64,000 nucleotides of DNA from Yuukianura sp. NJ FZ-2021 (taxonomy: Eukaryota), in the NCBI GenBank assembly GCA_046563655.1, contig CM102285.1, positions 10,416,001-10,480,000 of the forward strand, read 5' to 3'. The translations under genes and the position numbers were made by a program. Positions within the stretch are counted from its first letter, which is position 1, and every line of letters begins with the position of its first letter. Below are positions 1 through 64,000 of the stretch, one piece after another. The notes beneath the pieces were generated by a model. The model made no database searches, was not told the origin of the DNA, and saw only the letters and a program-made list of their open reading frames with translations.

Positions 1-435
1 TGGTATTTGAAACTTACTGGTGTTGCCCCTGTTTTACCGTTTGGGCGTGGCATTTTCAATTACACTTTCGGTAAGTGTCCTTAAACTTGCAACTTGTTAA
101 ACTGACCTTCATTTTCTTAATCTGCTAATTTTGTTTTCGAAGGATTCATTCCGCACAGACGTCCGATCACTACTGTTGGTAATTTGTTTGACATCATTTT
201 TGAAGTTCAAGGAATTCATTAATCTTGCTTAAAAAAAACCTTTTTGAGTTCAAAATCTAATATGTAAACTCTGTTTTCCTTAGTTGGTGCCCCGATTCCT
301 GTTGAGAAGAGCGTTAATCCAACTCAAGATGAAATCGATTCTTTGCATCAAAAGTACATTGATGCTTTGGTAAAGCTGTACAATGACAATTGTGTGAAAT
401 ATGGCGATCCCAATACTAAAATCACAATCCTCTAA
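1..435 (+). CDS. 3' part of a DGAT2/MOGAT-family acylglycerol O-acyltransferase (runs off the window start)
   Basis: Spliced exons (1-70, ~143-178, 284-435) read ...GVAPVLPFGRGIFNYTFG-FIPHRRPITTVV-GAPIPVEKSVNPTQDEIDSLHQKYIDALVKLYNDNCVKYGDPNTKITIL*. This is the typical DGAT2/MOGAT C-terminus (GRG.F, P.RRPITTVVG.PI.V, ID.LH..Y...L..L). Confidence 0.9.
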
Positions 436-1321
436 ATTCAAAGCAAAATAAAAAGAAAACTACCACTCGTGCCAACCTAACCTTGAAACAACCTTGAATT
501 GTTTCTACAGAGTAATTTCTATCGAAAAGACGAATGATTGCTATCATTTTTTATTCTGCTATAACAATTTCAGCTGTCGGTTGGAGTAACTTTTGTAAAA
601 ACGCCAGTTTTTGCTGATTGATCGGTAGAAAAACTCCAAGGATTTTAGATTTTTCAAGGCTAGGTCGATAGGGGTAGTAGTTAATTACAATAAAATTCAA
701 CATGGGATTCGAACGAGTCAGCGACAGTGACTAAATTCTACCAAATGTTTCATTGAAAACATCCTAGTTCGACTTTCAAAATTTTTCGAGCGACTTGGTA
801 TAGATTTAGTTAATTATTTCAGAGAAAAACATTCAATTTCTCATTTCGTACCCATAAGGAAGACAATTGACGCGTCCTTTTTGAATTTGGTGCAATTATC
901 AAATTTAAAAGTGAAAGTTGTTGATGTGGCACTGACGTCATCCCTACAGATTTTATCACCCCTTGGTTGAAGTAAGGTGCACCGGGATTAAACTAGAACA
1001 GTGCAAACCGAGGCTAATAAGTAATAAAATAACTGACTAAAGGCAGTGTTTAATAGGTGATTAATAGAACAAATGCCTAATTATTAAGGTGATTCAAAGC
1101 TAAAATTGTGTTGGTAATGCAATCGCTTAACGAAGTAAACACACATTTTCATGTTTAGTTCGTTCTGTATTAGTGTTGCATAAACATGGGGTTCGCCTCA
1201 GGTCAACAATATTTTGCACTGAATTTGGTCCACCTGCTCCAGCTGCTTTGAAAGATAAGGGGAAGTGTTGTAACTGTGAAAACCAGCACCTCATCCTCTC
1301 AGCCCACTTAACAGTAACACC

Positions 1322-1329
1322 TATCGATA
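1322..1329. promoter_or_regulatory. DRE-like core promoter element (TATCGATA) upstream of the probable ArfGAP1 5'UTR exon
   Basis: Exact TATCGATA palindrome, followed by TCAGTT (Inr-like, ~1408) and a donor ATG|GTAAGT at 1443/1444. The matching acceptor is TTTTCAG at ~1651. Confidence 0.4.
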
Positions 1330-1892
1330 CTCTACTGGTACTTGACAGCAAGTGAGGACGTCGAGGGTGGTCGGTTCGTTGTCCATGGTCTTGGTCATCC
1401 CATCTCATTCAGTTTTCATTCGTCGTCGTCCCCCGATATTATGGTAAGTCAAATTTGCCTCATAAACGAAGTCTTAAGCCTGGTTTTATATAGGTTACAT
1501 TATAATAATTATTCTAGGGTTCCGTAACCCTGTAATTGGAATGCGGAACTTTAATAAGTGAACTTTCACTTTCGTTGCATGGAATTTTCAAGAGAGTTCC
1601 AGCGGAAAGCTTGTAGTGTCGCTATAATTCTGTCTTTTAATTTCTTTTCAGTTGTAACGTTCGCTGGCCTGCTGCGTGAGTGAGTGATGACCTTTTGCTT
1701 TTAGTGACCACAGACAGACAGACCATAGTTCAAGAAAGAAGGGGTCACGATTACACGAATCTTTTGAAGAGCGAAGTTATCATCTTTCCGTTTCCGAGGA
1801 TTTCCATTCATTCCTTATTTATACTCTACGCTGTACTGCTGCTCGTAGTGGATAATTTTGAGGTTGTTCAACTCAACCTATTCAATTGAACT

Positions 1893-3920
1893 ATGGCCAG
1901 TCCTCGCACTAGAAGAGCCCTTCAAGACTTAAAACATAAGGATGAAAATAGCGTAAGATTCTTTCCATATGTTTTGATTTCATTGAGGAAAGTAGGGATG
2001 GGTGTTCTATAATTTATTGTCTGTTTTTCCTTCTCACACAGAGATGCTTTGAATGTGGAGCTCACAATCCGCAGGTATGAAAACGATAATAATGTTCTGC
2101 CTTCTGCGAATCCCGAGTTACTTAGTTTAGTTACATAATATTAGTTTTGTTTTTGTGAATTTATAGTGGGCATCCGTTACTTATGGGATTTGGATTTGCT
2201 TGGAATGCTCAGGCAAGCACAGAGGTCTCGGAGTTCATCTGTCATTCGTGAGGTCAGTCACCATGGACAAATGGAAAGACATTGAACTCGAGAAGATGAA
2301 GGTAACGATAGAGCTTAGTTTTTAACTTTTAGTAATTTGAGTAGCTTTTTATCGAAAACTATTTCTTTGTTCTTAGGCCGGAGGAAACAAGAAAGCACGC
2401 GAATTTTTAGAAGCACAACCAGACTGGGATGAAGACCTAAGTTTACAGCAGAAATACAATACAAAAGCTGCTGCTTTATTGAGAGATAAGGTACAGGAAA
2501 GTTTTTAAAATGAAATCACCAATTAAATCAAATTCCTATTGTAGTATCTATCGCGTAACCAGAAACTTGCAAATCATCGAAACGAAATCTCATTTTCTAA
2601 ACAAACAGATTCAAACAGAGGCCCAAGGTGGGACGTGGAGCGAAACACAGGCTAAGAAAAGTATACCAGCTTCTTCGGCCGCTCGAAGTTCGGTGAAGAA
2701 ATCTAGCAATGGCGTAGCACCAGTGGACAATAATAATTCCAGCCGAGCATTTCCAAAAAGTACTTCTTCCCCTTCATTTCAAAAAAATGTCAGTGTAAGC
2801 AGTTACTCTTCTGCTGGTTCTGGATCGTACCAAGATCAAGATCAACCAGATTATCATAACAGTGGAGGTGGATACGGTAGTAGTGGAATATCGTCTTATC
2901 AAAACGGCCCAACAAGTAATTTATCATTTTCGGAACGAAAGAAATTAGAAAACTCAACTAGATCTACGGACCTCCCACCTTCCGGTAAGTCAAACACTGA
3001 TGTTCATTTTTTCCTTACGTTGTCTATAGCTTTCAACTAATCAACCGATGCTACTTGTTCTCTAAATAGCTGGCGGAAGGTACACTGGTTTTGGAAATAC
3101 CGTGGATCCTCCGAAGCCACAGTCGAATGAACTCTTGGACAATGCTCTTGCCTCACTCACTCAGGGATGGAGCTTGTTTTCTTCGGCTGCAACGAAAGTA
3201 GCCTCTAAAGGTATACGAACTAAAGTAACTTACGATTTCCTGAGCAGAACTTTTGACTAAATTGTTTTTTATTTATAGCAACGGAGAACGCCATGAAAAT
3301 TGGAGAGATTGCATCCCAAAAAGCTGTCGAAATTTCTGGAACGGTGACAGAAAAAGTGAGTTAGACAAACCGAACGTAGTATAAATACAGTATTGTTTAG
3401 ATTGCAGTGACGATTACTCAACTTTTCCAACTGTTCAGGTCAGCGAGATACGAGAGAAAGGTATCAAGGACGGGTTGTCCAGCATGGTTAGCTCTTTCTC
3501 GAGTCCCAGTCTTAGCAACTATTCTTCTTCAAACTATGGACACGAAAAGATTCCAGACTCTAATCCGACAGAACGTAGTAACCTGTTTGCTTCCGACACT
3601 GGAGGATACAATAAGGTCCAGGGAGTCAACAGGTTGGTCACCCATTACTTATGTTAGGATTTAAGTATTCAGCATTTCTGTTGTAATCCATAATCGTAAA
3701 TTGATTTGTTTATAGTCCAAGTGGTGAACACGGATGGGATGACTGGGAATCGGACTGGAACCAGGGCGGAAGCGGCGGAGGGGGCTACCAATCTTCTCAC
3801 AGTGATTCCAGCAAGTCAAGGTCACAGAACACCGGAAGCAAAAGGTCAACTCGCAAGTCAGACGACTGGTCGTGGGGAAACGACGGTGGATGGGACAGTG
3901 GCAGCAGCAAAAACAAATGA
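1893..3920 (+). CDS. ARFGAP1: ADP-ribosylation factor GTPase-activating protein 1
   Basis: Starts [20 protein letters not shown]. The zinc finger [59 protein letters not shown] is assembled over exons 1893-1952, 2042-2074, 2167-2301 and 2377-2490. An ALPS-like segment (YTGFGN...[24 protein letters not shown]) and an acidic/Trp tail (WDDWESDW...DDWSW) follow. TGA at 3918-3920. Confidence 0.95.
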
Positions 3921-4671
3921 GTATGCTCACTACCACTAAAAGTTTAACCTGTCGCGCATAACGAAATTGAATTAGGATACACTCTACCCCTTATTAACGT
4001 CTTAACCTTTAACGCACATCCCTAACTATAAACACAAATCTGCACGGACTATACAATTTATGAAAATCGAATTCATGCGAAAATTAGTGGCGTATTACCT
4101 CAAGCATTACTTTTGAGCGTATTTCATTTCATCTTATTAAAATTACTTGTCATCCCATAATGAACGAAACTTTTAAACTCATTTAGCAATTATGCCTCGC
4201 TTTTAGTATTCCGTTTCCAATTCACCTTGCTAAATTAGATTTCTGCACCAAATCCTGATGTCAGGTGCTTATGTGTCAACGTCAACGTAAAAGCTTCTAG
4301 GTGTCATCCAGGCACAGTGTAGAATTACATAACAATTTAGAATTTGCAGTATAAGTATAAGTACATTATTTTTAAAGAGTAACGATTGAATCCATGTCTT
4401 TTTCCTTGATAAGCTAATGAAAACGTCGGAATGAAGGCAAGCGTGAATAAAAATGGCATCATACACTTTGTAAATTACTCAACTCGACATATACAGAAAG
4501 AGAAAGATGAGTTTTAATTTATAAACAGAAATAAACAGGAAGTGAATTCAAAAAGTATAAAAATGTAAATAGTAAGCATTACTGTGTAAACACGTGGAAT
4601 ATTACTCTAGCAAAGGATTAAAGTGAACTCCTGGGAAGAAATTGTACTTATGTTCAGTAGGAACTGTTAAG

Positions 4672-6141
4672 TTACCAGTAAAGTGTCTTCTGGAAGAAGC
4701 CGGCAGCAGTGGAGAACCATCCCTTCTTGTCTTTCGGTTCTTCAGTGGTTCCTCCAACGTTGGCCACTGCTTGAGGTTCTTGGAAACTGTTTTCAGAATC
4801 AGAGTCGGAGAGATACTGGGGCGATTTCCGGCCTCCGACATTCTCCTTATCATGAAAACTGATGCTGTTCTCAAGTTTCGGATCAGGCTCCATCTTCAGC
4901 ATGACCTGAAAACAACAAAATATGTTGCTAGTTTACTCAGAATGAAATACGGTCAGCTTAGCCTTAAGATTCAGCTTTAAAGTATGGATCACCTCACGAT
5001 TATCCACTTTAGTAACAATGTGGCACTCAAATCCCAAGTTTGCAATGGTTTTCCCGAGAACTTCGTTAGGTACGTAAGATTTTACGCGAACCAAACAGTA
5101 GCACTTCTTCATGTCGTAAGTGATAGAAATGATTCCATTGAGCTTTAGCAAGGCTTCAGTCATCCTCAACCGCTTGTCCTAAGTATCACAACAAGTTCTC
5201 ATTTAGAACTGGATGATTTAGAGACTCTAGTAACAGAGAAGAAAAAATAAACGCAAATCGTACCTTGAAAATGCATAAAGGAACATAGAGCTCGACACAT
5301 TTTCCCTTATTCACAGACTGATTAGGATTACGTTTCCCATTGGCAGGGGTATCGCCTGCTGGCTTCTTGCTTTTGTCAACTGACTCAGCGGTCGACGCAA
5401 CTTGATTAGCCCGGTTGCTCACCGTTCTAGCTTTTAGAACTGGTCGCTGGTCCTTGGCCATATCATGGATAAGTTGTGCGAAGTCACGAATCTCCTTAGG
5501 AAACTTCTTGGAGTTCCTGTTTTACGAAAAAGTTGTCATCTCTTGCGCTCAATTCCATACGATTGGAAAATACTATTTGGATTAGTTCATACCCAGCAAC
5601 TGCTTTGAGACCATCATAGAAATGGAGAACTTTTCCCAAGTCATTTCGATTGGCAGGGTTGATAGCAAGAAGATGAAGGATTTTCAAACTTTGCAAAACG
5701 TAATCGGTTGACTCGGAGTCCAGCAAAAGAACTAACAGAGGACAAATGACTGGATCCTAAAAATGAAACAGTGACCAAGTTACAACTTCGAATTTCGTAT
5801 AGGTAATCCCCGATACTTTAATGGAAAGGAGATGACCACTGAATCACTGCGTTGACACTATGTAGATAAGTAGTGGTAGACCTTACCTTGGTCATAACGG
5901 GATGAATCTCCTTATTCAGCGCAAGGCCTTTAAATTTCACAAGCATGGAGTCCATGTTAACGTTTTCGTCAGTCGCAACTTTATCTCCATCGTATTGCTG
6001 GACAGCCTCGGCAGGTTCGTCACTCGCTTTCGCTGGATAGCTTTTCACAGCTGTGGTCAAATGTGACACGAGCTCCTGATCCCTGACCCGATCACTTCCT
6101 CCAGTGCGTTCAGTCTTTTCAATAACAGGATCCTTCTCCAT
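4672..6141 (-). CDS. ARMC1: Armadillo repeat-containing protein 1 (mitochondria-associated)
   Basis: Exons 6141-5887, 5756-5593, 5516-5264, 5178-4993 and 4905-4672 have consistent GT-AG phases. The protein has an ARM segment (DPVICPLLVLLLDSESTDYVLQSLKILHLLAINPANR), an HMA-like segment (EALLKLNGIISITYDMKKCYCLVRV) and the diagnostic C-terminus KGWFSTAAGFFQKTLYW*. Confidence 0.9.
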
Positions 6142-7412
6142 AGTAAACCCGAGCCTTTGTTTATTCTCGCTGTGTGTAAAACCCCTGTAATAATACCAAA
6201 TAATGCAAATAAGCAAATAACACCAATAATTATACCATATACGGAGTGGAACAATATCATTTAGCAATTTTCATTGACCTTTACGACCTTAGGACTGACC
6301 TGACTCCTGCTGGATCCTGAAGAACGTCCTCTCTTCTCTGCTTAGGTGTTCTTCTAATAAAAATAAAACTGAACTCAACAAACCAAAAAGTTATGAATAA
6401 AACTCAATTAGTTTACTCAAGTAATTGGCTAAGAAATTGATAAATTGAAATGATTTTTAAAATAAAATGCTAAAAAAAATGAAGAGACAGCTGATTAGGC
6501 ATAGTAACGGTCACTAACTGTCCCGCTTTGCAAAAGTTTTTACTTGACGTCGAGGTTTGGCAAAAGGGTTTTTTATTTTTTATGTTTATTTTTCTTTCCT
6601 TTTTTCAAAACCAAATTAAATATTTTACTTTCCAAATTCACGCAAAGAAGATTTTTACTAATTTTGATGTGGCGTTTGATTTGTAGCAATAAAAAGTGGT
6701 CTTTGATTTTTGCAACAAAATTAATTTTATAATGTGAAATTACAGGTTCTCTGGGTTCTCTATAGGAATCCAAACTTTTAGGTTTTATTCTAGCGTTAGA
6801 AACTACTGAATAGGAAGTATAACTTATGCTTAGTTATTTTTTCCTTTAAGAAAACAGCATTACTTCTTTAATTATTGCAATTTAACAGTTCTTTGTACAC
6901 AAGACTGAAAATTCAGCTTGATGATTCGAAAATTTAGGAAATTAAAAAGTTATTTTGAATTTTTTCTTTTTCTTTGCGTTGTTTTAATGTCAGTTAACAT
7001 AATTTTATTTGTCAACCTACGCTTAATATATTGAAATAATGGAAGATTCTTATTAATTTTAATTTGGCGTCTCATTTGTGAAGATGAAAATTTACTATTT
7101 TTTCAATTATTAGTCGGTTATGCAATTCGTTCTAAGCAAGCAAGAGGATCGACTGGTTTTGAAAAGCTTCTGTGCGAATCTAAAATGAAAATTTGGTTTA
7201 GGTGTGCAGGAAATAACTGTTAAAAAAACTATTGTATTGATGAAACGTTGTTGTATTCTATTTTTTACTGTACAAAAATTACATTCTGTCTTCAGTTTTT
7301 ACAATTTAATTTGGGACTTTCATTTTTGCAACAAACTCAATCGCATTGACAACCTTACAATCTATTTGTTTTGTATTGACTACATAAAAACAATAGTCCA
7401 AGTAGTTGCAGC

Positions 7413-7492
7413 CATAGAGTTACCAAGACAATTCGATTTTTTCCCCTTTAACGTTAAAAGAAAAAAAATCGAATTGTCTTGGTAACTCTATG
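7413..7492. mobile_element. 80-bp palindromic MITE with 8-bp TSD; termini fit the P superfamily (CANRG)
   Basis: Perfect 30-bp inverted arms CATAGAGTTACCAAGACAATTCGATTTTTT / AAAAAATCGAATTGTCTTGGTAACTCTATG, flanked by the direct repeat GTTGCAGC at 7405-7412 and 7493-7500. Confidence 0.85.
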
Positions 7493-7610
7493 GTTGCAGC
7501 ACTTCAAAAGTTTGGCACAAAACGAAATCCACGAGTGATTGTCATTGTCAGGCTTTAACCAACCGCCGCCGTCGCCGTCAGTGACACGAGGTTAGCAGCG
7601 TTAACCAAAA

Positions 7611-9766
7611 ATGGATATCGTGGAAGGAAACTTGGATGATGCAGATGACCGTGCAAGTCGCGTTGCACCATTACGCGGATTTGCACATGCTGGAGAAATA
7701 TGGCATCAAGTAATCTTTTTTAAACCAAAAATCTAAATTTTTCAAAAATCCATTTTCTATAGATGTTGATGGAGGACTTTCGCTTCATGGAAGCTGCTCG
7801 AATGGAATCTGGAGAGTACGAAGGCGCTGGACTTTCCACGGACGATTTAAAACGTGAAAAAGAAAGATATTTGACAAATTTCACAAAATTACAAGCTAAG
7901 CTTATAACCAAGATTCCCATCTTTAGCCCTGTCAAAAGTGAAGCAGCTCATGATCACAAATCCTCAAGGACTTGTAAACTTCTCTAGTTATGATCATAAC
8001 GCAGCGCCGAATGTGGTAAAATGAACACAGTGATTAATGGAAGTAATCAGAATTGGGCCAACACAAACAGTTAATGATTTTTTAGACCGAAGAGTCGGAC
8101 TACGTTATTGTGACGGATTTTAGAACGCGGCGGTTTTTGACGCGTATGTCAGTATGGGCGCCAAGGGCCGTTTTTGCGCACTGGTTACTTGGAACGCGTG
8201 CCTTCCAAATCTTCATGATTCTTGTCATCATTTCCAATTCTATTCTTATGGCCATCGACGGAGGTAAGCAACCTAAACACGACTGCTGTCAAAGGTTTAA
8301 TTTTGAGAGAAATGAAAATTCTGAAAACTTGAATTACAGCTTAAAAATTGTTTCAGAATTGGAAGCCGATGCTGCAAAAACTGCCAGACCGATTTTAGAC
8401 ACGCTTGACTTTTTCTTTTTGTCAATGTTCGTTTCTGAAATTCTGTTGAAGTGGGCTGACAGTTTTAAGCTATTTTGGAAAGACTACTGGAACATTTTTG
8501 ACTTTGTGGTTACATCAATGGTAACTTTCAAAATGTGAAAATTACGATGAAGATTTTTGAAGCATTTTTCCTGAGAGTTGTTTATGTTTAGTCTCTAGTT
8601 GCGCCTGGCCTTGACCTTTTCACTCAATACACTCAAGATGATGAACGTTTGACGACAATAATTTCAGTTGTCAAATACATTCGAATTCTCCGAATCATGC
8701 GTTCCCTCAATGTGGTCACTCGGATTGAAAAGATCATGGTGATTTGGGCTGCAATTGCTCGAACAGCAAAGTCACTCCTGTTCATAACGCTTCTCATGTT
8801 CATCTTCTTCTACATTTTTGCTGTCATTGGTCTCCAAGTTTTTGAAAAATTTACAAAGTCACATCGAACGGATCTTCTATACAAGGATGCTTTCAGTGTA
8901 AAAAGTTTTTTACAATTCAGTTCACATTCAAATTCACTTTTGTTCCATTTTGCTCAGCATCTTCCGAACGCAATGGTGACGCTGTTCCAACTTTTCACAT
9001 TGGACAAGTGGTATCCCATCATTATGAACTTGGGAGAAGGAATGGAAGACCTGACAATGCCCGTGATCTACGTTCTTTTTTGGATTCTGCTGGGCTCTTT
9101 CATTTTTCGAAACATTTTTGTTGGAGTAATGGGTAAACACTTACGAATTTGGGAAAAAGAAATTCGAAATCTGATTTAAACTTCAACTTTTTTAACTCCC
9201 AAGTAAGCAACTTCCAAAACATTCGAATGGAATTTCAAGAGGAAGAAGAAATTTCGCTAATGGATGAAGAGCGACTGGAAAATATGGAACTCAATGTTTT
9301 TGGATTACACGAAGACATGTATCTCCGCATAAAAAGTCGTACGCTAACTAAATATTCCGAGGTCATACTAAAATCTTTGACGTTTTAGTACCAAAAATGT
9401 TACTGGAAAAGAGGACGTGTTGATTGACTGGGAAGAACAAGTATTCCATGACCTTAACCTTCTCAACTTGTGTGAAAATCTGGAATTGACCCCAACGTTA
9501 TGGCCGCGCGACACATTGTTAGATTTTTAAAAAACCTTAACCAAAATATTGTATAGTGATCTCAATTTCTCCTTTTAGATTTCTATACTACATTCTTATG
9601 GAATCTTTGTCCTGGAATATCGATGAACGAGACATTTTATTTGACTATATCAGTAAGACATTAAGTTGAACCTAACCAAACGTTAAGTTAAAAGTTATAC
9701 GAGTTTCGAGGAATTTATATTGATTTTGTTTTAGACACGGCTCTTTCGATGTGCTATGATCGCTGA
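7611..9766 (+). CDS. CATSPER2: CatSper2-like sperm cation channel alpha subunit, copy A
   Basis: Multi-exon single 6TM domain. S2-S3 EILLKWADSFKLFWKDYWNIFDFVVT; S4 KYIRILRIMRSLNVVTR; S5 LLMFIFFYIFAVIG; FTKSHRTDLLYKDAFS-HLPNAMVTLFQLFTLDKWY (TxDxW filter); S6 WILLGSFIFRNIFVGVMVSNFQNIR; C-terminus DWEEQVFHDL...WPRDTLFLYYILMESLSWNIDER. These match recalled CatSper2-specific motifs (RSPRQDLEY, TLDHWY, NFQNIRKE, LDWE, WPRDSLFRY). ATG at 7611, TGA at 9764-9766. Confidence 0.9.
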
Positions 9767-10071
9767 TCTATGATAATGCGGAAGTGGGGATCCTATCTAT
9801 TAAAAAAGCAAACAGTACTCACAATTACATCACAAAATAATTATTGTGAATCACTATTCTACAACAGATTTTGTTAAAACTTTTCGAAATAAACACAAGT
9901 TTGGGAGTAAAAAAAAATTATTCTTTTCATTTTTGTTTTGGTCAATTTCTGCGCCATATAAAAATATTTTCTAGTTTTGTGTACCAAACACGTTTTTGTA
10001 CACTTGAAAAAGATATTTAACTTTTCACATGGCGTGAAGTTGCTGCAACAAAATTTTAAATTTTCAAATTT

Positions 10072-10196
10072 AAATCTCCGAATCAAATCAAATCGAATCA
10101 AATCCCCGAATCCAAATCAAATTCAAATAAGTACTATAATTCTTTGAAACTTTTTTGAGAATACTATAATTTTTTAAAACTTTTTTGAGAATACTA
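10072..10196. repeat. Short tandem repeats between the two CatSper2 copies
   Basis: Degenerate (AAATC)n run, followed by an imperfect ~30-bp tandem unit TACTATAATT..T.AAACTTTTTTGAGAA (about 2.2 copies). Confidence 0.6.
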
Positions 10197-10371
10197 CAGA
10201 AAATTGAAAATTAGGCATGTCGCTGTGGTGACTAGACTACACATAAAAGCGACGCTGATTTGGTACCAAATAAATTGAAAAATGAAGACTTCTTCCATCG
10301 ACTGACTTCTTCCACGGATAATTTGTTTCGTCACATTTTTGGCAATCAATACTTTAATAGTGTAATCAAAA

Positions 10372-12593
10372 ATGAATATCGTAGAGGGCCAGTTGGACGA
10401 CCCAGATGACAGCGCAATTCATGTTTCACCGTTGCGTGGATTTGCACATGCTGGAGAAATATGGCGTCAAGTACATTCTGAATTTTGAAGTTTGAAAAAA
10501 ATAAAATCAAAAAGTTCTAAGCTATAGTTTTTGTGGTTAGATGCTGATGGAAGATTTTCGTTTCATGGAAGCTGCTCGAATGGGATCTGGAGAGTTTTAT
10601 ACTGGCGGTGATCTCTCTACGGACGATTTAAAACGTGAGAATAATTTGTTTTAATTATAATTTTGTTTAAAATTAACAAAAATTGTTAGAATGTTTGGAT
10701 TCTTAGAGATGTCAAAGGTCAAGCAGCTCATGATCACAAATCCTCATGGATTGATAAACTTTGCCAATTACGATTATAAGACCCCTCTAACCAGTGTAAT
10801 AACCAAACCATTAATAAGGTGAAGCAATCCGCATTTTTTAAATTCAAACATTAATTTTTATTGACTTATTTAGAGTGAAGAGAAGGATTACGTTGTCGTC
10901 ACAGACTACAGAACACGTCGGTTTATGACGCGCATGTCCGTATGGCCGCCGAAGTCCGTTTTTGCTCACTGGCTACTTGGAACTCAAGCGTTTCAAACCA
11001 TAATGATTCTTGTCATCCTTTTCAATTCTTTCCTGATGGCCATCGATGGAGGTTAGAAATGCTAAACCTCGTTGCAGTCATGATATAGTTTTGGAAAAAA
11101 CGCTGGAAATTGTTTGACGTTAAAAATATTGCTTTGTAGAATTGGGAATCGAAAATTCATCAACTGCCAGGCCAATTCTAGACACGCTGGACTTCTTCTG
11201 TTTGTCAATGTTCGTTCTTGAAATTCTGTTGAAGTGGGCTGACAGTTTCAAGTTGTTTTGGAAAGACTACTGGAACGTTTTTGATTTTGTGGTTACAGCA
11301 ATGGTAACTGTTAAAAAGAGACGATTTCAGAATTTTCTGGTAGTTTTTGTTCAATCAGCTTCTTTCTTATAGTCTCTAGTTGCTCCAGCCCTGGACGTTT
11401 TGACACAATCTACCCAAGACGATGATCGCTTAACACTTATCATTGCAATTGTCAAGTACATTCGGATTTTGCGAATCATGCGTTCGCTGAACGTAGTCAC
11501 TCGAATTGAAAAGATCATGATCATTTGGGCTGCAATTGCCCGTACAGCCAAGTCGCTTCTGTTCATCACACTGCTCATGTTCATCTTCTTCTACATTTTT
11601 GCTGTCATTGGGCTACAAGTTTTCGAGAAATTTACAATTTCACATCGAACTGATCTTAAGTACAAACATGCCTTCAGCGTAAGAAGTCTTTAAAATTAAA
11701 CGAGTACTTAATCGCCGTGCTTCAATATTCTAGCATAGCCTAACTACGGATAATTTTCGTTGTTCGATTTTTCAGAATCTTCCGAACGCAATGGTAACGC
11801 TGTTCCAACTTTTCACTTTGGATAAGTGGTACCCCATGGTTATGACCCTTGGAGATGGAATGGAAGACATGACAATGGCTGTGATCTACGTTCTTTTCTG
11901 GATTCTCCTTGGTTCTTTCATTTTCCGAAATATTTTTGTGGGCGTAATGGGTAAATATTTAAAATTTTGAAGAACTTTAGAAAATTGCGATCAAGATTTC
12001 TGTTTTATTCACTCTACAGTAAGCAACTTCCAGAATATCCGAAAGGAATTTCAAGAAGAAGAGGAAGTGACGCTAAGGGATGAAGAACGTCTGGCGGAAC
12101 AGGAACTGAATGTATTTGGATTACACGAGGACATGTAAACCGTCTATATCAAAAGGTCAACCACTAAAATAAGAGGTCAAACTAACTCTTGGCAAATTTC
12201 AGGGGTAAAAATATTGATGGGAGAGAAGACGTATTGATTGATTGGGAAGAACAAGTCTTTCATGACCTTAACCTGCTGAATCTGTGTGAGAATCTGGAAT
12301 TGACTCCTTCGCTTTGGCCACGCGACACATTGTTAGATTTAGAAAAACCTTTGCAAATTCGACCCGAATTTTTACTGTGTTTAATCGCAAAATATTTCTT
12401 GCAGATTTTTGTACTACATCCTAATGGAATCCTTGTCCTGGAATATGGATGAACGAGACATTTTATTTGACCACATCAGTATGTACTCACGCTGCTGCCA
12501 AGTTTTAATGTATAACTTAACTATTTTTCTAGACATTTCTAAAATTTCGATCCCGTTTTAGACACGGCTCTTTCGATGTGCTATGATCGCTGA
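10372..12593 (+). CDS. CATSPER2: CatSper2-like sperm cation channel alpha subunit, copy B (tandem paralog)
   Basis: Starts MNIVEGQLDDPDDSAIHVSPLRGFAHAGEIWRQ. It has the same exon architecture and intron phases as copy A, the same S4 and TLDKW pore, NFQNIRKE, WPRDTL, and the identical end TALSMCYDR* (TGA 12591-12593). I saw no frameshift or premature stop in the hand-spliced model. Confidence 0.9.
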
Positions 12594-13322
12594 CGTTCCA
12601 GAGCGATAGCGGATTGCTGCCGAGTTAAGGCTGAACTGGATATGTGATGGCACAAAACAAAATAAGCATAACCTATTTAACCAGTCATGTGTCACTACTA
12701 CATTTGATGGTTAATTAAAAGTTTTAATTTAAAACTTTCAAATCCTTGCCTAATTTCAAAATTCCTGTTGTTGACTCTTACAAACTCATCGTTATAAGAG
12801 CCCTTCATCATCAAAGTATTGGCGTCATAAAAGCAGCGGGATTTTGTAGGGTGTTTTCCGCTTTGAAATATTTTTGGCGCGCAGCGCGCAGCCCGGCCTT
12901 TCATCGCCGATCTTTCTTCTCTTTTGATTTTTTTGATTTTGCAAATCGTTTCGCGTGGTTTTGCAAACTTGAGTTTAATTCTTTTCGTCAGGTGCCATTC
13001 TGCTTAGTTTTTCATTACTATTTGGGTACGGCTTTCAGAACAGTTTCGCTCACACATCGTCGATCGATTGATAACGTAATCATTCCTTGTCTTGGGCTTT
13101 CTCTTCGTTTAGGCCTTGATTTAGGACAAAGGTATCTTTAATAATAATCGTTTTATTCAACTAAGAAACGAAAAAGAATGAACTTCCGTCAATAAGCAAG
13201 GTTGGCAAATAGGGAATTGGTATGGGATTACGATTAACAATAGTATGCATCAATTCTAGGGCTCGGACTACGGGTACTTCTCGTTAATCAAGTGGAGTCG
13301 GCCAGAACGCCAGAAGGAAGAT

Positions 13323-15253
13323 ATGGAATACGGTAACCCGGTGATGATCACGTCCAATATGAACTTTGCCTTAGGAGGGGATGTCGTGAAAGCAGGTCCA
13401 AATAGTAATTCGTTTGTACGGGATATCAGCATCATAACGGCGTTCATGGCCACCAATTATGCCATTCACAAAGCTGCCCCTCATGTTCGGCCAGCTATTT
13501 CACTTATTGCTCGTCGGGTAAGTTTGGAATTGCAATCTGGGACTCCCAGACTGGGAGAGCTACGCTAGTCAAGTAAATGAGACGTTGTTACGGTGTTTAG
13601 TTAACGTTAAAGTACTGTTGTTTCTTGTAGTCTGGACCGTATTTGAACCAGCTAAGCGAAACGGCACGCGGTGTTGCAGACGCTGTTTCCCGAATTCGAA
13701 GCCTACTTCGCAGAAGAAATGAACACGAAACATTCGTCCGATTTGTTGCAAGGAATCTTCCATCGTTTATATTTGATCCAGCACCTCGAATATTTGTTCT
13801 ACTGCAAGGAGTTTCATGTGCTTCCGCTAACGAAATATTAAGAGATAGACAAATTCGCCCGGCCCTTAGTGAATTAGAAGAATTTAATGATGAGGGAATC
13901 ATCGTGGCTTATGCAAAGACGTCTGACAGCGAAAGTGAAGCTGTGGAACCGACAGATGCACTTCCGGATTTTGGATTCGTGGATACTTGGCCTAACACCA
14001 ACCTAACTATGAAATTCGATCCATGGTAAAACGTATCCCTTATGAACTTACTACTATCGACCTTTATTCACATCATGCATAACCAGTTTAGTTAGTTTGG
14101 ATAGTATACAATATTCATCGTATTGTTCTTATTTCATAGGACTGGTGCTGGGGGTTGCTCCACTCCGATGGGATATGCCTCGCCTGTCCATCAATGGCTT
14201 GCCACAAGTGTGAATCCACCAGCCCAATTTACTAATGAAGAATCAGCCGTTCTGGAGGCGAATGCAACAAAAATTGCTACACTGGAAGCCGAGCTTATCA
14301 AAATGAAAGCAATGGTTGAAACGATTCTTCAAAGTCAAGCGAATTTTCGGGATTATCCACCCGCACCTCAGCCGATCCCAATAACAACTCAGCAAGAGCA
14401 TTTGAATCAACCATCAGCAGCACCGCCCCCACCTCCGCCTCCTCCTCCTCCTCCAGCTCCAATTTTTCATTCAGCCCTCAACGGTCAAAAAATCATCAAG
14501 CTGAAAACGAAAACCGAGCTAGAATCTAACGCACTCACTCCTCCAGTTCCTACTGAAACAACTAAGGCTGGCCCGTTATCGATGTCTGATGTCTTGAAAG
14601 GATTGAGTAACGTGAAGTTGAAACCTGTTGAACGGTAAATGTAACACGTAGACGTTTACTATCTTTGAATTTGTACAAACTCGCTAACATTGTTGTCTAT
14701 TTTTAATGCCAAAGATCCCCAGGGGGGACCCCGTTCAAACCGACTCGAATCTCAAATGAGACTGATCCCGCTGCAATGATTGCTGCCGCCCTCAAGAAAC
14801 GGTTTGCCAGTATCCAATCTCCGGCCTTATCGAATGTGGACGAGGAAGATAGTTTCTCCGACAAGGAAAATCAACCATTGAGTGGCTCAGACTCTTTTAG
14901 CAAAAGCCCTTCTTTTTTCCAATTCGGGAAATCTGGGAATCGTAAGAAGAAGTCCAGTGCTGCAGTGCTTGATTCGCCATTAGGTCTGAAACGTTCCAGT
15001 TCGGATCAGAAGCTGAATACATCCTTTCCGAAAAAGAGAAAGTCAACTGGTTCTCCGGCAGAGCAATCTCCAACACCATTGGTGAGATTCAATAATTCTC
15101 ATCCTTTTTTTTTGCTTGCCGTACTGCAACTTATAATAAAAACGCTCACTTTGACAATTTCAGTTTGGTCAACATTTGCTGAAACGGAGAGTTACTAACT
15201 CGCTGCAGAAGAAGCTGGGACGATTGAGTCTGGGCGAGGAAACAAACAACTAA
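13323..15253 (+). CDS. MTFR1: Mitochondrial fission regulator (MTFR1/MTFR2 family)
   Basis: Exons 13323-13517, 13631-14025, 14140-14634, 14715-15081 and 15164-15253. Family motifs: FVRFVARNLP, coiled coil KIATLEAELIKMKAMVETI, polyproline tract, SMSDVLKGLSNVKLKPVERSPGGTP, DPAAMIAAALKKRFA, FGQHLLK. The start codon choice is less certain. Confidence 0.85.
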
Positions 15254-18200
15254 TCGATCAATGAAGATGCATGTTCGTAAGTTTTCATTCCGAAGTTACC
15301 AGTTACTACGTAGCAAGTACAAAGTAAAATGTTGAGTTTCTTCAACGTTATTCTGTATGAACAACTATCTACGTCTCTCAGCTAATTCTTGTTACACAGT
15401 CAGTCTGTTGTTGCAGTTTGTTTTTATAAATAATTTCACTGTTCTAGCATAGCTCAAACATATTCTTTTACATTTGTTCACTTTCCGAAACGAGAGTCGT
15501 TTGCTTGAAATAAATCACTCTCTTTTTTACCACTGCCTTATGTAACCGAAAGCCGAGATTTCCGTTTCCTTGTCCTGCTTTCTTTTCCCTTTCAAATTAG
15601 AATGAAACGTAAGCCGCCCCTGTTGTTTGCTAGTTTTGAGAAAGAAAAAGTACAAATGTTTGGTGAATAATGACTTTGTATCTGAACCCGTATAACTTTT
15701 ATTTCTTGTTTTCTAAAAGTACACAGCAAAGAAAATTGGATGATCATGGAGAAGATAGTCTGGCGAGGAAGCAGCCTTCAAATAAATAAGGCTTCTTCCC
15801 TTGCTCTGTTCCAGATGAAACTTGAGATGTTGGCAGAAGTTTCCTACGTTAGAGAAAGTTTTAATCAAATGACAATGTCTCCAAGTGGAACCTCCGACTT
15901 TCTCTGCTTTTCTGTGTTGTTTGAAACTGGAGGAGGCGTTATCCTTGCTACAAGCAAAGCTCACCTCTATCTTTTCACATTTAAACCAAACTTTTGTTGG
16001 TTAAAAAGAGGACGTGAAGAAAACCAGAAATGATGACAAATTAAGACTTGCCGTTTGTAAACTAACAAGGGAGAGAAGACTTTTGGCTTGAGGAAAGAGC
16101 TCTGAACAGCCTCCAAACTTCCTGATTGTCTTACCCGTCTTAATTATTGTGGCTAGCGACGCAGTTTCCAGTGGTCACAAGTCAAGTGATGCCCGACGAC
16201 ATCGTGCAACTACAGATATTTCTTGAAGTTACGGAAAGTATTGGGGTTAACTCAGATATAGTACTTCTTCTGAACTTCTTCCCTTAACTTCATGTGTCTC
16301 AGAACGTGAAAATTCTAACTTACGTGCAGATTCGTTGAAATAATGCGGAGAAAGCTAACTTTCTCTTTTCTTCGCACTAAATCTACAAAAGTGGCAGTTA
16401 AGTTTCTCAAACCGCTGGAAATTTCATAGGAATTTCAGAATTTTTAAAAAGTAAGACTTTTCAGTGTTTTTCATTTTTGGATCTCCTGGCTTTTTTTCTC
16501 GTTTTCCTGGAAATCGGGTTTTGTGCATGCAAAATAATAACTAGAGGAGCTTAATTTTAAGTTGGATCAACTTTCATTTTTATGACCAGACTTTCCTGGA
16601 AGCGAGTCTTTTTTTCAAAAATTTAGAAAAGAAAGTTGGTGCTTTTTATACCTTTGAAAGAGCGTTCTTTTACGCTGCAAGTTGAAGATAAATGGAATTG
16701 TGCTGAATTCTAAGGAAGACTTTTACTACCTTTGCTTTTTAGTATTCTTCGTCCAATGGCCAAAGTGTCATTCGTGAGAGATCACATTTTCACACAGATG
16801 CCCACCATCTTAAATCGTTTTTTAGTACCTAACGGAAGCAACTTTTTTTTTTGTTCTAAAGCAGACATTGAAAAACTTGGGTGAAAACGAGAAAACCCAG
16901 AACACTTCCTGTTTTTTTTTCGGTTTTTTCCTAAAGTGATCTGCACAGTTTCTGAATGTTTTGAAAAACCAGAAATAGACACACGGAATTGAATATTTGA
17001 CGCAAACAGGGCGCTGTTACTAATTTTAGCAGGTGAAAAACTTGTCAAATGATAATCCCTCATATCAGGTTGTTCTGCAAATTGAAATTGCGAAATTCGT
17101 CATGTTTTTCACCATAATCCAATCTATTTGTCCAAAGTGTTTTCCTGTTTTCATTGTTGAAACTGGATTTTCAAGGTGAAATATCTTGAGAACCAAAACC
17201 ACATTGTACTGTAATCTTAATTTTCGAAATTGTACTGTATGAGAATCCATTGATTTGAAATTTTTTGCGAAATTTTTTATGTATAATCATTTTACTGCGG
17301 CACAAGTGTTTTGTTTTCTAAAGCGCTCTTTAGTGAAAGTAAACAGTCGAGCCTACGCTAAATTTTTACTTCAGAAGTATGACTGTAGAATGTTAAGTTA
17401 TTTTGAGAAAAAATATTGAGAACAAGCGTAACAGTGAAAGGTGAATGAAATGAGGAGAAAGTTTGCTGAATTGTAAATGTAAATACACGTAGGTTTTGTA
17501 AACACATGGAGGCAGAGCGGAATATCAAAAGAAATGTTGGTTGTTTTGAGCCTTCGGTTATAAAAATAGCTCCAAGTGGACTTTCACCTTTCGCTTGTCC
17601 AAAACTTTCGCTTCCTGCATCTTCTCCAACAGTAAACAACACTTCTAGCAGGATTTTTTTTAGGTTGAGGATATCTAAAAATATGCCTCTGCTGCGTTTC
17701 TAGCTAAGAGAGAAAACTTTTTTTTTTAGGAGAAAGTAGCGTCGGAAGAGAGAGGGTCAATGCGGCGCATTCCAAAACCTTTTGCCTCACCTCCACTTCC
17801 TACTAACCAAGTCAAGCAGAAACACGACTCTATTTTCGGAACAATTCGGCCAAAATCCAATGGAACTTTTTTATTTGAACAAAAAATGGATGTTTTGGAA
17901 TTGAAAGTAAAAGAAAGTTGAGTTCTCAACAGTGATGGGGGATTTTGCCGCAATTCAACAGCAAAAATTCTAAAATTTTGAATTTTTAGAAATAATGAGA
18001 ATAGAGATAATGTTTACGCACAAATGTTAATTGCTAGGTTAGGTAAGTTAGAGTAACTAATCAAATGGAAAGTAGAGTGAAAACCGGAAATGCTAGGCTG
18101 ATGTCAGTTACAAATTAACTGTGTATAGTAGACAATAAATTTTACGAAATTCGATGGCAAACAGAGATTCTCATACACAAAACAGCCGCAGTTTGCTGGT

Positions 18201-21200
18201 GGCTCAACCTTTTCAGAATACGGTTGGTCAAATCAAGTAAAATGTTCAAACGGAGCCTTTTTTGCGTCTTTTATAAAAATTTGAGGAGTAGGTGAGCTGT
18301 TTGATGGTTCCAAAAATAACAGAAATAGAAGTAACTTTCCCCTGACTCGAAGTTTAAGTTAGGTTAGGCTAACGTGAAAGTAGAGTCATGCGTTCTCCGC
18401 ACCTTGCTCTGCTAGTATGTCCAGTTGGATCTCCACTTGGCAGACTTTCTCCTCCGTTCCACTAACGGGAAAAAGGAGTGTTTCCTCGACACAGTTTAGG
18501 TTAGGGTTCCTTCAGAATCAGCGTAAAAACCATAGCCAAGCTCCTTCCAGACCTCCCACCGAACCAGTTCCGTCACAACGTACAACGTAGCCATTCTACT
18601 TCGTCTAGTAAGCGACAGTCATCGGCCAACCACCTCTGTAACCAGACTTACTCACCGTGTTTACCATTTTACTACATGTGGACACCGTGAATTCATTCTT
18701 GGGGAACAGTTACAACATCGCAGGCAGTGGGCACTGGGACATTGTCAGTATAATCAATGTCGGAGAGAAAAAACAGTAATTGGTGAAAGTAATTCCAATT
18801 GATTTTCGAAGTTAATTTTTGAGTGTTGTATTCGGAGTGTGTACAAGCTTGAGAAGCTCACATGAAGATTAACAGAAGCTGAAAATCCTCAATACCGGTA
18901 TTTGTCATTTTCAATTTTAAAAAAATTATACTTTCTCTATAAATTTTGAACAAAGTACCGAAACTAGTTTTTTAAATTTCAAAACCAAAACAAGCAGCCA
19001 ATAACTTCAAACTTAACTGACTTTCTTCAATTAGTCTATTTTAACAAAGCTCTTTTGACATTAGATTTACTTCCTCTAATTCAAGTTTTGTGTGATTCAG
19101 CTTGTTTGGCTTCTTTTTCCATTGTGCTGAATCGTGATTTAAGTTTTATTGCAGTAACTAAAGTAGTAGTAACTTTGGTGAAAGTTGATTCTATAAACTT
19201 GATGATGTTGAGTGAATGGCTGATTCGACATAAACTATAAGGTCACTTTTATGCTTGGACTTTCACTGTATGTTGCCTTCGTAAGTCGGCTGATCATACG
19301 CACCGCCTCCACCCATTACCTAATCCTTGTTTGTCTACGACTCCAGGACATGCGACGGAATAGAAAACGTAAAAAGAAAGTGAAAGCTCCATCCAATGGC
19401 CATCCTTCGTCCTCCATCCATTCACATATCTCTCCTCTATTGACTAAATCCAGTCACAACAATTCCCTCGTCCCTAAAAATAGAACGAACAACTCTATAT
19501 CTGCTTCCGGGCCTACGAAGATTTATCGTCTCCAAATACGATATCCTACTTTACTAAACCTAAACCTAACTGTGTCTCCTAAGCATCGCTATCGCTTTAG
19601 GAACAAACCCGGAAAATACTCGTGCTTTTAAATCTACCCGGTTCTGAAACACATTTCCTCTCAATTAATTACTTCTACTCTAAATTGCCCCATGGGTTAA
19701 TTCCCAAGAGATAGTCTCACGTATAAATAATATGTTTGGATCTAGAGGAAGGAGGGGCTGGGCAATTATTAATCTGGGATTCTAGTAGGAGAAATCTAGC
19801 ATTCCGGCAATTCTAGGATTCTAGAATTTCAACATGATGACGATGTTGTTGCTGCTGGAGAGAGAGACTCAGAGCACAGGATAGGATTTAGTTTGATCTA
19901 AATATTTGAACAAACAGAGAAGCTGCAGGGTTCAGTTTCCAAGTGTGTTCTAGGAATAGGATGGGCAGTTTATAGAAAACTGTGATGAAAATCTTGTTCA
20001 TGGATACGTAAGAGGAGAGGGAATGGCCATAAATCAATTCTTACCTCTTCCATGTTCCACTTTCTTTGGTCCAATGGGTTCCTTGTGGGCAAGGAGAAAG
20101 TTGAGTGTGTACTTATCTCCACTACACAGACAATTTTATACAGGATATTAAAGACAGGTCGGAGGCTTTTCTTCTGGTCGCAAAGTGAATGTTGCTTACG
20201 GTAGGTGAAAGTAAAGGGACTTGAATTGTAAACAGGATTCAATCAGAATTTCAATAGACTTCTGCAGCGGAGCTCCCTGGACAAGTAAAGTAGCTTTAGC
20301 CTTTTCACGGGATTCTAGAATGACTTTGATCGCACGAGTCAGCTACTCAGGCCAGAGGTCAACGCTCGACTCAAAACTTTCACTTAAAAATAATTTTTCG
20401 TTTTCTTCCATCATAACCGTGGTAAACAACTCAAAAAAAAATTTACCTTTAAATTCTGGCGATTCTTAAATTCTAAATCGTCACTTCACTTCCGTTCCAG
20501 TTACTTCATTTCCAGATAATCATTTACGAACGCATGACGCTCATCCTGTTTTCAATTTGTACCAAATCAAAAACAGTTTACTATGCTTAGGTTAAGATAG
20601 CCTAACCTGATTTCAAACTACTTTAACATAACTTTTTCTGCCAAAAGACAAGCTAAAGTGTAAACTTTTTTTAGACAGAGAGTGGTTGAGTTACCGTACG
20701 GAGGAAGATGGATTTAGAGAAAGTAAGGAAAAGTTAGAGTGAACGAGAGAGAGTTCAGTCACCTCAGAAGGAACTGAATCTGTTGCTTTTGTTAGTCATC
20801 GTCATTGCAGGCGCTTTGTCTGCTCAGTCCCAAGTCTTTTCCGCTGACCCAGTTCCTTTATTCCCACTGCCTCTGACGTCAGCGGGCCAGCTACTGGAGA
20901 AAGCCTTTTAAGTTTTCCCTTTCTCACAACAGCTCCAACCCGACGATTCTCTGTATACCAAACTATTGATTTCGACACCTTTATTCTTATTTCTCAAAAC
21001 TACTTTTGCGTTTACCAAAAAGCCTCATCTTCTTCTTTTGTTTAGAATCATTATTTTCTGTCACACTACAACTGGGAAAGTCTCTTCCTCAAGGGAAAGG
21101 AGCAACGGAAGGATTAATAATCCACACACAAAGGTGTCACTTTGAAAAATAACTAGAACAGGAAAGGCGTCATTTCACAAAACCAGAACTTCCAGCGTTT

Positions 21201-21499
21201 TCATGAAATAAAGCCTCGGGACTTTTAAGGAATGTATTTCCTTTTTCAAATCAAGAAATTCTTTAGATGAGTAAACCGCGTACTGCGTCCTTCTAGTAAT
21301 TAAAAATTTATTATTACACATTCAGTTATTCTAATCTTCTAAAAATAAACAACGCTTTTGCTTGTTTTAAATAAAAGTTGTGGCGTAATAAACTCAAAAA
21401 TATTTGGGTTTCAGAATTTATGTTTAATTTAATTCATAGGTCTGCTGTTACTGCATCACAGAAGCGTCAGTAACACTGCTTTTCCTTTTGAATTTTCAG

Positions 21500-21665
21500 G
21501 GAAAGTGAGTTTGAAGTTGGCGGGTTGGGAGAAGGAAGTCGTGCTGGACAAAACCCGGGAGACAAAGAAGAAATGATTCCCTTCTCAGCCTCCATCCTGT
21601 GTTCGGCTGGACGAGCTGGAAATGCGGGCGGAGGTGGCCAAAATTTGATCATTATTGATCCACCG
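21500..21665 (+). other. Putative first coding exon of the long PDE7 isoform
   Basis: Acceptor TTTTCAG|G at 21499/21500 and donor CCG|GTAAGT at 21665/21666. GC-rich open frame [31 protein letters not shown]. The phase-0 end matches the phase-0 start of exon 37603-37654. Confidence 0.55.
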
Positions 21666-24600
21666 GTAAGTTTATCATTAACAAATTGCTTTCTTCTCTC
21701 TCTCTGTCCTCCTACTTTCTCTTCAGCTTACACCTACGAAGTAGCGTTTTTGGTCCATTTCCTCCTGGCAACCACTACTCAACCTCCAGTTTTAGAAACT
21801 CAGATGGGATCACTCCGCTTCTGTTCTAGTTTGTACCATAAGGGAGTTAGGAAGAGCTCGATCTTGTCGTTGTCGTTGAAGATGATGGAACCAGCCATTA
21901 ACTTAATTTCAATTTCCTAAAACTTTCTCCTCGAAAAATACTGAATCATGATTGAGAGATAATGGTGCTAAATTGGAAAGTAGTTTCAAGAACCAAGACA
22001 GGCACGAACAATGTTCTATTTTTTCCTGGTTAGAACTTTCTTTGTCGTGGTGTGCCAAGCTAGTGAAGGATTAGTTGGAGATTTTATAGTTTATTAATTA
22101 TAATTTATAACTTTTTTTTTATAATAGTTTAGATGCAAGAGTCTCCTTCTCCTCTCCTGTACCGTATGACAGTGCAATAATTATGGAGAAAAGTGAAAAT
22201 TATTTGCAACACACTTTCTTTTGTTTTTGGATTTTTGGAAAAAGCCTGCGCAGGAGATGTATAATTTTAGACTTTTTTCGTTAAGTTTTCCTTAGGTTTA
22301 GTTTCTAGTTTTTACTTCCACCTACGCCCATAATTAACAATCATAATTAGATTGCCTAGGCTTAAAACGGACGGTGCTTTGAAGCAGGAAAATAGGATTT
22401 GTGTATTGAGTGTGTATGGGGGTGGTGAAATTCAATTTTGCGCCACGAATTTAGCGAAAGTGTCTTTTCAGCATTTTCAGAACCAATATTTTTTGAAGTA
22501 GTTTTTAGAAATTTAATAATTTTGAAACCCACTTCTTATCGTTCCATTCGCTTACTAAAAAATGCAATTTCGAGTATCTTTTATATTTTAAACTAAAGTT
22601 AAAGTTGCAAGATTCACCCTAACTAATCTAAGGTTGTGTTGGACTATAGGACAACCCTGAATTTGTTTTTTTTATCAAAAACGTTTTTTTTTGTTTCAAA
22701 ATTATGTTTTAATATGACCAGAAAAATAATTAGGCCTAGAATTTAATAATCTCAAGATTTTATTGGCCCTATGTGTGCAGTTCCTAATCCCTAGTTAGTT
22801 TCACTTAAGAGCCCTCATAAGAAAAAATTAATTGGAACGTGAGATGAGATGGGAGAATATTTTATATTAGCCGTTCGTCTTTTTAAACTAAAAATGGAAG
22901 AGTTTCAAAAGACTTAAGCCTCTTTTCAAGGAATCCAGCACAAAGTTGGTTCTTCCCAGAAGTGGTCCATGGAAACTAAAGCATAAGACTGGAGAAAGTA
23001 CAATACAAAGTTCCAATTTATTCCAAACTTTTCCCTTTTTCTACAGCGGATGAGGCCTCTTGAGACTTATTTGCCCTGACTAGGAGGAAAAAGGCCTCTG
23101 TTCCAAAGTTCAAAATTAGGAACGAAGATTCTGATAACTAATTTTGTAAAAGGAAATCCCCATTGATTCCTCCTTCCTCTTTTCCACACTGAAGATCAGT
23201 TTAGACACAATTATTTTGGAGTGAATGGAAGTGAAAGTTACGGTAGGTGAAAGAGGGGCGAGGACAACGACGATGTCTTAGGCATAAGGTTTCACCGTGG
23301 AAACTTTATAAGCAGAAATAATCTGATGGAAGGATTAAATCCAATAATACTTTCCTCCTCTTCACCACTTCAAACTCCACTTTACTTCGTACTACTTTTA
23401 CTTTTTACTTTTTTATATCGAGAGAAGAGGATTGGATGAACGAAAGTTACACCAAAGTTAAAGCCTCAGCTTCAAATTTGTAATTTAAAAATGACGTCGA
23501 CAGGATTGCGTCAAAGAGAAAGTTTATAAACTTTTTAAAAACCTGATCAAAAGTGGTGACGTCATGTCAGGATCGTTAAGCTTTTGTATTCCTGATAATT
23601 GAATATTATCATGCATTTTCAGCGTTTTTTCATTCATAATCAAAAGTACAATAATTTGTGAAATCTGTATTTTTACACGTATACTATTGCAAAAAAGAGA
23701 ACCTAATGAAACCATGAGCTTAGAAGGAAGCTGAACAGACCTGTGCGCGCTTGTCTTTTTTTTTGCAAATTGATTACCATTTGTTTTGTTTTTCACTTGT
23801 GCGAAGCTTGATGACTAGATGAGAGAGTTTTCAAAGGAAAATCGACAAGGACGTTGCTCGTTAATGGTAATGAGCCTTACTACCTACTGTACCAAGTCAA
23901 ACAGAGTCAACAAGCAAAGTGGAGAAAGTTTCTAATTTGTGCCACGGTCCATTACCATCTGCCTTTGTGAACCAAATCGCCCTTCCTTCCTTCAGCCTTT
24001 CCACTTTCCCTTTGAATAATTTCTAACAAGCCTTTAAAACACGGAAATGGAAAGTTTTCACTTTTTCCTTTGTGTTTTGACCTGTAATTAAACCTCTGTT
24101 CCTAGTCCTAACTCAACCAAAAACTGTTCTTAGTTAACTCGAATGCGGGACACAACTGACGGTTAGGTTATACCAGACTCTAGCAAAGCAAGAGAAAGTA
24201 TTAGAAGCATTTGCTCAGTTGAAACGAGCAAGAGAAAGCATAAAAGTACAAACTGAATTTGACAATAATACGAGACCTCGAAGTTCATTTGAAGCCGAGA
24301 TTAGATTTCTGTTTGAAGACAAAAGAAATTTAAGAATGGATATTAGGCGGCAGGCTGACAGGGAACGTACTTCTTTTTCAACCATATCGACTTTCTCTGA
24401 CGACTCCAGATCAGTTGAGATACAGAGACATTCCAGGAAGATCGTCTGACTAAGCCTCCCTACTGAACTTGTAGTATTTTGGAATCCATTTTGGCCGTGG
24501 ATCTTCTTCTGTCTCCTAGCAAAAGGCGTTGCTCCCAACATGAATTCCCTAGTCAACTTGATTATGTCTCTCAATTGACGTCATTTATCATTTTCCATCA

Positions 24601-27600
24601 AGCCATAGGAATTCTTTCTGTGAATTCTTCTTCTGCTGCTGTTAGTAGTGGAGACGAGTGCCAAGGAAATCCTCCTAAACTTTCTCTGACAGTTCACTAA
24701 TGCTGTCACTAAAGGATGACAAGGTTCTAACGAACAGAAAACAGGTTTGAAGAAAGTTGTTGACAAATTTTGAACTCGGAACTTTTTAAACAACCGGGCA
24801 ATTTTGGTCGCTTTTAGTGCTGTACCCTTCTCCGAAGTTGGAGTTTCAATTGAATTCAATTTCCCAACAATAAGCAATTTATTCTGGCTAACTTTTAGCG
24901 AAAGTAGGAAGATTTAAGTCTAAAAGCATAGTAACTACCAAAACCAGGATTTATGCAACTTGTTCGAAAGTAGAAAAAATGCAGAAAATAAACTTTAAAC
25001 TTACAGAATTTACACTTTTTAAAAAGAAATTTTGAAATTAGTGTAATCCTATTTTAGAAAAGTGGCTTCCTCAAAGTCCTTTGATTGAACAGTGTTTTTG
25101 CGAGTTTTTTTTTCGAAAAACTACTTTCGCTTTGATTGGTTCACCAATTTGTATATTAGTTGAATTTTTGTTTAGAACTAATGCAGGTGATTTCATAAGA
25201 ACTTTGTAAACTAAACTACCTTAGTAAGAAGGAGCGAAAGCCAGGATAAGACTGTTTAAAAAATGGGATGAAGGTTGTCTAAAAAAAATTTAAACCGAGA
25301 AATCCCCAACTCCCGTCCTTTGAATAAGACATCTTTCATATTTATTATCCAATTTGCTTAGGCTAGACGAACATCATTTTCCCAACGGCACTCCATTCTC
25401 ATTTCGAAAAAGAAATTGGGCCGCTAGTAAAGTATCTGCGGTAGATTCAACATATTTCCGCGATCAATACTTTCCTCACAATCTACTTTTTTCAAAATCA
25501 TACACAATTTCAGTTTTTGAAATTTCGTCTTATAAATTAGTAAATATATTTTTAACGTCTCAAATTGATCAATTGATGGTGTTAATTTAGCATCCACTAT
25601 CCCAGTTCCGTCCTGCTGTTGTGTATAAACTGAACTTTTTTAAATATATAGAATGGGTAAATTTTGTATTATTCATGAAGGGCTTTAAAACAAAACACGA
25701 GCCACAAATATACGTTATAGTAATACGGAAACTTTTTTTTGTGGAAAAAGACATTTGAATCATAATTCAAGTGCCCTGTGCCATGCTTTCTCTTTCCTGG
25801 AAGAAGAAAGTCCAAGTGAAAGTGGATGTGAAACGACGACGGAAGTAAACCCATCATAAATCCTATGTGTTGATTCTATGAGTAGCCAAAGCGGCCTAAT
25901 CCCTTTGCCAAAATCAAAGAGTTCTAACAACACAGATACGCACTAAAATTCCTACAAGATACAAACTAAAGCTTCCTCCAAAAAAATCTTCCTGGCTCAT
26001 TTCCAATTTTCCACGACATCCTAATACGACTAAATACTAAAACATGAATCCTCTGCGGAAATCAGCAGGAACTGCTTTAATGTGGAATTCCGAAAAAGAA
26101 AAGGTTCATTCTCCAAAACAGAAAAGAAGAAGACATTCTTGCAAAACAATACACTAAAGCCTCACCGCTCTATTGTCAACAATCTTCTAACACAATAAAA
26201 AATACTAAATATTCCCTTAACTAGGCTGCGATCATTTCCGTACTAATAGTTAATCTATCATCGACCAGAAAGAAGAATGAGGTCAGAAAATGAAATATGT
26301 TTGTTTTAATTTCTTTAAAACCATTTCACAAGTAAACCTCAACCACAGCTTTTCAAAAGTCGTGTCTTAACTTTCTCTACACAGAGACGTGGGACTAAAA
26401 AACACTTGAGACGCATTGACGCGGGAGGATTTTTGTGTTTGCTCAATTTGAACCAGAGGAAGCCTCACCTTCTTCCAAATCGTTTTCCCTGGAGAAAGCA
26501 GCAGAACTGGAAAGATTTGTATCAGAATCTTTCGAAGTCGAACTTTTTCCTCCGTTACTTTTTTTATTTCTTCCAAGAAAGATTTGGACAAAGCAGGAAA
26601 ACATTTCGTTGACAAGTACTTTCTCCTCAAGTTCCTTCAATGCTCACCAAAACTATAAATCTACAAAACACAAGACCAGTAACTGAACGGAATTCCTTTC
26701 CTAGTACAAATCTTAAGGGCCAATTCCTTCTTACATCAGTGCACTGATTGCCAAGTGAAGAAAAGCATGCCGTAGCCTATATGCAGTAGCCTTTATGCAG
26801 GTTTAAAACGGCATTTTTGAATTTTCTTTACATAATTTTTAAAAATATCGCTTAACATTCCCTAGTGTTGATTTATGGCATATTAAAATGAGTCGTTGTT
26901 GTCATGTTGTACAGAAACGGAAATGTCGGAATTTCATAACTTCCGTGACAGAATTTGGCAAGATTCGGAACCCTATACCATATGCCTTGGCGAGAGTTCA
27001 ATTTTTGGTGTAATTTTTACCTTCCTGGAGGGCAATTCAGTTTTGAACAAAATCGGATTTGTTAGGGAAAGATGGTGATGTCTATGCAGAAAGCAGAGGT
27101 TAAAGTAAACATGATCCTTGGTGACTCATAGAGTTTACTTTCACTGTAGAAAAAGTTTGAAGGAATTGACACACGAAATGAAAAAAAAATTCTTGAACGA
27201 GAAAGAAAACGAAAAGTTTTTCATTGGAGAAAATAATTCTGGAGAAGTTTGGGCTGGAAAAGGCGGAAGATTTGCCTTCCAATTTCAATTTCCAAAGAAA
27301 CGGTTTCCCTTGGTACGTCCCTTGTAAGTCCGTTCCATACTTTGGTCACGAACACTTGAAAAGAATGGGAAGTATTTTCATTAGTACAAAGAAGACGAAG
27401 GTTGTTGTATTTGAATTCTAAAGGAAAACAAGGCTGAATAGGGATTTTGACCAAGAAGGATTGAGTCCAGGGACAAGCATACTGAATGTCCAAACAAGTT
27501 TACTTTTCTGGCCGCTCGTAGAATGCAAAGATCACGTACTTTGGTTAAGAACTTTTAAGGAGGACGAGACATGAAATTTTAATCAATTGACAATGTTCGT

Positions 27601-30600
27601 ACCTTCCTTGTTGACCAATCATTACACCAAAACTACCAAGAGCAATCACTGTACGACGGAAGTTCAACTACTGCCACGGAATATCAAGTTTTAACTTTCG
27701 GAATTGCTATGGGTATTCCACAATTTTTGCGGATTCTAGAATCGCAGGAAAAGTTATTAAGATTTTTTTAACTTTCACTATGGCTGGGTTATAGAAAGTG
27801 GAAAAGGAAAGCGTTTGGGCGAAAGATTTATTTTTTCAAAAACTTTGGGAAATTACTTAAAAGATTTTACTAAAAAGTTCAAAAAAAAGGAAAACTTTTT
27901 CTTTCTGACTTTCGTAAACGGGAAAAGCAGAGAAAGGCACAACCGCAAAACAACACACAATTCAAGCTACTGCGTAATTTCCCCGTGGCTTTCACTTTAC
28001 ACTTTCTGCATTGGTTTTGCTTGACCTGTCCAAGTTAGGCATTCATAAATTTGACACGACGACCTTGCAGTTTCTAACCTGAAAGGTCAAATGTAAATAC
28101 AATGATTACCTGTACATAGAAAGTACATAAGTGTTAGTGGTAAACCTGCTAATGGAAATTGCTGAGGTTCTAGTGAGATTCACATCATTGGGAAGGTTAG
28201 GCCTGTGTAGACCTTCACTTAATTCTAAAGCCTACTACGCTCATCACGGTTTCACGGTAGCACACTGTCATCATTAATCATTCCCAGTAGTTCACAGTGC
28301 ACGTTTTAGTCCCTGTCCAGGTGAGTCACCGCCAAACAACGGTTTTTGTAGCACACTTTACTCAACTTCAATCTTAATAAGTCTTACAAGGCAAAAAGTG
28401 AGCATCCAGCCTTCAGTTGCATCGTACGTCCCACGTACTACGACTGCTTTGTAATTAATGTCATGCAATTTGCACGGCACGACTCACTCTCTTGTCTGTA
28501 ACTTATTTTGCTTCTGCGAAAAAGCCTACAATAATAGCATTGCGAAATCCTGGTGCTGCGAATCCCATGAGAATTGAAGAGAGACGGTTGACGCAGAAAC
28601 AATTTTTCGCAAATGTATGAATCAAAGTATGAATAAGTCATTGAGTCAAGAGAAGTTTCTCTGCAAAAACAATGAGGCGGTTTGAAAAGGAAATCTTTGT
28701 GTTTTTTAAGAAAAAATCAATTTTAATTTGATGAAAGTGTTCGTGTTTGTCTAAAAGTGTTTTGGGCATTTTCGATTTTCAATACCAAAACTCTACAAAG
28801 TGTATTTTCGCTGATTTACGGTACTACACCGATGAATTGACTTTAAAAGTGACATTTTTGTACAGGGATGGGTTAAAAGTAATTTGGCCAAAAGTGAAAA
28901 GACCAAAGGTGAAATGAACGAAAGGCCAAAAAGAGATTAAAGCTCACCTAACCTAGAAGGTCTTTGGAATTCTGGCCTTTTCACTTTTGGCCAAAATCTT
29001 GTGACCATTTCACCCTGCTACGCACGGATGATCGCGCACCATAAAAGTTTGACACGTTTTTGTTATCCACTTGATCTTTTGTAGCGTTTTAAATTGACAG
29101 ATAAATTTAAGTATCTAAATTTTACAATCTTACTACGTAGAAGTTCAACGAAATTTATTTTGATAGCAATACTGTATCACCCTCTTTGAATTTGTACTGT
29201 TTAGTTATTAATATGATGCAGATGACGACTGATTTTCCTGATAAGGGTCAACTAACTTATGGTTGTTCGTGGTCTAATCATAATTAATTTAAGAGTGAGT
29301 CACAATTTGTGGTTAAAATTTCAACCTGATTTCCACTTCATAAACATGGTCCCATAAATATTCCATTTTGAAGTGAATTCCAGTGAAGCTCTAGCACGAG
29401 ACTCGGGTTTCGTGGTTGACGCATCACAGTTCCAGGAAATACCGTGTACAAAGAGCTATGGCCAAAATATTAGTACATCCTATGGTGAAAGTGAATCACA
29501 TATTTTTGAAATGAATTTTAGAATTGGAGCTTCCAAGTACTTGGAAGTGTATGGGGAGGTGACTTATGGAAGTGGAGTGGATGAATTAAAATTTTAAGTC
29601 TGAATTAATCAAATAGTACTAAAGAATCGAACTACCTTTATCACAAGGATTTTCCCATTAACTTTATGCTTCCTCATGGTTCTTTTTTGATTCTTATTAA
29701 ATTTCCCATTGATATTGCTAAATTTAGTACCAAAATCATCAAATGAACTCCAAATCAATTTAGTCTTTTCAAATTTGGCAACCAATGGAACAAATTTTTT
29801 GGAAGATCAAGGCAAATGAAACTGAAAATTTATTACAGGAAACGAAATTCACAGGAATTCAACCATCTTGTTTCTGAAACTGAAAGTTCAAAGGTAGTTT
29901 ATTCTTAGGAGAGCTGGGACATGACCAGAAATAAGTTAAGTCCAGATCTCCATAGTCTTTTGTGTGCGTCTAAAATTAACTTTCCAGATTCCTATTGTTT
30001 TGTTTTGAACATGGAGAACAAATGGCAAAGACCGCTCAATTGGAAACAATACTGAAGTAGATTGTGAAATCGAGTAAACCAATTGTAGCAAATAAAAATT
30101 TATAAAGTTCAATTGAACATAATTCCGGAAGGTCGTAAATTATGGTCACCCCCCTCCCCTCAAGCTAAGAACTTTCATTTCATTACTTCAAGCTTGGCGT
30201 GAACTCTTCCAGTTCCAAACCTAATCTTAATTTTATAATGTTTACTTTCAGTATCAGAGGCTTGTTCATTTTTAATATCTCGACCAATTCACTTTTTTCA
30301 TTATGCACTTAAAATATAGACTTTGACTCAACAGTGAAGGCAAACGTGACCCAGGAGTTGACCTTAAAACAATAATGTCTGCATTTCAAATCGTGTGTTA
30401 GCGTTTTGATTGTTTATTTTCAAAACTGTTGTGACGCTTTTACTGGGCATTAATTATTGTTTGCTGTTTCAACTTTTGCAAAAAGTAGACGCTTATGACC
30501 AAAATTGCACAAGACTCGACCGATGAAAATGCATCACCGTCAGCCTACGCAATCTGAAGTAACGTTAGCTTTAGTTTTAATTGGACCTCAGTTTGTAATG

Positions 30601-33600
30601 GACTTAAGCTAAAAAACAAATGTATGGACATACTCATTACGGGAACACTTTTAGCACACGGCGGCGTGCACACATTAGCCTTACAGTTTTTGAAAGTAGT
30701 GGAAAGGGGCGTTTGTACGCTTGTTAAAATGGCATTGCCATTGAGAAAACATTGCAAAAAAGTGGACAGTAATGGTTAGTATAGTGGATAGAACGTTGAG
30801 TTACTGCAAGTTATTTGTGGATTCGACTTTTAGGTTGAGAGGGCTTTTACCCACACACTTTCTGTGTCTATATCACTTAGGATTTTGGATAGGGATTGTG
30901 TACGGGGATCAATGTGGGAATCTGTACTTGTAATTTAAATTCCACACTTACTTACTTTCAGTCAGTTGACACTCAGTGAGCCTCATGTGAACAACTCCAA
31001 AAAAAGTGGAATTTAGTATCAGTTTTTTACAAACGCAACTTTCGCAAAGTAAAAGATTTTGTTGCAAAACACGTTTTCGGTCAGTTGCATAACATTTTTG
31101 GAAGCACTTTTGCTGGAAGCCTTCAAAGTTATAAATTCCGGACAGCATTTGTGTGTAAATGTAACTGCAATCATTGGAGCGTTAGGGAGAGACACGTGGA
31201 AATGTTAACTCTGTGACCTTGTCGTATTCAAAGTTTGTTCTTTAACTAAAAGATGCGAAAAAGTACAAGTCATATTGTACGTTTTAAAATGAAAGAACTT
31301 TCAATTAGCTAAAAATTTAGGCCATTTTGCAACCTCGACGGCCGGTTTATTGATATCTTTTTCAAAAATTGGAAAAGTTACAAAAATTGGAAAAATTTTG
31401 AGAACACTTTGATCAAAAAGAGAAAGTGTTTCAGCTGATTGAGTCCATTTCGTGGACGATTTTCAAAGAAGATCAACAATCTCAAGTTCAGACTCTATTG
31501 TGCGTATTCTGCACGACAAAACGAGCAAAAAAGTCTCTGATTCAAAATGTTTGCAAAGTTTGGAGCTGACAATTTCAGAGTAAGTTGTTTTTTTTTTTTT
31601 GCTTTTCTTCTTTTTTTACAAAACATTTGCAAAAATGTGCTGGGAATTTTATTTCGTACTGCTTTTCGTACGTGCCAAACAAGGGCACATTATAGTATAT
31701 GTAAAATCTTCAAGGCGTTGAGAACGTAAATAGTTAATGTTGTTGTAATTAAAAGAGAAAAACACCTTGACTCGCATTTTTAGTAGCCTTACTTTAAACA
31801 ACGAACTAAATTACACAAAAAGCCTTTGCACAGGAATTGCACGTTCCAAAGCACTTACTTTTGTAAAATTTTACAAAAACGATGGTTAATGGACCTGGAA
31901 CTCCAAGTGTAAATTCCATTAAAACAGGATAATTACAGTAAAAATTAAACTTAAATTTTGGAACAAGGTTTCACTAAAACTTCTGGGAATTTTTATTTGT
32001 GAAACGTGCACTGGTAACGAGTGAAAACACTTTTTTTTCGAAGCAAATTACATCTTTAGAACTCATTTCCTCTGGCTAAACAGTTTTTCGTAGTCACTGG
32101 ATTCTGCGACTTCACAGTCCAGAGATGACGTAGATTTGAACGCGCTTTACTAAGGCCCTTCTACTTTTCGTCTCTAAGGGATCAGGGGCACTTAGAGGTG
32201 AAAGTGGACTTTCTAAAGTCTCTAGAGACATATGAACGTGTAGCAAAGTATGAAAGCATGTCATGCCCCGCTTCCATTTTCAGATAAATTCAATATGTAA
32301 GAACGTCCGTCTCCCCTCCCCCATGTTTCCTGCGCACTGAACTCTTAAAATGTGTACGGAAATCCGATTACGCTATGATTGTTCCTGTCAACTTTTCTTT
32401 AGGTTGTCCGAGAGCATTGAACTCTTTTTGAAATTTTGCAGTAGTCACTAGCCTTTGGGCACGAATGACGAGCTTATTGAACATGCTCTTCCTGTGCACT
32501 GATTTCCGTTCTTTAAATTCACAAGGAAGTTATATAGCGGTGTATTTTTTTGTGTAAAAACTTGCCAAGAATTTAAAAGTAGATTTTAGAATTTGCAACT
32601 TTCTTTGTGACGCTTTCAAAATGTTTCCGGTATGCGGCGGAAAAAATGGAAGCACGTTGTCACTTTCCCGGAGATTGGAATGTAAAAAGCGTTGCATTCT
32701 ATGGCTTTTTTTTCGCGTGTCTCGGCTTTCAAAATTTCGAAGAAAAAAAAATGGAAAACTTGCGTTAACGGTATGATTTTTCCACAACCTCCTGTGAACT
32801 TCGCATTTGCGGACGCATGAAACGTCATCAAACCTAACTGTGAAATGTCTAAAGGTAGCCCGTCCAAAAGTGCCTGGTTACGTTCTAATGCAATATTTAT
32901 TTTAGGGTTGTCGCAAATTGAGCCTTGCACTGCAGTATCCTTTTAATTTGAGTTGAGATTAGTGGTTTCCATTACATTTGATTGTTTTAGACCAGACTGA
33001 AATTGAAGTGCCTAGTAATTAAAAGTCGGAGATTCAGCAAAGCATGACTAGATGAAATTGTACCCCTCCAATCGATACTCCCACCAGTTTTGTAGTGACT
33101 CCAGAGTCAACAAAACGCTTTTTGAAGTGAATGTAGGTCAGGGGTCGTGGACCTCTCTTCTCAAAACTATTTTCCACCTCTTCTTTTTTCACACCTCAGC
33201 GGATTCTGTTTGCTCGGAGCCTTTTGTACGTCGGTTGTGTGCTGGAGGATGGATGCTGCTGGTGCTGAAAGCTCCACTTTGCCAAATTCTAATACTTTTC
33301 CTTTCGACGGGTGAAGCGTCGAGAATCCTAGTCTTCCTAGAGTCTAGCTCCTTTGAAAATATTTGTTCAAAGTAAGTCCCTGGCTCTAGAGCTTACTTAT
33401 TGATTCCCAATTCCCTGGGAGATCCTAAACTTTTGGCTAAATGCAACGAATTTATAAGTTTGTTTTTGGAAACCACACTTTTTAGTACCAAAAGCAGGTT
33501 ACAAAGCGAAACGGACATTTGTGAAAATTTATTCCTCGATTTTTGGAACATCAAATTTTTAAATCTTTTCCGTTGCGAATCTTCGGGTTTTGTTGACACC

Positions 33601-36600
33601 AAAGTGATACTGTTGACTTTGAGAATTCAAAAAAAGTAACACTCTGAGCCAAAAAATATTTGAAAATAATAAATCTAGGCCATCGGATTCTTCTGTGACT
33701 TGGCGGTTAACGGACTTTTCTGGAGACGCTGCTGCTTAAGCCATTTGTCGTAGCGTTTTTCGGTTTAGTATGCTTGCTAACTTAGTCGTAAACTTTTGGG
33801 AAATCATTTCCTCCAAACCTAAGGCTACGAACAGAGACGCTCGTTTCCTTTTCCCTCTTTGTTTAATGGGAAACTTTAACCTCTTTAAATTGTCTTACAA
33901 AAGTCTCACCATCAAAACTTAATCAACCTCACACCACTAGTACCACGCAGAATCTACAGTCTCCGAGGTAGTAAGAATTCTGCAAGGATTCGCAAAATTG
34001 GCACTTGGCATTACTTTCGTATCCTCCTCCTTCTTGGTCTCTCTGGAAGTGTCTCGTAAACAAAATTCTTTTGGTGTCAATTTCAAAAAATATTTCGTCG
34101 TAATTTTAAGTTCAAGTCTCACTATCCTATGAGTTAAACAACCTTGGTGGGCAGGAATTAAAGAAAAAAAACACTTTTTGCACTCACTCCATTTCTGCGA
34201 TTTCTTGAAAACAACTTTTTGTAATTGTCTATTTTTAATCCCCATTTCCGCAACTCAGCTACACCTTTATTGCAAAGTTTTAAAAGCGTTTTTCTCTCGC
34301 CATTTTTCAATGTATTTTGGCAAAAACGAAAACGATTTGCCCAATTGTTGTATTTTTTTCAGCCGATATTTCTAAAACCTATATTTCTAAAGCCGATATT
34401 TCTATGTGTGTTTTTAAAAATCGATTTTTATTAATTCTCTACTTTCATTTGATTATTTCCCTGAATTCTTGTTGTTGTTTTTTCATTCACTAATTAGCGA
34501 AATTATTCCTTCATTTAAAAATTTTGTGTTACAAAGTCCACTTTCAAAAAGTTACACTTTTTCGACAACGTTTTCCTACAAAAGTTACTTTTGCTGAAAC
34601 ACAATCTGTGTTCGGTGGTTTGTATGGTTGCAAACCGTAAAACCACAAACTCTTAAGAACAGACTGAACGTTTTTACTTACAAGATTGACTGTTCATTTT
34701 TTAGAAACAGAAATATAGTACCCCGTTTTGGAAAAATTTCTAACCTTGGCTTTTCTGAAAAGTTTCGTATCGTAATTTAGAAAAATCTTTTGCCGTGTTA
34801 GCTTTTTCTGTTGTTTTGTTTTTATCTAAACTTCATACTTTTTTTTAATGTTTTTGACCATTTGACCGATTGCGCAATGGAACTGGTACTTATTAGCCTT
34901 CTCTAATCCAAGTGTAAATATTAACTAAAAACTATTAAGTCAACTATTAGCTTATCCTAACTTTTAATCTTGTCTCACAGCAGTTTGTTCTGTAAGTTTG
35001 ACTTTGGTGACCTACCTCCTCTGCACTCGTGATCAAACAAATTTCTTAAATTTTGGAAGAAAAAAAAAGAGAAGCGACAACTTTTTGCGTTCTCTCTGTC
35101 GGCATGAGCAAACTTGCGAAATCACTTGACGTCAAATTCTAAACTTGAGGAGAAGCAAATTTTCTAGCCACCTAGCACCGACACGTGTCTGAATTCCATA
35201 ATGGAATTGAAAGTAACAAAACCTCTCAAATCATTAGCTGAATTTAAACCACACTTCGTCAGAGGATGTCCGACCAGATTCAATTTTTACCTAAAATGTA
35301 TCTCCCTAGTAGTGCGCCTAACCTTGAATTGATTCTCGTGTTACACTTTTACCTAATAGCTGATGCGAAAATTTAAAAAAAAACGAGTATTGTCTATAAT
35401 GTAACCTACAAAAAAGAATACAACTTTTAATTGTAATTCACACAGAAAAAAACTTTGAGCAAGAAAAATTGGTTTTCATTAGCATCTCATCTCTTTTAAC
35501 TTGATTTTTTTAGTCTAGTTTCATCTCTCATTCAAAATTCACTAAAAACAACTGCAAATTATTCCATCTACGAGGCTGTTTCAAAAGAGTAAAAAGTACA
35601 AGGACAATTTTTTAGCAGTTCAATTAAAGAAACCATTTGTAAACTGAAAAGTAACAAACATTTCAAAATTATTTTCAAAGTGACACACCGCCCTGTTTTC
35701 AAAAATTTTTGGCTCGACAGCCACTTTTTTGCGTGTCGAAAATTCTTCTGACACCAAAAAAAACTTTCCGTGATACTTTTTTTGTTTCTTTTAAAAAACG
35801 ACGATGCGTTTATTTCAACACTCGTTTTTTTCGGGCTGTTTTCATTTCGTATTTTGGTGTTGTTGTTTATGTGGAAATACACTTTTGAGTTTTTGCACAA
35901 AAATAACCAATTACGATTTGTTATCTGATTAAAAACATTTTTTGTGTAATCAACATATCGTGGTACAGGAAGTGGGTTTGGTTTTTTAACTTTCTATCCC
36001 AATTCTATTGTACTTTTACACGTTTAGCATGAAGGATACTTTGAAACATGCGTAACCTACATTTGGAGACACAAATAGTAACCACGTTCACAGAAGTTGC
36101 CTTTTTGCATTAATAATTCAAAGTAACCCTCAACTGCCAAAGGAGATGGCACAAAGTCCATAAGAAAGTTGCCTTGGTGGTATTCGAATGAAATTTTTAT
36201 CAGTTGTTAAGGTCGGTAGTGGGATCGTAATTGCAAATTTTCAGACCCCTAGAAACGATAGGTCACGGGTCACGGGGGGTCAAAGGTCACCATGTCATCC
36301 TATGACGACCCCATACAAGTAGCATATCTGCGGAACGCGCTTGACGCCCTGATTCAGAAAATGTATATATGTCAACATCTATAATGTAAGAGAACGAAGT
36401 AATGGCCTAATGTCCAAAAACGTAAATTTCGAGAGCGGATTGGGACTTGCGATTTTTACGTTTTGCGTCATAACTTTGTTGTCCTACGTCATAGGTATTG
36501 ACATATATACATTTTCTGAATCAGGGCGTCAAGCGCGTTCCGCAGATATGCTACTTGTATGGGGTCGTCATAGGATGACATGGTGACCTTTGACCCCCCG

Positions 36601-39600
36601 TGACCCGTGACCTATCGTTTCTAGGGGTCTGAAAATTTGCAATTACGATCCCACTACCGACCTTAACAACTGATAAAAATTTCATTCGAATACCACCAAG
36701 GCAACTTTCTTATGGACTTTGTGCCATCTCCTTTCTCACGTAGACCGTTTGGCATTAACACGCACAAATACTAAATTTCAGAAACTTTTTTGTACTCCAT
36801 TTCCTCCACTTTGTTGCATTTCTATCTTCTAAAATACTCCAATTTCTTTCACATCAAGTTCAACTTATCAAAATTTGAGAATTTTATGCTCCAAAACTGC
36901 AGAATGAACAAGGTGAAAATTTTTGGAAAATGTAAATTATCCACCATTTTTTTTTGTCAAATTCAGCATCGATTTAATGACATCTCATAACTTACCTTCC
37001 TCATTCAAGGCCTTCTACTTTATTTTTCAACTAAAAGCTGTTGGGGAAGGGCAAGTTGACAAGAGAGCTCATTTGTGGCCCTGCTTGTATAATGTAGGGT
37101 CAATTTGCAAATTGCAATTGAGGATTTCAAGGATTTAGCATTGACTCATGTAAGAGGCTTACATAAAATGTTGCCTCCTGCAACAAGTTGTTTTCCACAT
37201 CATCATTTTTTGCCAATCAACTAAAAGCTTCTAAGGTATTACTATTTTTTTGCAAAGTAGGCGATATTAAGGATTTTGTATAGAGGTAAATATTTATACT
37301 TGGTAAAAGTCAACCAACTTTAGGTTAGTAATGATGTCAAAACTGATCTTAACGTGCAAAAATATTGGAATTTAGAATTTGCTGACTCTGTCTGTGCTTC
37401 ATTCTTTACAAAACATTGCTCCCTGCAAAACTTCCGTTTGTACTTGTAACAGCAGTTAGCAGACAGTTGTTGCGAAATTGGAAATTAGGAAGAACTGGAA
37501 GATGCGAATTTAGAATTCGGCAAATTTACAATTCCGTAGTAGTCTGAAGTGCAAATTATGCTGAACTCGTTTCAATTGTGTTTTGCTTGTTTGGTTTTCC
37601 AGGGAGCCAGGCATCGAATGGATGGCAATGGACTTATGACGATCATTATTCCAGGTGAGATTTCCTCAGCGTCTCTTTTTCGTTTGAAAAGTACGGTATG
37701 CTCCAGCGTAAATTTTAGAACAAGTTTCCAGAATCAAAAACTGCCATGACGGAAAATTGGAAAGTCATTCTGGACAAAGCTGTACATTTTCTAGTACCGA
37801 ATGTTCATAAAGGCTCATAATTTTTTGAAGCCATAAATGTTTTAGTGTGTAAAGGGAGTTATAAAAGCGCCTTTTTGGCCGTGCGGGACTCTTACTTTCG
37901 GGAAATTGGCACTCGTCCGTGCTGATTGCCAAATTTGAAGTGGAAGCCAGGGGCCTTAAAATAGTGGAGCTGCAATATTTTGGGGCGGGTGATGATGTTG
38001 TTTATGGGTTTCAGTTTAGTAGGAAGCTAGAAGTTTCACTTTCATTTGGAAATGTACACTGGAAACTGTTTACTTCCTTTCCAAAAGCCCAAGGTACACA
38101 CACACAGCATGGAATATATTTATGAAGCCATCTCCCTCATTTCCATCCTGTCATAACCCTCCATTTTATTGATGATGGAGGTGTGGGTAAGCTGTAGCAA
38201 TGCAAAAGTGCGTCGTAACACCTCCAAAAATAATAATTTTCCAGTTTCTCATCAAAACTACTGTCGTCGGATAATAAATTTTGGAGAGAAATGGGGAACA
38301 ATTTTTTGAAAAATGAAAATTGTCAAAGTCCAAAATCATCAAAGGGCGAATCTCTTTTCTGTCCAAAGCAGAAGAGCACGCTTTTTCGCGTGTCAATTTA
38401 GTCCACAAAGTTCAAATGGAAAATGTCAAAGGTTTTTCTTTTGAACAAAAAGTTAGCTAATCTTGTTTTTGCTGCCTACTTGTTTGTGAGAGGAACTTGT
38501 AGAAGTTGCAGTTTCAAAATTTCTTTTACCTTTTATGGTTTTTGAGTCTCAAAAAGTTGTGAAGTCTAAAAGTTGCTTGAGGAGCAGAGGAGGTCATGAC
38601 CTCTGAATTGCTATTGAAGTCCTTGTCGAATGCCGAAAAGTAACAAATTGAGATAGCAGCAGTTTGTGCTCTTTTTCAATGTTTTTCCTTCAAATTACAA
38701 CAAATCGTTTTCTGTCATTATAGTACTGACAAAGTACTGGATAGAAACATCCCAAAAGCCAAAGGCTGTTTTGCTACTTTCAAGCGCAACTTTTAGTTCT
38801 CCTTACGAGACGAAGAAATATCTAATGTCTATACTTTTATATTTTTCTTGGAACTTTTTTCGATTCTTACCAATTCACTTGGATTCGAGTCACGTTCAGA
38901 TCCAAAGTAATTTTTTGATTGGATAAAAGGAAAATACAAAAATCATGAAAGATTCTTGAACCGAAGCGCACCGGTGTTAGTGGAAACTTTCTCTACACAA
39001 ATTGATGGAAAAAAATTGGAGCGAGGAGAAAATAGCTCGTGATTTTTTAATGAAATGAAATGTGTTTGAATTTCTTTGATTTCCTTAGCTAAAATTTTTC
39101 TTAGCATTAAATTGCATATTATGCATAGTTTTGGTATGAATAATTCCGTTTTCTCAAGAAACGAATTCGAAGTCTTGTCAAAATTTAAAAACTACTCAAA
39201 AATGTCTGAGACAAAGGTAGATGTACAATTTAAATTCGCGTGCGATTAAGTTGTGGAGTAGAGTCATTGTGGAGATCTGTTGACCAAATTGGTGTTAGAC
39301 GTTTTTTAGTTGACGAATTTGTCTTGTGTCCCCTCATCATTACAGCGGATTTCTTGAGGCGACTAACGTAAATGCTTTCTCCATTTTTTCTTTTCCATCG
39401 CGTTTTAGGTTTTGTTCGTGAGATCAGATGAAATGACTGCGGCTTAATTTCCTTCCTGTCATAATGAAAGCAAAGAAAGAAACAACCTAGAAATCTTCAA
39501 GTCTTCTACGAAAATGACAAGATGATGAAGGTAGAGTTTCACAAAGTACAAGGCCTGTCACCACCAAATGACTCTCCTTCCAAGGAGGTCCTCATGGTGG

Positions 39601-42600
39601 TCTTGAAGGCTCGGAAACAGAAAGTGCCAAGCGCCCTTTGACATTTAAGGTGCCCTTAGAATCCAAAAACCTTGTTCTTCCTTGAGCCTTGGAGGAAGGT
39701 CTAATTCAATCATAAGAAACAAGAAAACTAGAGGATACGAAAAAATTACTTCCTCTTTGTCTGCTCCTTGATTTGAACTGTCTTGGTGTGTAGTCGTTGT
39801 TACCCGTGGAGGGAGTAAGTAAAGTAAAATTTTGGTCCATGGAACCAATTGATCCATCAGGTCGTTTTGCGGTGAGGAGGAAATAAGTTTTTCTGGTGAA
39901 AAGTGAAAGTCTAGGACAGAGAAAATTGCTCAATCGGCAAAAGTCAGGGAAAAGAAAGGAAAGGGAAGACATGTTGTGTAGATAATTTCCTTTCTTTCAC
40001 AATTTATTTTTCCAGTTGAGTGAATCCCTCTTGAAAAGAGAATTGGAGAGAGAATAAAAAAAAATGACTTCTTTTTTCCTCGTCTTTCTGCTTTTCCCTG
40101 TTCCACTTTTTCTCGGTTTGTCACTGTCTCAAAGATCCTCTGAAATCAGTCACCTATTTCATCATTTTCATTCAGGTGAGGCCAATTTACAAAAAGTTTG
40201 CTTGAAAAGCCTTTCCCTAACCTAACCTTAACGTAACCTAACGAGGTTCCTGGAACTCCGAGAAAGTCTGTGTAATCCAAGAAAATTGCCTCATTTCAAA
40301 AGACTTTAGTAATAATTCTATAGCGTCTTTCTCGGATCTGGAACTGAAAAGGAAATTTTTTGGTTATGCTATATTTGGTTAACTCAAAGTTCAGATTCAG
40401 AACTAAATTCGTAACACTGAAATTTGAAAACATTCTTTTGACGGCTTTTTTCGGTTTTTTGAAAAAAAATCCCAAATCAAACGTCCAGATGAATGAAAAC
40501 CTTCAAATTTCAAAAGAGAAGCCGCAAAAGAAATGAGAAGGACTCCGAGTTTTCCTTATTTTGTTTACGTAGATTCCAAAAATTAACATGATTTAATATT
40601 TGGCAAATGTCGAATCACTGTTACACTTTCTGTCAAAATCTAAAAAAAATTTGGTTTTGTTCCAAAAACTTGAAAAAGATGAAGCACAAAAAAAAAAAAG
40701 CAAAGTCTAGAAAAGAAAAATTGTCCTTTCCGTTTCAATTCCTCGTGGATTTCTCAAGGAACAAGAAGAGCCATTTGCAGAAGGAAGAGAAGGGAGAAAT
40801 TAATTAGAAATTCCACACTTTCTTCCCATTTCCAACTCCCATCCTAAGTACTTTGTCTCTCTTTTGTTCATGGACTCCTTCCCACTTTTCAGTTAGTTCC
40901 ACGATTTGAGCCCCACCGCCCCCACCATAGTCTTTCTCCAAGTCTTAAAGGATGAGACATGCCTAATCGAAAGAACACTTACTTTCCAAAGTCCTCCTTT
41001 TCTCACACACTTCAAATAAAACCGCTTAACTTTCTCCTTCGCTTTCCCTAGTTGTCATTATTCCCGCCTTTTCACTAATGCCTTAAGTTTATCTCTTGAT
41101 CAAACAGAAGCACAGAGCTTCCTTGCTCTAATTCTTGTTTTAGGCTTTCCTAGTCTTTGTTATAGTACTTTAGTAACACTGTGTACGGAGGCAGAGAAAG
41201 TAGAATTAGTGCTACGAAGTAGGAAGAAGAAAAAAGAAAGCTCCTTTTTGTCAAAGTCTTCGACAAGTCTAGTGGGATTACATTTGCTGAAGCATTTGTT
41301 ACTTGGAAATTAAGAACTTTCATTAGTTTTCTTTAGTTCTGCTTCGCTCTTTTCTCTTTTTATTTCTAAGGTCTTAACACATTTCTTGTAAAATGAAATG
41401 AAACCCAAGAGGCTCGTCGCCTACCTACGCTTTTTCTTCCTCTTTCCAATTGTTTTGTGTATCACATTTGAAGCATTGGGTTTCCTTGTTAGTTGATTCT
41501 GTTCTAACCAGTAACATTGAAAGGCAGAAGTGAAAGTGATACATCTGAACCACTTTTCCTAACCGGAAATCAATACGTTGATTTTGTGGTGGGCGTATAA
41601 AAGTGTGGAAAAAAGATACGGTTTTCAAAAATCCTGGATCCGCATAAGCCATTCCTTTAATAACGAGATGCGATTTTTCTTTTCAAATTTTTTTCTTCGT
41701 TTTTTTTTTCAAAATGCGGAGAAAGTTTGGTTCTTTTCTCCGAGAGATTGAATGGTATCCATCAACATCACGGGGGCGCTCCAGAGCTGCTTTTTAGCCC
41801 ACTTTCTATTGTTTATTTTCCTTCAAGGGAAAACCCTTAACCATTTTCTACGTTCAATTTTGTTCCTTCTTAATTCTATTATATACTACAGAAGACTGCC
41901 CGGGAAAAGATGCTGATGACCTCTGACCTATTTTTCCCTGGTTAAAAAGTTGCAAGGAAATGAAGGGTGCTTGGATAGTTGTTAGGATCCATTCCATGAT
42001 AATGTTAGGAAAACTTAGTTGGTTCAGTTGCCTCCTCTGTAAACCGTGGGAGAGAAGCGACGCATGAGTGCACAATTTTGGAGACATTTTGCAGTAGGGA
42101 AAGTGAGTTTCGTCTTCATGCGGTAGCGGTTGCCGCCGCCGCGGTTGTCTTTGGAGCTGGTTGAACATGGGGAGTTCTAATATTTAAAAGGGAATTGTGA
42201 ACTGCTAACTATTTATAACCAACCAGAACGAATCTCTAGAGATCTCTCTCATCCAACTGGCTCGTCCATGTCATCTTGAAAAAGGCGGAATTTGTGGATT
42301 CGCCCAACCGAGCCTCCCTGCTGTTCCTCTTGTTCATCTTCTGAAGTGGGTCTGGAGTGAAAGTAAGTCTAACTTGAAATAGAGAATAGAGTAAATACGG
42401 TGTCAGACGGATTCACTTTCTTTTGAATCTGACAGGGCACATACACAGACACCACATTAAAACTACTTTCTCTTTCAATTGAAAACACTCCAGACCATCA
42501 CTTTTTGAATCCCAACGGAGATAGTGAGACTCAATATCATAAATTGGGCTCTGAGAAATTTAAGCCTCTCCTAATGGCTATTTGGACCTGAAACACGCAC

Positions 42601-45600
42601 TATATACCGATTGGAAGTTCACGAATTCAATGACAAAGGTTTTTCTTTGCGGGGTTTGATTTTTTGATTGAATTTTGAAATTTTTAAAACGAACTGTACT
42701 GCTCTTCACTGAACTTCTGAGAATTTCACTTGATTTTTATTTCTTTATCTGCTAGTGAAGATACTGGTCTGCTACCGAATCGATTTCAAAACATATACAA
42801 AGTATTGTAAAAGTATAAAGGTATGAAACGATTCTTTTTCCAAAATTTGGTAGCGTGGTACACTCTTTTGAATATTCAGAGTGTTCCAGGACAGACACAT
42901 TTTTTAAATTGGGTTCTGTCAGAACTTACGTTCAAAATCAGCCGGTTCCGCATGCTCGCTCACCTTCCTGTCTCGAAAATAAATTCCAATTTAGTTTTAC
43001 AGCTCGAAAAACATGATTTCCGCTTGGCTGGAAAATGTAAAGATTTTCTTTTTGAAAACCAGAACAACGCAGAAACAAACCGCGGATTTTTTTTAACTTC
43101 CCGAAACCACGTCTTTCTGATTCTGCAACAAGCATCGTGCATACAGAAATAGTTGTGGTTGACCAACAACAAGATTACTAAAGACTGCAGAACAAGAAAG
43201 TTCAGAAGTTAAAGCATGTTCATCATGATTGAATTTTTGCGGTGATGATTATTGGTCCTAGGAGGTTTAGTAGCTGCAGAAAGTAGAAGTAAAGGAGTTG
43301 CTAACTTTAGATTGTTAGAAGATCCTTGGCATCTTCTTGTCTCTTTGGTTTTCCCGGGAGAAAGCTTTCTACAGGAGGAAGGTACATTAGAATCCACTGT
43401 GACAGGACTTTTTATTACATATAAAATATACATTTCTAGGTAAAAGGAAGGAGGCACGCGCTTATTCAATTCAAACTTCCATTTTTCTCCACATATTTTT
43501 CTACTTTCTCTTCCTCGAAAAGATGAAAGTTTTCTGCTATATTTCACTTTGTATTTTAACCAAAGGTAGAAAAACTTTCATACTACCTACTGTGGTAACT
43601 GAAGCTACAATGGCTTTCAACTCTCCACAACATTATTTTTACTGTACCATTTCTCATAACTACTTCAATTCAATTTTCTTTTTACTAAAATTTACTCTCC
43701 CCTTGCCCCACTTTCTCCACCTTCTCTGATTTCTACTTTCGTTTCTTGAGAGTCAATCAACTCTTAGCAGCACTTTGCTGTTGTTCTCAGTTGCAAGTTC
43801 TCATACAGCAAGTTTACACGCAACTATAATATTTTCAACAACATTACAAGTTTAGTGAGACTTCGAAGGTGTATTTCACAATGTTTGTCAGGTTGGGATA
43901 GGTTAAGAGTAAATTTTATTTTAAAAGTTATGATGTGCCTTTTGGTTTCCTGCGACTAGATTTCATAGCTTAGATTGGTAAAGAGAAAGCAACAATTCCT
44001 CCTTATTTCTCAAATTCTTAGTTTGATAATTAGGAGTTATACATAACTTTCTTTGAAGAAATGAAAGAACCAGGAGCATATTAAATTGTTGATGAAAAGC
44101 AACGATGAAACTTTGAGCAGTTTTATAGAGCACCGTCTCTTTTCTGTATAGCCTAATAAAGGAAAAAGACCAAAGACAAGGAGAAAATCTTGGAAGTAGA
44201 GAATCTAGTTAATTTAAGGGCCCTGTTTCCTCATAACGAGAAAGATGTGACTACGATTTAGATTTGATACAAAGTAATCACTTTCTAGAGGCACTTTCGT
44301 CTCTGCCTTTTCCTTTCTTCCGTTCAGGTAGCACAGGGAAGTGAAAGCTTCAATGACTTCAGGAGATATTGCAGCCCATTGTCTTCCCTTCCCTGTGTCT
44401 CTCGACCTGAATTTGAAACAAAAGACTCAATTTGGAAGTTTTCTCCATTGAAAAGGAAGCCAAATAACCCCCATCCAGTTTCTTTTAGTCTCTTAACGCC
44501 CAGCTTCAGGCGATATCGGGCTGCTCTTTGTTCTTAGCCTAGTTTTTTACAAGGCAAGACACAAGATGCTTGGTTTATTTATATTTTTATAAAACATAGA
44601 ACGAGAGTGTTTGGAAATTTGGGGGTTGGTTATGTATTTAGAACGAAAGCTGTAAGCGTTTGTTGGAATTTCATTTCAAATTTTAATAAACTTGGACTGA
44701 TTTTTCTGAGATTGGGAGAATTCCAATTAGGGATCTTAGTTTTTCAATCTTTCGCAGATTGAATTCAGAAAGTCAAAAGGAAGAAAGTGGAAGACAAGAT
44801 GAGATTTTTTGGAAGGAAGAAGAAGACTAAATGGAAAAGTTTGAAAGGAGTCGTGGGAGTGTATGAATTTAGAAAATTTAGTTTAACGAGGGACGAGAGA
44901 CGATGGGGAACGTAGCCGAAGACTTTGGTAGTACTACTTTCTCCTTCCGACATCATTATTCTCTAACACTGAGCATTCATTTCCATATGCACATCACACT
45001 GTAGTACTAACCCTACCACTAAATTCAAAAGTTCTGGTGGCTCTGGAACAGGAAAGTGAAAACGGTGGAGAGTGAAGAGCCCACTTTCACTTCCTCTTAA
45101 GAACATGGACCATATTTAAATTGGATGAGGTTAGGTTCCAGGAACCTCATATTTTATCCATCAACCACCGATACTATCTTGAGAGTGACTATCGAAAATG
45201 GTTTTTCGATAGTCAGATTCTTATGATTAAGGTCTTCCTTCCCACTTCCGTGTCTGGTGGTGTAGAACTACTTTACAGCAGTACCGAAAGCTACTTACAA
45301 GGATTGTGCCAAGTGTAGCTTGATTTTGGTGTTGTTTTCTCCATACCTTACTATGAAATTCATCCACATTTTCCATGTTTTTAAACGCACTCTAGAATTC
45401 CAATTTAGGCACAACAGGGTTGAGAAATTTTCAAATTTTGTGATTGGTGATAGAAAAAAAGTCCTCATTTTTGCAGAATTTCATTCCCATTCTAAAATTT
45501 TTTGAGTAGATTCATAAGATTGTTAACTTTTCGACGCAGTTAAGCCGCATATCCGGCATCTGGATGAGACAAAATGAAACTCGAGGAGGGGTCGAAAAAA

Positions 45601-48600
45601 AATTGATCGCAAATAGAAGTATTTGTGGTTTTACATTTTTTCGTTTTCATATTCATGTCGCTCAAGTTGATGTCGACGAAAGTTTGTCGACTAATTTGCT
45701 ATTCCTGGACCAGCACCCTGGTTACTCTATGTTCATTTTTGGACCGTGGTTAAGGTTAAACTTGAGTGAAACTGGTTCGTAGAGATTGAGTTTTTAGTAA
45801 AATCAGAGGAGCGTGAAATTGAATTTTACTTGCGAACAAGCAACATGGTTTTCTCGGTACAAATTCGTAAGATGCTATCTACGCTCCAATTTCTTCTCAT
45901 TGAAACATGAGGGCGTAATTCAATTTTATATTTTTAGTAGACAGGAACCTACAGCGTTTCTAAATCGACTTAATTCCATGTCACCCTAAAACTCTTCAAA
46001 GGCAAATTAAAATCTCAAATTGCGCATTGAACTTTACAAAAACGCTGTCCTGGAAATTGTAACGCTAAAAGATAACGTTCAAGCTCCAGAAATATTTTTC
46101 GCTAAGCTTGCAAATTTTAAAAACCTTAATCACATTTGGCCTAATTGTCAAATTTTAAAACATGAAAGTGTAATTAAATTAACCAAAACGTACGCATTCT
46201 TACTTATTTTTTTTGAGAGAAAAAAAAGTTAAGCCTTAAAAAGTGGGAGGTATTTCGTACGCTTTCTCCGTTTTATTCAGAAAGAACTTTGATTTCAAAA
46301 TTCCTCAAATCAGTTCTCCAGAAATGTTCTCCCTAGTCGGTGATACATTTTCTTTTCAAGTCCAGTAAGGCCCAGTGGAGCCTCATCTTCTTCATATCAA
46401 TTTAAAAGCAAAGGATGACTCTAAACTGGTAATTCAAATGCAGATCACAAAATTACGAAAGTCCTAGTTAGCTTTAGTTTTGCTTTTATCCGACTTTAGC
46501 TGGGCTACTAGCTTTTGAACATTCCGAATCAAAGCGAAAAACTTAAGCCTGCAATTTGTGAAAACTGCTTTGGGAAGCGAAAATTTTAAGCCGCAAAACC
46601 GCAATAATAATAATAAGTTACGTACTTACGTGGAATTAGGATTCAAGTCATTTTCAAATCCTCCTACGCAGTAGCAGTTAGTTACCCTCTTTCTCTTCCA
46701 TACTTTTTGATATCTTTTGATCTTAATTGCGTGTGCACAGGCAATAGCTCAGGATCAAAAATTTCTCTCGATTTCCGATTTTTGTTACCGCAGTAAGTTA
46801 CAACAAAGGGAGGATATTTGGAAACAGTGGGAATTTCAACAGGCGTTTGTATTCTTAGGAATGTGAGATTTATGTGTAACCAACATCAAAGAATTCCAGT
46901 GTTTAAGCTCCTCTTTCTTTTCGAAATGTAGAAAGATTCGGAATGTTTCGGTCTCTTCAACAAATTCCATGAAATCGTGTTTTGAAGTGGAATGAAAGTA
47001 TTTTTTTTTGGAAGTGAAAGTGAAAAAATTTGAGACACTTTGTACAATTCTACCGTATTTGGCTGTTATTGGTTGTGGAAGCATCTTGTCTTAAAAAATA
47101 AGGGTCCACGGTCCATCCACTTTTGATAATGACCTGGATCGCCATGCCAAAAGGAAATGGAGCAAGACCGTAGGGAAGAAAGTGTACTTTCTTTTTTCCA
47201 ATTCCACTTTCATATGTCTTTGAGTCCAAAACTTTATGTGACATTTGACCTCATTCTTCCTGTTCATGTACCCAAACAAAAAAGAACAAAGAGAATCTAC
47301 AACTGGGTTTATTGAATTACAGAGAACATGAAAGGAGAAGAAGTGCTTAATGTAGCGCTCAAAATTCATACTTGTGTCGTTTTCAATTTTTTCAAAACGA
47401 TTACACAGAACAGAGACAAATGAAATTTCGACTGAATGTTTTCAACCCTTTTGTACCAGTTTTACTATGTTCAACTATACGGAGAAAGAAGGTCAAATAT
47501 GTTACAAATTTTTACCAGTTTTATCAACTAAAATTTCGAATTCTGAGAAGTCAGAAAGAATTTTCAGCAAATTGAAAAGGGCACATGTCAGTTTTCAAAA
47601 ATGGAAGTAAAGAGAAGCTTTTCCTGGCATATTCTACTTGAAATTCAGATGAGTAACATAGTCATGCATTCTTGGATCTTTTTGAAAGAAAGTGCTGAGA
47701 AAAAGCCAACTAAACTACCTGATGGTAGTGGCAAGTCAAAAACTCTAACAGAATCTACTCAATCTGACAAGAAAAGTCTTGATTTCGTTAAAATTATGAA
47801 CTCGGTTACTTGAAATTTTTAAAACTCACACCATAGAAGGGGACAAACAAAACTAGAAAACGAATTCTTCCAAATTTTTGAACCACTGTTCGCACAGTGT
47901 CATTTGCATCTGAAAAATTTCTTTGTTGGTGCACTTTCACCTCGGCTGCAAAATCAAGTTTTCCAATTCAGAGATTTTTTTTCAAAATTTTTGATTCAGA
48001 TACTATTGGCTTAGTTAGAAATTTAGAAAACTTGAAAACGACAATTTCTACCATATTTCCAAAAATTGGTTACATTCGTTCGTGTAAACTTTCTCAAAAG
48101 TGGAGCGTTAGCAGTTGCAGCAGGCAGAAAATGTTTTCAAAAATTAGTTCTAAAAATGAAAAGAAAGTTTGTCTTTTCTTTTTTTGCTTTTCTTTGATCT
48201 TTTTCGTGAAATTCCTAAAATTCTGTTTTGTTTTTAAGAAATGAAACTGAGCCGAGGCGTGGAGAAGGAAGGAGCTAGAGACGGAAACATATCACCCTGC
48301 GAATGGATCCTGTTCCAAAGTCTAGACTGTTCGGAAACACGACCGCTTCATGCTGGACCGTTTCTCACGGTGCAGCGACGTCGTCGCCGTCGCAAGTACG
48401 TGCGAACCTATCTGTTCAAGGATCCAACGCTGATTGATGACCTCTCAGCCTACCAAACAAATTTCGTCCTCGACAGAATTAGCAAATGGGCATTTAATGC
48501 TTTTATACTCGACAATGTGACGGGAGGTAAGACATAAGAGCACTTCATTTCCGTTTCTGCAGTCGCAATTCAATGTTCTTAGGTAAACGAGAGACCCTGC

Positions 48601-51600
48601 TGAGGTACATCATAAAAGTAAACCTAAAGCACTTTAGGAAATGGACATGTCCTTGTTGTTAGCATTTTCCACTTGTCTCAACCTTAACATTTGCCTAGGC
48701 TAACATTGTCTGTTCAAACATTTCCACCCTCCAAGACGAATACGAATGAATCCCACCATTCATTCAATTATTTCCGCATTGTCGTTCAAAATACACATTT
48801 CACTCGAGTAAAATTTTTGCAAACGCTGACAAAAAAATTCTTGCAAATTGGCGAGGTTGAAAAAAAAGTGAAAGGTGATTTTTTTTTGTCAAATTTTTCT
48901 TTCTTTGCAAATTTTGACGTGTCAATTGTTGTTTTTGATAGATTGTAAATTAGAATTTCAAACAATGAAGTGTAGTCATTTCCGCAAAAACTTCATTATG
49001 GTTGAACATTCCAATGAATTTCCTTGTAGCTGTTGTTTCCAAAGTGTCTCATTGTAATCCGTAACTATTAGTTGTACTTATGGAAATGAGGTAATTTGCA
49101 CCCAATAATTGCAAAACCCTATTCCTTCCAATGTTATGGTGCGAAACATGGTGTCTGGTTAGGAAGAGAGATCCCAAGTGCTAATTGTTATCACTTCCTA
49201 TGTAGGTGTTAAGTGCTTGTTCGCTGATTAGCAAAAGATGCTACAAGAACAGTCAGTTGATGCGTAGTGCCTGCAATGTATGAACATAAAAATAAACGAA
49301 CTAACCACAACTGTTTTGTTTTTTGCGTCTAGGCCGTCCACTTCCTAACCTATGTGTTCATCTCTTCAAAATCTATGGACTCCTGGAACATTTCCATTTG
49401 GATCCAGTCATCGTATGGAAGCTCTTCTGTGAGTACTCAATTTCTACAAAACTCTTGAATTTCTTTAAAAACAAACTCGTAGTTCTAACTTCCCCACAAA
49501 GGTCAGAGGGCGTTGAATGAACGTGACGCAATGCAGAGTTTAAACAGACGTCAATTCTTAAATTCTTTGGTGTAGACTTCAAAATTTTTCTTTGAAGTCA
49601 GAATTTTGAAAAATGGGAAACGGGAAGGCATGAAGGCTTGGTGAAAGAATTGTATACATAGAAAAAAAGTTCGCGTACTAAAATATGGTGATGGAAAAAG
49701 TAGAGACGGGGAAAGATTAGGCGCGAGGAAGAAGATGACCTCTGGTGAACCCGCAGTGTTGAGACCCACTTGACCTGACCTCAATTCTAAAATTGAATCT
49801 ACAAATTCCAACACAAAAATTGTGATCTTTAGTCACCCCAAATCTGGAAGATTCGTACTTCCAGAATAGGCTTTTCTTTCATTCCAGTACAGCTGAGACT
49901 ACTGTAATAGGTCGCCAGCGTCTAAAATCCTATCGTCTATTTTCATTTTCAATTTTCTGGGGGAGGATGACGCTGTTGGTGTGTGAGCAGCTTTACTTTT
50001 CTAGAACTCGAACTTTTAGAACTCACAGTAAGCAACAGGGAGGGGATTCAATATTTGATTAGAATTTTCAATTTCCAATTATAGGAAGCACGTATCCCTC
50101 TCCAACTCGTTGTCAGCATTTCTCCTCTGCTGCGTTGTGCAAAAGAAGACAGAAATGGATTTTGTAGGATTTTCTAAAAAGAAAAAAAAAGCAGATCTTT
50201 TCCAAAATAGGCTTTGACGGAGGAGGTGTGCGAGGAGGACCTTCAAACCTCTTTCGAATTCCAATCTTAGTTTTTATTTTTTCCAAAAAGTTTAATTCAA
50301 ACAAGTTTTTCAAGGTTTTTACATATGCCTTTAGTTAGGAAGTTCTTGGATCGCAAATAACCGGCGCCTCCGATTTTTTACACTTTTCTCAAAATTAGAA
50401 TGAAGCAAACAAAACTCGACATGATCAAACGAATATTTTAGATTTGGAATTGGAAAAAAGTGTAAAACTTTACTTTCACTGTAAAAGAAATCATGCTCAT
50501 GACAAGAAATTTGTAGTCATATGAATTCCAAGCATCAAATCTTAATACAAATGTTTCATCTCTATCATAAGTTATCCAAAAAGAAAAAAGTAAAGTAGCA
50601 AAGTAAAACCTCTTGACGTTTTTTAAGTCCAAATTTTTTGAATCAATGCCAAAACCACTGCAAAGAAATAACGCGTTCTCCACAACTCTGACGACAACGC
50701 TTGAAATCCCTATTTTTATTGCGATTACGTTTCGGTTTCTCTACTCATTCTTCTTTGGCTTCGGATTTGACAAATTTGGAGTCAAGTGAAGAGCCACCAT
50801 CGTCATCCAGTATGGAATTTTTTCAAATTTAAAACAAAAAAGTGTCACACAAACTCAAACGTTTTTTCGCAATCTGATTTTGTGAATCTCATAGAGCAAA
50901 CTATATTTCCCCGTATTTCCCCCAACTTTTTTAGCTCCTAACTTACGTTTTTTGAATTTTCGAACTTTTGACATTTCGGGCAACATTTTTGGTTGAAAAG
51001 TTCCTTTTTGACATTTCCTTTGATCCGTCTGTTTTTGGAGGTGTGATGATGATGATGAAAGTGACAAGTAACTTAACGAGAAGTGGGAGAAAGAAAGTGA
51101 CTTTGTCACTCACATCCCAAAGGACACAAATCATGATTACATTCAATTACTACGCAGCAGCATCTCTCACATCTTCATCTCCCGAAGCACGCCATAATCT
51201 AAGCAGCAAAAATCTAAGCACGCCAAAATCTAAGCAAGCCAGAATCTAAGCATGATGTTACAGTGGATTTCGATTAGGTTTGGTTAGTTAAATTAGTTGG
51301 ATTAGGCTTTAATTAACGTTAGGTTAGGTTTGGTTAGCATAATTTCATTGCTAATTACCTAATTTAGCATGCTTAGATTTTGATCTGCTTAGATTTTTGG
51401 ATGCTTAGATTATTGTTGCTTAGATTATGGCATGGACTCTTCATCTCCTCTGCCCTTACGCTAGGCTTTGGATATTATAAAAGCTCAGAATCACCCATGT
51501 TAGGTTTGAATAACTTTCTAAAAGCCAACTTTCACAAGTTTAGTTAGAAGGAAAGATCACACCCTGTTTTCAGAATTTGATTCATGATCCCATATTTATC

Positions 51601-54600
51601 CAAACACACTCAAGGAGATCAAAAGACTGGCATGGTCCAACTTACTCCTTGCCACATGCTCTTCATGGATCAACTTGAGTAAATAATGGTTTAGAGCTAC
51701 ACTGGAACCTTCTGGGAAAGCTCGGAGCTTTTTCTTGTTGATGAAAGCTCTGGAAGCGACCAGGATTTGCTTTTCCTATTGCTCAAAACGCTTCTGCTCC
51801 TCTGCCCAATTTTATAAATTAACTCAAAGCTCTCATTTCCGTTGTCGAAAATTAACTCAACTAGTATTACATACTAAACTATTTCACTATTTGAAGAGCT
51901 TGTTGATTTTTGTTGATTATTTAAACTTTGAAATTATTTCCGCTTGGAAAGGTAATACTTTAAAGGTAAACTTTCGTTAGGTTTAGCACAGCTTAACCAA
52001 AACCTAGCAGAGGGCAAAGCCCTTTTCAAATTTAAATTGAACAATAGGTTCTATTTGAACACGAAACTCTGCTGTGGACATCAATATTTGTTGGTGTTGC
52101 TCGAGTTTCACAAGCTTGTTCTTTTTGTTTGCCTTTTGTGTTAACCCCAATTTTAAACTTAAAGAGAAAGTCTATTCATTAGGGAAAGGAAATTGATGGA
52201 GATTGTCCAACTTTGAATCAACTGGAATTAAAAGAAAAGGTGAAAATTGAATTCCAAAATTAAGTTTTACCTCATAAAGTTAGCTTCTTTTCAACTCAAA
52301 CTTTCTCTAACAATTTTTTTTACTTCGAAGTAAAAAAAAAGTTTAGGCTATGTCATTTTAGCCTCAAATAGCAGTTTGCTTTTGTTCAATGCTTTAGGAG
52401 TTTGGTGGACGTGCGTGTTGAGGAATCGAATGGTCTACTTTTATGTTTTTCAAAATGGGCAACAGACTCCTCCAAAACTCCCTTGGATGCGTGTAGAGTT
52501 TCAGCCTTGATCTTCCTAAAGCCTTTGAACTGAAGATTGTACTTTTAATGATTTGTAATTTTAAGGGATTTTGTTCATTAACTTTCTCCAAAATCTAGAA
52601 AACGGGAGCCGTAAAATTAAATTCTAAAACTCAGGAAAACTTTCTCCTGAAAAGTCTATAAGCTCATTTCGTGGCTTCCTCCCTGTTATATTTTCCACCA
52701 GAAGTAATATTCGCATAAGCTAATTAAAGCGGCAGAAGGTGTGGCTTTTCAGATACCCTTTTTGAAAATTTGGTTTTCTAAAATTATGAAACCGGAATTT
52801 CCTACATCAAAAAGAAAGTTCACCATTACAAAAGACCTGCTTTCCCAGAATAGATAATGCTCAAACTAACTTTCTCTAAAAATAAGTGTGCCTTTTGTAT
52901 ATTTTTGTGTAAAATCGGAATTTGAAATCATTTCACGAGTTTGTATTCAAATTCTTGCTTTCTCTCCGGAAGTTTTAATTAAACATTTTTACGAACCAAA
53001 TGAATCATAATGCAAATTTGATCTGAAACGTAAATTTCACAATAAAGCAATCCTATTCCGATTTTCTAATCATTTTGCTCTGGAAAAACATTCACAAAAC
53101 TGTAAGTTACATTATGAAAAAACTTTTATAATAATTGGTAAAATAAATAAATGTATAATTATTAGATTATAAATATAAATAATACATTAAAGAAGCTGAT
53201 ACGGTTCCGTTTTCGCGTTTTTCTTAAAGTAAAAGTCCTATTATTTCTGGCGCAGCTTTCACTTTATTGTTTCTGCTTTTCTTTTGCCTTTTGTTGGATC
53301 ATGCATGCTTTCTGCGTGAGTTTTTGAAGTTGTTCAAGTAGGATAAAGACGAAAGGCCCAATCACGAGCCTTAAAAACAAAACAAGTCAAGGGCCCTTCA
53401 ACCCTTCTCGTCTTCCTTTTCTGAAGTCAAGTTCTCTTGACATGCTTTTAGGAGAAAGTCAAGGACCAGAGAACGGAAGATCGAAACTTTAGGATGTCAA
53501 AACGTACTAAATTTTGCAGTCAAAGGACAAAGTTTCAGGAAACTTAGCAGTTTCCATAGTCGACAGTAGTGGAAGCCAAATGTGGTAGTGACGTTTTCCT
53601 TTTTTTTGTTCTTATAGCTATCATTGAAGATGGGTATCACTGGAGGAATCCATATCACAATGCAATCCATGCCGCTGATGTCACCCAGGCCATGCACTGC
53701 TTTCTCCAGGAAAGTCGAATTCTGGAGAAGTTACAACCGCTTGAGATTTTTTCTGCCATTGTGGCAGCTGTTACTCATGACCTAGATCATCCTGGAGTCA
53801 ATCAACCTTTCCTTGTGGCAACTTCGAATCATTTGGTAGCTCTGTACAAGGTAAATCAATTGTCAAATTTATCTAACATTATTTACTATACTAGATTTTC
53901 ACTAGACTTTCTCCAGCTTTCTACATACGAACTATCAAAAATATCCGGCACTCTTGTGAGAGAAAACTCACATGCACTTGAAAAACTAAAAATGTGGCAA
54001 ATAATTAAGTGAAAGTTGGCATTTACGTAAATTCATCCAAAAATTTGCCTAACAAGCACCACTGTGCTGGGGCTGAACACGTAATTTCTTCATTAGCTTT
54101 CACTTTTCGCTTGACGTTTTTGAAATGTTAATTACCCAAAACCTACGTAAGATTTGACGGAATTTGGGCGGATTTGTTCAAAAGATGACGTCATTACCAC
54201 CTCCGTTGTTGTGTGCAAAAGGTGATTTTTGCGTAAATGGGTAAAAGGTGTAGTTCATTCTAGGGGAGAAAGGAATCGATGAGTAGTTTCTCCCTCCGGT
54301 TTTTTGGCATAGTAGTCGTAAGTTCATTGCCTCCATGGCTCTGTTGAACTAGTTTAGGACTTTTTCACGACTTTACCAAAAACCTAGAACTCTACCGTAA
54401 AACCTAGAACCTCCCTCCTGACACATTTCCATAGAGCTATTCTTTACTCCTCGGAGCTTGGGCTGTGGGGATTGTAGAGTCGGGGCTTCTAGGTGATTTG
54501 CAAGGCGTGACTGGAGCCCATTTGGGTCGTAAAGCCTATTACCTCACCACCATCTAGGACTTGGGCTGGCGGGACTTAAGGTCTTCAAGATTAGTTTAAT

Positions 54601-57600
54601 GTACCAAGAAGATCAAGTATCAGGGAGGCTGCTGTGGAAGAAGGCATGCTAGCACGGAGCGCCAAAGGAAGGACATTAAAAGTTCAAAGTAGATTTGTCG
54701 TACTGCCGGAAGTTCAGAACGAAATTTTAAATTCCAACACCTCTTCGCAACTTCACAGAAACCAACAGCACCAAAATTTTCATAATTTCTTGGCAAACAA
54801 ACTGAAAGAAAAAATCCTTTTCAAAAATGTAATTTTAAAAATCAAGAATGGTTACCACCTTGACTTTCCCTTTTCAAAATAAAAGCCACACCATTTTCTA
54901 ATCTCTTTCTACTATCACAAAAAGCATACAACGTCTTCTCTTATTACAATTTTTTAAAACTAGAGTCAGTATAGTACAGTTTTCCTTCGAAAAAGAAAAA
55001 TCACGCAGAATTTTATGAATAGGGAAGGCGGATATTATGGGTGAAAGTCAGAAGGAAGCCTATTGTTCCCATTCCCCAATCCAAAAACTTTGGGCACGTG
55101 GAGTGGATTCCAATGACGTAATTCCTGCTCTCCTTAGCTCGCTTGCCAAAAAAAGTGAAAGTTTCAACTTCCTCATGAGTCCATAGCCCTCTGCAGTAAG
55201 TAGTGACTAACGGATCAAACGAAACCTACGCTAACAAAAATTGCACCCGTCCCCTCTCTCCCACCACCACTTCCTCGTTCCGGTAGCATAATTTCCTACA
55301 CTTCCATGGGCCCGTGGAATTGGAAAAGGAACGGAGATAAAGGTGAAGGAACTTTCTTTTTCCTAGGGAAACAAAACTCGTGACTTTCACTTTTTCAAAA
55401 AACAAACTTACCTTTCTCCTTTGAAAATTAAAAACGGAGAGATGAAGGTGAAGTTTTTAAATCACTGTAGAAAAAACACGATTCACAGGCAGAGATTGGG
55501 CGATTGGGGATTTGAGGAATTCGGATGATTCGGAGATGAAGATTCATGTTAAATTTTTTATTACTTTTAGTAACTGTTTGTTTTATTTGTATTTTTAGAA
55601 TTCTTCTGTGCTTGAAAATCATCACTGGCGATCAGCTATGGGGTGTTTGAATGAGAGCGGAGTCAGTGAGGTTCTGGGGCGTGAGAACGTTGCCCTCGTT
55701 GAAGAACAAATAAAGTCTCTAGTTTTGGCAACGGATATTACGCGTCAACAGGAGTTTCTGACGCGTCTGAAGGTAATGAATCATCTTGTAGCTTCGTTGT
55801 CGTTTTCTCCCAACGACATTTCATTTCCTCAGTTTTCTAGATTTTTTTCTCCAAAAAATTAATTTCCTAACAGTAAACAAATGGACTTTTTAAAAGGAAA
55901 TAGCAGTTATAAATTACACGTTAGAAATGATCGATGTTGTCATCCAGGCTTTTCCTCTCTAAAAACGTTTTTTTTTTTGCACTTCTGAATACTGGTCTAG
56001 TTTATACATAACATGACCTAATGCTACTCACCTAACCTAACCGCTACGTTGTTATTATTAGTGTGAATGCTTTCACTAAATGTTGGAAAGACGTGGGTTT
56101 TCAGAATTCAGAAACGTGAAAGCATCTTTGACATTTCTTTAATCCTTCAAGGGTGTTTCCCCCTTGCTTCGTCCGCTGCTTAAGTGAAAATGTGTTTGAT
56201 GACCTTTTGCATTGCAGGCGTACGTTGACACGGATACGTTGGACATGAATGACCCTGGTGTCCGTCACTTTGTTCTTCAAATTGCTCTTAAGTGTGCAGA
56301 CATCTGTAATCCGTGTCGACCGTGGGATATTTCTAGGAAATGGAGCATGAAAGTCTGTGAAGAGTTCTTTCGGCAAGGTGACTACGAGCGTCAACTCCAA
56401 CTGCCTGTCACGCCTGTTTGTGACAGATATGCTACTTCCGTCCCCAAAATACAGACTGGTGAGTTCCGTTTTAACAAAACGATACTTGTTCAGAACAAAG
56501 GGAACAATGTCTCCTAGAGCACAATTTTTGAACATCGTCTCCAGGAAATAAGTTCGAAGTCAATTGAAACGTACAAAATACGGAGAAAGTTGGACTTTCT
56601 CAGCTGAGGACAAAAAAAGCCAGAGTTGAATAGAAGCAGAAGCATAGTTCAACCTGTTTTGGAAATTCATGAACGTTGCAGTTGGGCGATGAGCAATACA
56701 TTTCATCTGATTGAATTTTAATCACATTATGCTGAGTTGATCATTTAATTTGTTTAATGAGGATCTTTAGGAAAAATGAAATCTTTGGAGAAATGTTTCG
56801 GAAAAGCTTGTGATTTCATTTCCTAAAGTAAAAAAAATCTCCAAAAAACCTACACTCATGTTCTTAAACTTAGATGTTTTTTTATTCTAACTAAAAAGTA
56901 AAGTTATGCCTTTGCACTTTGTAAATTCGTAATTTGCAAATGGGAAATTTTCATTTTCTTAATTCCTTTCTAACTCTGAAAGTCTATGCTATGGATGGAT
57001 GGAGTGAAAGATTATTGTGAAAAAAAGAAGAAAGAAAAACTTTTTGACTTTCACTGCTCCAAAAAGACGAAAACTTTTTTTTTTGTTAAAATTATTCTTG
57101 TCTTACGGAAAAGAGAAAGTATAATGTTTCACGATTGAGTTTTTTTTTGTGTTGAATTTTGACCCACTTGATTACCAAGTTTCGAAAAGAAAGAGAAAGG
57201 AAAAAGAAGAAGTTTCTTTGCTTTCCCAATTTGAAAGTTTTTGTTTGTTTTGTTTCAGGCTTTCTAAAATTTGTAGTTCGGCCTCTATTTGAAGAGTGGC
57301 ATCGCATGATGGACACACCGCTGTCGACAGTTATGATTGGCAACTTGAATTCGAACGACATCAAGTGGAACCAACTTCTGGAAGCTGAGCAAAATCAAGA
57401 AGCACTCACTGCCGAAATGGAAGCAGAAGAATCAGAATTAATTCGAAACATGATCATTGAGAATCCGGATTTGATTAATACAAGACCATCGGCACAGCGA
57501 TCCCGAGAGCCCAGTGAATCTGATCGTGAAAGTCGTTCTGTACGCTTCGAACCTACAATAATAACGGCCAGTGACTCTGAAGAGACTTCAGAAGCTGATG

Positions 57601-60600
57601 ATACAATGTACATGCCCAAAATTACTAGAGAGCCTCGCAATACAAATGAGTTTCTCAATATTCCAAGGCCGGATGGTCGGAGGCACTCAATTGCTACAGG
57701 GTTAATGGGTGACAATATGCAAATCCCAGCTCAGCTACTTCAAATGGCCAGTGGACTCAGCAGTGGCAGTGGCAGCTTGCTCAGTATTTCAGACATGGTC
57801 AGTGGCGAGACGTCGACGGGGCGCTTGGTTGGCCGAACGACAATTCGCAGAGAAAGTTTACCAGCGGGGCCTGGAGCACGCGGAGCCGCATTGTCGTCTA
57901 AAACGATTTTGCATTTACAAAAAATTAGTAGCGGACGACTACTGGGTGAAGCTGGGTCATCTACGTCTCCAGCCGTGTCACCACTTGAAGGTGACGACAC
58001 AGTGCCACCTTCTCCAAATCGTGTTTTAACTGAGAAAAGCAGTTGTTCCAGTGCTTCAACGGATGAGATTCTTGACTTTACGTTTAGTCTTCCAGAACCG
58101 TCGAGTCGCTCATCAGGGAGTCCACGTCGTCTCACTGAAACAACAGACTTTGACGAGCTATGTCCGGGCACTAGTATTTTGTCCATGTCAAATCGTGTTG
58201 CACACATAACTCTCCAGCATGGCGCTGATTTAGAAGATCAGCGTCGTCATCTCATACGCCAACAAACATGTCCTGTCGTCAGTGTAAATGCTGATGGAAC
58301 CTTGAGCCAGAGATTTGAGCGTCCGAGATTTCTATCTGCTGCGGCAGCGATTAGTCCAACGGCAGTCGCATCTTCGTCAATAATTACACAGCATCGTCAG
58401 AAAAACAAGAGTCCGGAAAGTGGTGGTGAAGGGGATGGAGCTGGACTGTTGTCGTCAGCTCGTGGAAGTCGTGGAAGCAGCAGCGAGGCGCTGAAGTGTG
58501 AAGTTGTAAGTTGACAAAACTGAAATGCTGTAGTTGTAGATTTAATTTTCCAAAGTTAAACTAAAAGTTGAGTTGTTTTGTTTTACTATGTAGATTTCAG
58601 AAGAGGCGGATCGTCAAAGCGGAAGTTCAGCTGAAGCAAGTCCGCTTGAAATATTTGTACAACAGTTTCCTCCATCCGATGACAATGACGGTTCAGCACC
58701 GCGAAGAGGCAGTGAAAGTTTCCTCAGTGAAAGTGAAGTTCGGAGCATCAGTGCTAGCAATAATAATAGGTCCACGAGCTCACTCAATATTGATCCAGCA
58801 TCCTCTCCTGATGGAACTCCGGATTTGAAGCAACTTCTTCCTTTCGATGGAGTTCCAGCTCAAGAAACTGGTGGGTCAGCTCAGGTCAAAGAGGAAGAAA
58901 CTTCGGCTGGAGAGGAGAGACCAAGATCAAATTTTAGTGTCAGTTGTCAAAGTGGATTTGGACTGGAAGAAAGTGAATTTAGACCCTCCGACTCTCTTCC
59001 TTTGTCGTCATCACCTCAATTAGATCTGAAAGCAGCTAAGCCGAGCAGCAGTCGAGAGAAAGTTGACCCCGCGGCACCCGAAATGAAATCAAATCCAGTC
59101 AACACGACTTCAGGCAGCATCGTAGAAAGTCAAGTTCCAGCAGTCTCTCCATCATATACTACCTCAAACGTATCCATTTCCACACAGACTGACTTATCCA
59201 GTTTTGAAAAGGAGAACATTGATCCAAGAAGTTGTGGCTCAGGTACAGCTAGGGCTCCGCCAAGTGGTGGCTCAGTTACCACAGTTTCCACCGCATCCAC
59301 CTCAATATCCAACCTCAATACGCCCACTCAACTTCCACAAGCTTCTGGTTCAAGTGGCCACATCCCAGTAACGAATGTCCCCTCTTCCACCTCTACTTCA
59401 AACGCCAGTCGCTTAGCAACCATCCTTATGTGGCGGAATAATCGGTTATGGAAGAGTCTTACGGAAGAGGAACATGAAGAGCATCCAACGTCGTCATTGG
59501 ATCTGGATCCAGAAGATGCTCATCATCACTTACACCACCATCACGCCCACGGTGGTGGTCAACTGCCTCTTCCGGACTATTTTGAGCGATGGGACGTTCT
59601 CATGTCACAACAAAGTCATCAAGTAAGTTTATCCTAAGCATCTTCATTTGCCCGGAAGCTTGTAAGCGAGTCAGCATCTTCAAAAAATTTCCAGACTTTC
59701 ACTCAAAGGATCTAAAAATATAAAAATCTGAGACCCCGGAATTGGGAAACTCTTGGATAATGGGAATAGGGAGAATACAATTCAATTTTGGGAAAGTTGG
59801 TTTGAACCGTACCATGCATTCGGTTTTCCTACGCAGTAATTGAAAGCTTCAAGGAAAAAATCCATGAACATGGAATATGGAGAGCATTCAAGTGAAATTT
59901 CCATTTTCTCTACTACTTTCTCCAGCTTCCCTTGTGTGCCAATTTCAGTAGACCAGAAGCACCACCACTGAGATTCAAAGCTTAAACTTTCTCCTCAAAT
60001 TCATATTTTTTTCAAAATCCAGGAAGATGCGAGGAACCAATTCAGCAACTCACCTGTACAAAATCCAATCAAATCAAAATACAAAATATTAATTTTTTTT
60101 TACTACAAAGCACTTGAGGTTCCCATCTAAGCTAAAAATGGCAATTTCCCGGAGAGATCCCACGTCCAATTTCTTTTTTCATATCCAAATCTGGCCTAAA
60201 GTGCTGCCTTCCCTGCTCTAGGTACTTTCACTTATTAGATTCGTTGTGAAACGTCTGCCTCGATGAGTTGAGTGAAGTCTTTGAAGTGGATACAAAATAT
60301 TCTAGATTTTGTTAAGGACCAACTTCAATCAGTACGTTGAGAGGCAGATTGAAATTAGGGCGGATTCGTATTTGAATTTATGATTAGCCAGAGTGCTTGA
60401 CTTTAACTCATTGAATTTGAAGGGAGTTGTGGGCGGACGGCTTCAGATGAGGCGTGGCTCGGCTCCTACGGCGTCTCCAGCTCTGGGTTGTCGCGGTGCT
60501 TTGGATCGGCGTTCGGATCCTACGCAGTATCACTCCAGTAGCTGCGTCTCTTCGAACTTTAACTTTGCAAGTCTCTTTGGAAGCCTTCCGTTGTCGGAGA

Positions 60601-61401
60601 CGCCATCATCAGCTACTGGTTTTGCCTATGGTTTAGGAGCCACAACAAAACAGCAGCAGCTTCGTAGAGGCTCCGCCCCAGTGGAAATGCTTCGACCAAG
60701 TAAGAACGTTAAAACATGCAACATTTTAAAAAATGGCTTTCAAATTTTTAAAAACTTCAAATTGCTCTACCATAGCCATGCTACGGCCGAATCCACCAAG
60801 TTCAAATAAAAAGCAGCCCCCGCCTCGAATGGGTCGCAGAGGATCTCTTCCGACGGATCCATCAGCCAATTCAGGTTAGCATTTTTGAAAAATACGCGTT
60901 AAAAATGTAACGTTATTAGTTTGAAAAAAGCACAAGCTAAAATTTTAACTTGTGATGTGCAGAGTCTTCTTTTGCGTACAAATGGATGCATGTTTTCCCG
61001 TACAATGAAGATGATGGTCTCGCAGCATCAATGAAACGTCGAAGTTCTGGTACTGAGCTCTATGCAGCGGCACACACAAAAATCCCAACAACCTCCGCCA
61101 TAGCATCCTGGAACGCCCAGCTTCTCATGGATCAGTTGCATGCGTCCGGAAGTGCTGGTCCATCGTCATGTGCTGCCAGCGTCCTCTGGCCAGGAGTTCG
61201 ACGTGGGTCGTTGCCAATTGAAGTGTATGCTTCTGGCTCATGCTCTTCTGAATCTGAATCCTCCGGTAAGGTTTCGAGTAAGCCCAAGACGCTGACTTCA
61301 AAACAAAACACATTCAATTAAAATTTTGCTTACAAAATGTTGTTCAAAAGTTTAAAAAACTTACAATTTTCAATTTAGCTGGAGATAGCAGCGACGCCTA
61401 G
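21573..61401 (+). CDS. PDE7: cAMP-specific 3',5'-cyclic nucleotide phosphodiesterase, PDE7 family, with long Ser-rich C-terminal tail
   Basis: Phase-consistent exons: 21573-21665 and 37603-37654 (both tentative), then 48239-48526, 49333-49428, 53618-53850, 55599-55772, 56218-56458, 57259-58505, 58594-59622, 60423-60699, 60776-60874, 60963-61265 and 61379-61401. Catalytic motifs [81 protein letters not shown] and IQTGF match recalled PDE7A/B sequence. Confidence 0.9.
28863..29016. mobile_element. Degenerate MITE-like inverted repeat
   Basis: TTGGCCAAAAGTGAAAAGACCA (~28884) pairs with TGGCCTTTTCACTTTTGGCCAA (~28973). The outer ends are CAGGG...CCCTG and there is a central CCTAACCTA. Confidence 0.55.
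34361..34404. repeat. 15-bp tandem repeat, 3 copies
   Basis: AGCCGATATTTCTAA-AACCTATATTTCTAA-AGCCGATATTTCTA. Confidence 0.7.
36139..36734. mobile_element. 596-bp foldback/MITE-like element with 237-bp inverted arms
   Basis: By eye, 36139-36375 (AAAGGAGATGGCAC...ATATATGTCAA) is the reverse complement of 36498-36734 (TTGACATATAT...GTGCCATCTCCTTT) with no mismatch seen. The spacer is 122 bp and there is no coding capacity. Confidence 0.85.
37603..37654 (+). other. Putative 52-bp PDE7 exon ([17 protein letters not shown])
   Basis: Pyrimidine tract plus TTCCAG| acceptor and CAG|GTGAGA donor. The phase-1 end joins AA-ATG at 48239 in frame (E-M-K-L-S-R). Confidence 0.6.
51183..51439. mobile_element. 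Mutator/foldback-type MITE with modular TIRs and 9-bp TSD
   Basis: Four AATCTAAGCA units on the left, four inverted TGCTTAGATT units on the right, and central GGTTAGGTTTGGTTAG runs. TTCATCTCC flanks it directly at 51174-51182 and 51440-51448. Confidence 0.8.
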
Positions 61402-61719
61402 CATAAATCCAAACTGAATCTTCGTCATCTCCACCATCACCAAGCGAATCTGCCTCATTCAATATCATCATCAACTTCCCAAAACGTAAAGTCTGAACAG
61501 AATGGATCTAATTCAGATGAGTCCAAGTGCTCAAACTTTAAAACTGCTTCGCCAATTTCGCTTCATCAAAAGGGAATCGCTGCTGTAATTCAGACACTGT
61601 TTCTCAAGCGTATTCCAATCGCTGAAGATGGAGGTTCCGAATCTGTCATCCACTTTGAAGTTGAAGATGCTTCATTTTTCTATCATCACACTTTCCAAGA
61701 AAGACGGCGGTCTGTATGA
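61402..61719 (+). other. In-frame 105-codon ORF immediately after the PDE7 TAG (candidate readthrough extension)
   Basis: GCC TAG CAT AAA TCC... continues without a stop to ...GAA AGA CGG CGG TCT GTA TGA (61717-61719). There is no in-frame ATG. Confidence 0.55.
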
Positions 61720-64000
61720 CACTTTGTTACTTAAGAGCTATAATTATTTATAAGTTAATTATAAACTAACACCTACAAAAGTTTTTTACAAACTGACAAC
61801 TTGTAATAGACGCTACAAACGCAATACACGAAGATTTCTTGAGCAAAATTCAAGAGATATGACTTCAACAACGGAAGTCTATCCGTTTTTGTACTAAAAT
61901 AAAATTTTGACTTAACTTTAATTGTTACTTTTACCCAACTTAAAATTGTAATACAACAGGGTACAACAAACAACATAAAAACAATGCGGAAACAGCAAGA
62001 ACAAAAATCATATGCATTATTCAAACACTTGTGAGTTGGGAAACTGTTAAGCTAGTTTTACACTTTAACTTGAAAAGGATTAGACAGAAATTGGTTCACA
62101 ATTTTGTACAATTAGGCTAATGTTTATAAATGTTAATTTAAGGGTAATGATTAGTTTTATGATCCCTTAAGTTTGTTGAAATTTCCAGAATCAATCTGCC
62201 GTGTTGTACAATACTTAAATTATTGATAATCAGATAGATTGTTCCCAGTGTAGCTTCAAATCTTATAGTCTTTAGTAGTTTACATGTTGTACTGTTTTAA
62301 ATTGTAGACTTTTAGCTCAAACTTTGAAGACGCTTTTTAGAAAGGCATTTCAGAATGGTTTGAAAACCGATTGTTAGAGACTTTGTTCTGAAATTCTGAA
62401 AATCGTGAATTCAGTCCTGCGAGAGTTGCGACTGTGCGTTTACGTTAATAGACGCGTAATATCTCTACGGAAAGACATCTTTAGATACATTTTAGAGGTT
62501 GTGAAAAGGAGATCACGGATGGAATGCGGCAGTAGTTTAGAGTTAGGCGAGTTAATTTAACGAGAAGTAACGTTTTTAGTTAATTTTTTTTAATTAAAGT
62601 TGCGGTTTATTATGTTCTTTATGTTCGTATAATGTCGTAATAAATTTTGTCGCGTTCTCTTGATAGGTTTTCTATTGCAAAATGTTTGGGGTTTAGTTAG
62701 AAAATCAAAATGGTTTTTAGACACTGACGCTAAGAGCGTCGAGATTTTTTGCGTCTTAGCGTAGACGATTTATCACAATGTTTTGATCTGACCTCTTCCG
62801 TTTTAAATTATTGACAGTACAAGTTAATCAATATGATGACCCGAGCTAATAGTAAGATTTAAAGTAGCGGAAGACTTAATTTAAGTTTCTAGGATACTTT
62901 GTAATAAAAAGAACGGGACGCTGTGAACCCATGAAATGAAATCCAATGTCTTCTGAACTCTAGTTAAGTTAAAACGCTGCTATTACGCGATAAGACCTTA
63001 GGTTATGTTAAGACATCGGAATTATTCAGCGTCTTTTGTTTGCAAAATGTGTAGGTTATATCACCCTTGAGACATGACCTTGGTTGAGGTAAAGCTTTAT
63101 TAGCCTCACAAGAATTTAGTAGTTGAAATGGAATAATAATTACAACTTTTAAGTTCTTACTGTGAATAACAAGTTTGAAAGTAATAATAAAGGGACTGAT
63201 TAACATCACCGAACACTACGTTTTGATTTCAGTTGACGAGATTTTAGAGCCACGCATGCGCTTGCGACTACTACGAACTCAATAAAAAGTTAAATTAACA
63301 ACAATTCAATAGGATTCCATTATAACTTCCATTTCGCAAAATATTCTGCCTTGACTTTCGCACGATCTTCTGGCCATGGAAGTTCAGGACTTATTCCATT
63401 CATCCGTCGATCTTTCTTTACTTTAGTCTAAAACATAAATCAATTTGACATTTTGAAATTGAAACAGGTTTGTGTAATAAAATATTTTACCCAAAACTTT
63501 TGGCAGACTATGTAATTGGCAAATACAGGTTCGCAAATAGTTTTGTTGTAGTCATTGTCCGATAGACATTTATACGCCTGGTCTTGTTCCTGTATGAATC
63601 AAAGATTTGATCGGTGAACGTGAACGAGAATTATGAAAGTCCAAATTGAATTTTAAATTACCTTAATACAAGGATTATTGTATTCACTTTTCAGTTTTGA
63701 CCCCATTTGTATCCTTTGTTCCCTTTCTTCTGGCGTCTTTGCTTTCGGCAGGTCAGCAGCATTGCTCCGAAACATCGTGAATCACACAAATGCTAAATCA
63801 AAAAATCAAATCAATCGGTCGACGAACAATTTTTCAGTAAATCAAAATCATAAATGCAAAAAAAAATGTTTTGCAGAGTTTAGCGCTATTGAATTTCAAA
63901 AACGGAAACGAATCGGGTCTTCCTAAAAGACGGATCGCGGATTCGACGTATTGCTGCGCACTATACAATGGAAGGAAAGAGAGGCGCGCACTATACAAAG

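Follow-up and report, generated by a model that had tools for sequence, protein, structure and literature searches.

A tandem pair of intact CatSper2-type channel genes in a probable springtail genome

The sperm cation channel CatSper, which has four pore-forming subunits including CatSper2, is required for male fertility in mammals, and its occurrence over the animal tree is oddly scattered. CatSper is commonly quoted as lost in arthropods, because it was lost in Drosophila. Romero and Nishigaki (2019) describe the distribution of CatSper in arthropods as heterogeneous (PMC6660944). For springtails, Cai and Clapham (2008; PMC2572835) reported a CatSper4-like EST from Onychiurus arcticus, and a PLoS Biology paper of 2026 has CatSper1 of Orchesella cincta in its Table 1, the species having been picked for the possession of at least the four pore-forming subunits (PMC13674862). 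A review of insect VGIC mentions CatSper just for opossum kidney cells and springtails just for the collophore (PMC11148248). In NCBI, CatSper2 is annotated by name for Folsomia candida and Orchesella cincta, and two homologues from Allacma fusca are present there without a name. The view of the first-pass annotation, that the channel is little characterised in this lineage, is therefore overstated, since springtail CatSper genes are already present in NCBI and in papers.

The window analysed here is the whole stretch of 64 kb of DNA. Two homologous neighbouring genes, termed g1 and g2, occupy positions 7611–12593 of its plus strand, from the ATG of g1 at 7611 to the TGA of g2 ending at 12593, and a tblastn search of the entire window with springtail CatSper2 proteins matched only these two loci. 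The first CatSper2 paralogue, g1 (7611..9766), was modelled by coordinates as 11 exons encoding 483 aa (7611-7709, 7763-7853, 7927-8015, 8086-8263, 8357-8520, 8592-8897, 8958-9132, 9204-9318, 9389-9517, 9579-9652, and 9735-9766). The second, g2 (10372..12593), encodes 484 aa and has the same structure of 11 exons (10372-10470, 10541-10634, 10707-10795, 10874-11051, 11140-11303, 11373-11678, 11776-11950, 12020-12134, 12203-12331, 12405-12478, and 12562-12593). All 10 introns of each gene are of the GT-AG type and their positions match between the copies; introns 1–9 are 53–97 nt long, and intron 10 has 82 or 83 nt. No internal stops are present in either spliced model, and g1 and g2 are two intact genes, as the first-pass annotation had proposed.

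A model with 10 exons, in which exon 10 is read to the next stop, was dropped. A 39-nt block comprising the last acceptor and terminal exon 11 (9728..9766 in g1 and 12555..12593 in g2, both on the plus strand) is 100% identical between the copies in blastn and lies downstream of both genes, while conserved GT donors expose exon 11 and restore the C-terminal end of the family; in g1, the splice from 9652 to exon 11 recovers the typical end. The genes are separated by a spacer of 605 nt (9767..10371), in which blastn detected nothing significantly similar to the sequence preceding g1 and no ORF of note was listed.

The search with the Folsomia query includes 46 rows with E-values from 2e-245 to 2e-81. 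Among the 37 that are named, 32 are designated CatSper2, CatSper2-like, or CATSPER2, four are called "unnamed protein product", and one "Ion transport protein". Aligned end to end with Folsomia CatSper2, g1 shows 50.5% identity over 461 aligned residues, and the E-values of the window proteins against it are 1e-145 or lower, a likeness far beyond chance. In a 24-row LG+G4 tree, g1 and g2 are sisters with 100/100 support and are nested in a 9-row clade, also supported at 100/100, in which the only named members are Collembola, accompanied by two unnamed rows; a 44-row quick tree agrees, with an 11-row clade at an SH-aLRT of 100. The smaller tree is the 44-row set minus 20 rows, namely, the four on long branches (chytrid, P0041, P0046, and Styela), two BacNav rows, several fragments and unnamed rows, and some of the rows from echinoderms, cnidarians, and amphioxus. 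The springtail CatSper2 clade sits on a long branch of 1.2–2.1 changes per column in both trees. A PDE exon located in the window is 87% identical to that of Orchesella, 88% to that of Folsomia, and 87% to that of Allacma, versus 80% for the best named insect. The gene tree and the PDE exon point to a springtail, or a hexapod very close to springtails, as the probable host, in agreement with its first-pass description as a non-dipteran arthropod. CatSper2 occurs in two copies in all three springtail lineages for which genome-level data were considered here, namely, the window, Allacma, and Folsomia; in Folsomia the two lie on different scaffolds, and in Allacma on different contigs.

Both g1 and g2 encode single-repeat 6TM Ion_trans proteins. 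Five of the eight exon translations scanned scored above the curated cut-off of PF00520 (Ion_trans), jointly covering profile positions 2–231 of 241, and the three misses were two C-terminal pieces and the 60-aa S1 exon. Within this match, exon 6 of g1 encodes the S4 charge ladder K235, R238, R241, R244 (K-x-x-R-x-x-R-x-x-R) at 8673..8702, counted from the exon start at 8592, and exon 6 of g2 encodes identical aligned residues at 11454..11483. The selectivity filter T-L-D-K-W is found in exon 7, at 8997..9011 in g1 and at the aligned positions 11815..11829 in g2. Both copies conform to the T-x-D-x-W pattern, with TLDKW aligning to TLDHW of human and mouse CatSper2, and 34 of the 40 CatSper2 homologues with 400 aa or more carry F-[TS]-x-D-x-[WY]. 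A C-terminal DWE...WPRD module was located by alignment in exon 9 (9426..9515 in g1 and 12240..12329 in g2). The first-pass annotation had noted an Arg-repeat S4, TLDKW, and DWE...WPRD, and translations and alignments place all three, on the plus strand, in both copies. Its description of the last as CatSper2-specific is borne out among CatSper2 proteins of invertebrates, chordates, and chytrids, where 32 of the 40 homologues with 400 aa or more have W-x-R-D. A CatSper2-type cytoplasmic N-terminal region and DWE...WPRD could be aligned in all six sequences compared, a chytrid homologue among them. The exon carrying the module matched nothing in PDB at E-values up to 10, mouse CatSper2 included, so the module is not recognisably common to the mammalian CatSper2 chains in PDB.

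It is likely that g1 and g2 are two functional tandem CatSper2 orthologues of a springtail or very close hexapod relative, each contributing one subunit of the sperm CatSper channel. Each gene encodes one 6TM subunit with a voltage sensor of four basic residues in S4, a pore loop of the Ca-channel T-x-D-x-W type, and cytoplasmic N- and C-terminal regions like those of CatSper2. By analogy with the solved structures from mouse and human, either product would fill the one place for CatSper2 in the CatSper1–4 heterotetramer of the sperm flagellum, and the products of g1 and g2 would be alternative occupants of this place. The channel, if it behaves like its mammalian counterparts, would admit Ca2+ upon depolarisation or alkalinisation and thereby control flagellar beating. 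Expression of the two genes in sperm, association of their products with other subunits, and the ion selectivity are inferences.

A peculiar feature of the pair is the residue following the filter Asp, which is Lys in g1 and g2 and in none of the 34 other CatSper2 filters, where it is His (18), Gln (15), or Asn (1). Judging from this substitution, pore behaviour may differ from that of known CatSper. One could speculate, as a rather unlikely extension, that CatSper2 was repeatedly duplicated in springtails, that the copies alternate in the CatSper2 position to yield two versions of the sperm channel, and that Lys modifies the pore in the window proteins. If true, a permanently charged Lys, fixed in both copies, would shift pore electrostatics or abolish a titratable His, and it may be adaptive for sperm that stay immotile in the deposited spermatophore until their later activation.

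The uniqueness of Lys (0/34) and the duplication of CatSper2 in three springtail lineages (the window, Allacma, and Folsomia) would also suit a different and unlikely proposal: that the proteins are CatSper2 paralogues outside the canonical CatSper1–4, which form homo- or hetero-tetramers of their own or have a non-sperm role, with selectivity altered by Lys. The same possibility is raised in PMC6660944, where a butterfly with just two pore-forming subunits is described. However, Orchesella cincta is among the species chosen for at least CatSper1–4 in PMC13674862, and PMC2572835 reports a CatSper4-like EST from a springtail, so other subunits do exist in the springtail group.

The identity between the two copies at the amino acid level is 82.6% in the window, 62% in Folsomia, and 49% in Allacma. 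Divergence between g1 and g2 is lowest over S4–S5 and the C-terminal module, and dS of 0.72 and dN of 0.10 correspond to a dN/dS of 0.138. The combination of this dS and a dN/dS of about 0.14 means that both copies have been kept; both are under purifying selection, and the duplication is old. Tandem duplicates frequently lose a copy, a pseudogene copy is located near human CATSPER2, and the terminal branch of g2 is longer than that of g1 (0.16–0.20 vs. 0.08 in the two trees), all of which would be in line with only one working copy, the other being redundant, on the way to a pseudogene, or unexpressed. Such a scenario appears improbable: both frames are open over 11 exons with every splice site intact, and a dS of 0.72 indicates a long time since duplication, yet the dN/dS is 0.138, whereas neutral drift of one copy for most of this time should have resulted in a much higher pairwise value.

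Variation in DNA contigs assembled from four public runs likewise speaks against the decay of one copy. Only five of the best-supported 40 of 369 substitutions are exonic, though exons account for 56% of the gene-bearing stretch compared, and these five, of which one lies in g2, are all synonymous third-position changes; a listed variant at 9739 in exon 11 of g1 is synonymous in the frame of this exon. None of the best-supported 12 of 30 indels in these contigs is exonic. Three of the four runs share one sample, which may be the source of the window assembly, and the contigs of runs X2, X3, and X5 leave parts of this stretch uncovered. Contigs of run X5, which stems from another study and another coded organism, cover g1 and g2 separately (records 28, 30, and 31). 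The source sample is very polymorphic, with many contigs just 90–99% like the window.

The assignment of the two genes to CatSper2 rather than to CatSper1/3/4, Cav/Nav repeats, or bacterial Nav is well supported by the ranking of PDB scores. A profile built from the nearest relatives and the window exons matched the mouse CatSper2 chain 7eeb_B with 296 bits in one stretch, at profile positions 30–391, while bacterial Nav scored 111 bits, CatSper3 92–93 bits, and single Cav repeats no more than 97 bits in the two alignments printed; CatSper1 and CatSper4 were absent from the best 60 PDB rows listed, the last of which had 81 bits. The pore exon alone retrieved only five PDB sequences at E-values up to 0.001, namely, human CatSper2 (44 bits), mouse CatSper2 (43 bits), CatSper3 (27 and 26 bits), and one BacNav (24 bits). 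The first-pass classification as CatSper2-type agrees with these scores and with the names of the relatives, almost all CatSper2.

That g1 and g2 represent another one-repeat voltage-gated cation channel (BacNav-like, EukCat-like, or another CatSper subunit) merely resembling CatSper2 is very improbable and has been largely refuted. Whole-sequence scores of four-repeat Cav channels do exceed the CatSper2 score in PDB searches, because they are summed over four repeats, but the best single Cav repeat printed reaches 97 bits compared to 296 bits for CatSper2, in a stretch that includes the pre-S1 N-terminus. In the 24-row tree, which like the larger one took in CatSper2 homologues and bacterial Nav only, the BacNav rows fall outside all others at 100/100; with the profile, CatSper3 scores 92 and BacNav 111, and the WPRD module is common to 32 of 40 CatSper2 homologues. 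Finally, although the polymorphism of the source sample might suggest an assembly artefact in which two haplotypes or a collapsed repeat were placed side by side, this is hardly credible, since the loci are just 73.9% identical over 2268 nt (blastn) with a dS of 0.72, far beyond allelic difference, and a run from another study covers both copies separately.

The finding of two CatSper2 genes is real but fairly ordinary and leaves the overall picture unchanged, because springtail CatSper has already been named in NCBI and used in at least two papers. The tandem CatSper2 pair itself and the Lys after the filter Asp are modestly new. With the window, the few arthropods listed as retaining a pore subunit are joined by a further springtail-type genome, and a tandem pair in which selection has maintained both copies helps annotation and studies of where hexapods lost or kept CatSper. 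Channel specialists could take an interest in the repeated duplication of subunit 2 among springtails and in the unique Lys by the filter Asp.

Compared with known systems, the locus recalls the case of Heliconius melpomene, another arthropod with CatSper pore subunits although Drosophila has none, but that butterfly has a reduced set of two different pore-forming subunits (PMC6660944), whereas the window holds one subunit in duplicate and belongs to a group for which all four have been reported. Mammalian CatSper2 (mouse 7eeb_B, human 9ubw_B) likewise consists of one 6TM repeat and matches the window proteins from the pre-S1 N-terminus to S6, at 296 bits for mouse, with a close pore loop and S6, the T-L-D-x-W-Y filter context, and four basic S4 residues. 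It differs in the His after the filter Asp (mouse and human), in the lack of a PDB counterpart, at E-values up to 10, of the DWE...WPRD exon, and, for mouse, in a length of 588 aa versus 483–484 aa. CatSper2 proteins of marine invertebrates, namely, those of sea urchin, sea cucumber, amphioxus, corals, annelids, Priapulus, and the barnacle Pollicipes, are full-length homologues (E-values of 1e-99 to 1e-125) that have the filter and the WPRD tail in common with the window proteins, although their identity to the Folsomia query is 32–41% and the springtail clade is long-branched. The springtail CatSper2 proteins of Folsomia candida (P0003/P0037), Orchesella cincta (P0002), and Allacma fusca (P0008/P0016) are 44–51% identical to those of the window and have TLDQW, TLDHW, or TLDHY filters, never TLDKW, but they belong to the same length class and the same 100/100 clade, share the N-terminal LMEDF...AAR and C-terminal WPRD modules, and, in Folsomia and Allacma, are also present in two copies.

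Searching the 64 kb window with springtail CatSper2 proteins (tblastn) revealed two loci, both on the + strand, at about 7.76–9.66 kb and 10.54–12.46 kb, and no further CatSper2 loci. Exon limits were set by inspection of the DNA and then verified by coordinates, resulting in two adjoining genes on the + strand: g1 (7611–9766, 11 exons, 483 aa) and g2 (10372–12593, 11 exons, 484 aa). By blastn, the regions downstream of the two copies share a perfectly conserved block of 39 nt (100% identity; 9728–9766 and 12555–12593), with a GT donor 82–83 nt upstream of it in both genes. A model with 10 exons per gene was dropped, since including this block as the eleventh exon gives C-terminal ends like those of the relatives. 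All ten introns are of the GT-AG type in each gene, the first nine being 53–97 nt and the tenth 82–83 nt long, intron positions are equal in the two copies, and no internal stops were found in either frame. The first-pass annotation had claimed two intact genes at 7611–12593, and the open frames and intact introns bear this out, with an exact match of the limits: 7611 is the first ATG of g1, and 12593 is the end of the last stop of g2. Just downstream of g2, the gene at 13631–15198 (+) matches the Pfam family Mito_fiss_reg (mitochondrial fission regulator; E 4e-11) and includes a proline-rich stretch.

A Pfam scan detected the Ion_trans domain (PF00520) above the cut-off in five of eight exon translations; those without a match to it were two C-terminal pieces and the 60-aa S1 exon. 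In both copies the S4 segment reads K-x-x-R-x-x-R-x-x-R, and the selectivity filter in the pore loop is T-L-D-K-W, located on the + strand at 8997–9011 in g1 and at 11815–11829 in g2. The D-W-E ... W-P-R-D module is encoded by exon 9, with the same placement in the two genes. Thus, the six-transmembrane Ion_trans match, the arginine-repeat S4, the TLDKW filter, and the DWE...WPRD tail were all confirmed in both copies.

For family assignment, a profile (A1) built from the nearest relatives and the window exons was searched against the PDB. Four-repeat Cav channels had the top whole-sequence scores, but this lead is misleading, because these scores sum over four repeats. Mouse CatSper2 (7eeb_B) scored 296 bits in a single stretch covering profile positions 30–391, from the pre-S1 N-terminus to past S6, and human CatSper2 (a 281-aa chain) scored 234 bits, against 111 bits for bacterial Nav, 97 for the best single Cav repeat printed, and 92–93 for CatSper3. 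CatSper1 and CatSper4 were absent among the best 60 PDB matches listed, the last of which had 81 bits. The 58-aa pore exon alone matched five PDB sequences at E ≤ 0.001: CatSper2 (44 and 43 bits), CatSper3 (27 and 26 bits), and BacNav (24 bits). In the protein collection, 46 rows had E values from 2e-245 to 2e-81, and 32 of the 37 named ones are called CatSper2, CatSper2-like, or CATSPER2; these 32 come from springtails, echinoderms, hemichordates, amphioxus, a tunicate, cnidarians, annelids, a nemertean, Priapulus, and the barnacle Pollicipes. Of 40 homologues with a length of 400 aa or more, 32 have a W-x-R-D tail and 34 have an F-[TS]-x-D-x-[WY] filter. As judged from the score ranking, the named relatives, and the shared terminal modules, g1 and g2 are members of the CatSper2 family, and the earlier family call was correct. 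A protein of the chytrid fungus Globomyces pollinis-pini (P0005) matches at 25% identity and shows every part of the CatSper2 layout, the WPRD tail among them; it appeared among animal sequences in a quick tree, but its placement is unreliable because of its very long branch.

In a careful 24-row tree, g1 and g2 are sisters (100/100 support) within a nine-row clade (100/100) comprising Folsomia, Orchesella, Allacma, and two unnamed rows, with Allacma nearest to the pair at weak support (86/77). The quick tree of 44 rows agrees, recovering an 11-row clade with an SH-aLRT of 100. A second gene, encoding a phosphodiesterase (PDE; 53560–59637, +), carries PDEase_I in two exons and has PDE7-like proteins as its nearest named relatives; its C-terminal open frame (57156–58514 and 58594–59637) is very long, rich in Ser, and of low complexity. 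A 76-aa exon of this gene, at 53.6 kb, shows 87% identity to Orchesella, 88% to Folsomia, and 87% to Allacma, and at most 80% to any of the named insects among the 120 matches listed. Two independent genes, CatSper2 and PDE, therefore point to Collembola, in line with the non-dipteran arthropod proposed at first pass, and the equal distance of the PDE exon to three springtail lineages is consistent with a host from a fourth one or from a very closely related entognath group.

The two copies are 82.6% identical at the protein level and 73.9% identical at the DNA level over 2268 nt including introns. Nei–Gojobori counts gave a dS of 0.72, a dN of 0.10, and a dN/dS of 0.138; judged by these dS and dN/dS values, the copies are old and both are under purifying selection. 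Divergence is least in codons 241–300 (the S4–S5 region) and 421–480 (the C-terminal module), and greatest in codons 61–180, from the N-terminal region to S2. Contigs of public DNA sequencing runs matching 7500–12700 are in accord with this; runs X1, X2, and X3 represent one sample, which may be the window's own, while X5 comes from a second study and a second organism. Exons account for 56% of this stretch, yet contain only five of the 40 best-supported substitutions (369 in total), and all five are synonymous third-position changes; no exonic indels occur among the best-supported 12 of 30. An assembly artefact was rejected, since X5 contigs cover g1 and g2 separately at about 95–96% likeness to the window (records 28, 30, and 31), and so the pair exists outside the assembly. 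One 890-nt X5 contig links position 9184 to 8325 ("goes back 860") and has a depth of 23, versus about 3–9 for neighbouring contigs. This may reflect circularisation of the contig or, in that organism, an additional or locally tandem copy of the S2–S6 part of g1. The X1–X3 sample is highly polymorphic, with 369 substitution sites over 5.2 kb and many contigs 90–99% like the window, which suggests pooled or very heterozygous material.

Additional copies occur in other springtails. Allacma fusca has two CatSper2 homologues (P0008 and P0016), 49% identical to one another, and Folsomia has a second locus (P0037) on a different scaffold from P0003, whose 210 aa are 62% identical to P0003. In the trees, g1 pairs with g2 and P0008 with P0016, each as a monophyletic group. 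Folsomia's copies fall apart, one of them grouping with Orchesella (98–99 support), which points to an older duplication in that lineage. Taken together, the three pairs suggest repeated CatSper2 duplication within springtails.

The first-pass view of this lineage as poorly characterised for CatSper was overstated. CatSper2 has already been named by NCBI in Folsomia candida and Orchesella cincta, a CatSper4-like EST was reported from the springtail Onychiurus arcticus (Cai and Clapham 2008, PMC2572835), and Orchesella cincta CatSper1 is listed in Table 1 of a 2026 PLoS Biology paper whose species choice required at least the four pore-forming CatSper subunits (PMC13674862). Romero and Nishigaki (2019, PMC6660944) describe a heterogeneous arthropod pattern, with Drosophila lacking CatSper, and the older view of CatSper loss in arthropods was repeated by Cooper and Phadnis (2017, PMC5553355). 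No paper pairing "CatSper" with "Collembola" was found in the literature search. Modestly new are a tandem pair of CatSper2 genes maintained by selection in another springtail-type genome and the lysine right after the filter aspartate in both copies.

In the solved CatSper complexes, CatSper1–4 contribute one quarter of the pore each. By analogy, the product of g1 or g2 would fill the CatSper2 quarter, each copy would bring a working voltage sensor and the filter aspartate, and the channel would let Ca2+ into the sperm flagellum. The residue following this aspartate is Lys in g1 and g2 and in none of the 34 other CatSper2 filters, with His in 18, Gln in 15, and Asn in one. In the pore-exon alignment, the filter surroundings match those of human and mouse CatSper2, apart from His in place of the window's Lys. 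A review (PMC10120453) argues that, in channels with one or four repeats, the residue at this "HFS+1" position tunes selectivity between Ca and Na. The filter of Folsomia P0003 is TLDHY, with Tyr replacing the filter Trp.

Follow-up and report, generated by a model that had tools for sequence, protein, structure and literature searches.

Two genes for CatSper2, a pore subunit of the sperm calcium channel, lie side by side in the genome of the springtail Yuukianura sp. NJ FZ-2021, raising the question of why both have been kept and which channels they could form. In the window, the 64,000-nucleotide stretch of DNA that we analyzed, copy A (positions 7611..9766, plus strand) is modeled as 11 exons (7611-7709, 7763-7853, 7927-8015, 8086-8263, 8357-8520, 8592-8897, 8958-9132, 9204-9318, 9389-9517, 9579-9652, and 9735-9766) encoding 483 amino acids. 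Copy B (10372..12593, plus strand) is modeled as 11 exons (10372-10470, 10541-10634, 10707-10795, 10874-11051, 11140-11303, 11373-11678, 11776-11950, 12020-12134, 12203-12331, 12405-12478, and 12562-12593) encoding 484 amino acids. The genes form a head-to-tail tandem running from the start ATG of copy A at 7611 to the final stop base of copy B at 12593. Their 11 exons match, as the initial annotation had proposed: lengths are equal in all but exon 2, which measures 91 nucleotides in copy A and 94 in copy B. All 20 introns (10 per gene) are of the GT-AG type and span 53 to 97 nucleotides, and neither copy contains an internal stop codon.

Each copy encodes a single six-helix Ion_trans domain (PF00520) with a charged S4, which we aligned with 48 homologues. 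The closest named proteins are the CatSper2 proteins of Orchesella and Folsomia, and a search of the PDB returned CatSper2 as the top CatSper chain, outscored by four-domain channels only through the summing of their repeats. In a tree built without CatSper1, CatSper3, or CatSper4 rows, A and B fell within a springtail CatSper2 clade with support of 100/100. Judged by these comparisons, A and B are both CatSper2, an alpha subunit. Like them, the proteins of Folsomia candida (XP_035703116.1) and Orchesella cincta (ODM97959.1) have a springtail-type S4 and a similar length (475 to 478 amino acids). They are 43 to 50% identical to A and B (48 to 50% for copy A against Folsomia), and their filters read TLDHY or TLDQW, unlike the TLDKW of A and B. 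Our homologue search, which is not a genome census, found one CatSper2 entry for each of these two species.

The globular springtail Allacma fusca has two full-length CatSper2 proteins (CAG7675430.1 and CAG7818995.1), both with a filter and S4; they are annotated as unnamed proteins. Unlike the tandem A and B, they are encoded on different contigs, and they are 48% identical to each other. The Allacma pair forms its own clade (100/99), and a topology grouping A with one Allacma copy was rejected (p-AU 2e-83). The Allacma pair is separate from and older than A and B. The statement in the initial annotation that each alpha subunit is normally single-copy therefore needs amending, since a second springtail carries two CatSper2 genes. 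Among 23 loci from a metagenome scan, only two were CatSper2-like (L073, 4.9 kb, and L074, 1.3 kb), both too short to include neighboring genes; L074, at 48 to 49% identity to A and B, is no closer outgroup.

The A and B proteins are identical at 400 of 483 residues. The description of the S4-pore-S6 and C-terminal regions as nearly identical holds for this core (92 to 96%) but not for the whole protein (83%). S4-S6 and the C-terminal block carry few differences (11 of 134 and 3 of 70 residues, respectively), whereas more are found in the N-terminus (34 of 132), S1-S3 (23 of 102), and the linker after S6 (12 of 45). These regional counts agree with the earlier observation that differences concentrate in the N-terminus, the S1-S2 loop, and the post-S6 region, and the S1-S2 loop peptides quoted with it are correct as written. 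Divergence of third codon positions and introns was also evident: the copies differ at 58, 38, and 154 of 483 first, second, and third codon positions, respectively, and their introns align at 49 to 63% identity, with 7 of 10 still above shuffled sequences (p≤0.015). The upstream and downstream flanks aligned no better than shuffles, and the ends of the duplication could not be placed. Patchy recent gene conversion was not seen across 12 windows (dS 0.46 to 1.39); older conversion between A and B is conceivable.

Pairwise comparison of A and B (Nei-Gojobori with Jukes-Cantor correction; 500 codon bootstraps) gave a dN of 0.100, a dS of 0.72, and a dN/dS of 0.138 (95% CI, 0.10 to 0.18), far from 1, a value that averages over both branches and is blind to recent relaxation. 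All regions fell between 0.03 and 0.24, and no 60-codon window exceeded 0.35. Under neutrality, some 21 to 22 stop codons per copy would be expected since the split, versus none seen. The purifying selection suggested in the initial annotation is thus supported: A and B are a retained, intact pair under purifying selection at substantial dS. Relative-rate tests, with outgroups only 42 to 51% identical to A and B, revealed no significant asymmetry in 5 of 5 and 6 of 6 comparisons (largest chi-square, 2.88); branch lengths in the tree were unequal (0.081 for A and 0.15 for B; 0.063 and 0.17 in another tree). At strongly conserved positions, A and B differ at 4 of 121, and five between-species pairs differ at 2 to 6 of 104 to 118. 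Neither sign of neofunctionalization that we looked for, an asymmetric rate or an excess of change at conserved sites, was found.

Which channels could these genes build? CatSper1 (filter TLDDW), CatSper3 (TMDGW), and CatSper4 (TQDGW) each occur once in the genome. Their models are open over S1-S6 and have typical filters, with the ends of the three models incomplete, and in PDB searches the matching CatSper was the top CatSper chain each time. Two loci considered as CatSper3 (L031 and L033) were rejected as two-pore channels. A CatSper4 search confined to proteins of 476 to 2,000 amino acids returned entries from Folsomia and Orchesella and none from Allacma. CatSper beta and theta are also present. 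Profile searches for gamma (PF15064) and delta (PF15020) were blank, as were their controls, so absence is not implied. The mouse complex (PDB 7EEB and 9UBW) likewise combines four distinct pore subunits, each of six helices and with an aspartate in its filter, with beta and theta; it has one gene per slot, whereas here there are two candidates for the CatSper2 slot. Because CatSper2 is paired with epsilon in the mouse complex (PMC12851028), each channel would offer a single CatSper2 slot. Of the alternative channels proposed earlier, the occupation of this slot by either copy is the natural reading, while differing behavior of the resulting channels is unsupported. The animal is probably able to assemble the CatSper channel in two slightly distinct forms.

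The explanation that we favor, and consider reasonably probable, is that either of two near-equivalent CatSper2 genes can fill this single slot, both being preserved through shared dosage or a division of expression. A local tandem duplication would have copied the whole gene, proximal promoter included, at a time distant enough for dS to have reached about 0.7. Each channel would then combine single CatSper1, CatSper3, and CatSper4 subunits with A or B, so that the ordinary 1-2-3-4 heterotetramer comes in two nearly equivalent forms. Each gene would supply only part of the CatSper2 needed: either the two share the dosage, or they came to be active at different stages or in different cell types once their promoters had diverged around an X-box that was kept. 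The intact genes, the purifying selection, the full set of partners, and the symmetric rates are demonstrated, whereas expression of both genes, assembly of both products, and the cause of their retention are inferred. An X-box-like site lies 40 bases upstream of the ATG of copy A (7571..7585) and another 153 bases upstream of that of copy B (10219..10232), both within 200 bases of the start. They share 10 of 12 recognition letters and differ in 2, and the promoters are otherwise unalignable, scoring no better than shuffles. Both sites fit RYYVYY N1-3 RRHRAC, one of four published patterns tested (the site of copy A fails the three stricter ones), which has 34 sites in 64 kb and a chance of about 0.09 per gene of occurring before an ATG. 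A further, stricter pattern has 3 sites in 64 kb versus 0.17 expected, having been drafted post hoc and thus providing no test. A single-gene X-box match is described as not predictive alone (PMC2375033), and an RFX-type function of these sites is accordingly putative.

Alternatively, A and B might form two channel types that differ in gating or regulation through the N-terminus, S1-S3, and the post-S6 linker, and that serve at different times, for instance in sperm in storage and in sperm after activation, or in distinct kinds of ciliated cell. We regard this as rather unlikely. Of the 83 differences, 69 (80% or more) are found in regions other than S4-S6 and the C-terminal block, and 6 consecutive residues of the S1-S2 loop differ beside S2, which in mouse contacts the paired canopy subunit (PMC12851028). 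However, just 2 residues within S2 are changed, A and B have an identical S4 and filter motif, and neither the windowed dN/dS nor the conserved sites point to accelerated change. In addition, between-species CatSper2 pairs from echinoderms and amphioxus show the same gradient (11 to 26% different in the N-terminus, 8 to 22% in S1-S3, and 4 to 14% in S4-S6), suggesting that the clustering of differences between A and B mostly follows the usual gradient of constraint in CatSper2. Given this clustering among orthologues too, the symmetry of the rates, and a shared pore, functional divergence is unsupported. The distribution does differ from that of one springtail between-species pair (chi-square, 19.6; p=0.0006), A and B having more N-terminal differences and fewer in S4-S6 and the C-terminus, which leaves room for specialization. 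The unalignable promoters and the independent, older pair kept in Allacma would also fit such a division of roles. It seems doubtful that two CatSper2 genes were retained on more than one occasion among springtails to make functionally distinct 1-2A-3-4 and 1-2B-3-4 channels for separate phases of sperm life or separate types of ciliated cell.

Somewhat less likely again is that decay is under way, both copies having been long constrained and one now being silent or relaxed before any disabling change has appeared. Primate CatSper2 (PMC2572835) and herring CatSper3 (PMC7533707) offer precedents, and two observations at copy A could point the same way. A palindromic miniature transposon of 80 bases (7413..7492; inverted repeat I3) lies about 120 bases upstream of copy A. 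It has at least 85 genome matches (counting each strand separately, with 40 of the 49 candidates scored), and we call it hAT-like because of its 8-base target duplication, present at 3 of 3 loci examined. Its presence is polymorphic, as contigs omit 88 bases here in two of four sequencing runs. Contigs from runs X1 to X3, which represent one sample that is possibly the source, cover A, B, and their flanks in 30 of 30 bins; run X5, from another study and organism label, covers 25 of 30, contig depth not being a measure of copy number. X5 is uncovered over 9208-9675 and 10144-10377, holes that prove nothing at a depth of about 5. In one X5 contig, position 9184 is followed by position 8325 at a depth of 23, versus about 5 around it, so that exons 5 to 7 of copy A are repeated head to tail; copy A may be unstable in that organism. 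Against decay, neither copy has a stop, frameshift, or broken splice site despite a dS of 0.72, and both X-box-like sites are kept. Among the best-supported 40 of 498 variant places in 7 kb, 26 fall within the two genes, 24 of them intronic and 2 exonic; both exonic variants are synonymous, although exons make up about two-thirds of gene length.

It is very improbable that one copy stands in for a lost CatSper1, CatSper3, or CatSper4 in a noncanonical tetramer, as the initial annotation had suggested: a butterfly and the ostrich reportedly have incomplete sets of alpha subunits (PMC6660944), but this idea is refuted at the gene level because all three partners are present here, with intact S1-S6 and typical filter motifs. 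An assembly artefact that set two haplotypes in tandem can be dismissed, for although the organism is highly polymorphic and none of the contigs listed spans the whole stretch, A and B are far too diverged (dS 0.72, with the intron identities given above, versus 213 of 284 X1 contigs sharing at least 95% identity with the window), each copy is matched by contigs of its own with 0 to 6 differences, and X5 covers parts of both at about 95 to 97%.

Retention of two intact CatSper2 genes departs from the published picture, in which CatSper alpha genes stay single owing to a strict four-subunit stoichiometry, and extra copies are expected to be excessive and degenerate (PMC2572835). The primate CATSPER2 duplicate involves the same subunit, but its second copy is a pseudogene (PMC2572835), unlike A and B, which are both intact at their dS. 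Herring CATSPER3Y and CATSPER3A arose by a same-chromosome alpha-subunit duplication about 15 million years ago; unlike A and B, CATSPER3A is reported to have a broken exon structure and a dN/dS close to 1, and its expression was not detected (PMC7533707). We found no report of a retained, intact CatSper alpha pair in the springtail, CatSper2-paralogue, four-subunit, or salmon and whole-genome-duplication literature. Dataset S2 of the herring study (PMC7533707) scores presence only, which leaves room for retained duplicates in salmonids or carps, and one published paper includes Orchesella CatSper1 in a table with duplicates unmentioned. The old A/B pair under purifying selection, with the Allacma pair beside it, is a counterexample to the decay of CatSper duplicates, and A and B provide a natural two-variant system in which to ask which channel properties are set by the N-terminus, voltage sensor, and linker of CatSper2. 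If the 2A and 2B channels did differ, CatSper2 would be an exchangeable, tunable slot in a complex that has been portrayed as not tolerating duplication. The weight of the finding is limited because the composition is canonical, a functional difference is unsupported, and keeping duplicated channels is nothing unusual in this genome, which also retains two sNHE-like, two Nav-like, and two TPC genes.

Both copies share one further feature. The filter motif TLDKW (8997..9011 in copy A and 11815..11829 in copy B, plus strand) has the T-x-D-x-W form and keeps the filter aspartate, with a lysine next to it. Among 103 motif-bearing homologues, the residue after this aspartate is lysine in none and arginine in 3. 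A lysine at this position in both copies may alter calcium handling.

The window lies on C3, one of the 22 contigs of a 98.7-Mb genome, and from 7.6 to 12.6 kb at least 11 sequence blocks recur roughly 2.8 kb apart. GT-AG gene models place two CatSper2 genes here, copy A at 7611-9766 (483 amino acids) and copy B at 10372-12593 (484 amino acids). The endpoints of the tandem duplication recognized in the initial annotation match these models, with A starting at 7611 and the stop codon of B ending at 12593. Each copy has 11 exons, the only length difference being a single codon in exon 2. Neither contains an internal stop. A gene matching mitochondrial fission regulator (MTFR1, PF05308) is located directly downstream of B, at approximately 13260-15200. 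When a natural frame of 195 amino acids from A was compared with 427 candidates, four proteins matched, and the two that are named are the CatSper2 proteins of Orchesella cincta and Folsomia candida. In a CatSper2 tree of 16 rows, which omits four gappy or long-branch rows of an earlier set, A and B pair with each other (100/100) within a springtail clade (100/100) whose deepest branchings the tree does not resolve; the genome is accordingly most likely that of a springtail.

The A and B proteins are identical at 400/483 positions. Differing residues number 34/132 in the N terminus, 23/102 in S1-S3, 11/134 in S4-S6, 12/45 in the post-S6 linker, and 3/70 in the C-terminal block. The clustering of differences outside the core, reported earlier, is thus present, but it is mostly the gradient usual for CatSper2: echinoderm and amphioxus species, compared in six pairs, differ at 11 to 26% of N-terminal, 8 to 22% of S1-S3, and 4 to 14% of S4-S6 positions. 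At positions conserved in at least 80% of homologs, A and B differ at 4/121, in line with the 2 to 6 of 104 to 118 in five between-species pairs. In favor of true functional specialization, the distribution of A/B differences is unlike that of the only springtail pair, Orchesella and an unnamed relative (P = 0.0006), with more changes in the N terminus and fewer in the core. The pairing of mouse CatSper2 with epsilon runs through S2, according to the available portion of one study (PMC12851028); two S2 residues differ between A and B, as do six consecutive residues in the preceding loop. Overall, specialization is not indicated, and we consider it unlikely.

Between A and B, dN is 0.100 and dS is 0.72, for a dN/dS of 0.138 (95% CI, 0.10 to 0.18; Nei-Gojobori), with values of 0.03 to 0.24 across all five regions. 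Neutrality of one copy along its entire branch would be expected to leave about 21 to 22 stop codons; none is observed. These results support the earlier proposal of purifying selection on both copies. The asymmetry in relative-rate counts is not significant against any outgroup tried, although the tree gives A a branch of 0.081 and B one of 0.15. Among the 40 best-supported places of read variation, 26 fall inside the two genes (24 intronic and 2 synonymous), a pattern that lends weak support because the 40 are a selected part of 498. Recent relaxation of one copy is unlikely.

The initial annotation had further proposed that one copy may replace a lost alpha subunit. A genome search with exon 6 of B gave two strong hits (E values of 4e-58 and 9e-51), and the next hit has an E value of 4e-5 at 29% identity. 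A genome search for Ion_trans domains gave at least 143 matches, with 150 of 181 candidates scored. Among 65 inspected loci, the 30 first obtained and a further 35, there are three single-domain genes with CatSper filters, whose best CatSper chains in PDB are CatSper1 (L046 on contig C2; TLDDW), CatSper3 (L039 on C4; TMDGW, split by an intron), and CatSper4 (L013 on C8; TQDGW). The last is 47 to 49% identical to named springtail CatSper4. The CatSper1 model is open for 487 amino acids with an incomplete 3' end, the CatSper3 model is open for 424 amino acids with its 5' end left out, and the CatSper4 model is one open frame of 271 amino acids. Genome searches with each of the three found no second copy, these counts being lower bounds. 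The beta and theta helper subunits were both found; profile searches of the genome for gamma and delta were blank, a result uninformative as to presence. Because CatSper1, 3, and 4 were all found, each once, the replacement idea is refuted, and we regard it as highly improbable.

The chance that the tandem is an assembly artifact is negligible, since A and B introns align at only 49 to 63% identity while most contigs from the organism's reads match the window at 95% or more, with separate contigs on A and B; this divergence excludes the haplotype reading that had been raised. Sequencing run X5, from a different study and labeled as a different organism, matches parts of both genes at about 95 to 97%. 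In a single X5 contig, position 9184 is followed by 8325, at a depth of 23 versus about 5 around it. Taken literally, this join would repeat exons 5 to 7 of A (645 nucleotides, S2 to S6) head to tail, in frame and in the same phase at both ends.

Probably, the channel would keep its 1-2-3-4 layout, with either A or B occupying its one CatSper2 slot, and both genes would be retained through shared dosage or split expression; expression and assembly are what we infer here.

Upstream of A and B, the DNA aligns no better than shuffles. X-box-like (RFX-type) sites, equal at 10/12 letters, occur at -40 in A and -153 in B. Both match one published Drosophila pattern, and neither matches three stricter ones. 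Because the Drosophila pattern has 34 sites in the 64-kb window, the chance of a site in any 200-base stretch is 0.095. CatSper1 has a match to the pattern at -186, and close to the probable 5' end of CatSper4 lies a site that fits a stricter one. A lone X-box match is described as not predictive and a conserved one as predictive in the consulted section of PMC2375033. Just upstream of A lies a palindromic miniature transposon of 80 bases (7413-7492) with 8-base target duplications, missing at A from some contigs and with dozens of related ends across the genome. Each arm carries an X-box-like site (7419-7432 and 7473-7486) close in sequence to that of CatSper4, so the transposon could disperse promoter sites of the cilia type. 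By a strict pattern of our own, written with the sites of A and B in view, a third X-box-like site is present at 59408-59420; a cyclic-nucleotide phosphodiesterase exon (PF00233) followed by long low-complexity frames spans 53560-59634. Inverted repeats at 36139-36734 (266-base arms, 97%) and 51188-51434 (67-base arms, 85%) are probably further miniature transposons.

Allacma fusca also has two full-length CatSper2 proteins, P0005 and P0192 (CAG7675430.1 and CAG7818995.1), encoded on different contigs and annotated as unnamed products. They are identical at 214/444 residues (48%) and form their own clade (100/99), and forcing A beside one member was rejected. These features suggest that the Allacma pair stems from a second duplication, older than and independent of that of A and B, unless ancient gene conversion masked a shared one. 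The selectivity filter reads TLDKW in both A and B, a change that is older than their duplication. Among the 103 of 118 fetched homologs (under 1,000 amino acids) with a filter motif, the residue after the aspartate is Q in 49, H in 41, N in 5, R in 3, another in 5, and K in none. The part of PMC10120453 available to us treats the position after the filter residue as one that helps to set selectivity; here the lysine would stand in one of the four subunits of a channel. Tyrosine replaces the filter tryptophan in springtail CatSper2 proteins P0003 (TLDHY), P0008 (TVDQY), and P0049 (TIDQY); as these filters depart from the usual motif, the springtail CatSper2 pore is more variable than that of the sampled marine animals.

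Cai and Clapham, in the accessible text of PMC2572835, described the complex as preserved without further duplication, expected extra copies to degenerate, and cited a primate CatSper2 pseudogene. Unlike that duplicate, and unlike herring CATSPER3A, which is broken, near neutral, and silent in the excerpt of PMC7533707, A and B have no internal stops and a low dN/dS. Incomplete subunit sets are known from one butterfly and the ostrich (PMC6660944, in part), in whose nine readable supplements springtails are named nowhere; a comparative table already includes Orchesella CatSper1 (PMC13674862, partial text). In the mouse array, according to the portion of PMC12799140 consulted, the contacts run through beta, gamma, and eta and not through CatSper2. 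In the literature searched, most subscription papers lying outside it, no account of two CatSper copies both kept intact came up. Because this coverage is partial and the herring data set scores presence only, CatSper alpha duplicates are possible in polyploid fish.

Channel genes kept in duplicate are common in this genome. Two sNHE/SLC9C-like loci lie on contig C2, L034 at 7.35 Mb, with exchanger, voltage-sensor, and cyclic-nucleotide domains, and L054 at 23 kb; their exon-by-exon identity is 43 to 90%. The usual upstream activator of CatSper, sNHE, is duplicated here as well. A Nav-like pair (L011 and L016, contig C1 at 1.71 and 1.78 Mb) shares 82 to 86% DNA identity, L031 and L033 are two two-pore channels, and L052 and L053 share a 5-kb block of 96% identity with an Ion_trans match.

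Follow-up and report, generated by a model that had tools for sequence, protein, structure and literature searches.

A springtail PDE7 gene carries a conserved coding frame behind its UAG-C stop, a candidate for stop codon readthrough

The window, which is the whole 64,000-nt stretch of contig CM102285.1 that was analyzed, contains a PDE7-type cAMP phosphodiesterase gene of a springtail with a tail of ~1000 residues. All coordinates are positions in this window, and the gene lies on the plus strand. The Pfam family PF00233 (PDEase_I catalytic domain) matches in three exons (1e-23, 2.8e-09, and 1.3e-24), and no Pfam family matched the tail exons or the extension described below. Among the solved families, PDE7A is the best match of the window catalytic exon (1.3e-29; next family 5.1e-17) and of the Allacma ortholog (1.3e-111; next family 5.8e-59). 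These matches bear out the PDE7 label given by the sequence-only reading that preceded this analysis. The DNA comparison covers two species, the window and L001, a single orthologous locus from a metagenome scan that stood outside the ascertainment of the extension. The features at the 3' end of the gene are listed here.

60963 to 61265, plus strand: exon E, the penultimate coding exon, ending ...SCSSESESS plus one G (phase 1); donor GT at 61266
61266 to 61378, plus strand: last intron, 113 nt, GC 0.28, acceptor tttag
61379 to 61398, plus strand: last exon up to the stop; completes A, then codes G-D-S-S-D-A
61399 to 61402, plus strand: first stop TAG plus C at +4 (UAG-C), candidate leaky stop; also TAG-CAT-A in L001 at 2405-2411
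61402 to 61716, plus strand: post-stop in-frame ORF of 105 sense codons, candidate C-terminal extension; no ATG; 52/105 residues identical to L001
61402 to 61461, plus strand: post-stop codons 1-20 (HKSKLNLRHLHHHQANLPHS); frame open and in phase in the window and L001, peptide unconserved
61462 to 61512, plus strand: 51-nt block (ISSSTSQNVKSEQNGSN); nucleotide-level conservation, 49/51 nt identical to L001
61624 to 61644, plus strand: EDGGSES motif, codons 75-81; three synonymous codon differences and no replacements relative to L001
61672 to 61716, plus strand: C-terminal motif SFFYHHTFQERRRSV, codons 91-105; conserved in L001
61717 to 61719, plus strand: second stop TGA; L001 has TGA at the matching position, and the AT-rich 3'UTR begins here

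The exon E donor is G/GT at 61265/61266 and the last-intron acceptor is tttag/C at 61378/61379. The junction and last exon read G+CT GGA GAT AGC AGC GAC GCC (A-G-D-S-S-D-A), followed by TAG at 61399-61401 and a C at 61402. Exon E is 58-64% identical to the corresponding parts of the Allacma, Folsomia, and Orchesella proteins, and identical columns make up just 32% of the alignment of the last intron with L001. A small intron that removes the TAG was rejected because GT is absent from 61379-61398 of the window, and an alternative frame of the last exon was rejected because it reaches TGA after 12 codons. The sequence-only reading had described a few codons (A-G-D-S-S-D-A) before TAG-C, then 105 open codons lacking ATG and ending in an RRxS-type motif, with AT-richness rising only after the second stop. 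Its sequence statements all stood: the quoted peptide is exact and runs over 61402-61716 to the TGA at 61717-61719, there are zero Met codons in 105, and GC is 0.41 in the extension and drops to 0.286 and then 0.295 in the two 315-nt stretches that follow. The ending is ERRRSV, and there are nine R[RK]x[ST] motifs in the tail exons of the window gene. Only the start of the feature needs adjustment; 61379 is the first exon base and codon position 2, and the codon frame runs from 61381.

The open frame exceeds chance expectation. Stop-to-stop intervals of at least 105 codons account for 40 of 7033 (0.57%) in all six frames of the window, real exons included. Shuffled extensions stay open in 0.22% of 20,000 mononucleotide and 1.36% of 5,000 dinucleotide permutations. 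The other five frames over the extension hold 3, 8, 7, 9, and 4 stops; the last three counts are those of the reverse strand, and an antisense gene was rejected because the opposite strand is closed. The codon-usage score of the extension is +0.15 per codon versus -0.79 ± 0.17 for the 3'UTR, and coding-like usage is confined to frame 1.

The orthologs date the stop. The Allacma, Folsomia, and Orchesella proteins, the three named springtail orthologs, terminate at the same position as the window gene with the ending AGD[A/S/T]SDT, and L001 reads AGDSSDGA; the stop position is common to five springtail sequences. The TAG is therefore neither recent nor an error, and a recent nonsense mutation or a sequencing error at this site was rejected. 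L001 keeps TAG-C and continues for 117 open in-frame codons to a TGA that follows the same ending, ...SFFYHxTFxERRRSV. This frame has no Met codon, as in the window. Only 0.165% of 20,000 shuffles of the L001 frame stay open, and stop-to-stop intervals of this length number 6 of 513 in L001. An AATAAA hexamer lies inside the L001 post-stop ORF at 2528. The sequence-only reading had proposed an ortholog comparison for a conserved in-frame stop with synonymous-biased change downstream, and the outcome is positive in this one independent springtail locus. Two of the objections it had raised against itself, a frame lost in relatives and a TAG that is an error or a recent change, are excluded by the L001 frame and the shared stop position.

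The constraint on the extension was measured against flanking exons whose synonymous sites are saturated relative to L001 (pS 0.708 in exon E, 0.743 in exon C, and 0.725 in exon B; pN 0.179 in exon E). At this divergence the extension retains half of its aligned residues, on par with the accepted exon B (110/208 identical; pN 0.30 for the extension against 0.36). In a plain DNA alignment, the gaps within the extension are 9, 3, 18, and 6 nt, all four multiples of 3, compared with two of nine gaps in the intron and 3'UTR. Mismatches over the last 118 nt of the extension fall 8/7/20 across the three codon positions (P = 0.003), and the last 31 codons have a pS of 0.65 and a pN of 0.164. Past the second stop the similarity collapses to 37% identical columns with one of six gaps a multiple of 3, and GC falls to 0.29. 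Because identity persists at saturated divergence, the gaps are in frame, the mismatches favor the third position, and similarity collapses after the TGA, the extension at 61402-61716 is judged from this two-species comparison to be protein-coding and under selection. Measured by the comparative-genomics criteria for readthrough (PMC5100048), the locus has a coding signature in two species and a conserved stop, and neither an ATG nor the opposite strand explains the frame.

The constraint is not uniform along the extension. The first 20 post-stop codons share 4/20 residues with L001 (pN 0.554, pS 0.536), and this proximal segment differs in length by 9 nt between the two species. Amino-acid constraint is not detected in the comparison of the first 20-23 post-stop codons. 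The 51-nt block that follows has one synonymous difference over ~12 synonymous sites (P about 1e-5), and it holds the sole positionally conserved AG, GTWAAG/TCT, with an exon start at 61492 in phase 0. The block is a candidate cis regulator. A search of the sequence against Rfam gave two matches, both below the gathering score (19 versus 69 bits and 15.5 versus 42 bits). At the terminus the codons for E, R, R, R, and S differ between the species and the residues are unchanged. The structure model of the extension has a mean pLDDT of 47.6, mostly low confidence, with a low-confidence beta-hairpin predicted at residues 78-99. This model hints at disorder plus a terminal hairpin.

Homologs of the extension peptide were sought in protein libraries. 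Among 1.84 billion representative proteins there was one hit, a 2680-residue repeat protein in which a 27-32-residue stretch was matched many times, and it was rejected as a repeat artefact. The comparison of the peptide with longer proteins gave 61 candidates, none of which scored, and the ESM Atlas search returned no usable hit. No predicted protein of the searched libraries carries the extension. An exon E profile run against longer proteins found five proteins, two of them new (P0013 and P0014); both are genomic ORFs extending into introns and were set aside as uninformative on the extension. The same profile had 126 pattern matches in genome contigs and 34 in viral contigs, with no relative in either.

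Three other accounts of the extension were weighed against readthrough. The reading that it is untranslated, either a chance open frame or the relic of a recent stop gain, with the similarity to L001 reflecting conserved 3'UTR regulatory sequence, draws on the nucleotide-level constraint in the 51-nt block, the absence of peptide homologs among the representative proteins, and the low-confidence structure model. This reading was already disfavored and is very improbable: the stop is old, the open frame recurs independently in L001, every extension gap is in frame, the third-position bias is significant, codon changes across the five-residue run ERRRS are all synonymous, and similarity and GC fall exactly at the shared second stop. 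Adenosine deamination in some transcripts would convert UAG to UIG, read as Trp, and would depend, just as readthrough does, on a conserved frame that is open and in phase with the stop. The comparative data fit editing equally, and L001 retains the central A of the stop. Stop-codon editing is rare, however, and the TAG lies in no duplex. A 146-nt stretch is less stably folded than 197 of its 200 shuffles (z = +2.0), the 281-nt pre-mRNA stretch that includes the upstream intron has a z of -0.02, and the two-species consensus fold is -3.7 kcal/mol. We hold editing to be highly unlikely.

Alternative splicing is unlikely. Under this reading, the conserved ORF would belong to an alternative 3' exon as its coding portion, and the transcript would bypass the stop. 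One route would join an acceptor past the TAG (window 61445) to the phase 1 donor of exon E. The other would join the GTWAAG/TCT acceptor (61492; L001 2510; phase 0) to a phase-0 donor of exon A or B, with loss of the RRGS-rich exons C-F. According to passages of PMC5100048, a splice reading stays viable if a good 3' splice site follows a stretch without a coding signature. The AGs at 61445 and 61492 in the proximal extension are candidates for such a site, and they lie in or behind 20-23 codons that are unconserved as peptide. The site at 61445 is AAG/CG, matches the exon E donor in phase, and lies behind a tract with a pyrimidine fraction of 0.75, and the exon C acceptor of the same gene is also AAG with a modest tract. 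In addition, nucleotide identity across the 51-nt block that surrounds the shared AAG goes well past coding need, and sequence flanking regulated splice sites often shows such nucleotide-level conservation. Splicing does not, however, demand that the ORF share the frame of the stop and stay open from there, yet this arrangement is found in both species; in L001 the frame stays open across 23 unconserved codons, for which the chance estimate is 1/3 x 0.15-0.36 (~0.05-0.12). The phase-1 candidate is not positionally conserved, and the sole phase-1 AG before the block in L001 has a pyrimidine fraction of 0.3 rather than a pyrimidine-rich tract. Just ahead of the shared AAG, 10 codons (ISSSTSQNVK) are conserved as peptide in the same frame. 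In no library protein does ...SESESS or exon B lead into the extension, which is weak evidence against splicing.

Readthrough of the UAG-C stop is probably how the extension is reached, and it is the best mechanism for the sequence pattern in the two species. The majority of ribosomes would stop at the UAG and give a form ending ...SESESSAGDSSDA, and a fraction would place a near-cognate residue there and continue. According to passages of PMC13278127, fly readthrough genes insert Gln at UAG, C at +4 is enriched whichever of the three stops is read through, readthrough reached 23% and 50% for fly UAG elements, and UAG leaks less than UGA. Both the window and L001 carry C at +4, the leaky context. 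The tobamovirus-type readthrough context is UAG-CARYYA, and the sequence after the UAG did not match it in either species (CATAAA in the window and CATAGG in L001). No stable or conserved RNA structure was found after the stop (z of +2.0 and +0.54; consensus fold as given above). The non-matching context, the lower leakiness of UAG, the missing structure, the AATAAA hexamer in the L001 ORF, and the absence of the extension from the predicted proteins of the searched libraries count against readthrough.

Readthrough would add 105 residues consisting of ~70 disordered residues, a short beta-hairpin-like segment, and a terminal RRRSV-COOH. The new site would be the tenth basophilic-kinase site on a tail that already holds nine. 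RRRSV is followed immediately by TGA in the window and in L001. Passages of Kilisch et al. 2016 (PMC4760375) describe motifs that PKA phosphorylates and 14-3-3 binds in mode III, with the pattern R-x-x-pS/pT-x-COOH. The springtail -E-R-R-R-S-V-COOH fits both the mode III and the basic-basic-x-Ser-hydrophobic PKA patterns, and the stop right after Val is conserved between the window and L001, as a C-terminal motif requires. Unlike the channels of that study, the host is a soluble-type phosphodiesterase, and the likeness is in sequence pattern alone. A five-residue match taken alone is weak evidence. Since the new site sits at the very C-terminus, it may act as a phospho-dependent mode III 14-3-3 site and tie the isoform to cAMP/PKA feedback. 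We infer both the readthrough route and this PKA/14-3-3 role. A fuller model, in which readthrough is a cAMP-feedback switch, is speculative and quite unlikely as a whole. In that model, only the read-through isoform gains RRRSV-COOH, its phosphorylation by PKA leads to mode III recruitment of 14-3-3 that alters the location or activity of the enzyme, and the 51-nt block ~60 nt downstream sets the level of readthrough as a non-structured, sequence-specific cis element. If this were true, the block would be a kind of stimulator so far undescribed.

Springtails belong to Pancrustacea. Predicted readthrough genes of flies and mosquitoes number in the hundreds, and few of them have an added tail with a clear function. 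The springtail case is useful because it is 105-117 codons long, is conserved across saturated divergence, and ends in a short motif that can be tested biochemically. The extension also sits on the enzyme that degrades the messenger that activates PKA, and if confirmed it would offer a compact system for how a readthrough isoform rewires cAMP signaling. Passages of PMC5100048 infer that abundant readthrough originated in Pancrustacea, and confirmation here would extend the evidence for old, abundant readthrough in that group to a hexapod lineage outside the insects. Named examples in PMC5100048 and PMC13278127, as far as the consulted passages go, are synapsin and vvl/drifter (UAG read as Gln) and nAChRalpha1 and CG6282 (UAG elements). 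The springtail gene resembles the readthrough genes of these passages in its conserved stop with C at +4 and in a second ORF that is amino-acid-selected and evolves faster than the best parts of ORF1. As in those genes, the extension is mostly disordered and lacks an ATG, the host is a long regulatory gene whose 3'UTR is also long, and the second stop is conserved. It differs in its springtail host, in resting on two species instead of a multi-species PhyloCSF score, in showing no 3' RNA structure, and in its nucleotide-level 51-nt block 60 nt downstream of the stop. A literature search and term searches of the main texts of PMC5100048 and PMC13278127 found no readthrough gene described for Collembola or for PDE7.

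Another of the closest known counterparts is mammalian PDE7A, a high-affinity cAMP-specific phosphodiesterase whose catalytic domain matches the springtail protein. To our knowledge, no readthrough of mammalian PDE7A1 has been reported. PDE7A1 carries N-terminal RRGAI pseudosubstrate repeats. The springtail protein has a C-terminal tail of ~1000 residues with nine RRxS-type sites, and this tail lies beyond the solved PDE7A chains, which span 318-389 residues.

Three upstream exons of the gene match Pfam PDEase_I, and a catalytic exon in the window is nearest to human PDE7A (1.3e-29 vs 5.1e-17 for PDE8A). Searching with the first tail exon yielded 11 proteins, six of them close (E <= 2.5e-90). 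Of these six, three are named and belong to the springtails Allacma fusca, Folsomia candida, and Orchesella cincta. The gene is, by sequence, a springtail PDE7-type enzyme, in line with the PDE7 label of the sequence-only reading, because the window exon and the Allacma protein (1.3e-111 vs 5.8e-59 for PDE4D) both match PDE7A best. An N-terminal PDE exon (48238-48534, + strand) encodes a run of six arginines that is kept in the Allacma and Folsomia proteins. The C-terminal tail has ~1000 residues and is encoded by exons A to F, six in all. Tail exons A to E (57259-61265) hold nine R[RK]x[ST] motifs, RRSSG among them. Because the Allacma, Folsomia, and Orchesella proteins share most of these, the tail resembles a basophilic-kinase target with multiple sites.

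The last exon, (G)CT GGA GAT AGC AGC GAC GCC, encodes A-G-D-S-S-D-A before the first stop. The TAG is judged an old stop and not the sequencing error that the earlier reading had allowed for, because all three named orthologs terminate at the same place with ...SESESSAGD[A/S/T]SDT.

Features of the 3' end of the gene in the window
61265/61266 to 61378/61379, + strand, last intron (donor G/GT, acceptor tttag/C)
61399-61401, + strand, first stop TAG, followed by C at 61402
61402-61716, + strand, extension of 105 sense codons in the frame of the stop
61717-61719, + strand, second stop TGA

The 105-codon open frame is rare by chance. Intervals of at least 105 codons make up 40 of the 7033 stop-to-stop intervals in all six window frames, real exons counted in. 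The stretch stayed open in 0.22% of 20,000 mononucleotide and 1.36% of 5,000 dinucleotide shuffles, and its remaining five frames hold 3 to 9 stops each. The frame, its lack of a Met codon, and its peptide are exactly as first described, and the AT-rich composition noted beyond the second stop was also borne out (GC 0.41 within the extension vs 0.29 over the following 630 nt).

Metagenome contigs were scanned once with a profile of exon E (the penultimate coding exon), which matched 95 stretches, one of which is a relative. This locus, L001, is a contig of 4935 nt that is 68% identical in exon E. Exons B to F are ordered as in the window, and orthology is supported by a common downstream gene that lies convergently on the minus strand (window 63440-63781; L001 4694-4933) with the peptide ...YKCLS[DE]N[DN]Y[ND]KTIC...FANY[IV]VCQKFW in both. 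The L001 last exon reads AGDSSDGA, TAG, C, 117 open codons, and TGA. Because L001 had no role in choosing the finding, this open frame tests it independently; the frame stayed open in only 0.165% of 20,000 shuffles, and 6 of 513 L001 intervals reach 117 codons. The extension peptide ends in ...SSFFYHQTFRERRRSV in L001 and ...ASFFYHHTFQERRRSV in the window. Within the extension ORF of L001, codons AAT AAA at 2528 form an AATAAA hexamer; in the window no such hexamer precedes 61898.

Synonymous sites are saturated between the two species in the accepted exons, where synonymous differences per site (pS) are 0.708, 0.743, and 0.725 in exons E, C, and B, respectively. Identical columns are 32% in the intron alignment and 37% past the second stop. 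The extension shares 52 of 105 aligned residues, compared to 110 of 208 in exon B, and replacement differences per site (pN) are 0.36 and 0.30, respectively. A plain DNA alignment places four gaps in the extension (9, 3, 18, and 6 nt), all multiples of three, vs two of nine in the intron and 3'UTR. Mismatches in the final 118 nt fall 8/7/20 by codon position (binomial P 0.003), the final 31 codons have pS 0.65 and pN 0.164, and every residue of E-R-R-R-S is unchanged and differently encoded. The codon-usage score per codon is +0.15 in frame 1 and -0.31 and -0.52 in the other two frames, vs -0.79 +/- 0.17 (maximum -0.45) in 196 3'UTR windows. From the identity, in-frame gaps, third-position bias, and codon usage against this saturated background, we conclude that the extension is translated and under purifying selection; non-translation is highly improbable. 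The ortholog comparison proposed in the sequence-only reading came out in its favor, with an in-frame TAG-C and an open frame kept in L001 and synonymous-biased change downstream. The extension must join the upstream reading frame because its ORF lacks ATG in both species.

Readthrough of UAG-C is the probable route into the extension. Readthrough or stop editing needs an ORF that continues the frame of the stop and is open from there on, whereas splicing into the ORF past the stop has no such need. The L001 ORF is in frame and open through 23 otherwise unconserved post-stop codons, at an estimated chance of about one third times 0.15-0.36. TAG CAT A is identical in both species. The +4 C had been called a leaky context, which agrees with its enrichment at Drosophila readthrough stops of every kind (PMC13278127). 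Drosophila UAG elements gave 23% and 50% readthrough (PMC13278127), and abundant readthrough has an inferred origin in Pancrustacea (PMC5100048).

Missing peptide constraint, candidate acceptors, and lack of RNA structure count against readthrough. The first 20 post-stop codons lack peptide constraint (4 of 20 residues identical, pN 0.55, pS 0.54), and a published rule favors a splice variant where a good acceptor sits in such a stretch (PMC5100048). The window has AAG/CG at 61445, with a 75% pyrimidine tract ahead and a phase matching the exon E donor. This candidate acceptor lacks an L001 counterpart, and for the sole L001 phase-1 AG ahead of the conserved 51-nt block the pyrimidine fraction is 0.3. 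The only AG conserved in place, GTWAAG/TCT (window 61492, L001 2510), is in phase 0 and would need the exon A or B donor. Splicing also does not demand the in-frame, open L001 ORF, and we consider it unlikely. Folding of the sequence at the stop and a two-species consensus found no stable or conserved RNA structure 3' of the stop. Editing of the stop is very improbable; no duplex with the upstream intron was found. Springtails are members of Pancrustacea. A full-text search returned no relevant publication on readthrough with PDE7 or stop codon readthrough with Collembola in the texts covered. 'Phosphodiesterase' is absent from the main text of PMC5100048, and 'Pde' and 'dunce' from that of PMC13278127; the supplements may list such genes.

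The 51-nt block within the extension (61462-61512; L001 about 2477-2530) is identical at 49 of 51 nt between the two species. One synonymous difference in ~12 synonymous sites (P about 1e-5 given exon E pS) indicates nucleotide-level constraint added to coding. The block occurs only once in the window, has no Rfam match at threshold, and shows no fold of note. It may act as a readthrough stimulator, a region that controls splicing, or a binding site.

An AlphaFold model from the two sequences was poor (mean pLDDT 47.6), with residues 1-70 below 50 and strands 68-72, 78-87, and 90-99 at ~67, which fits a predicted disordered linker and, after it, a small hairpin. The conserved terminus RRRSV-COOH matches the basic-basic-x-Ser-hydrophobic PKA pattern, of which the tail has nine instances, as well as the mode III 14-3-3 pattern R-x-x-pS/pT-x-COOH. 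It resembles in sequence pattern the TASK channel termini -KRR[K/S]SV-COOH, for which mode III binding is described and which are phosphorylated by PKA (PMC4760375). This five-residue pattern may give the end a PKA or mode III 14-3-3 role. Mode III sites function solely at a protein's extreme end, which would explain the TGA directly after Val in both species.

Elsewhere in the window, neighboring Ion_trans (Pfam) ORF sets at 8086-9176 and 11124-11967 (+ strand) share near-identical peptide stretches, for example SLVAPGLDLFTQYTQDDERL and SLVAPALDVLTQSTQDDDRL, and appear to be a cation-channel gene duplicated in tandem. The ORF at 14105-14635 (+ strand) has a 4.2e-11 match to Pfam Mito_fiss_reg (mitochondrial fission regulator).
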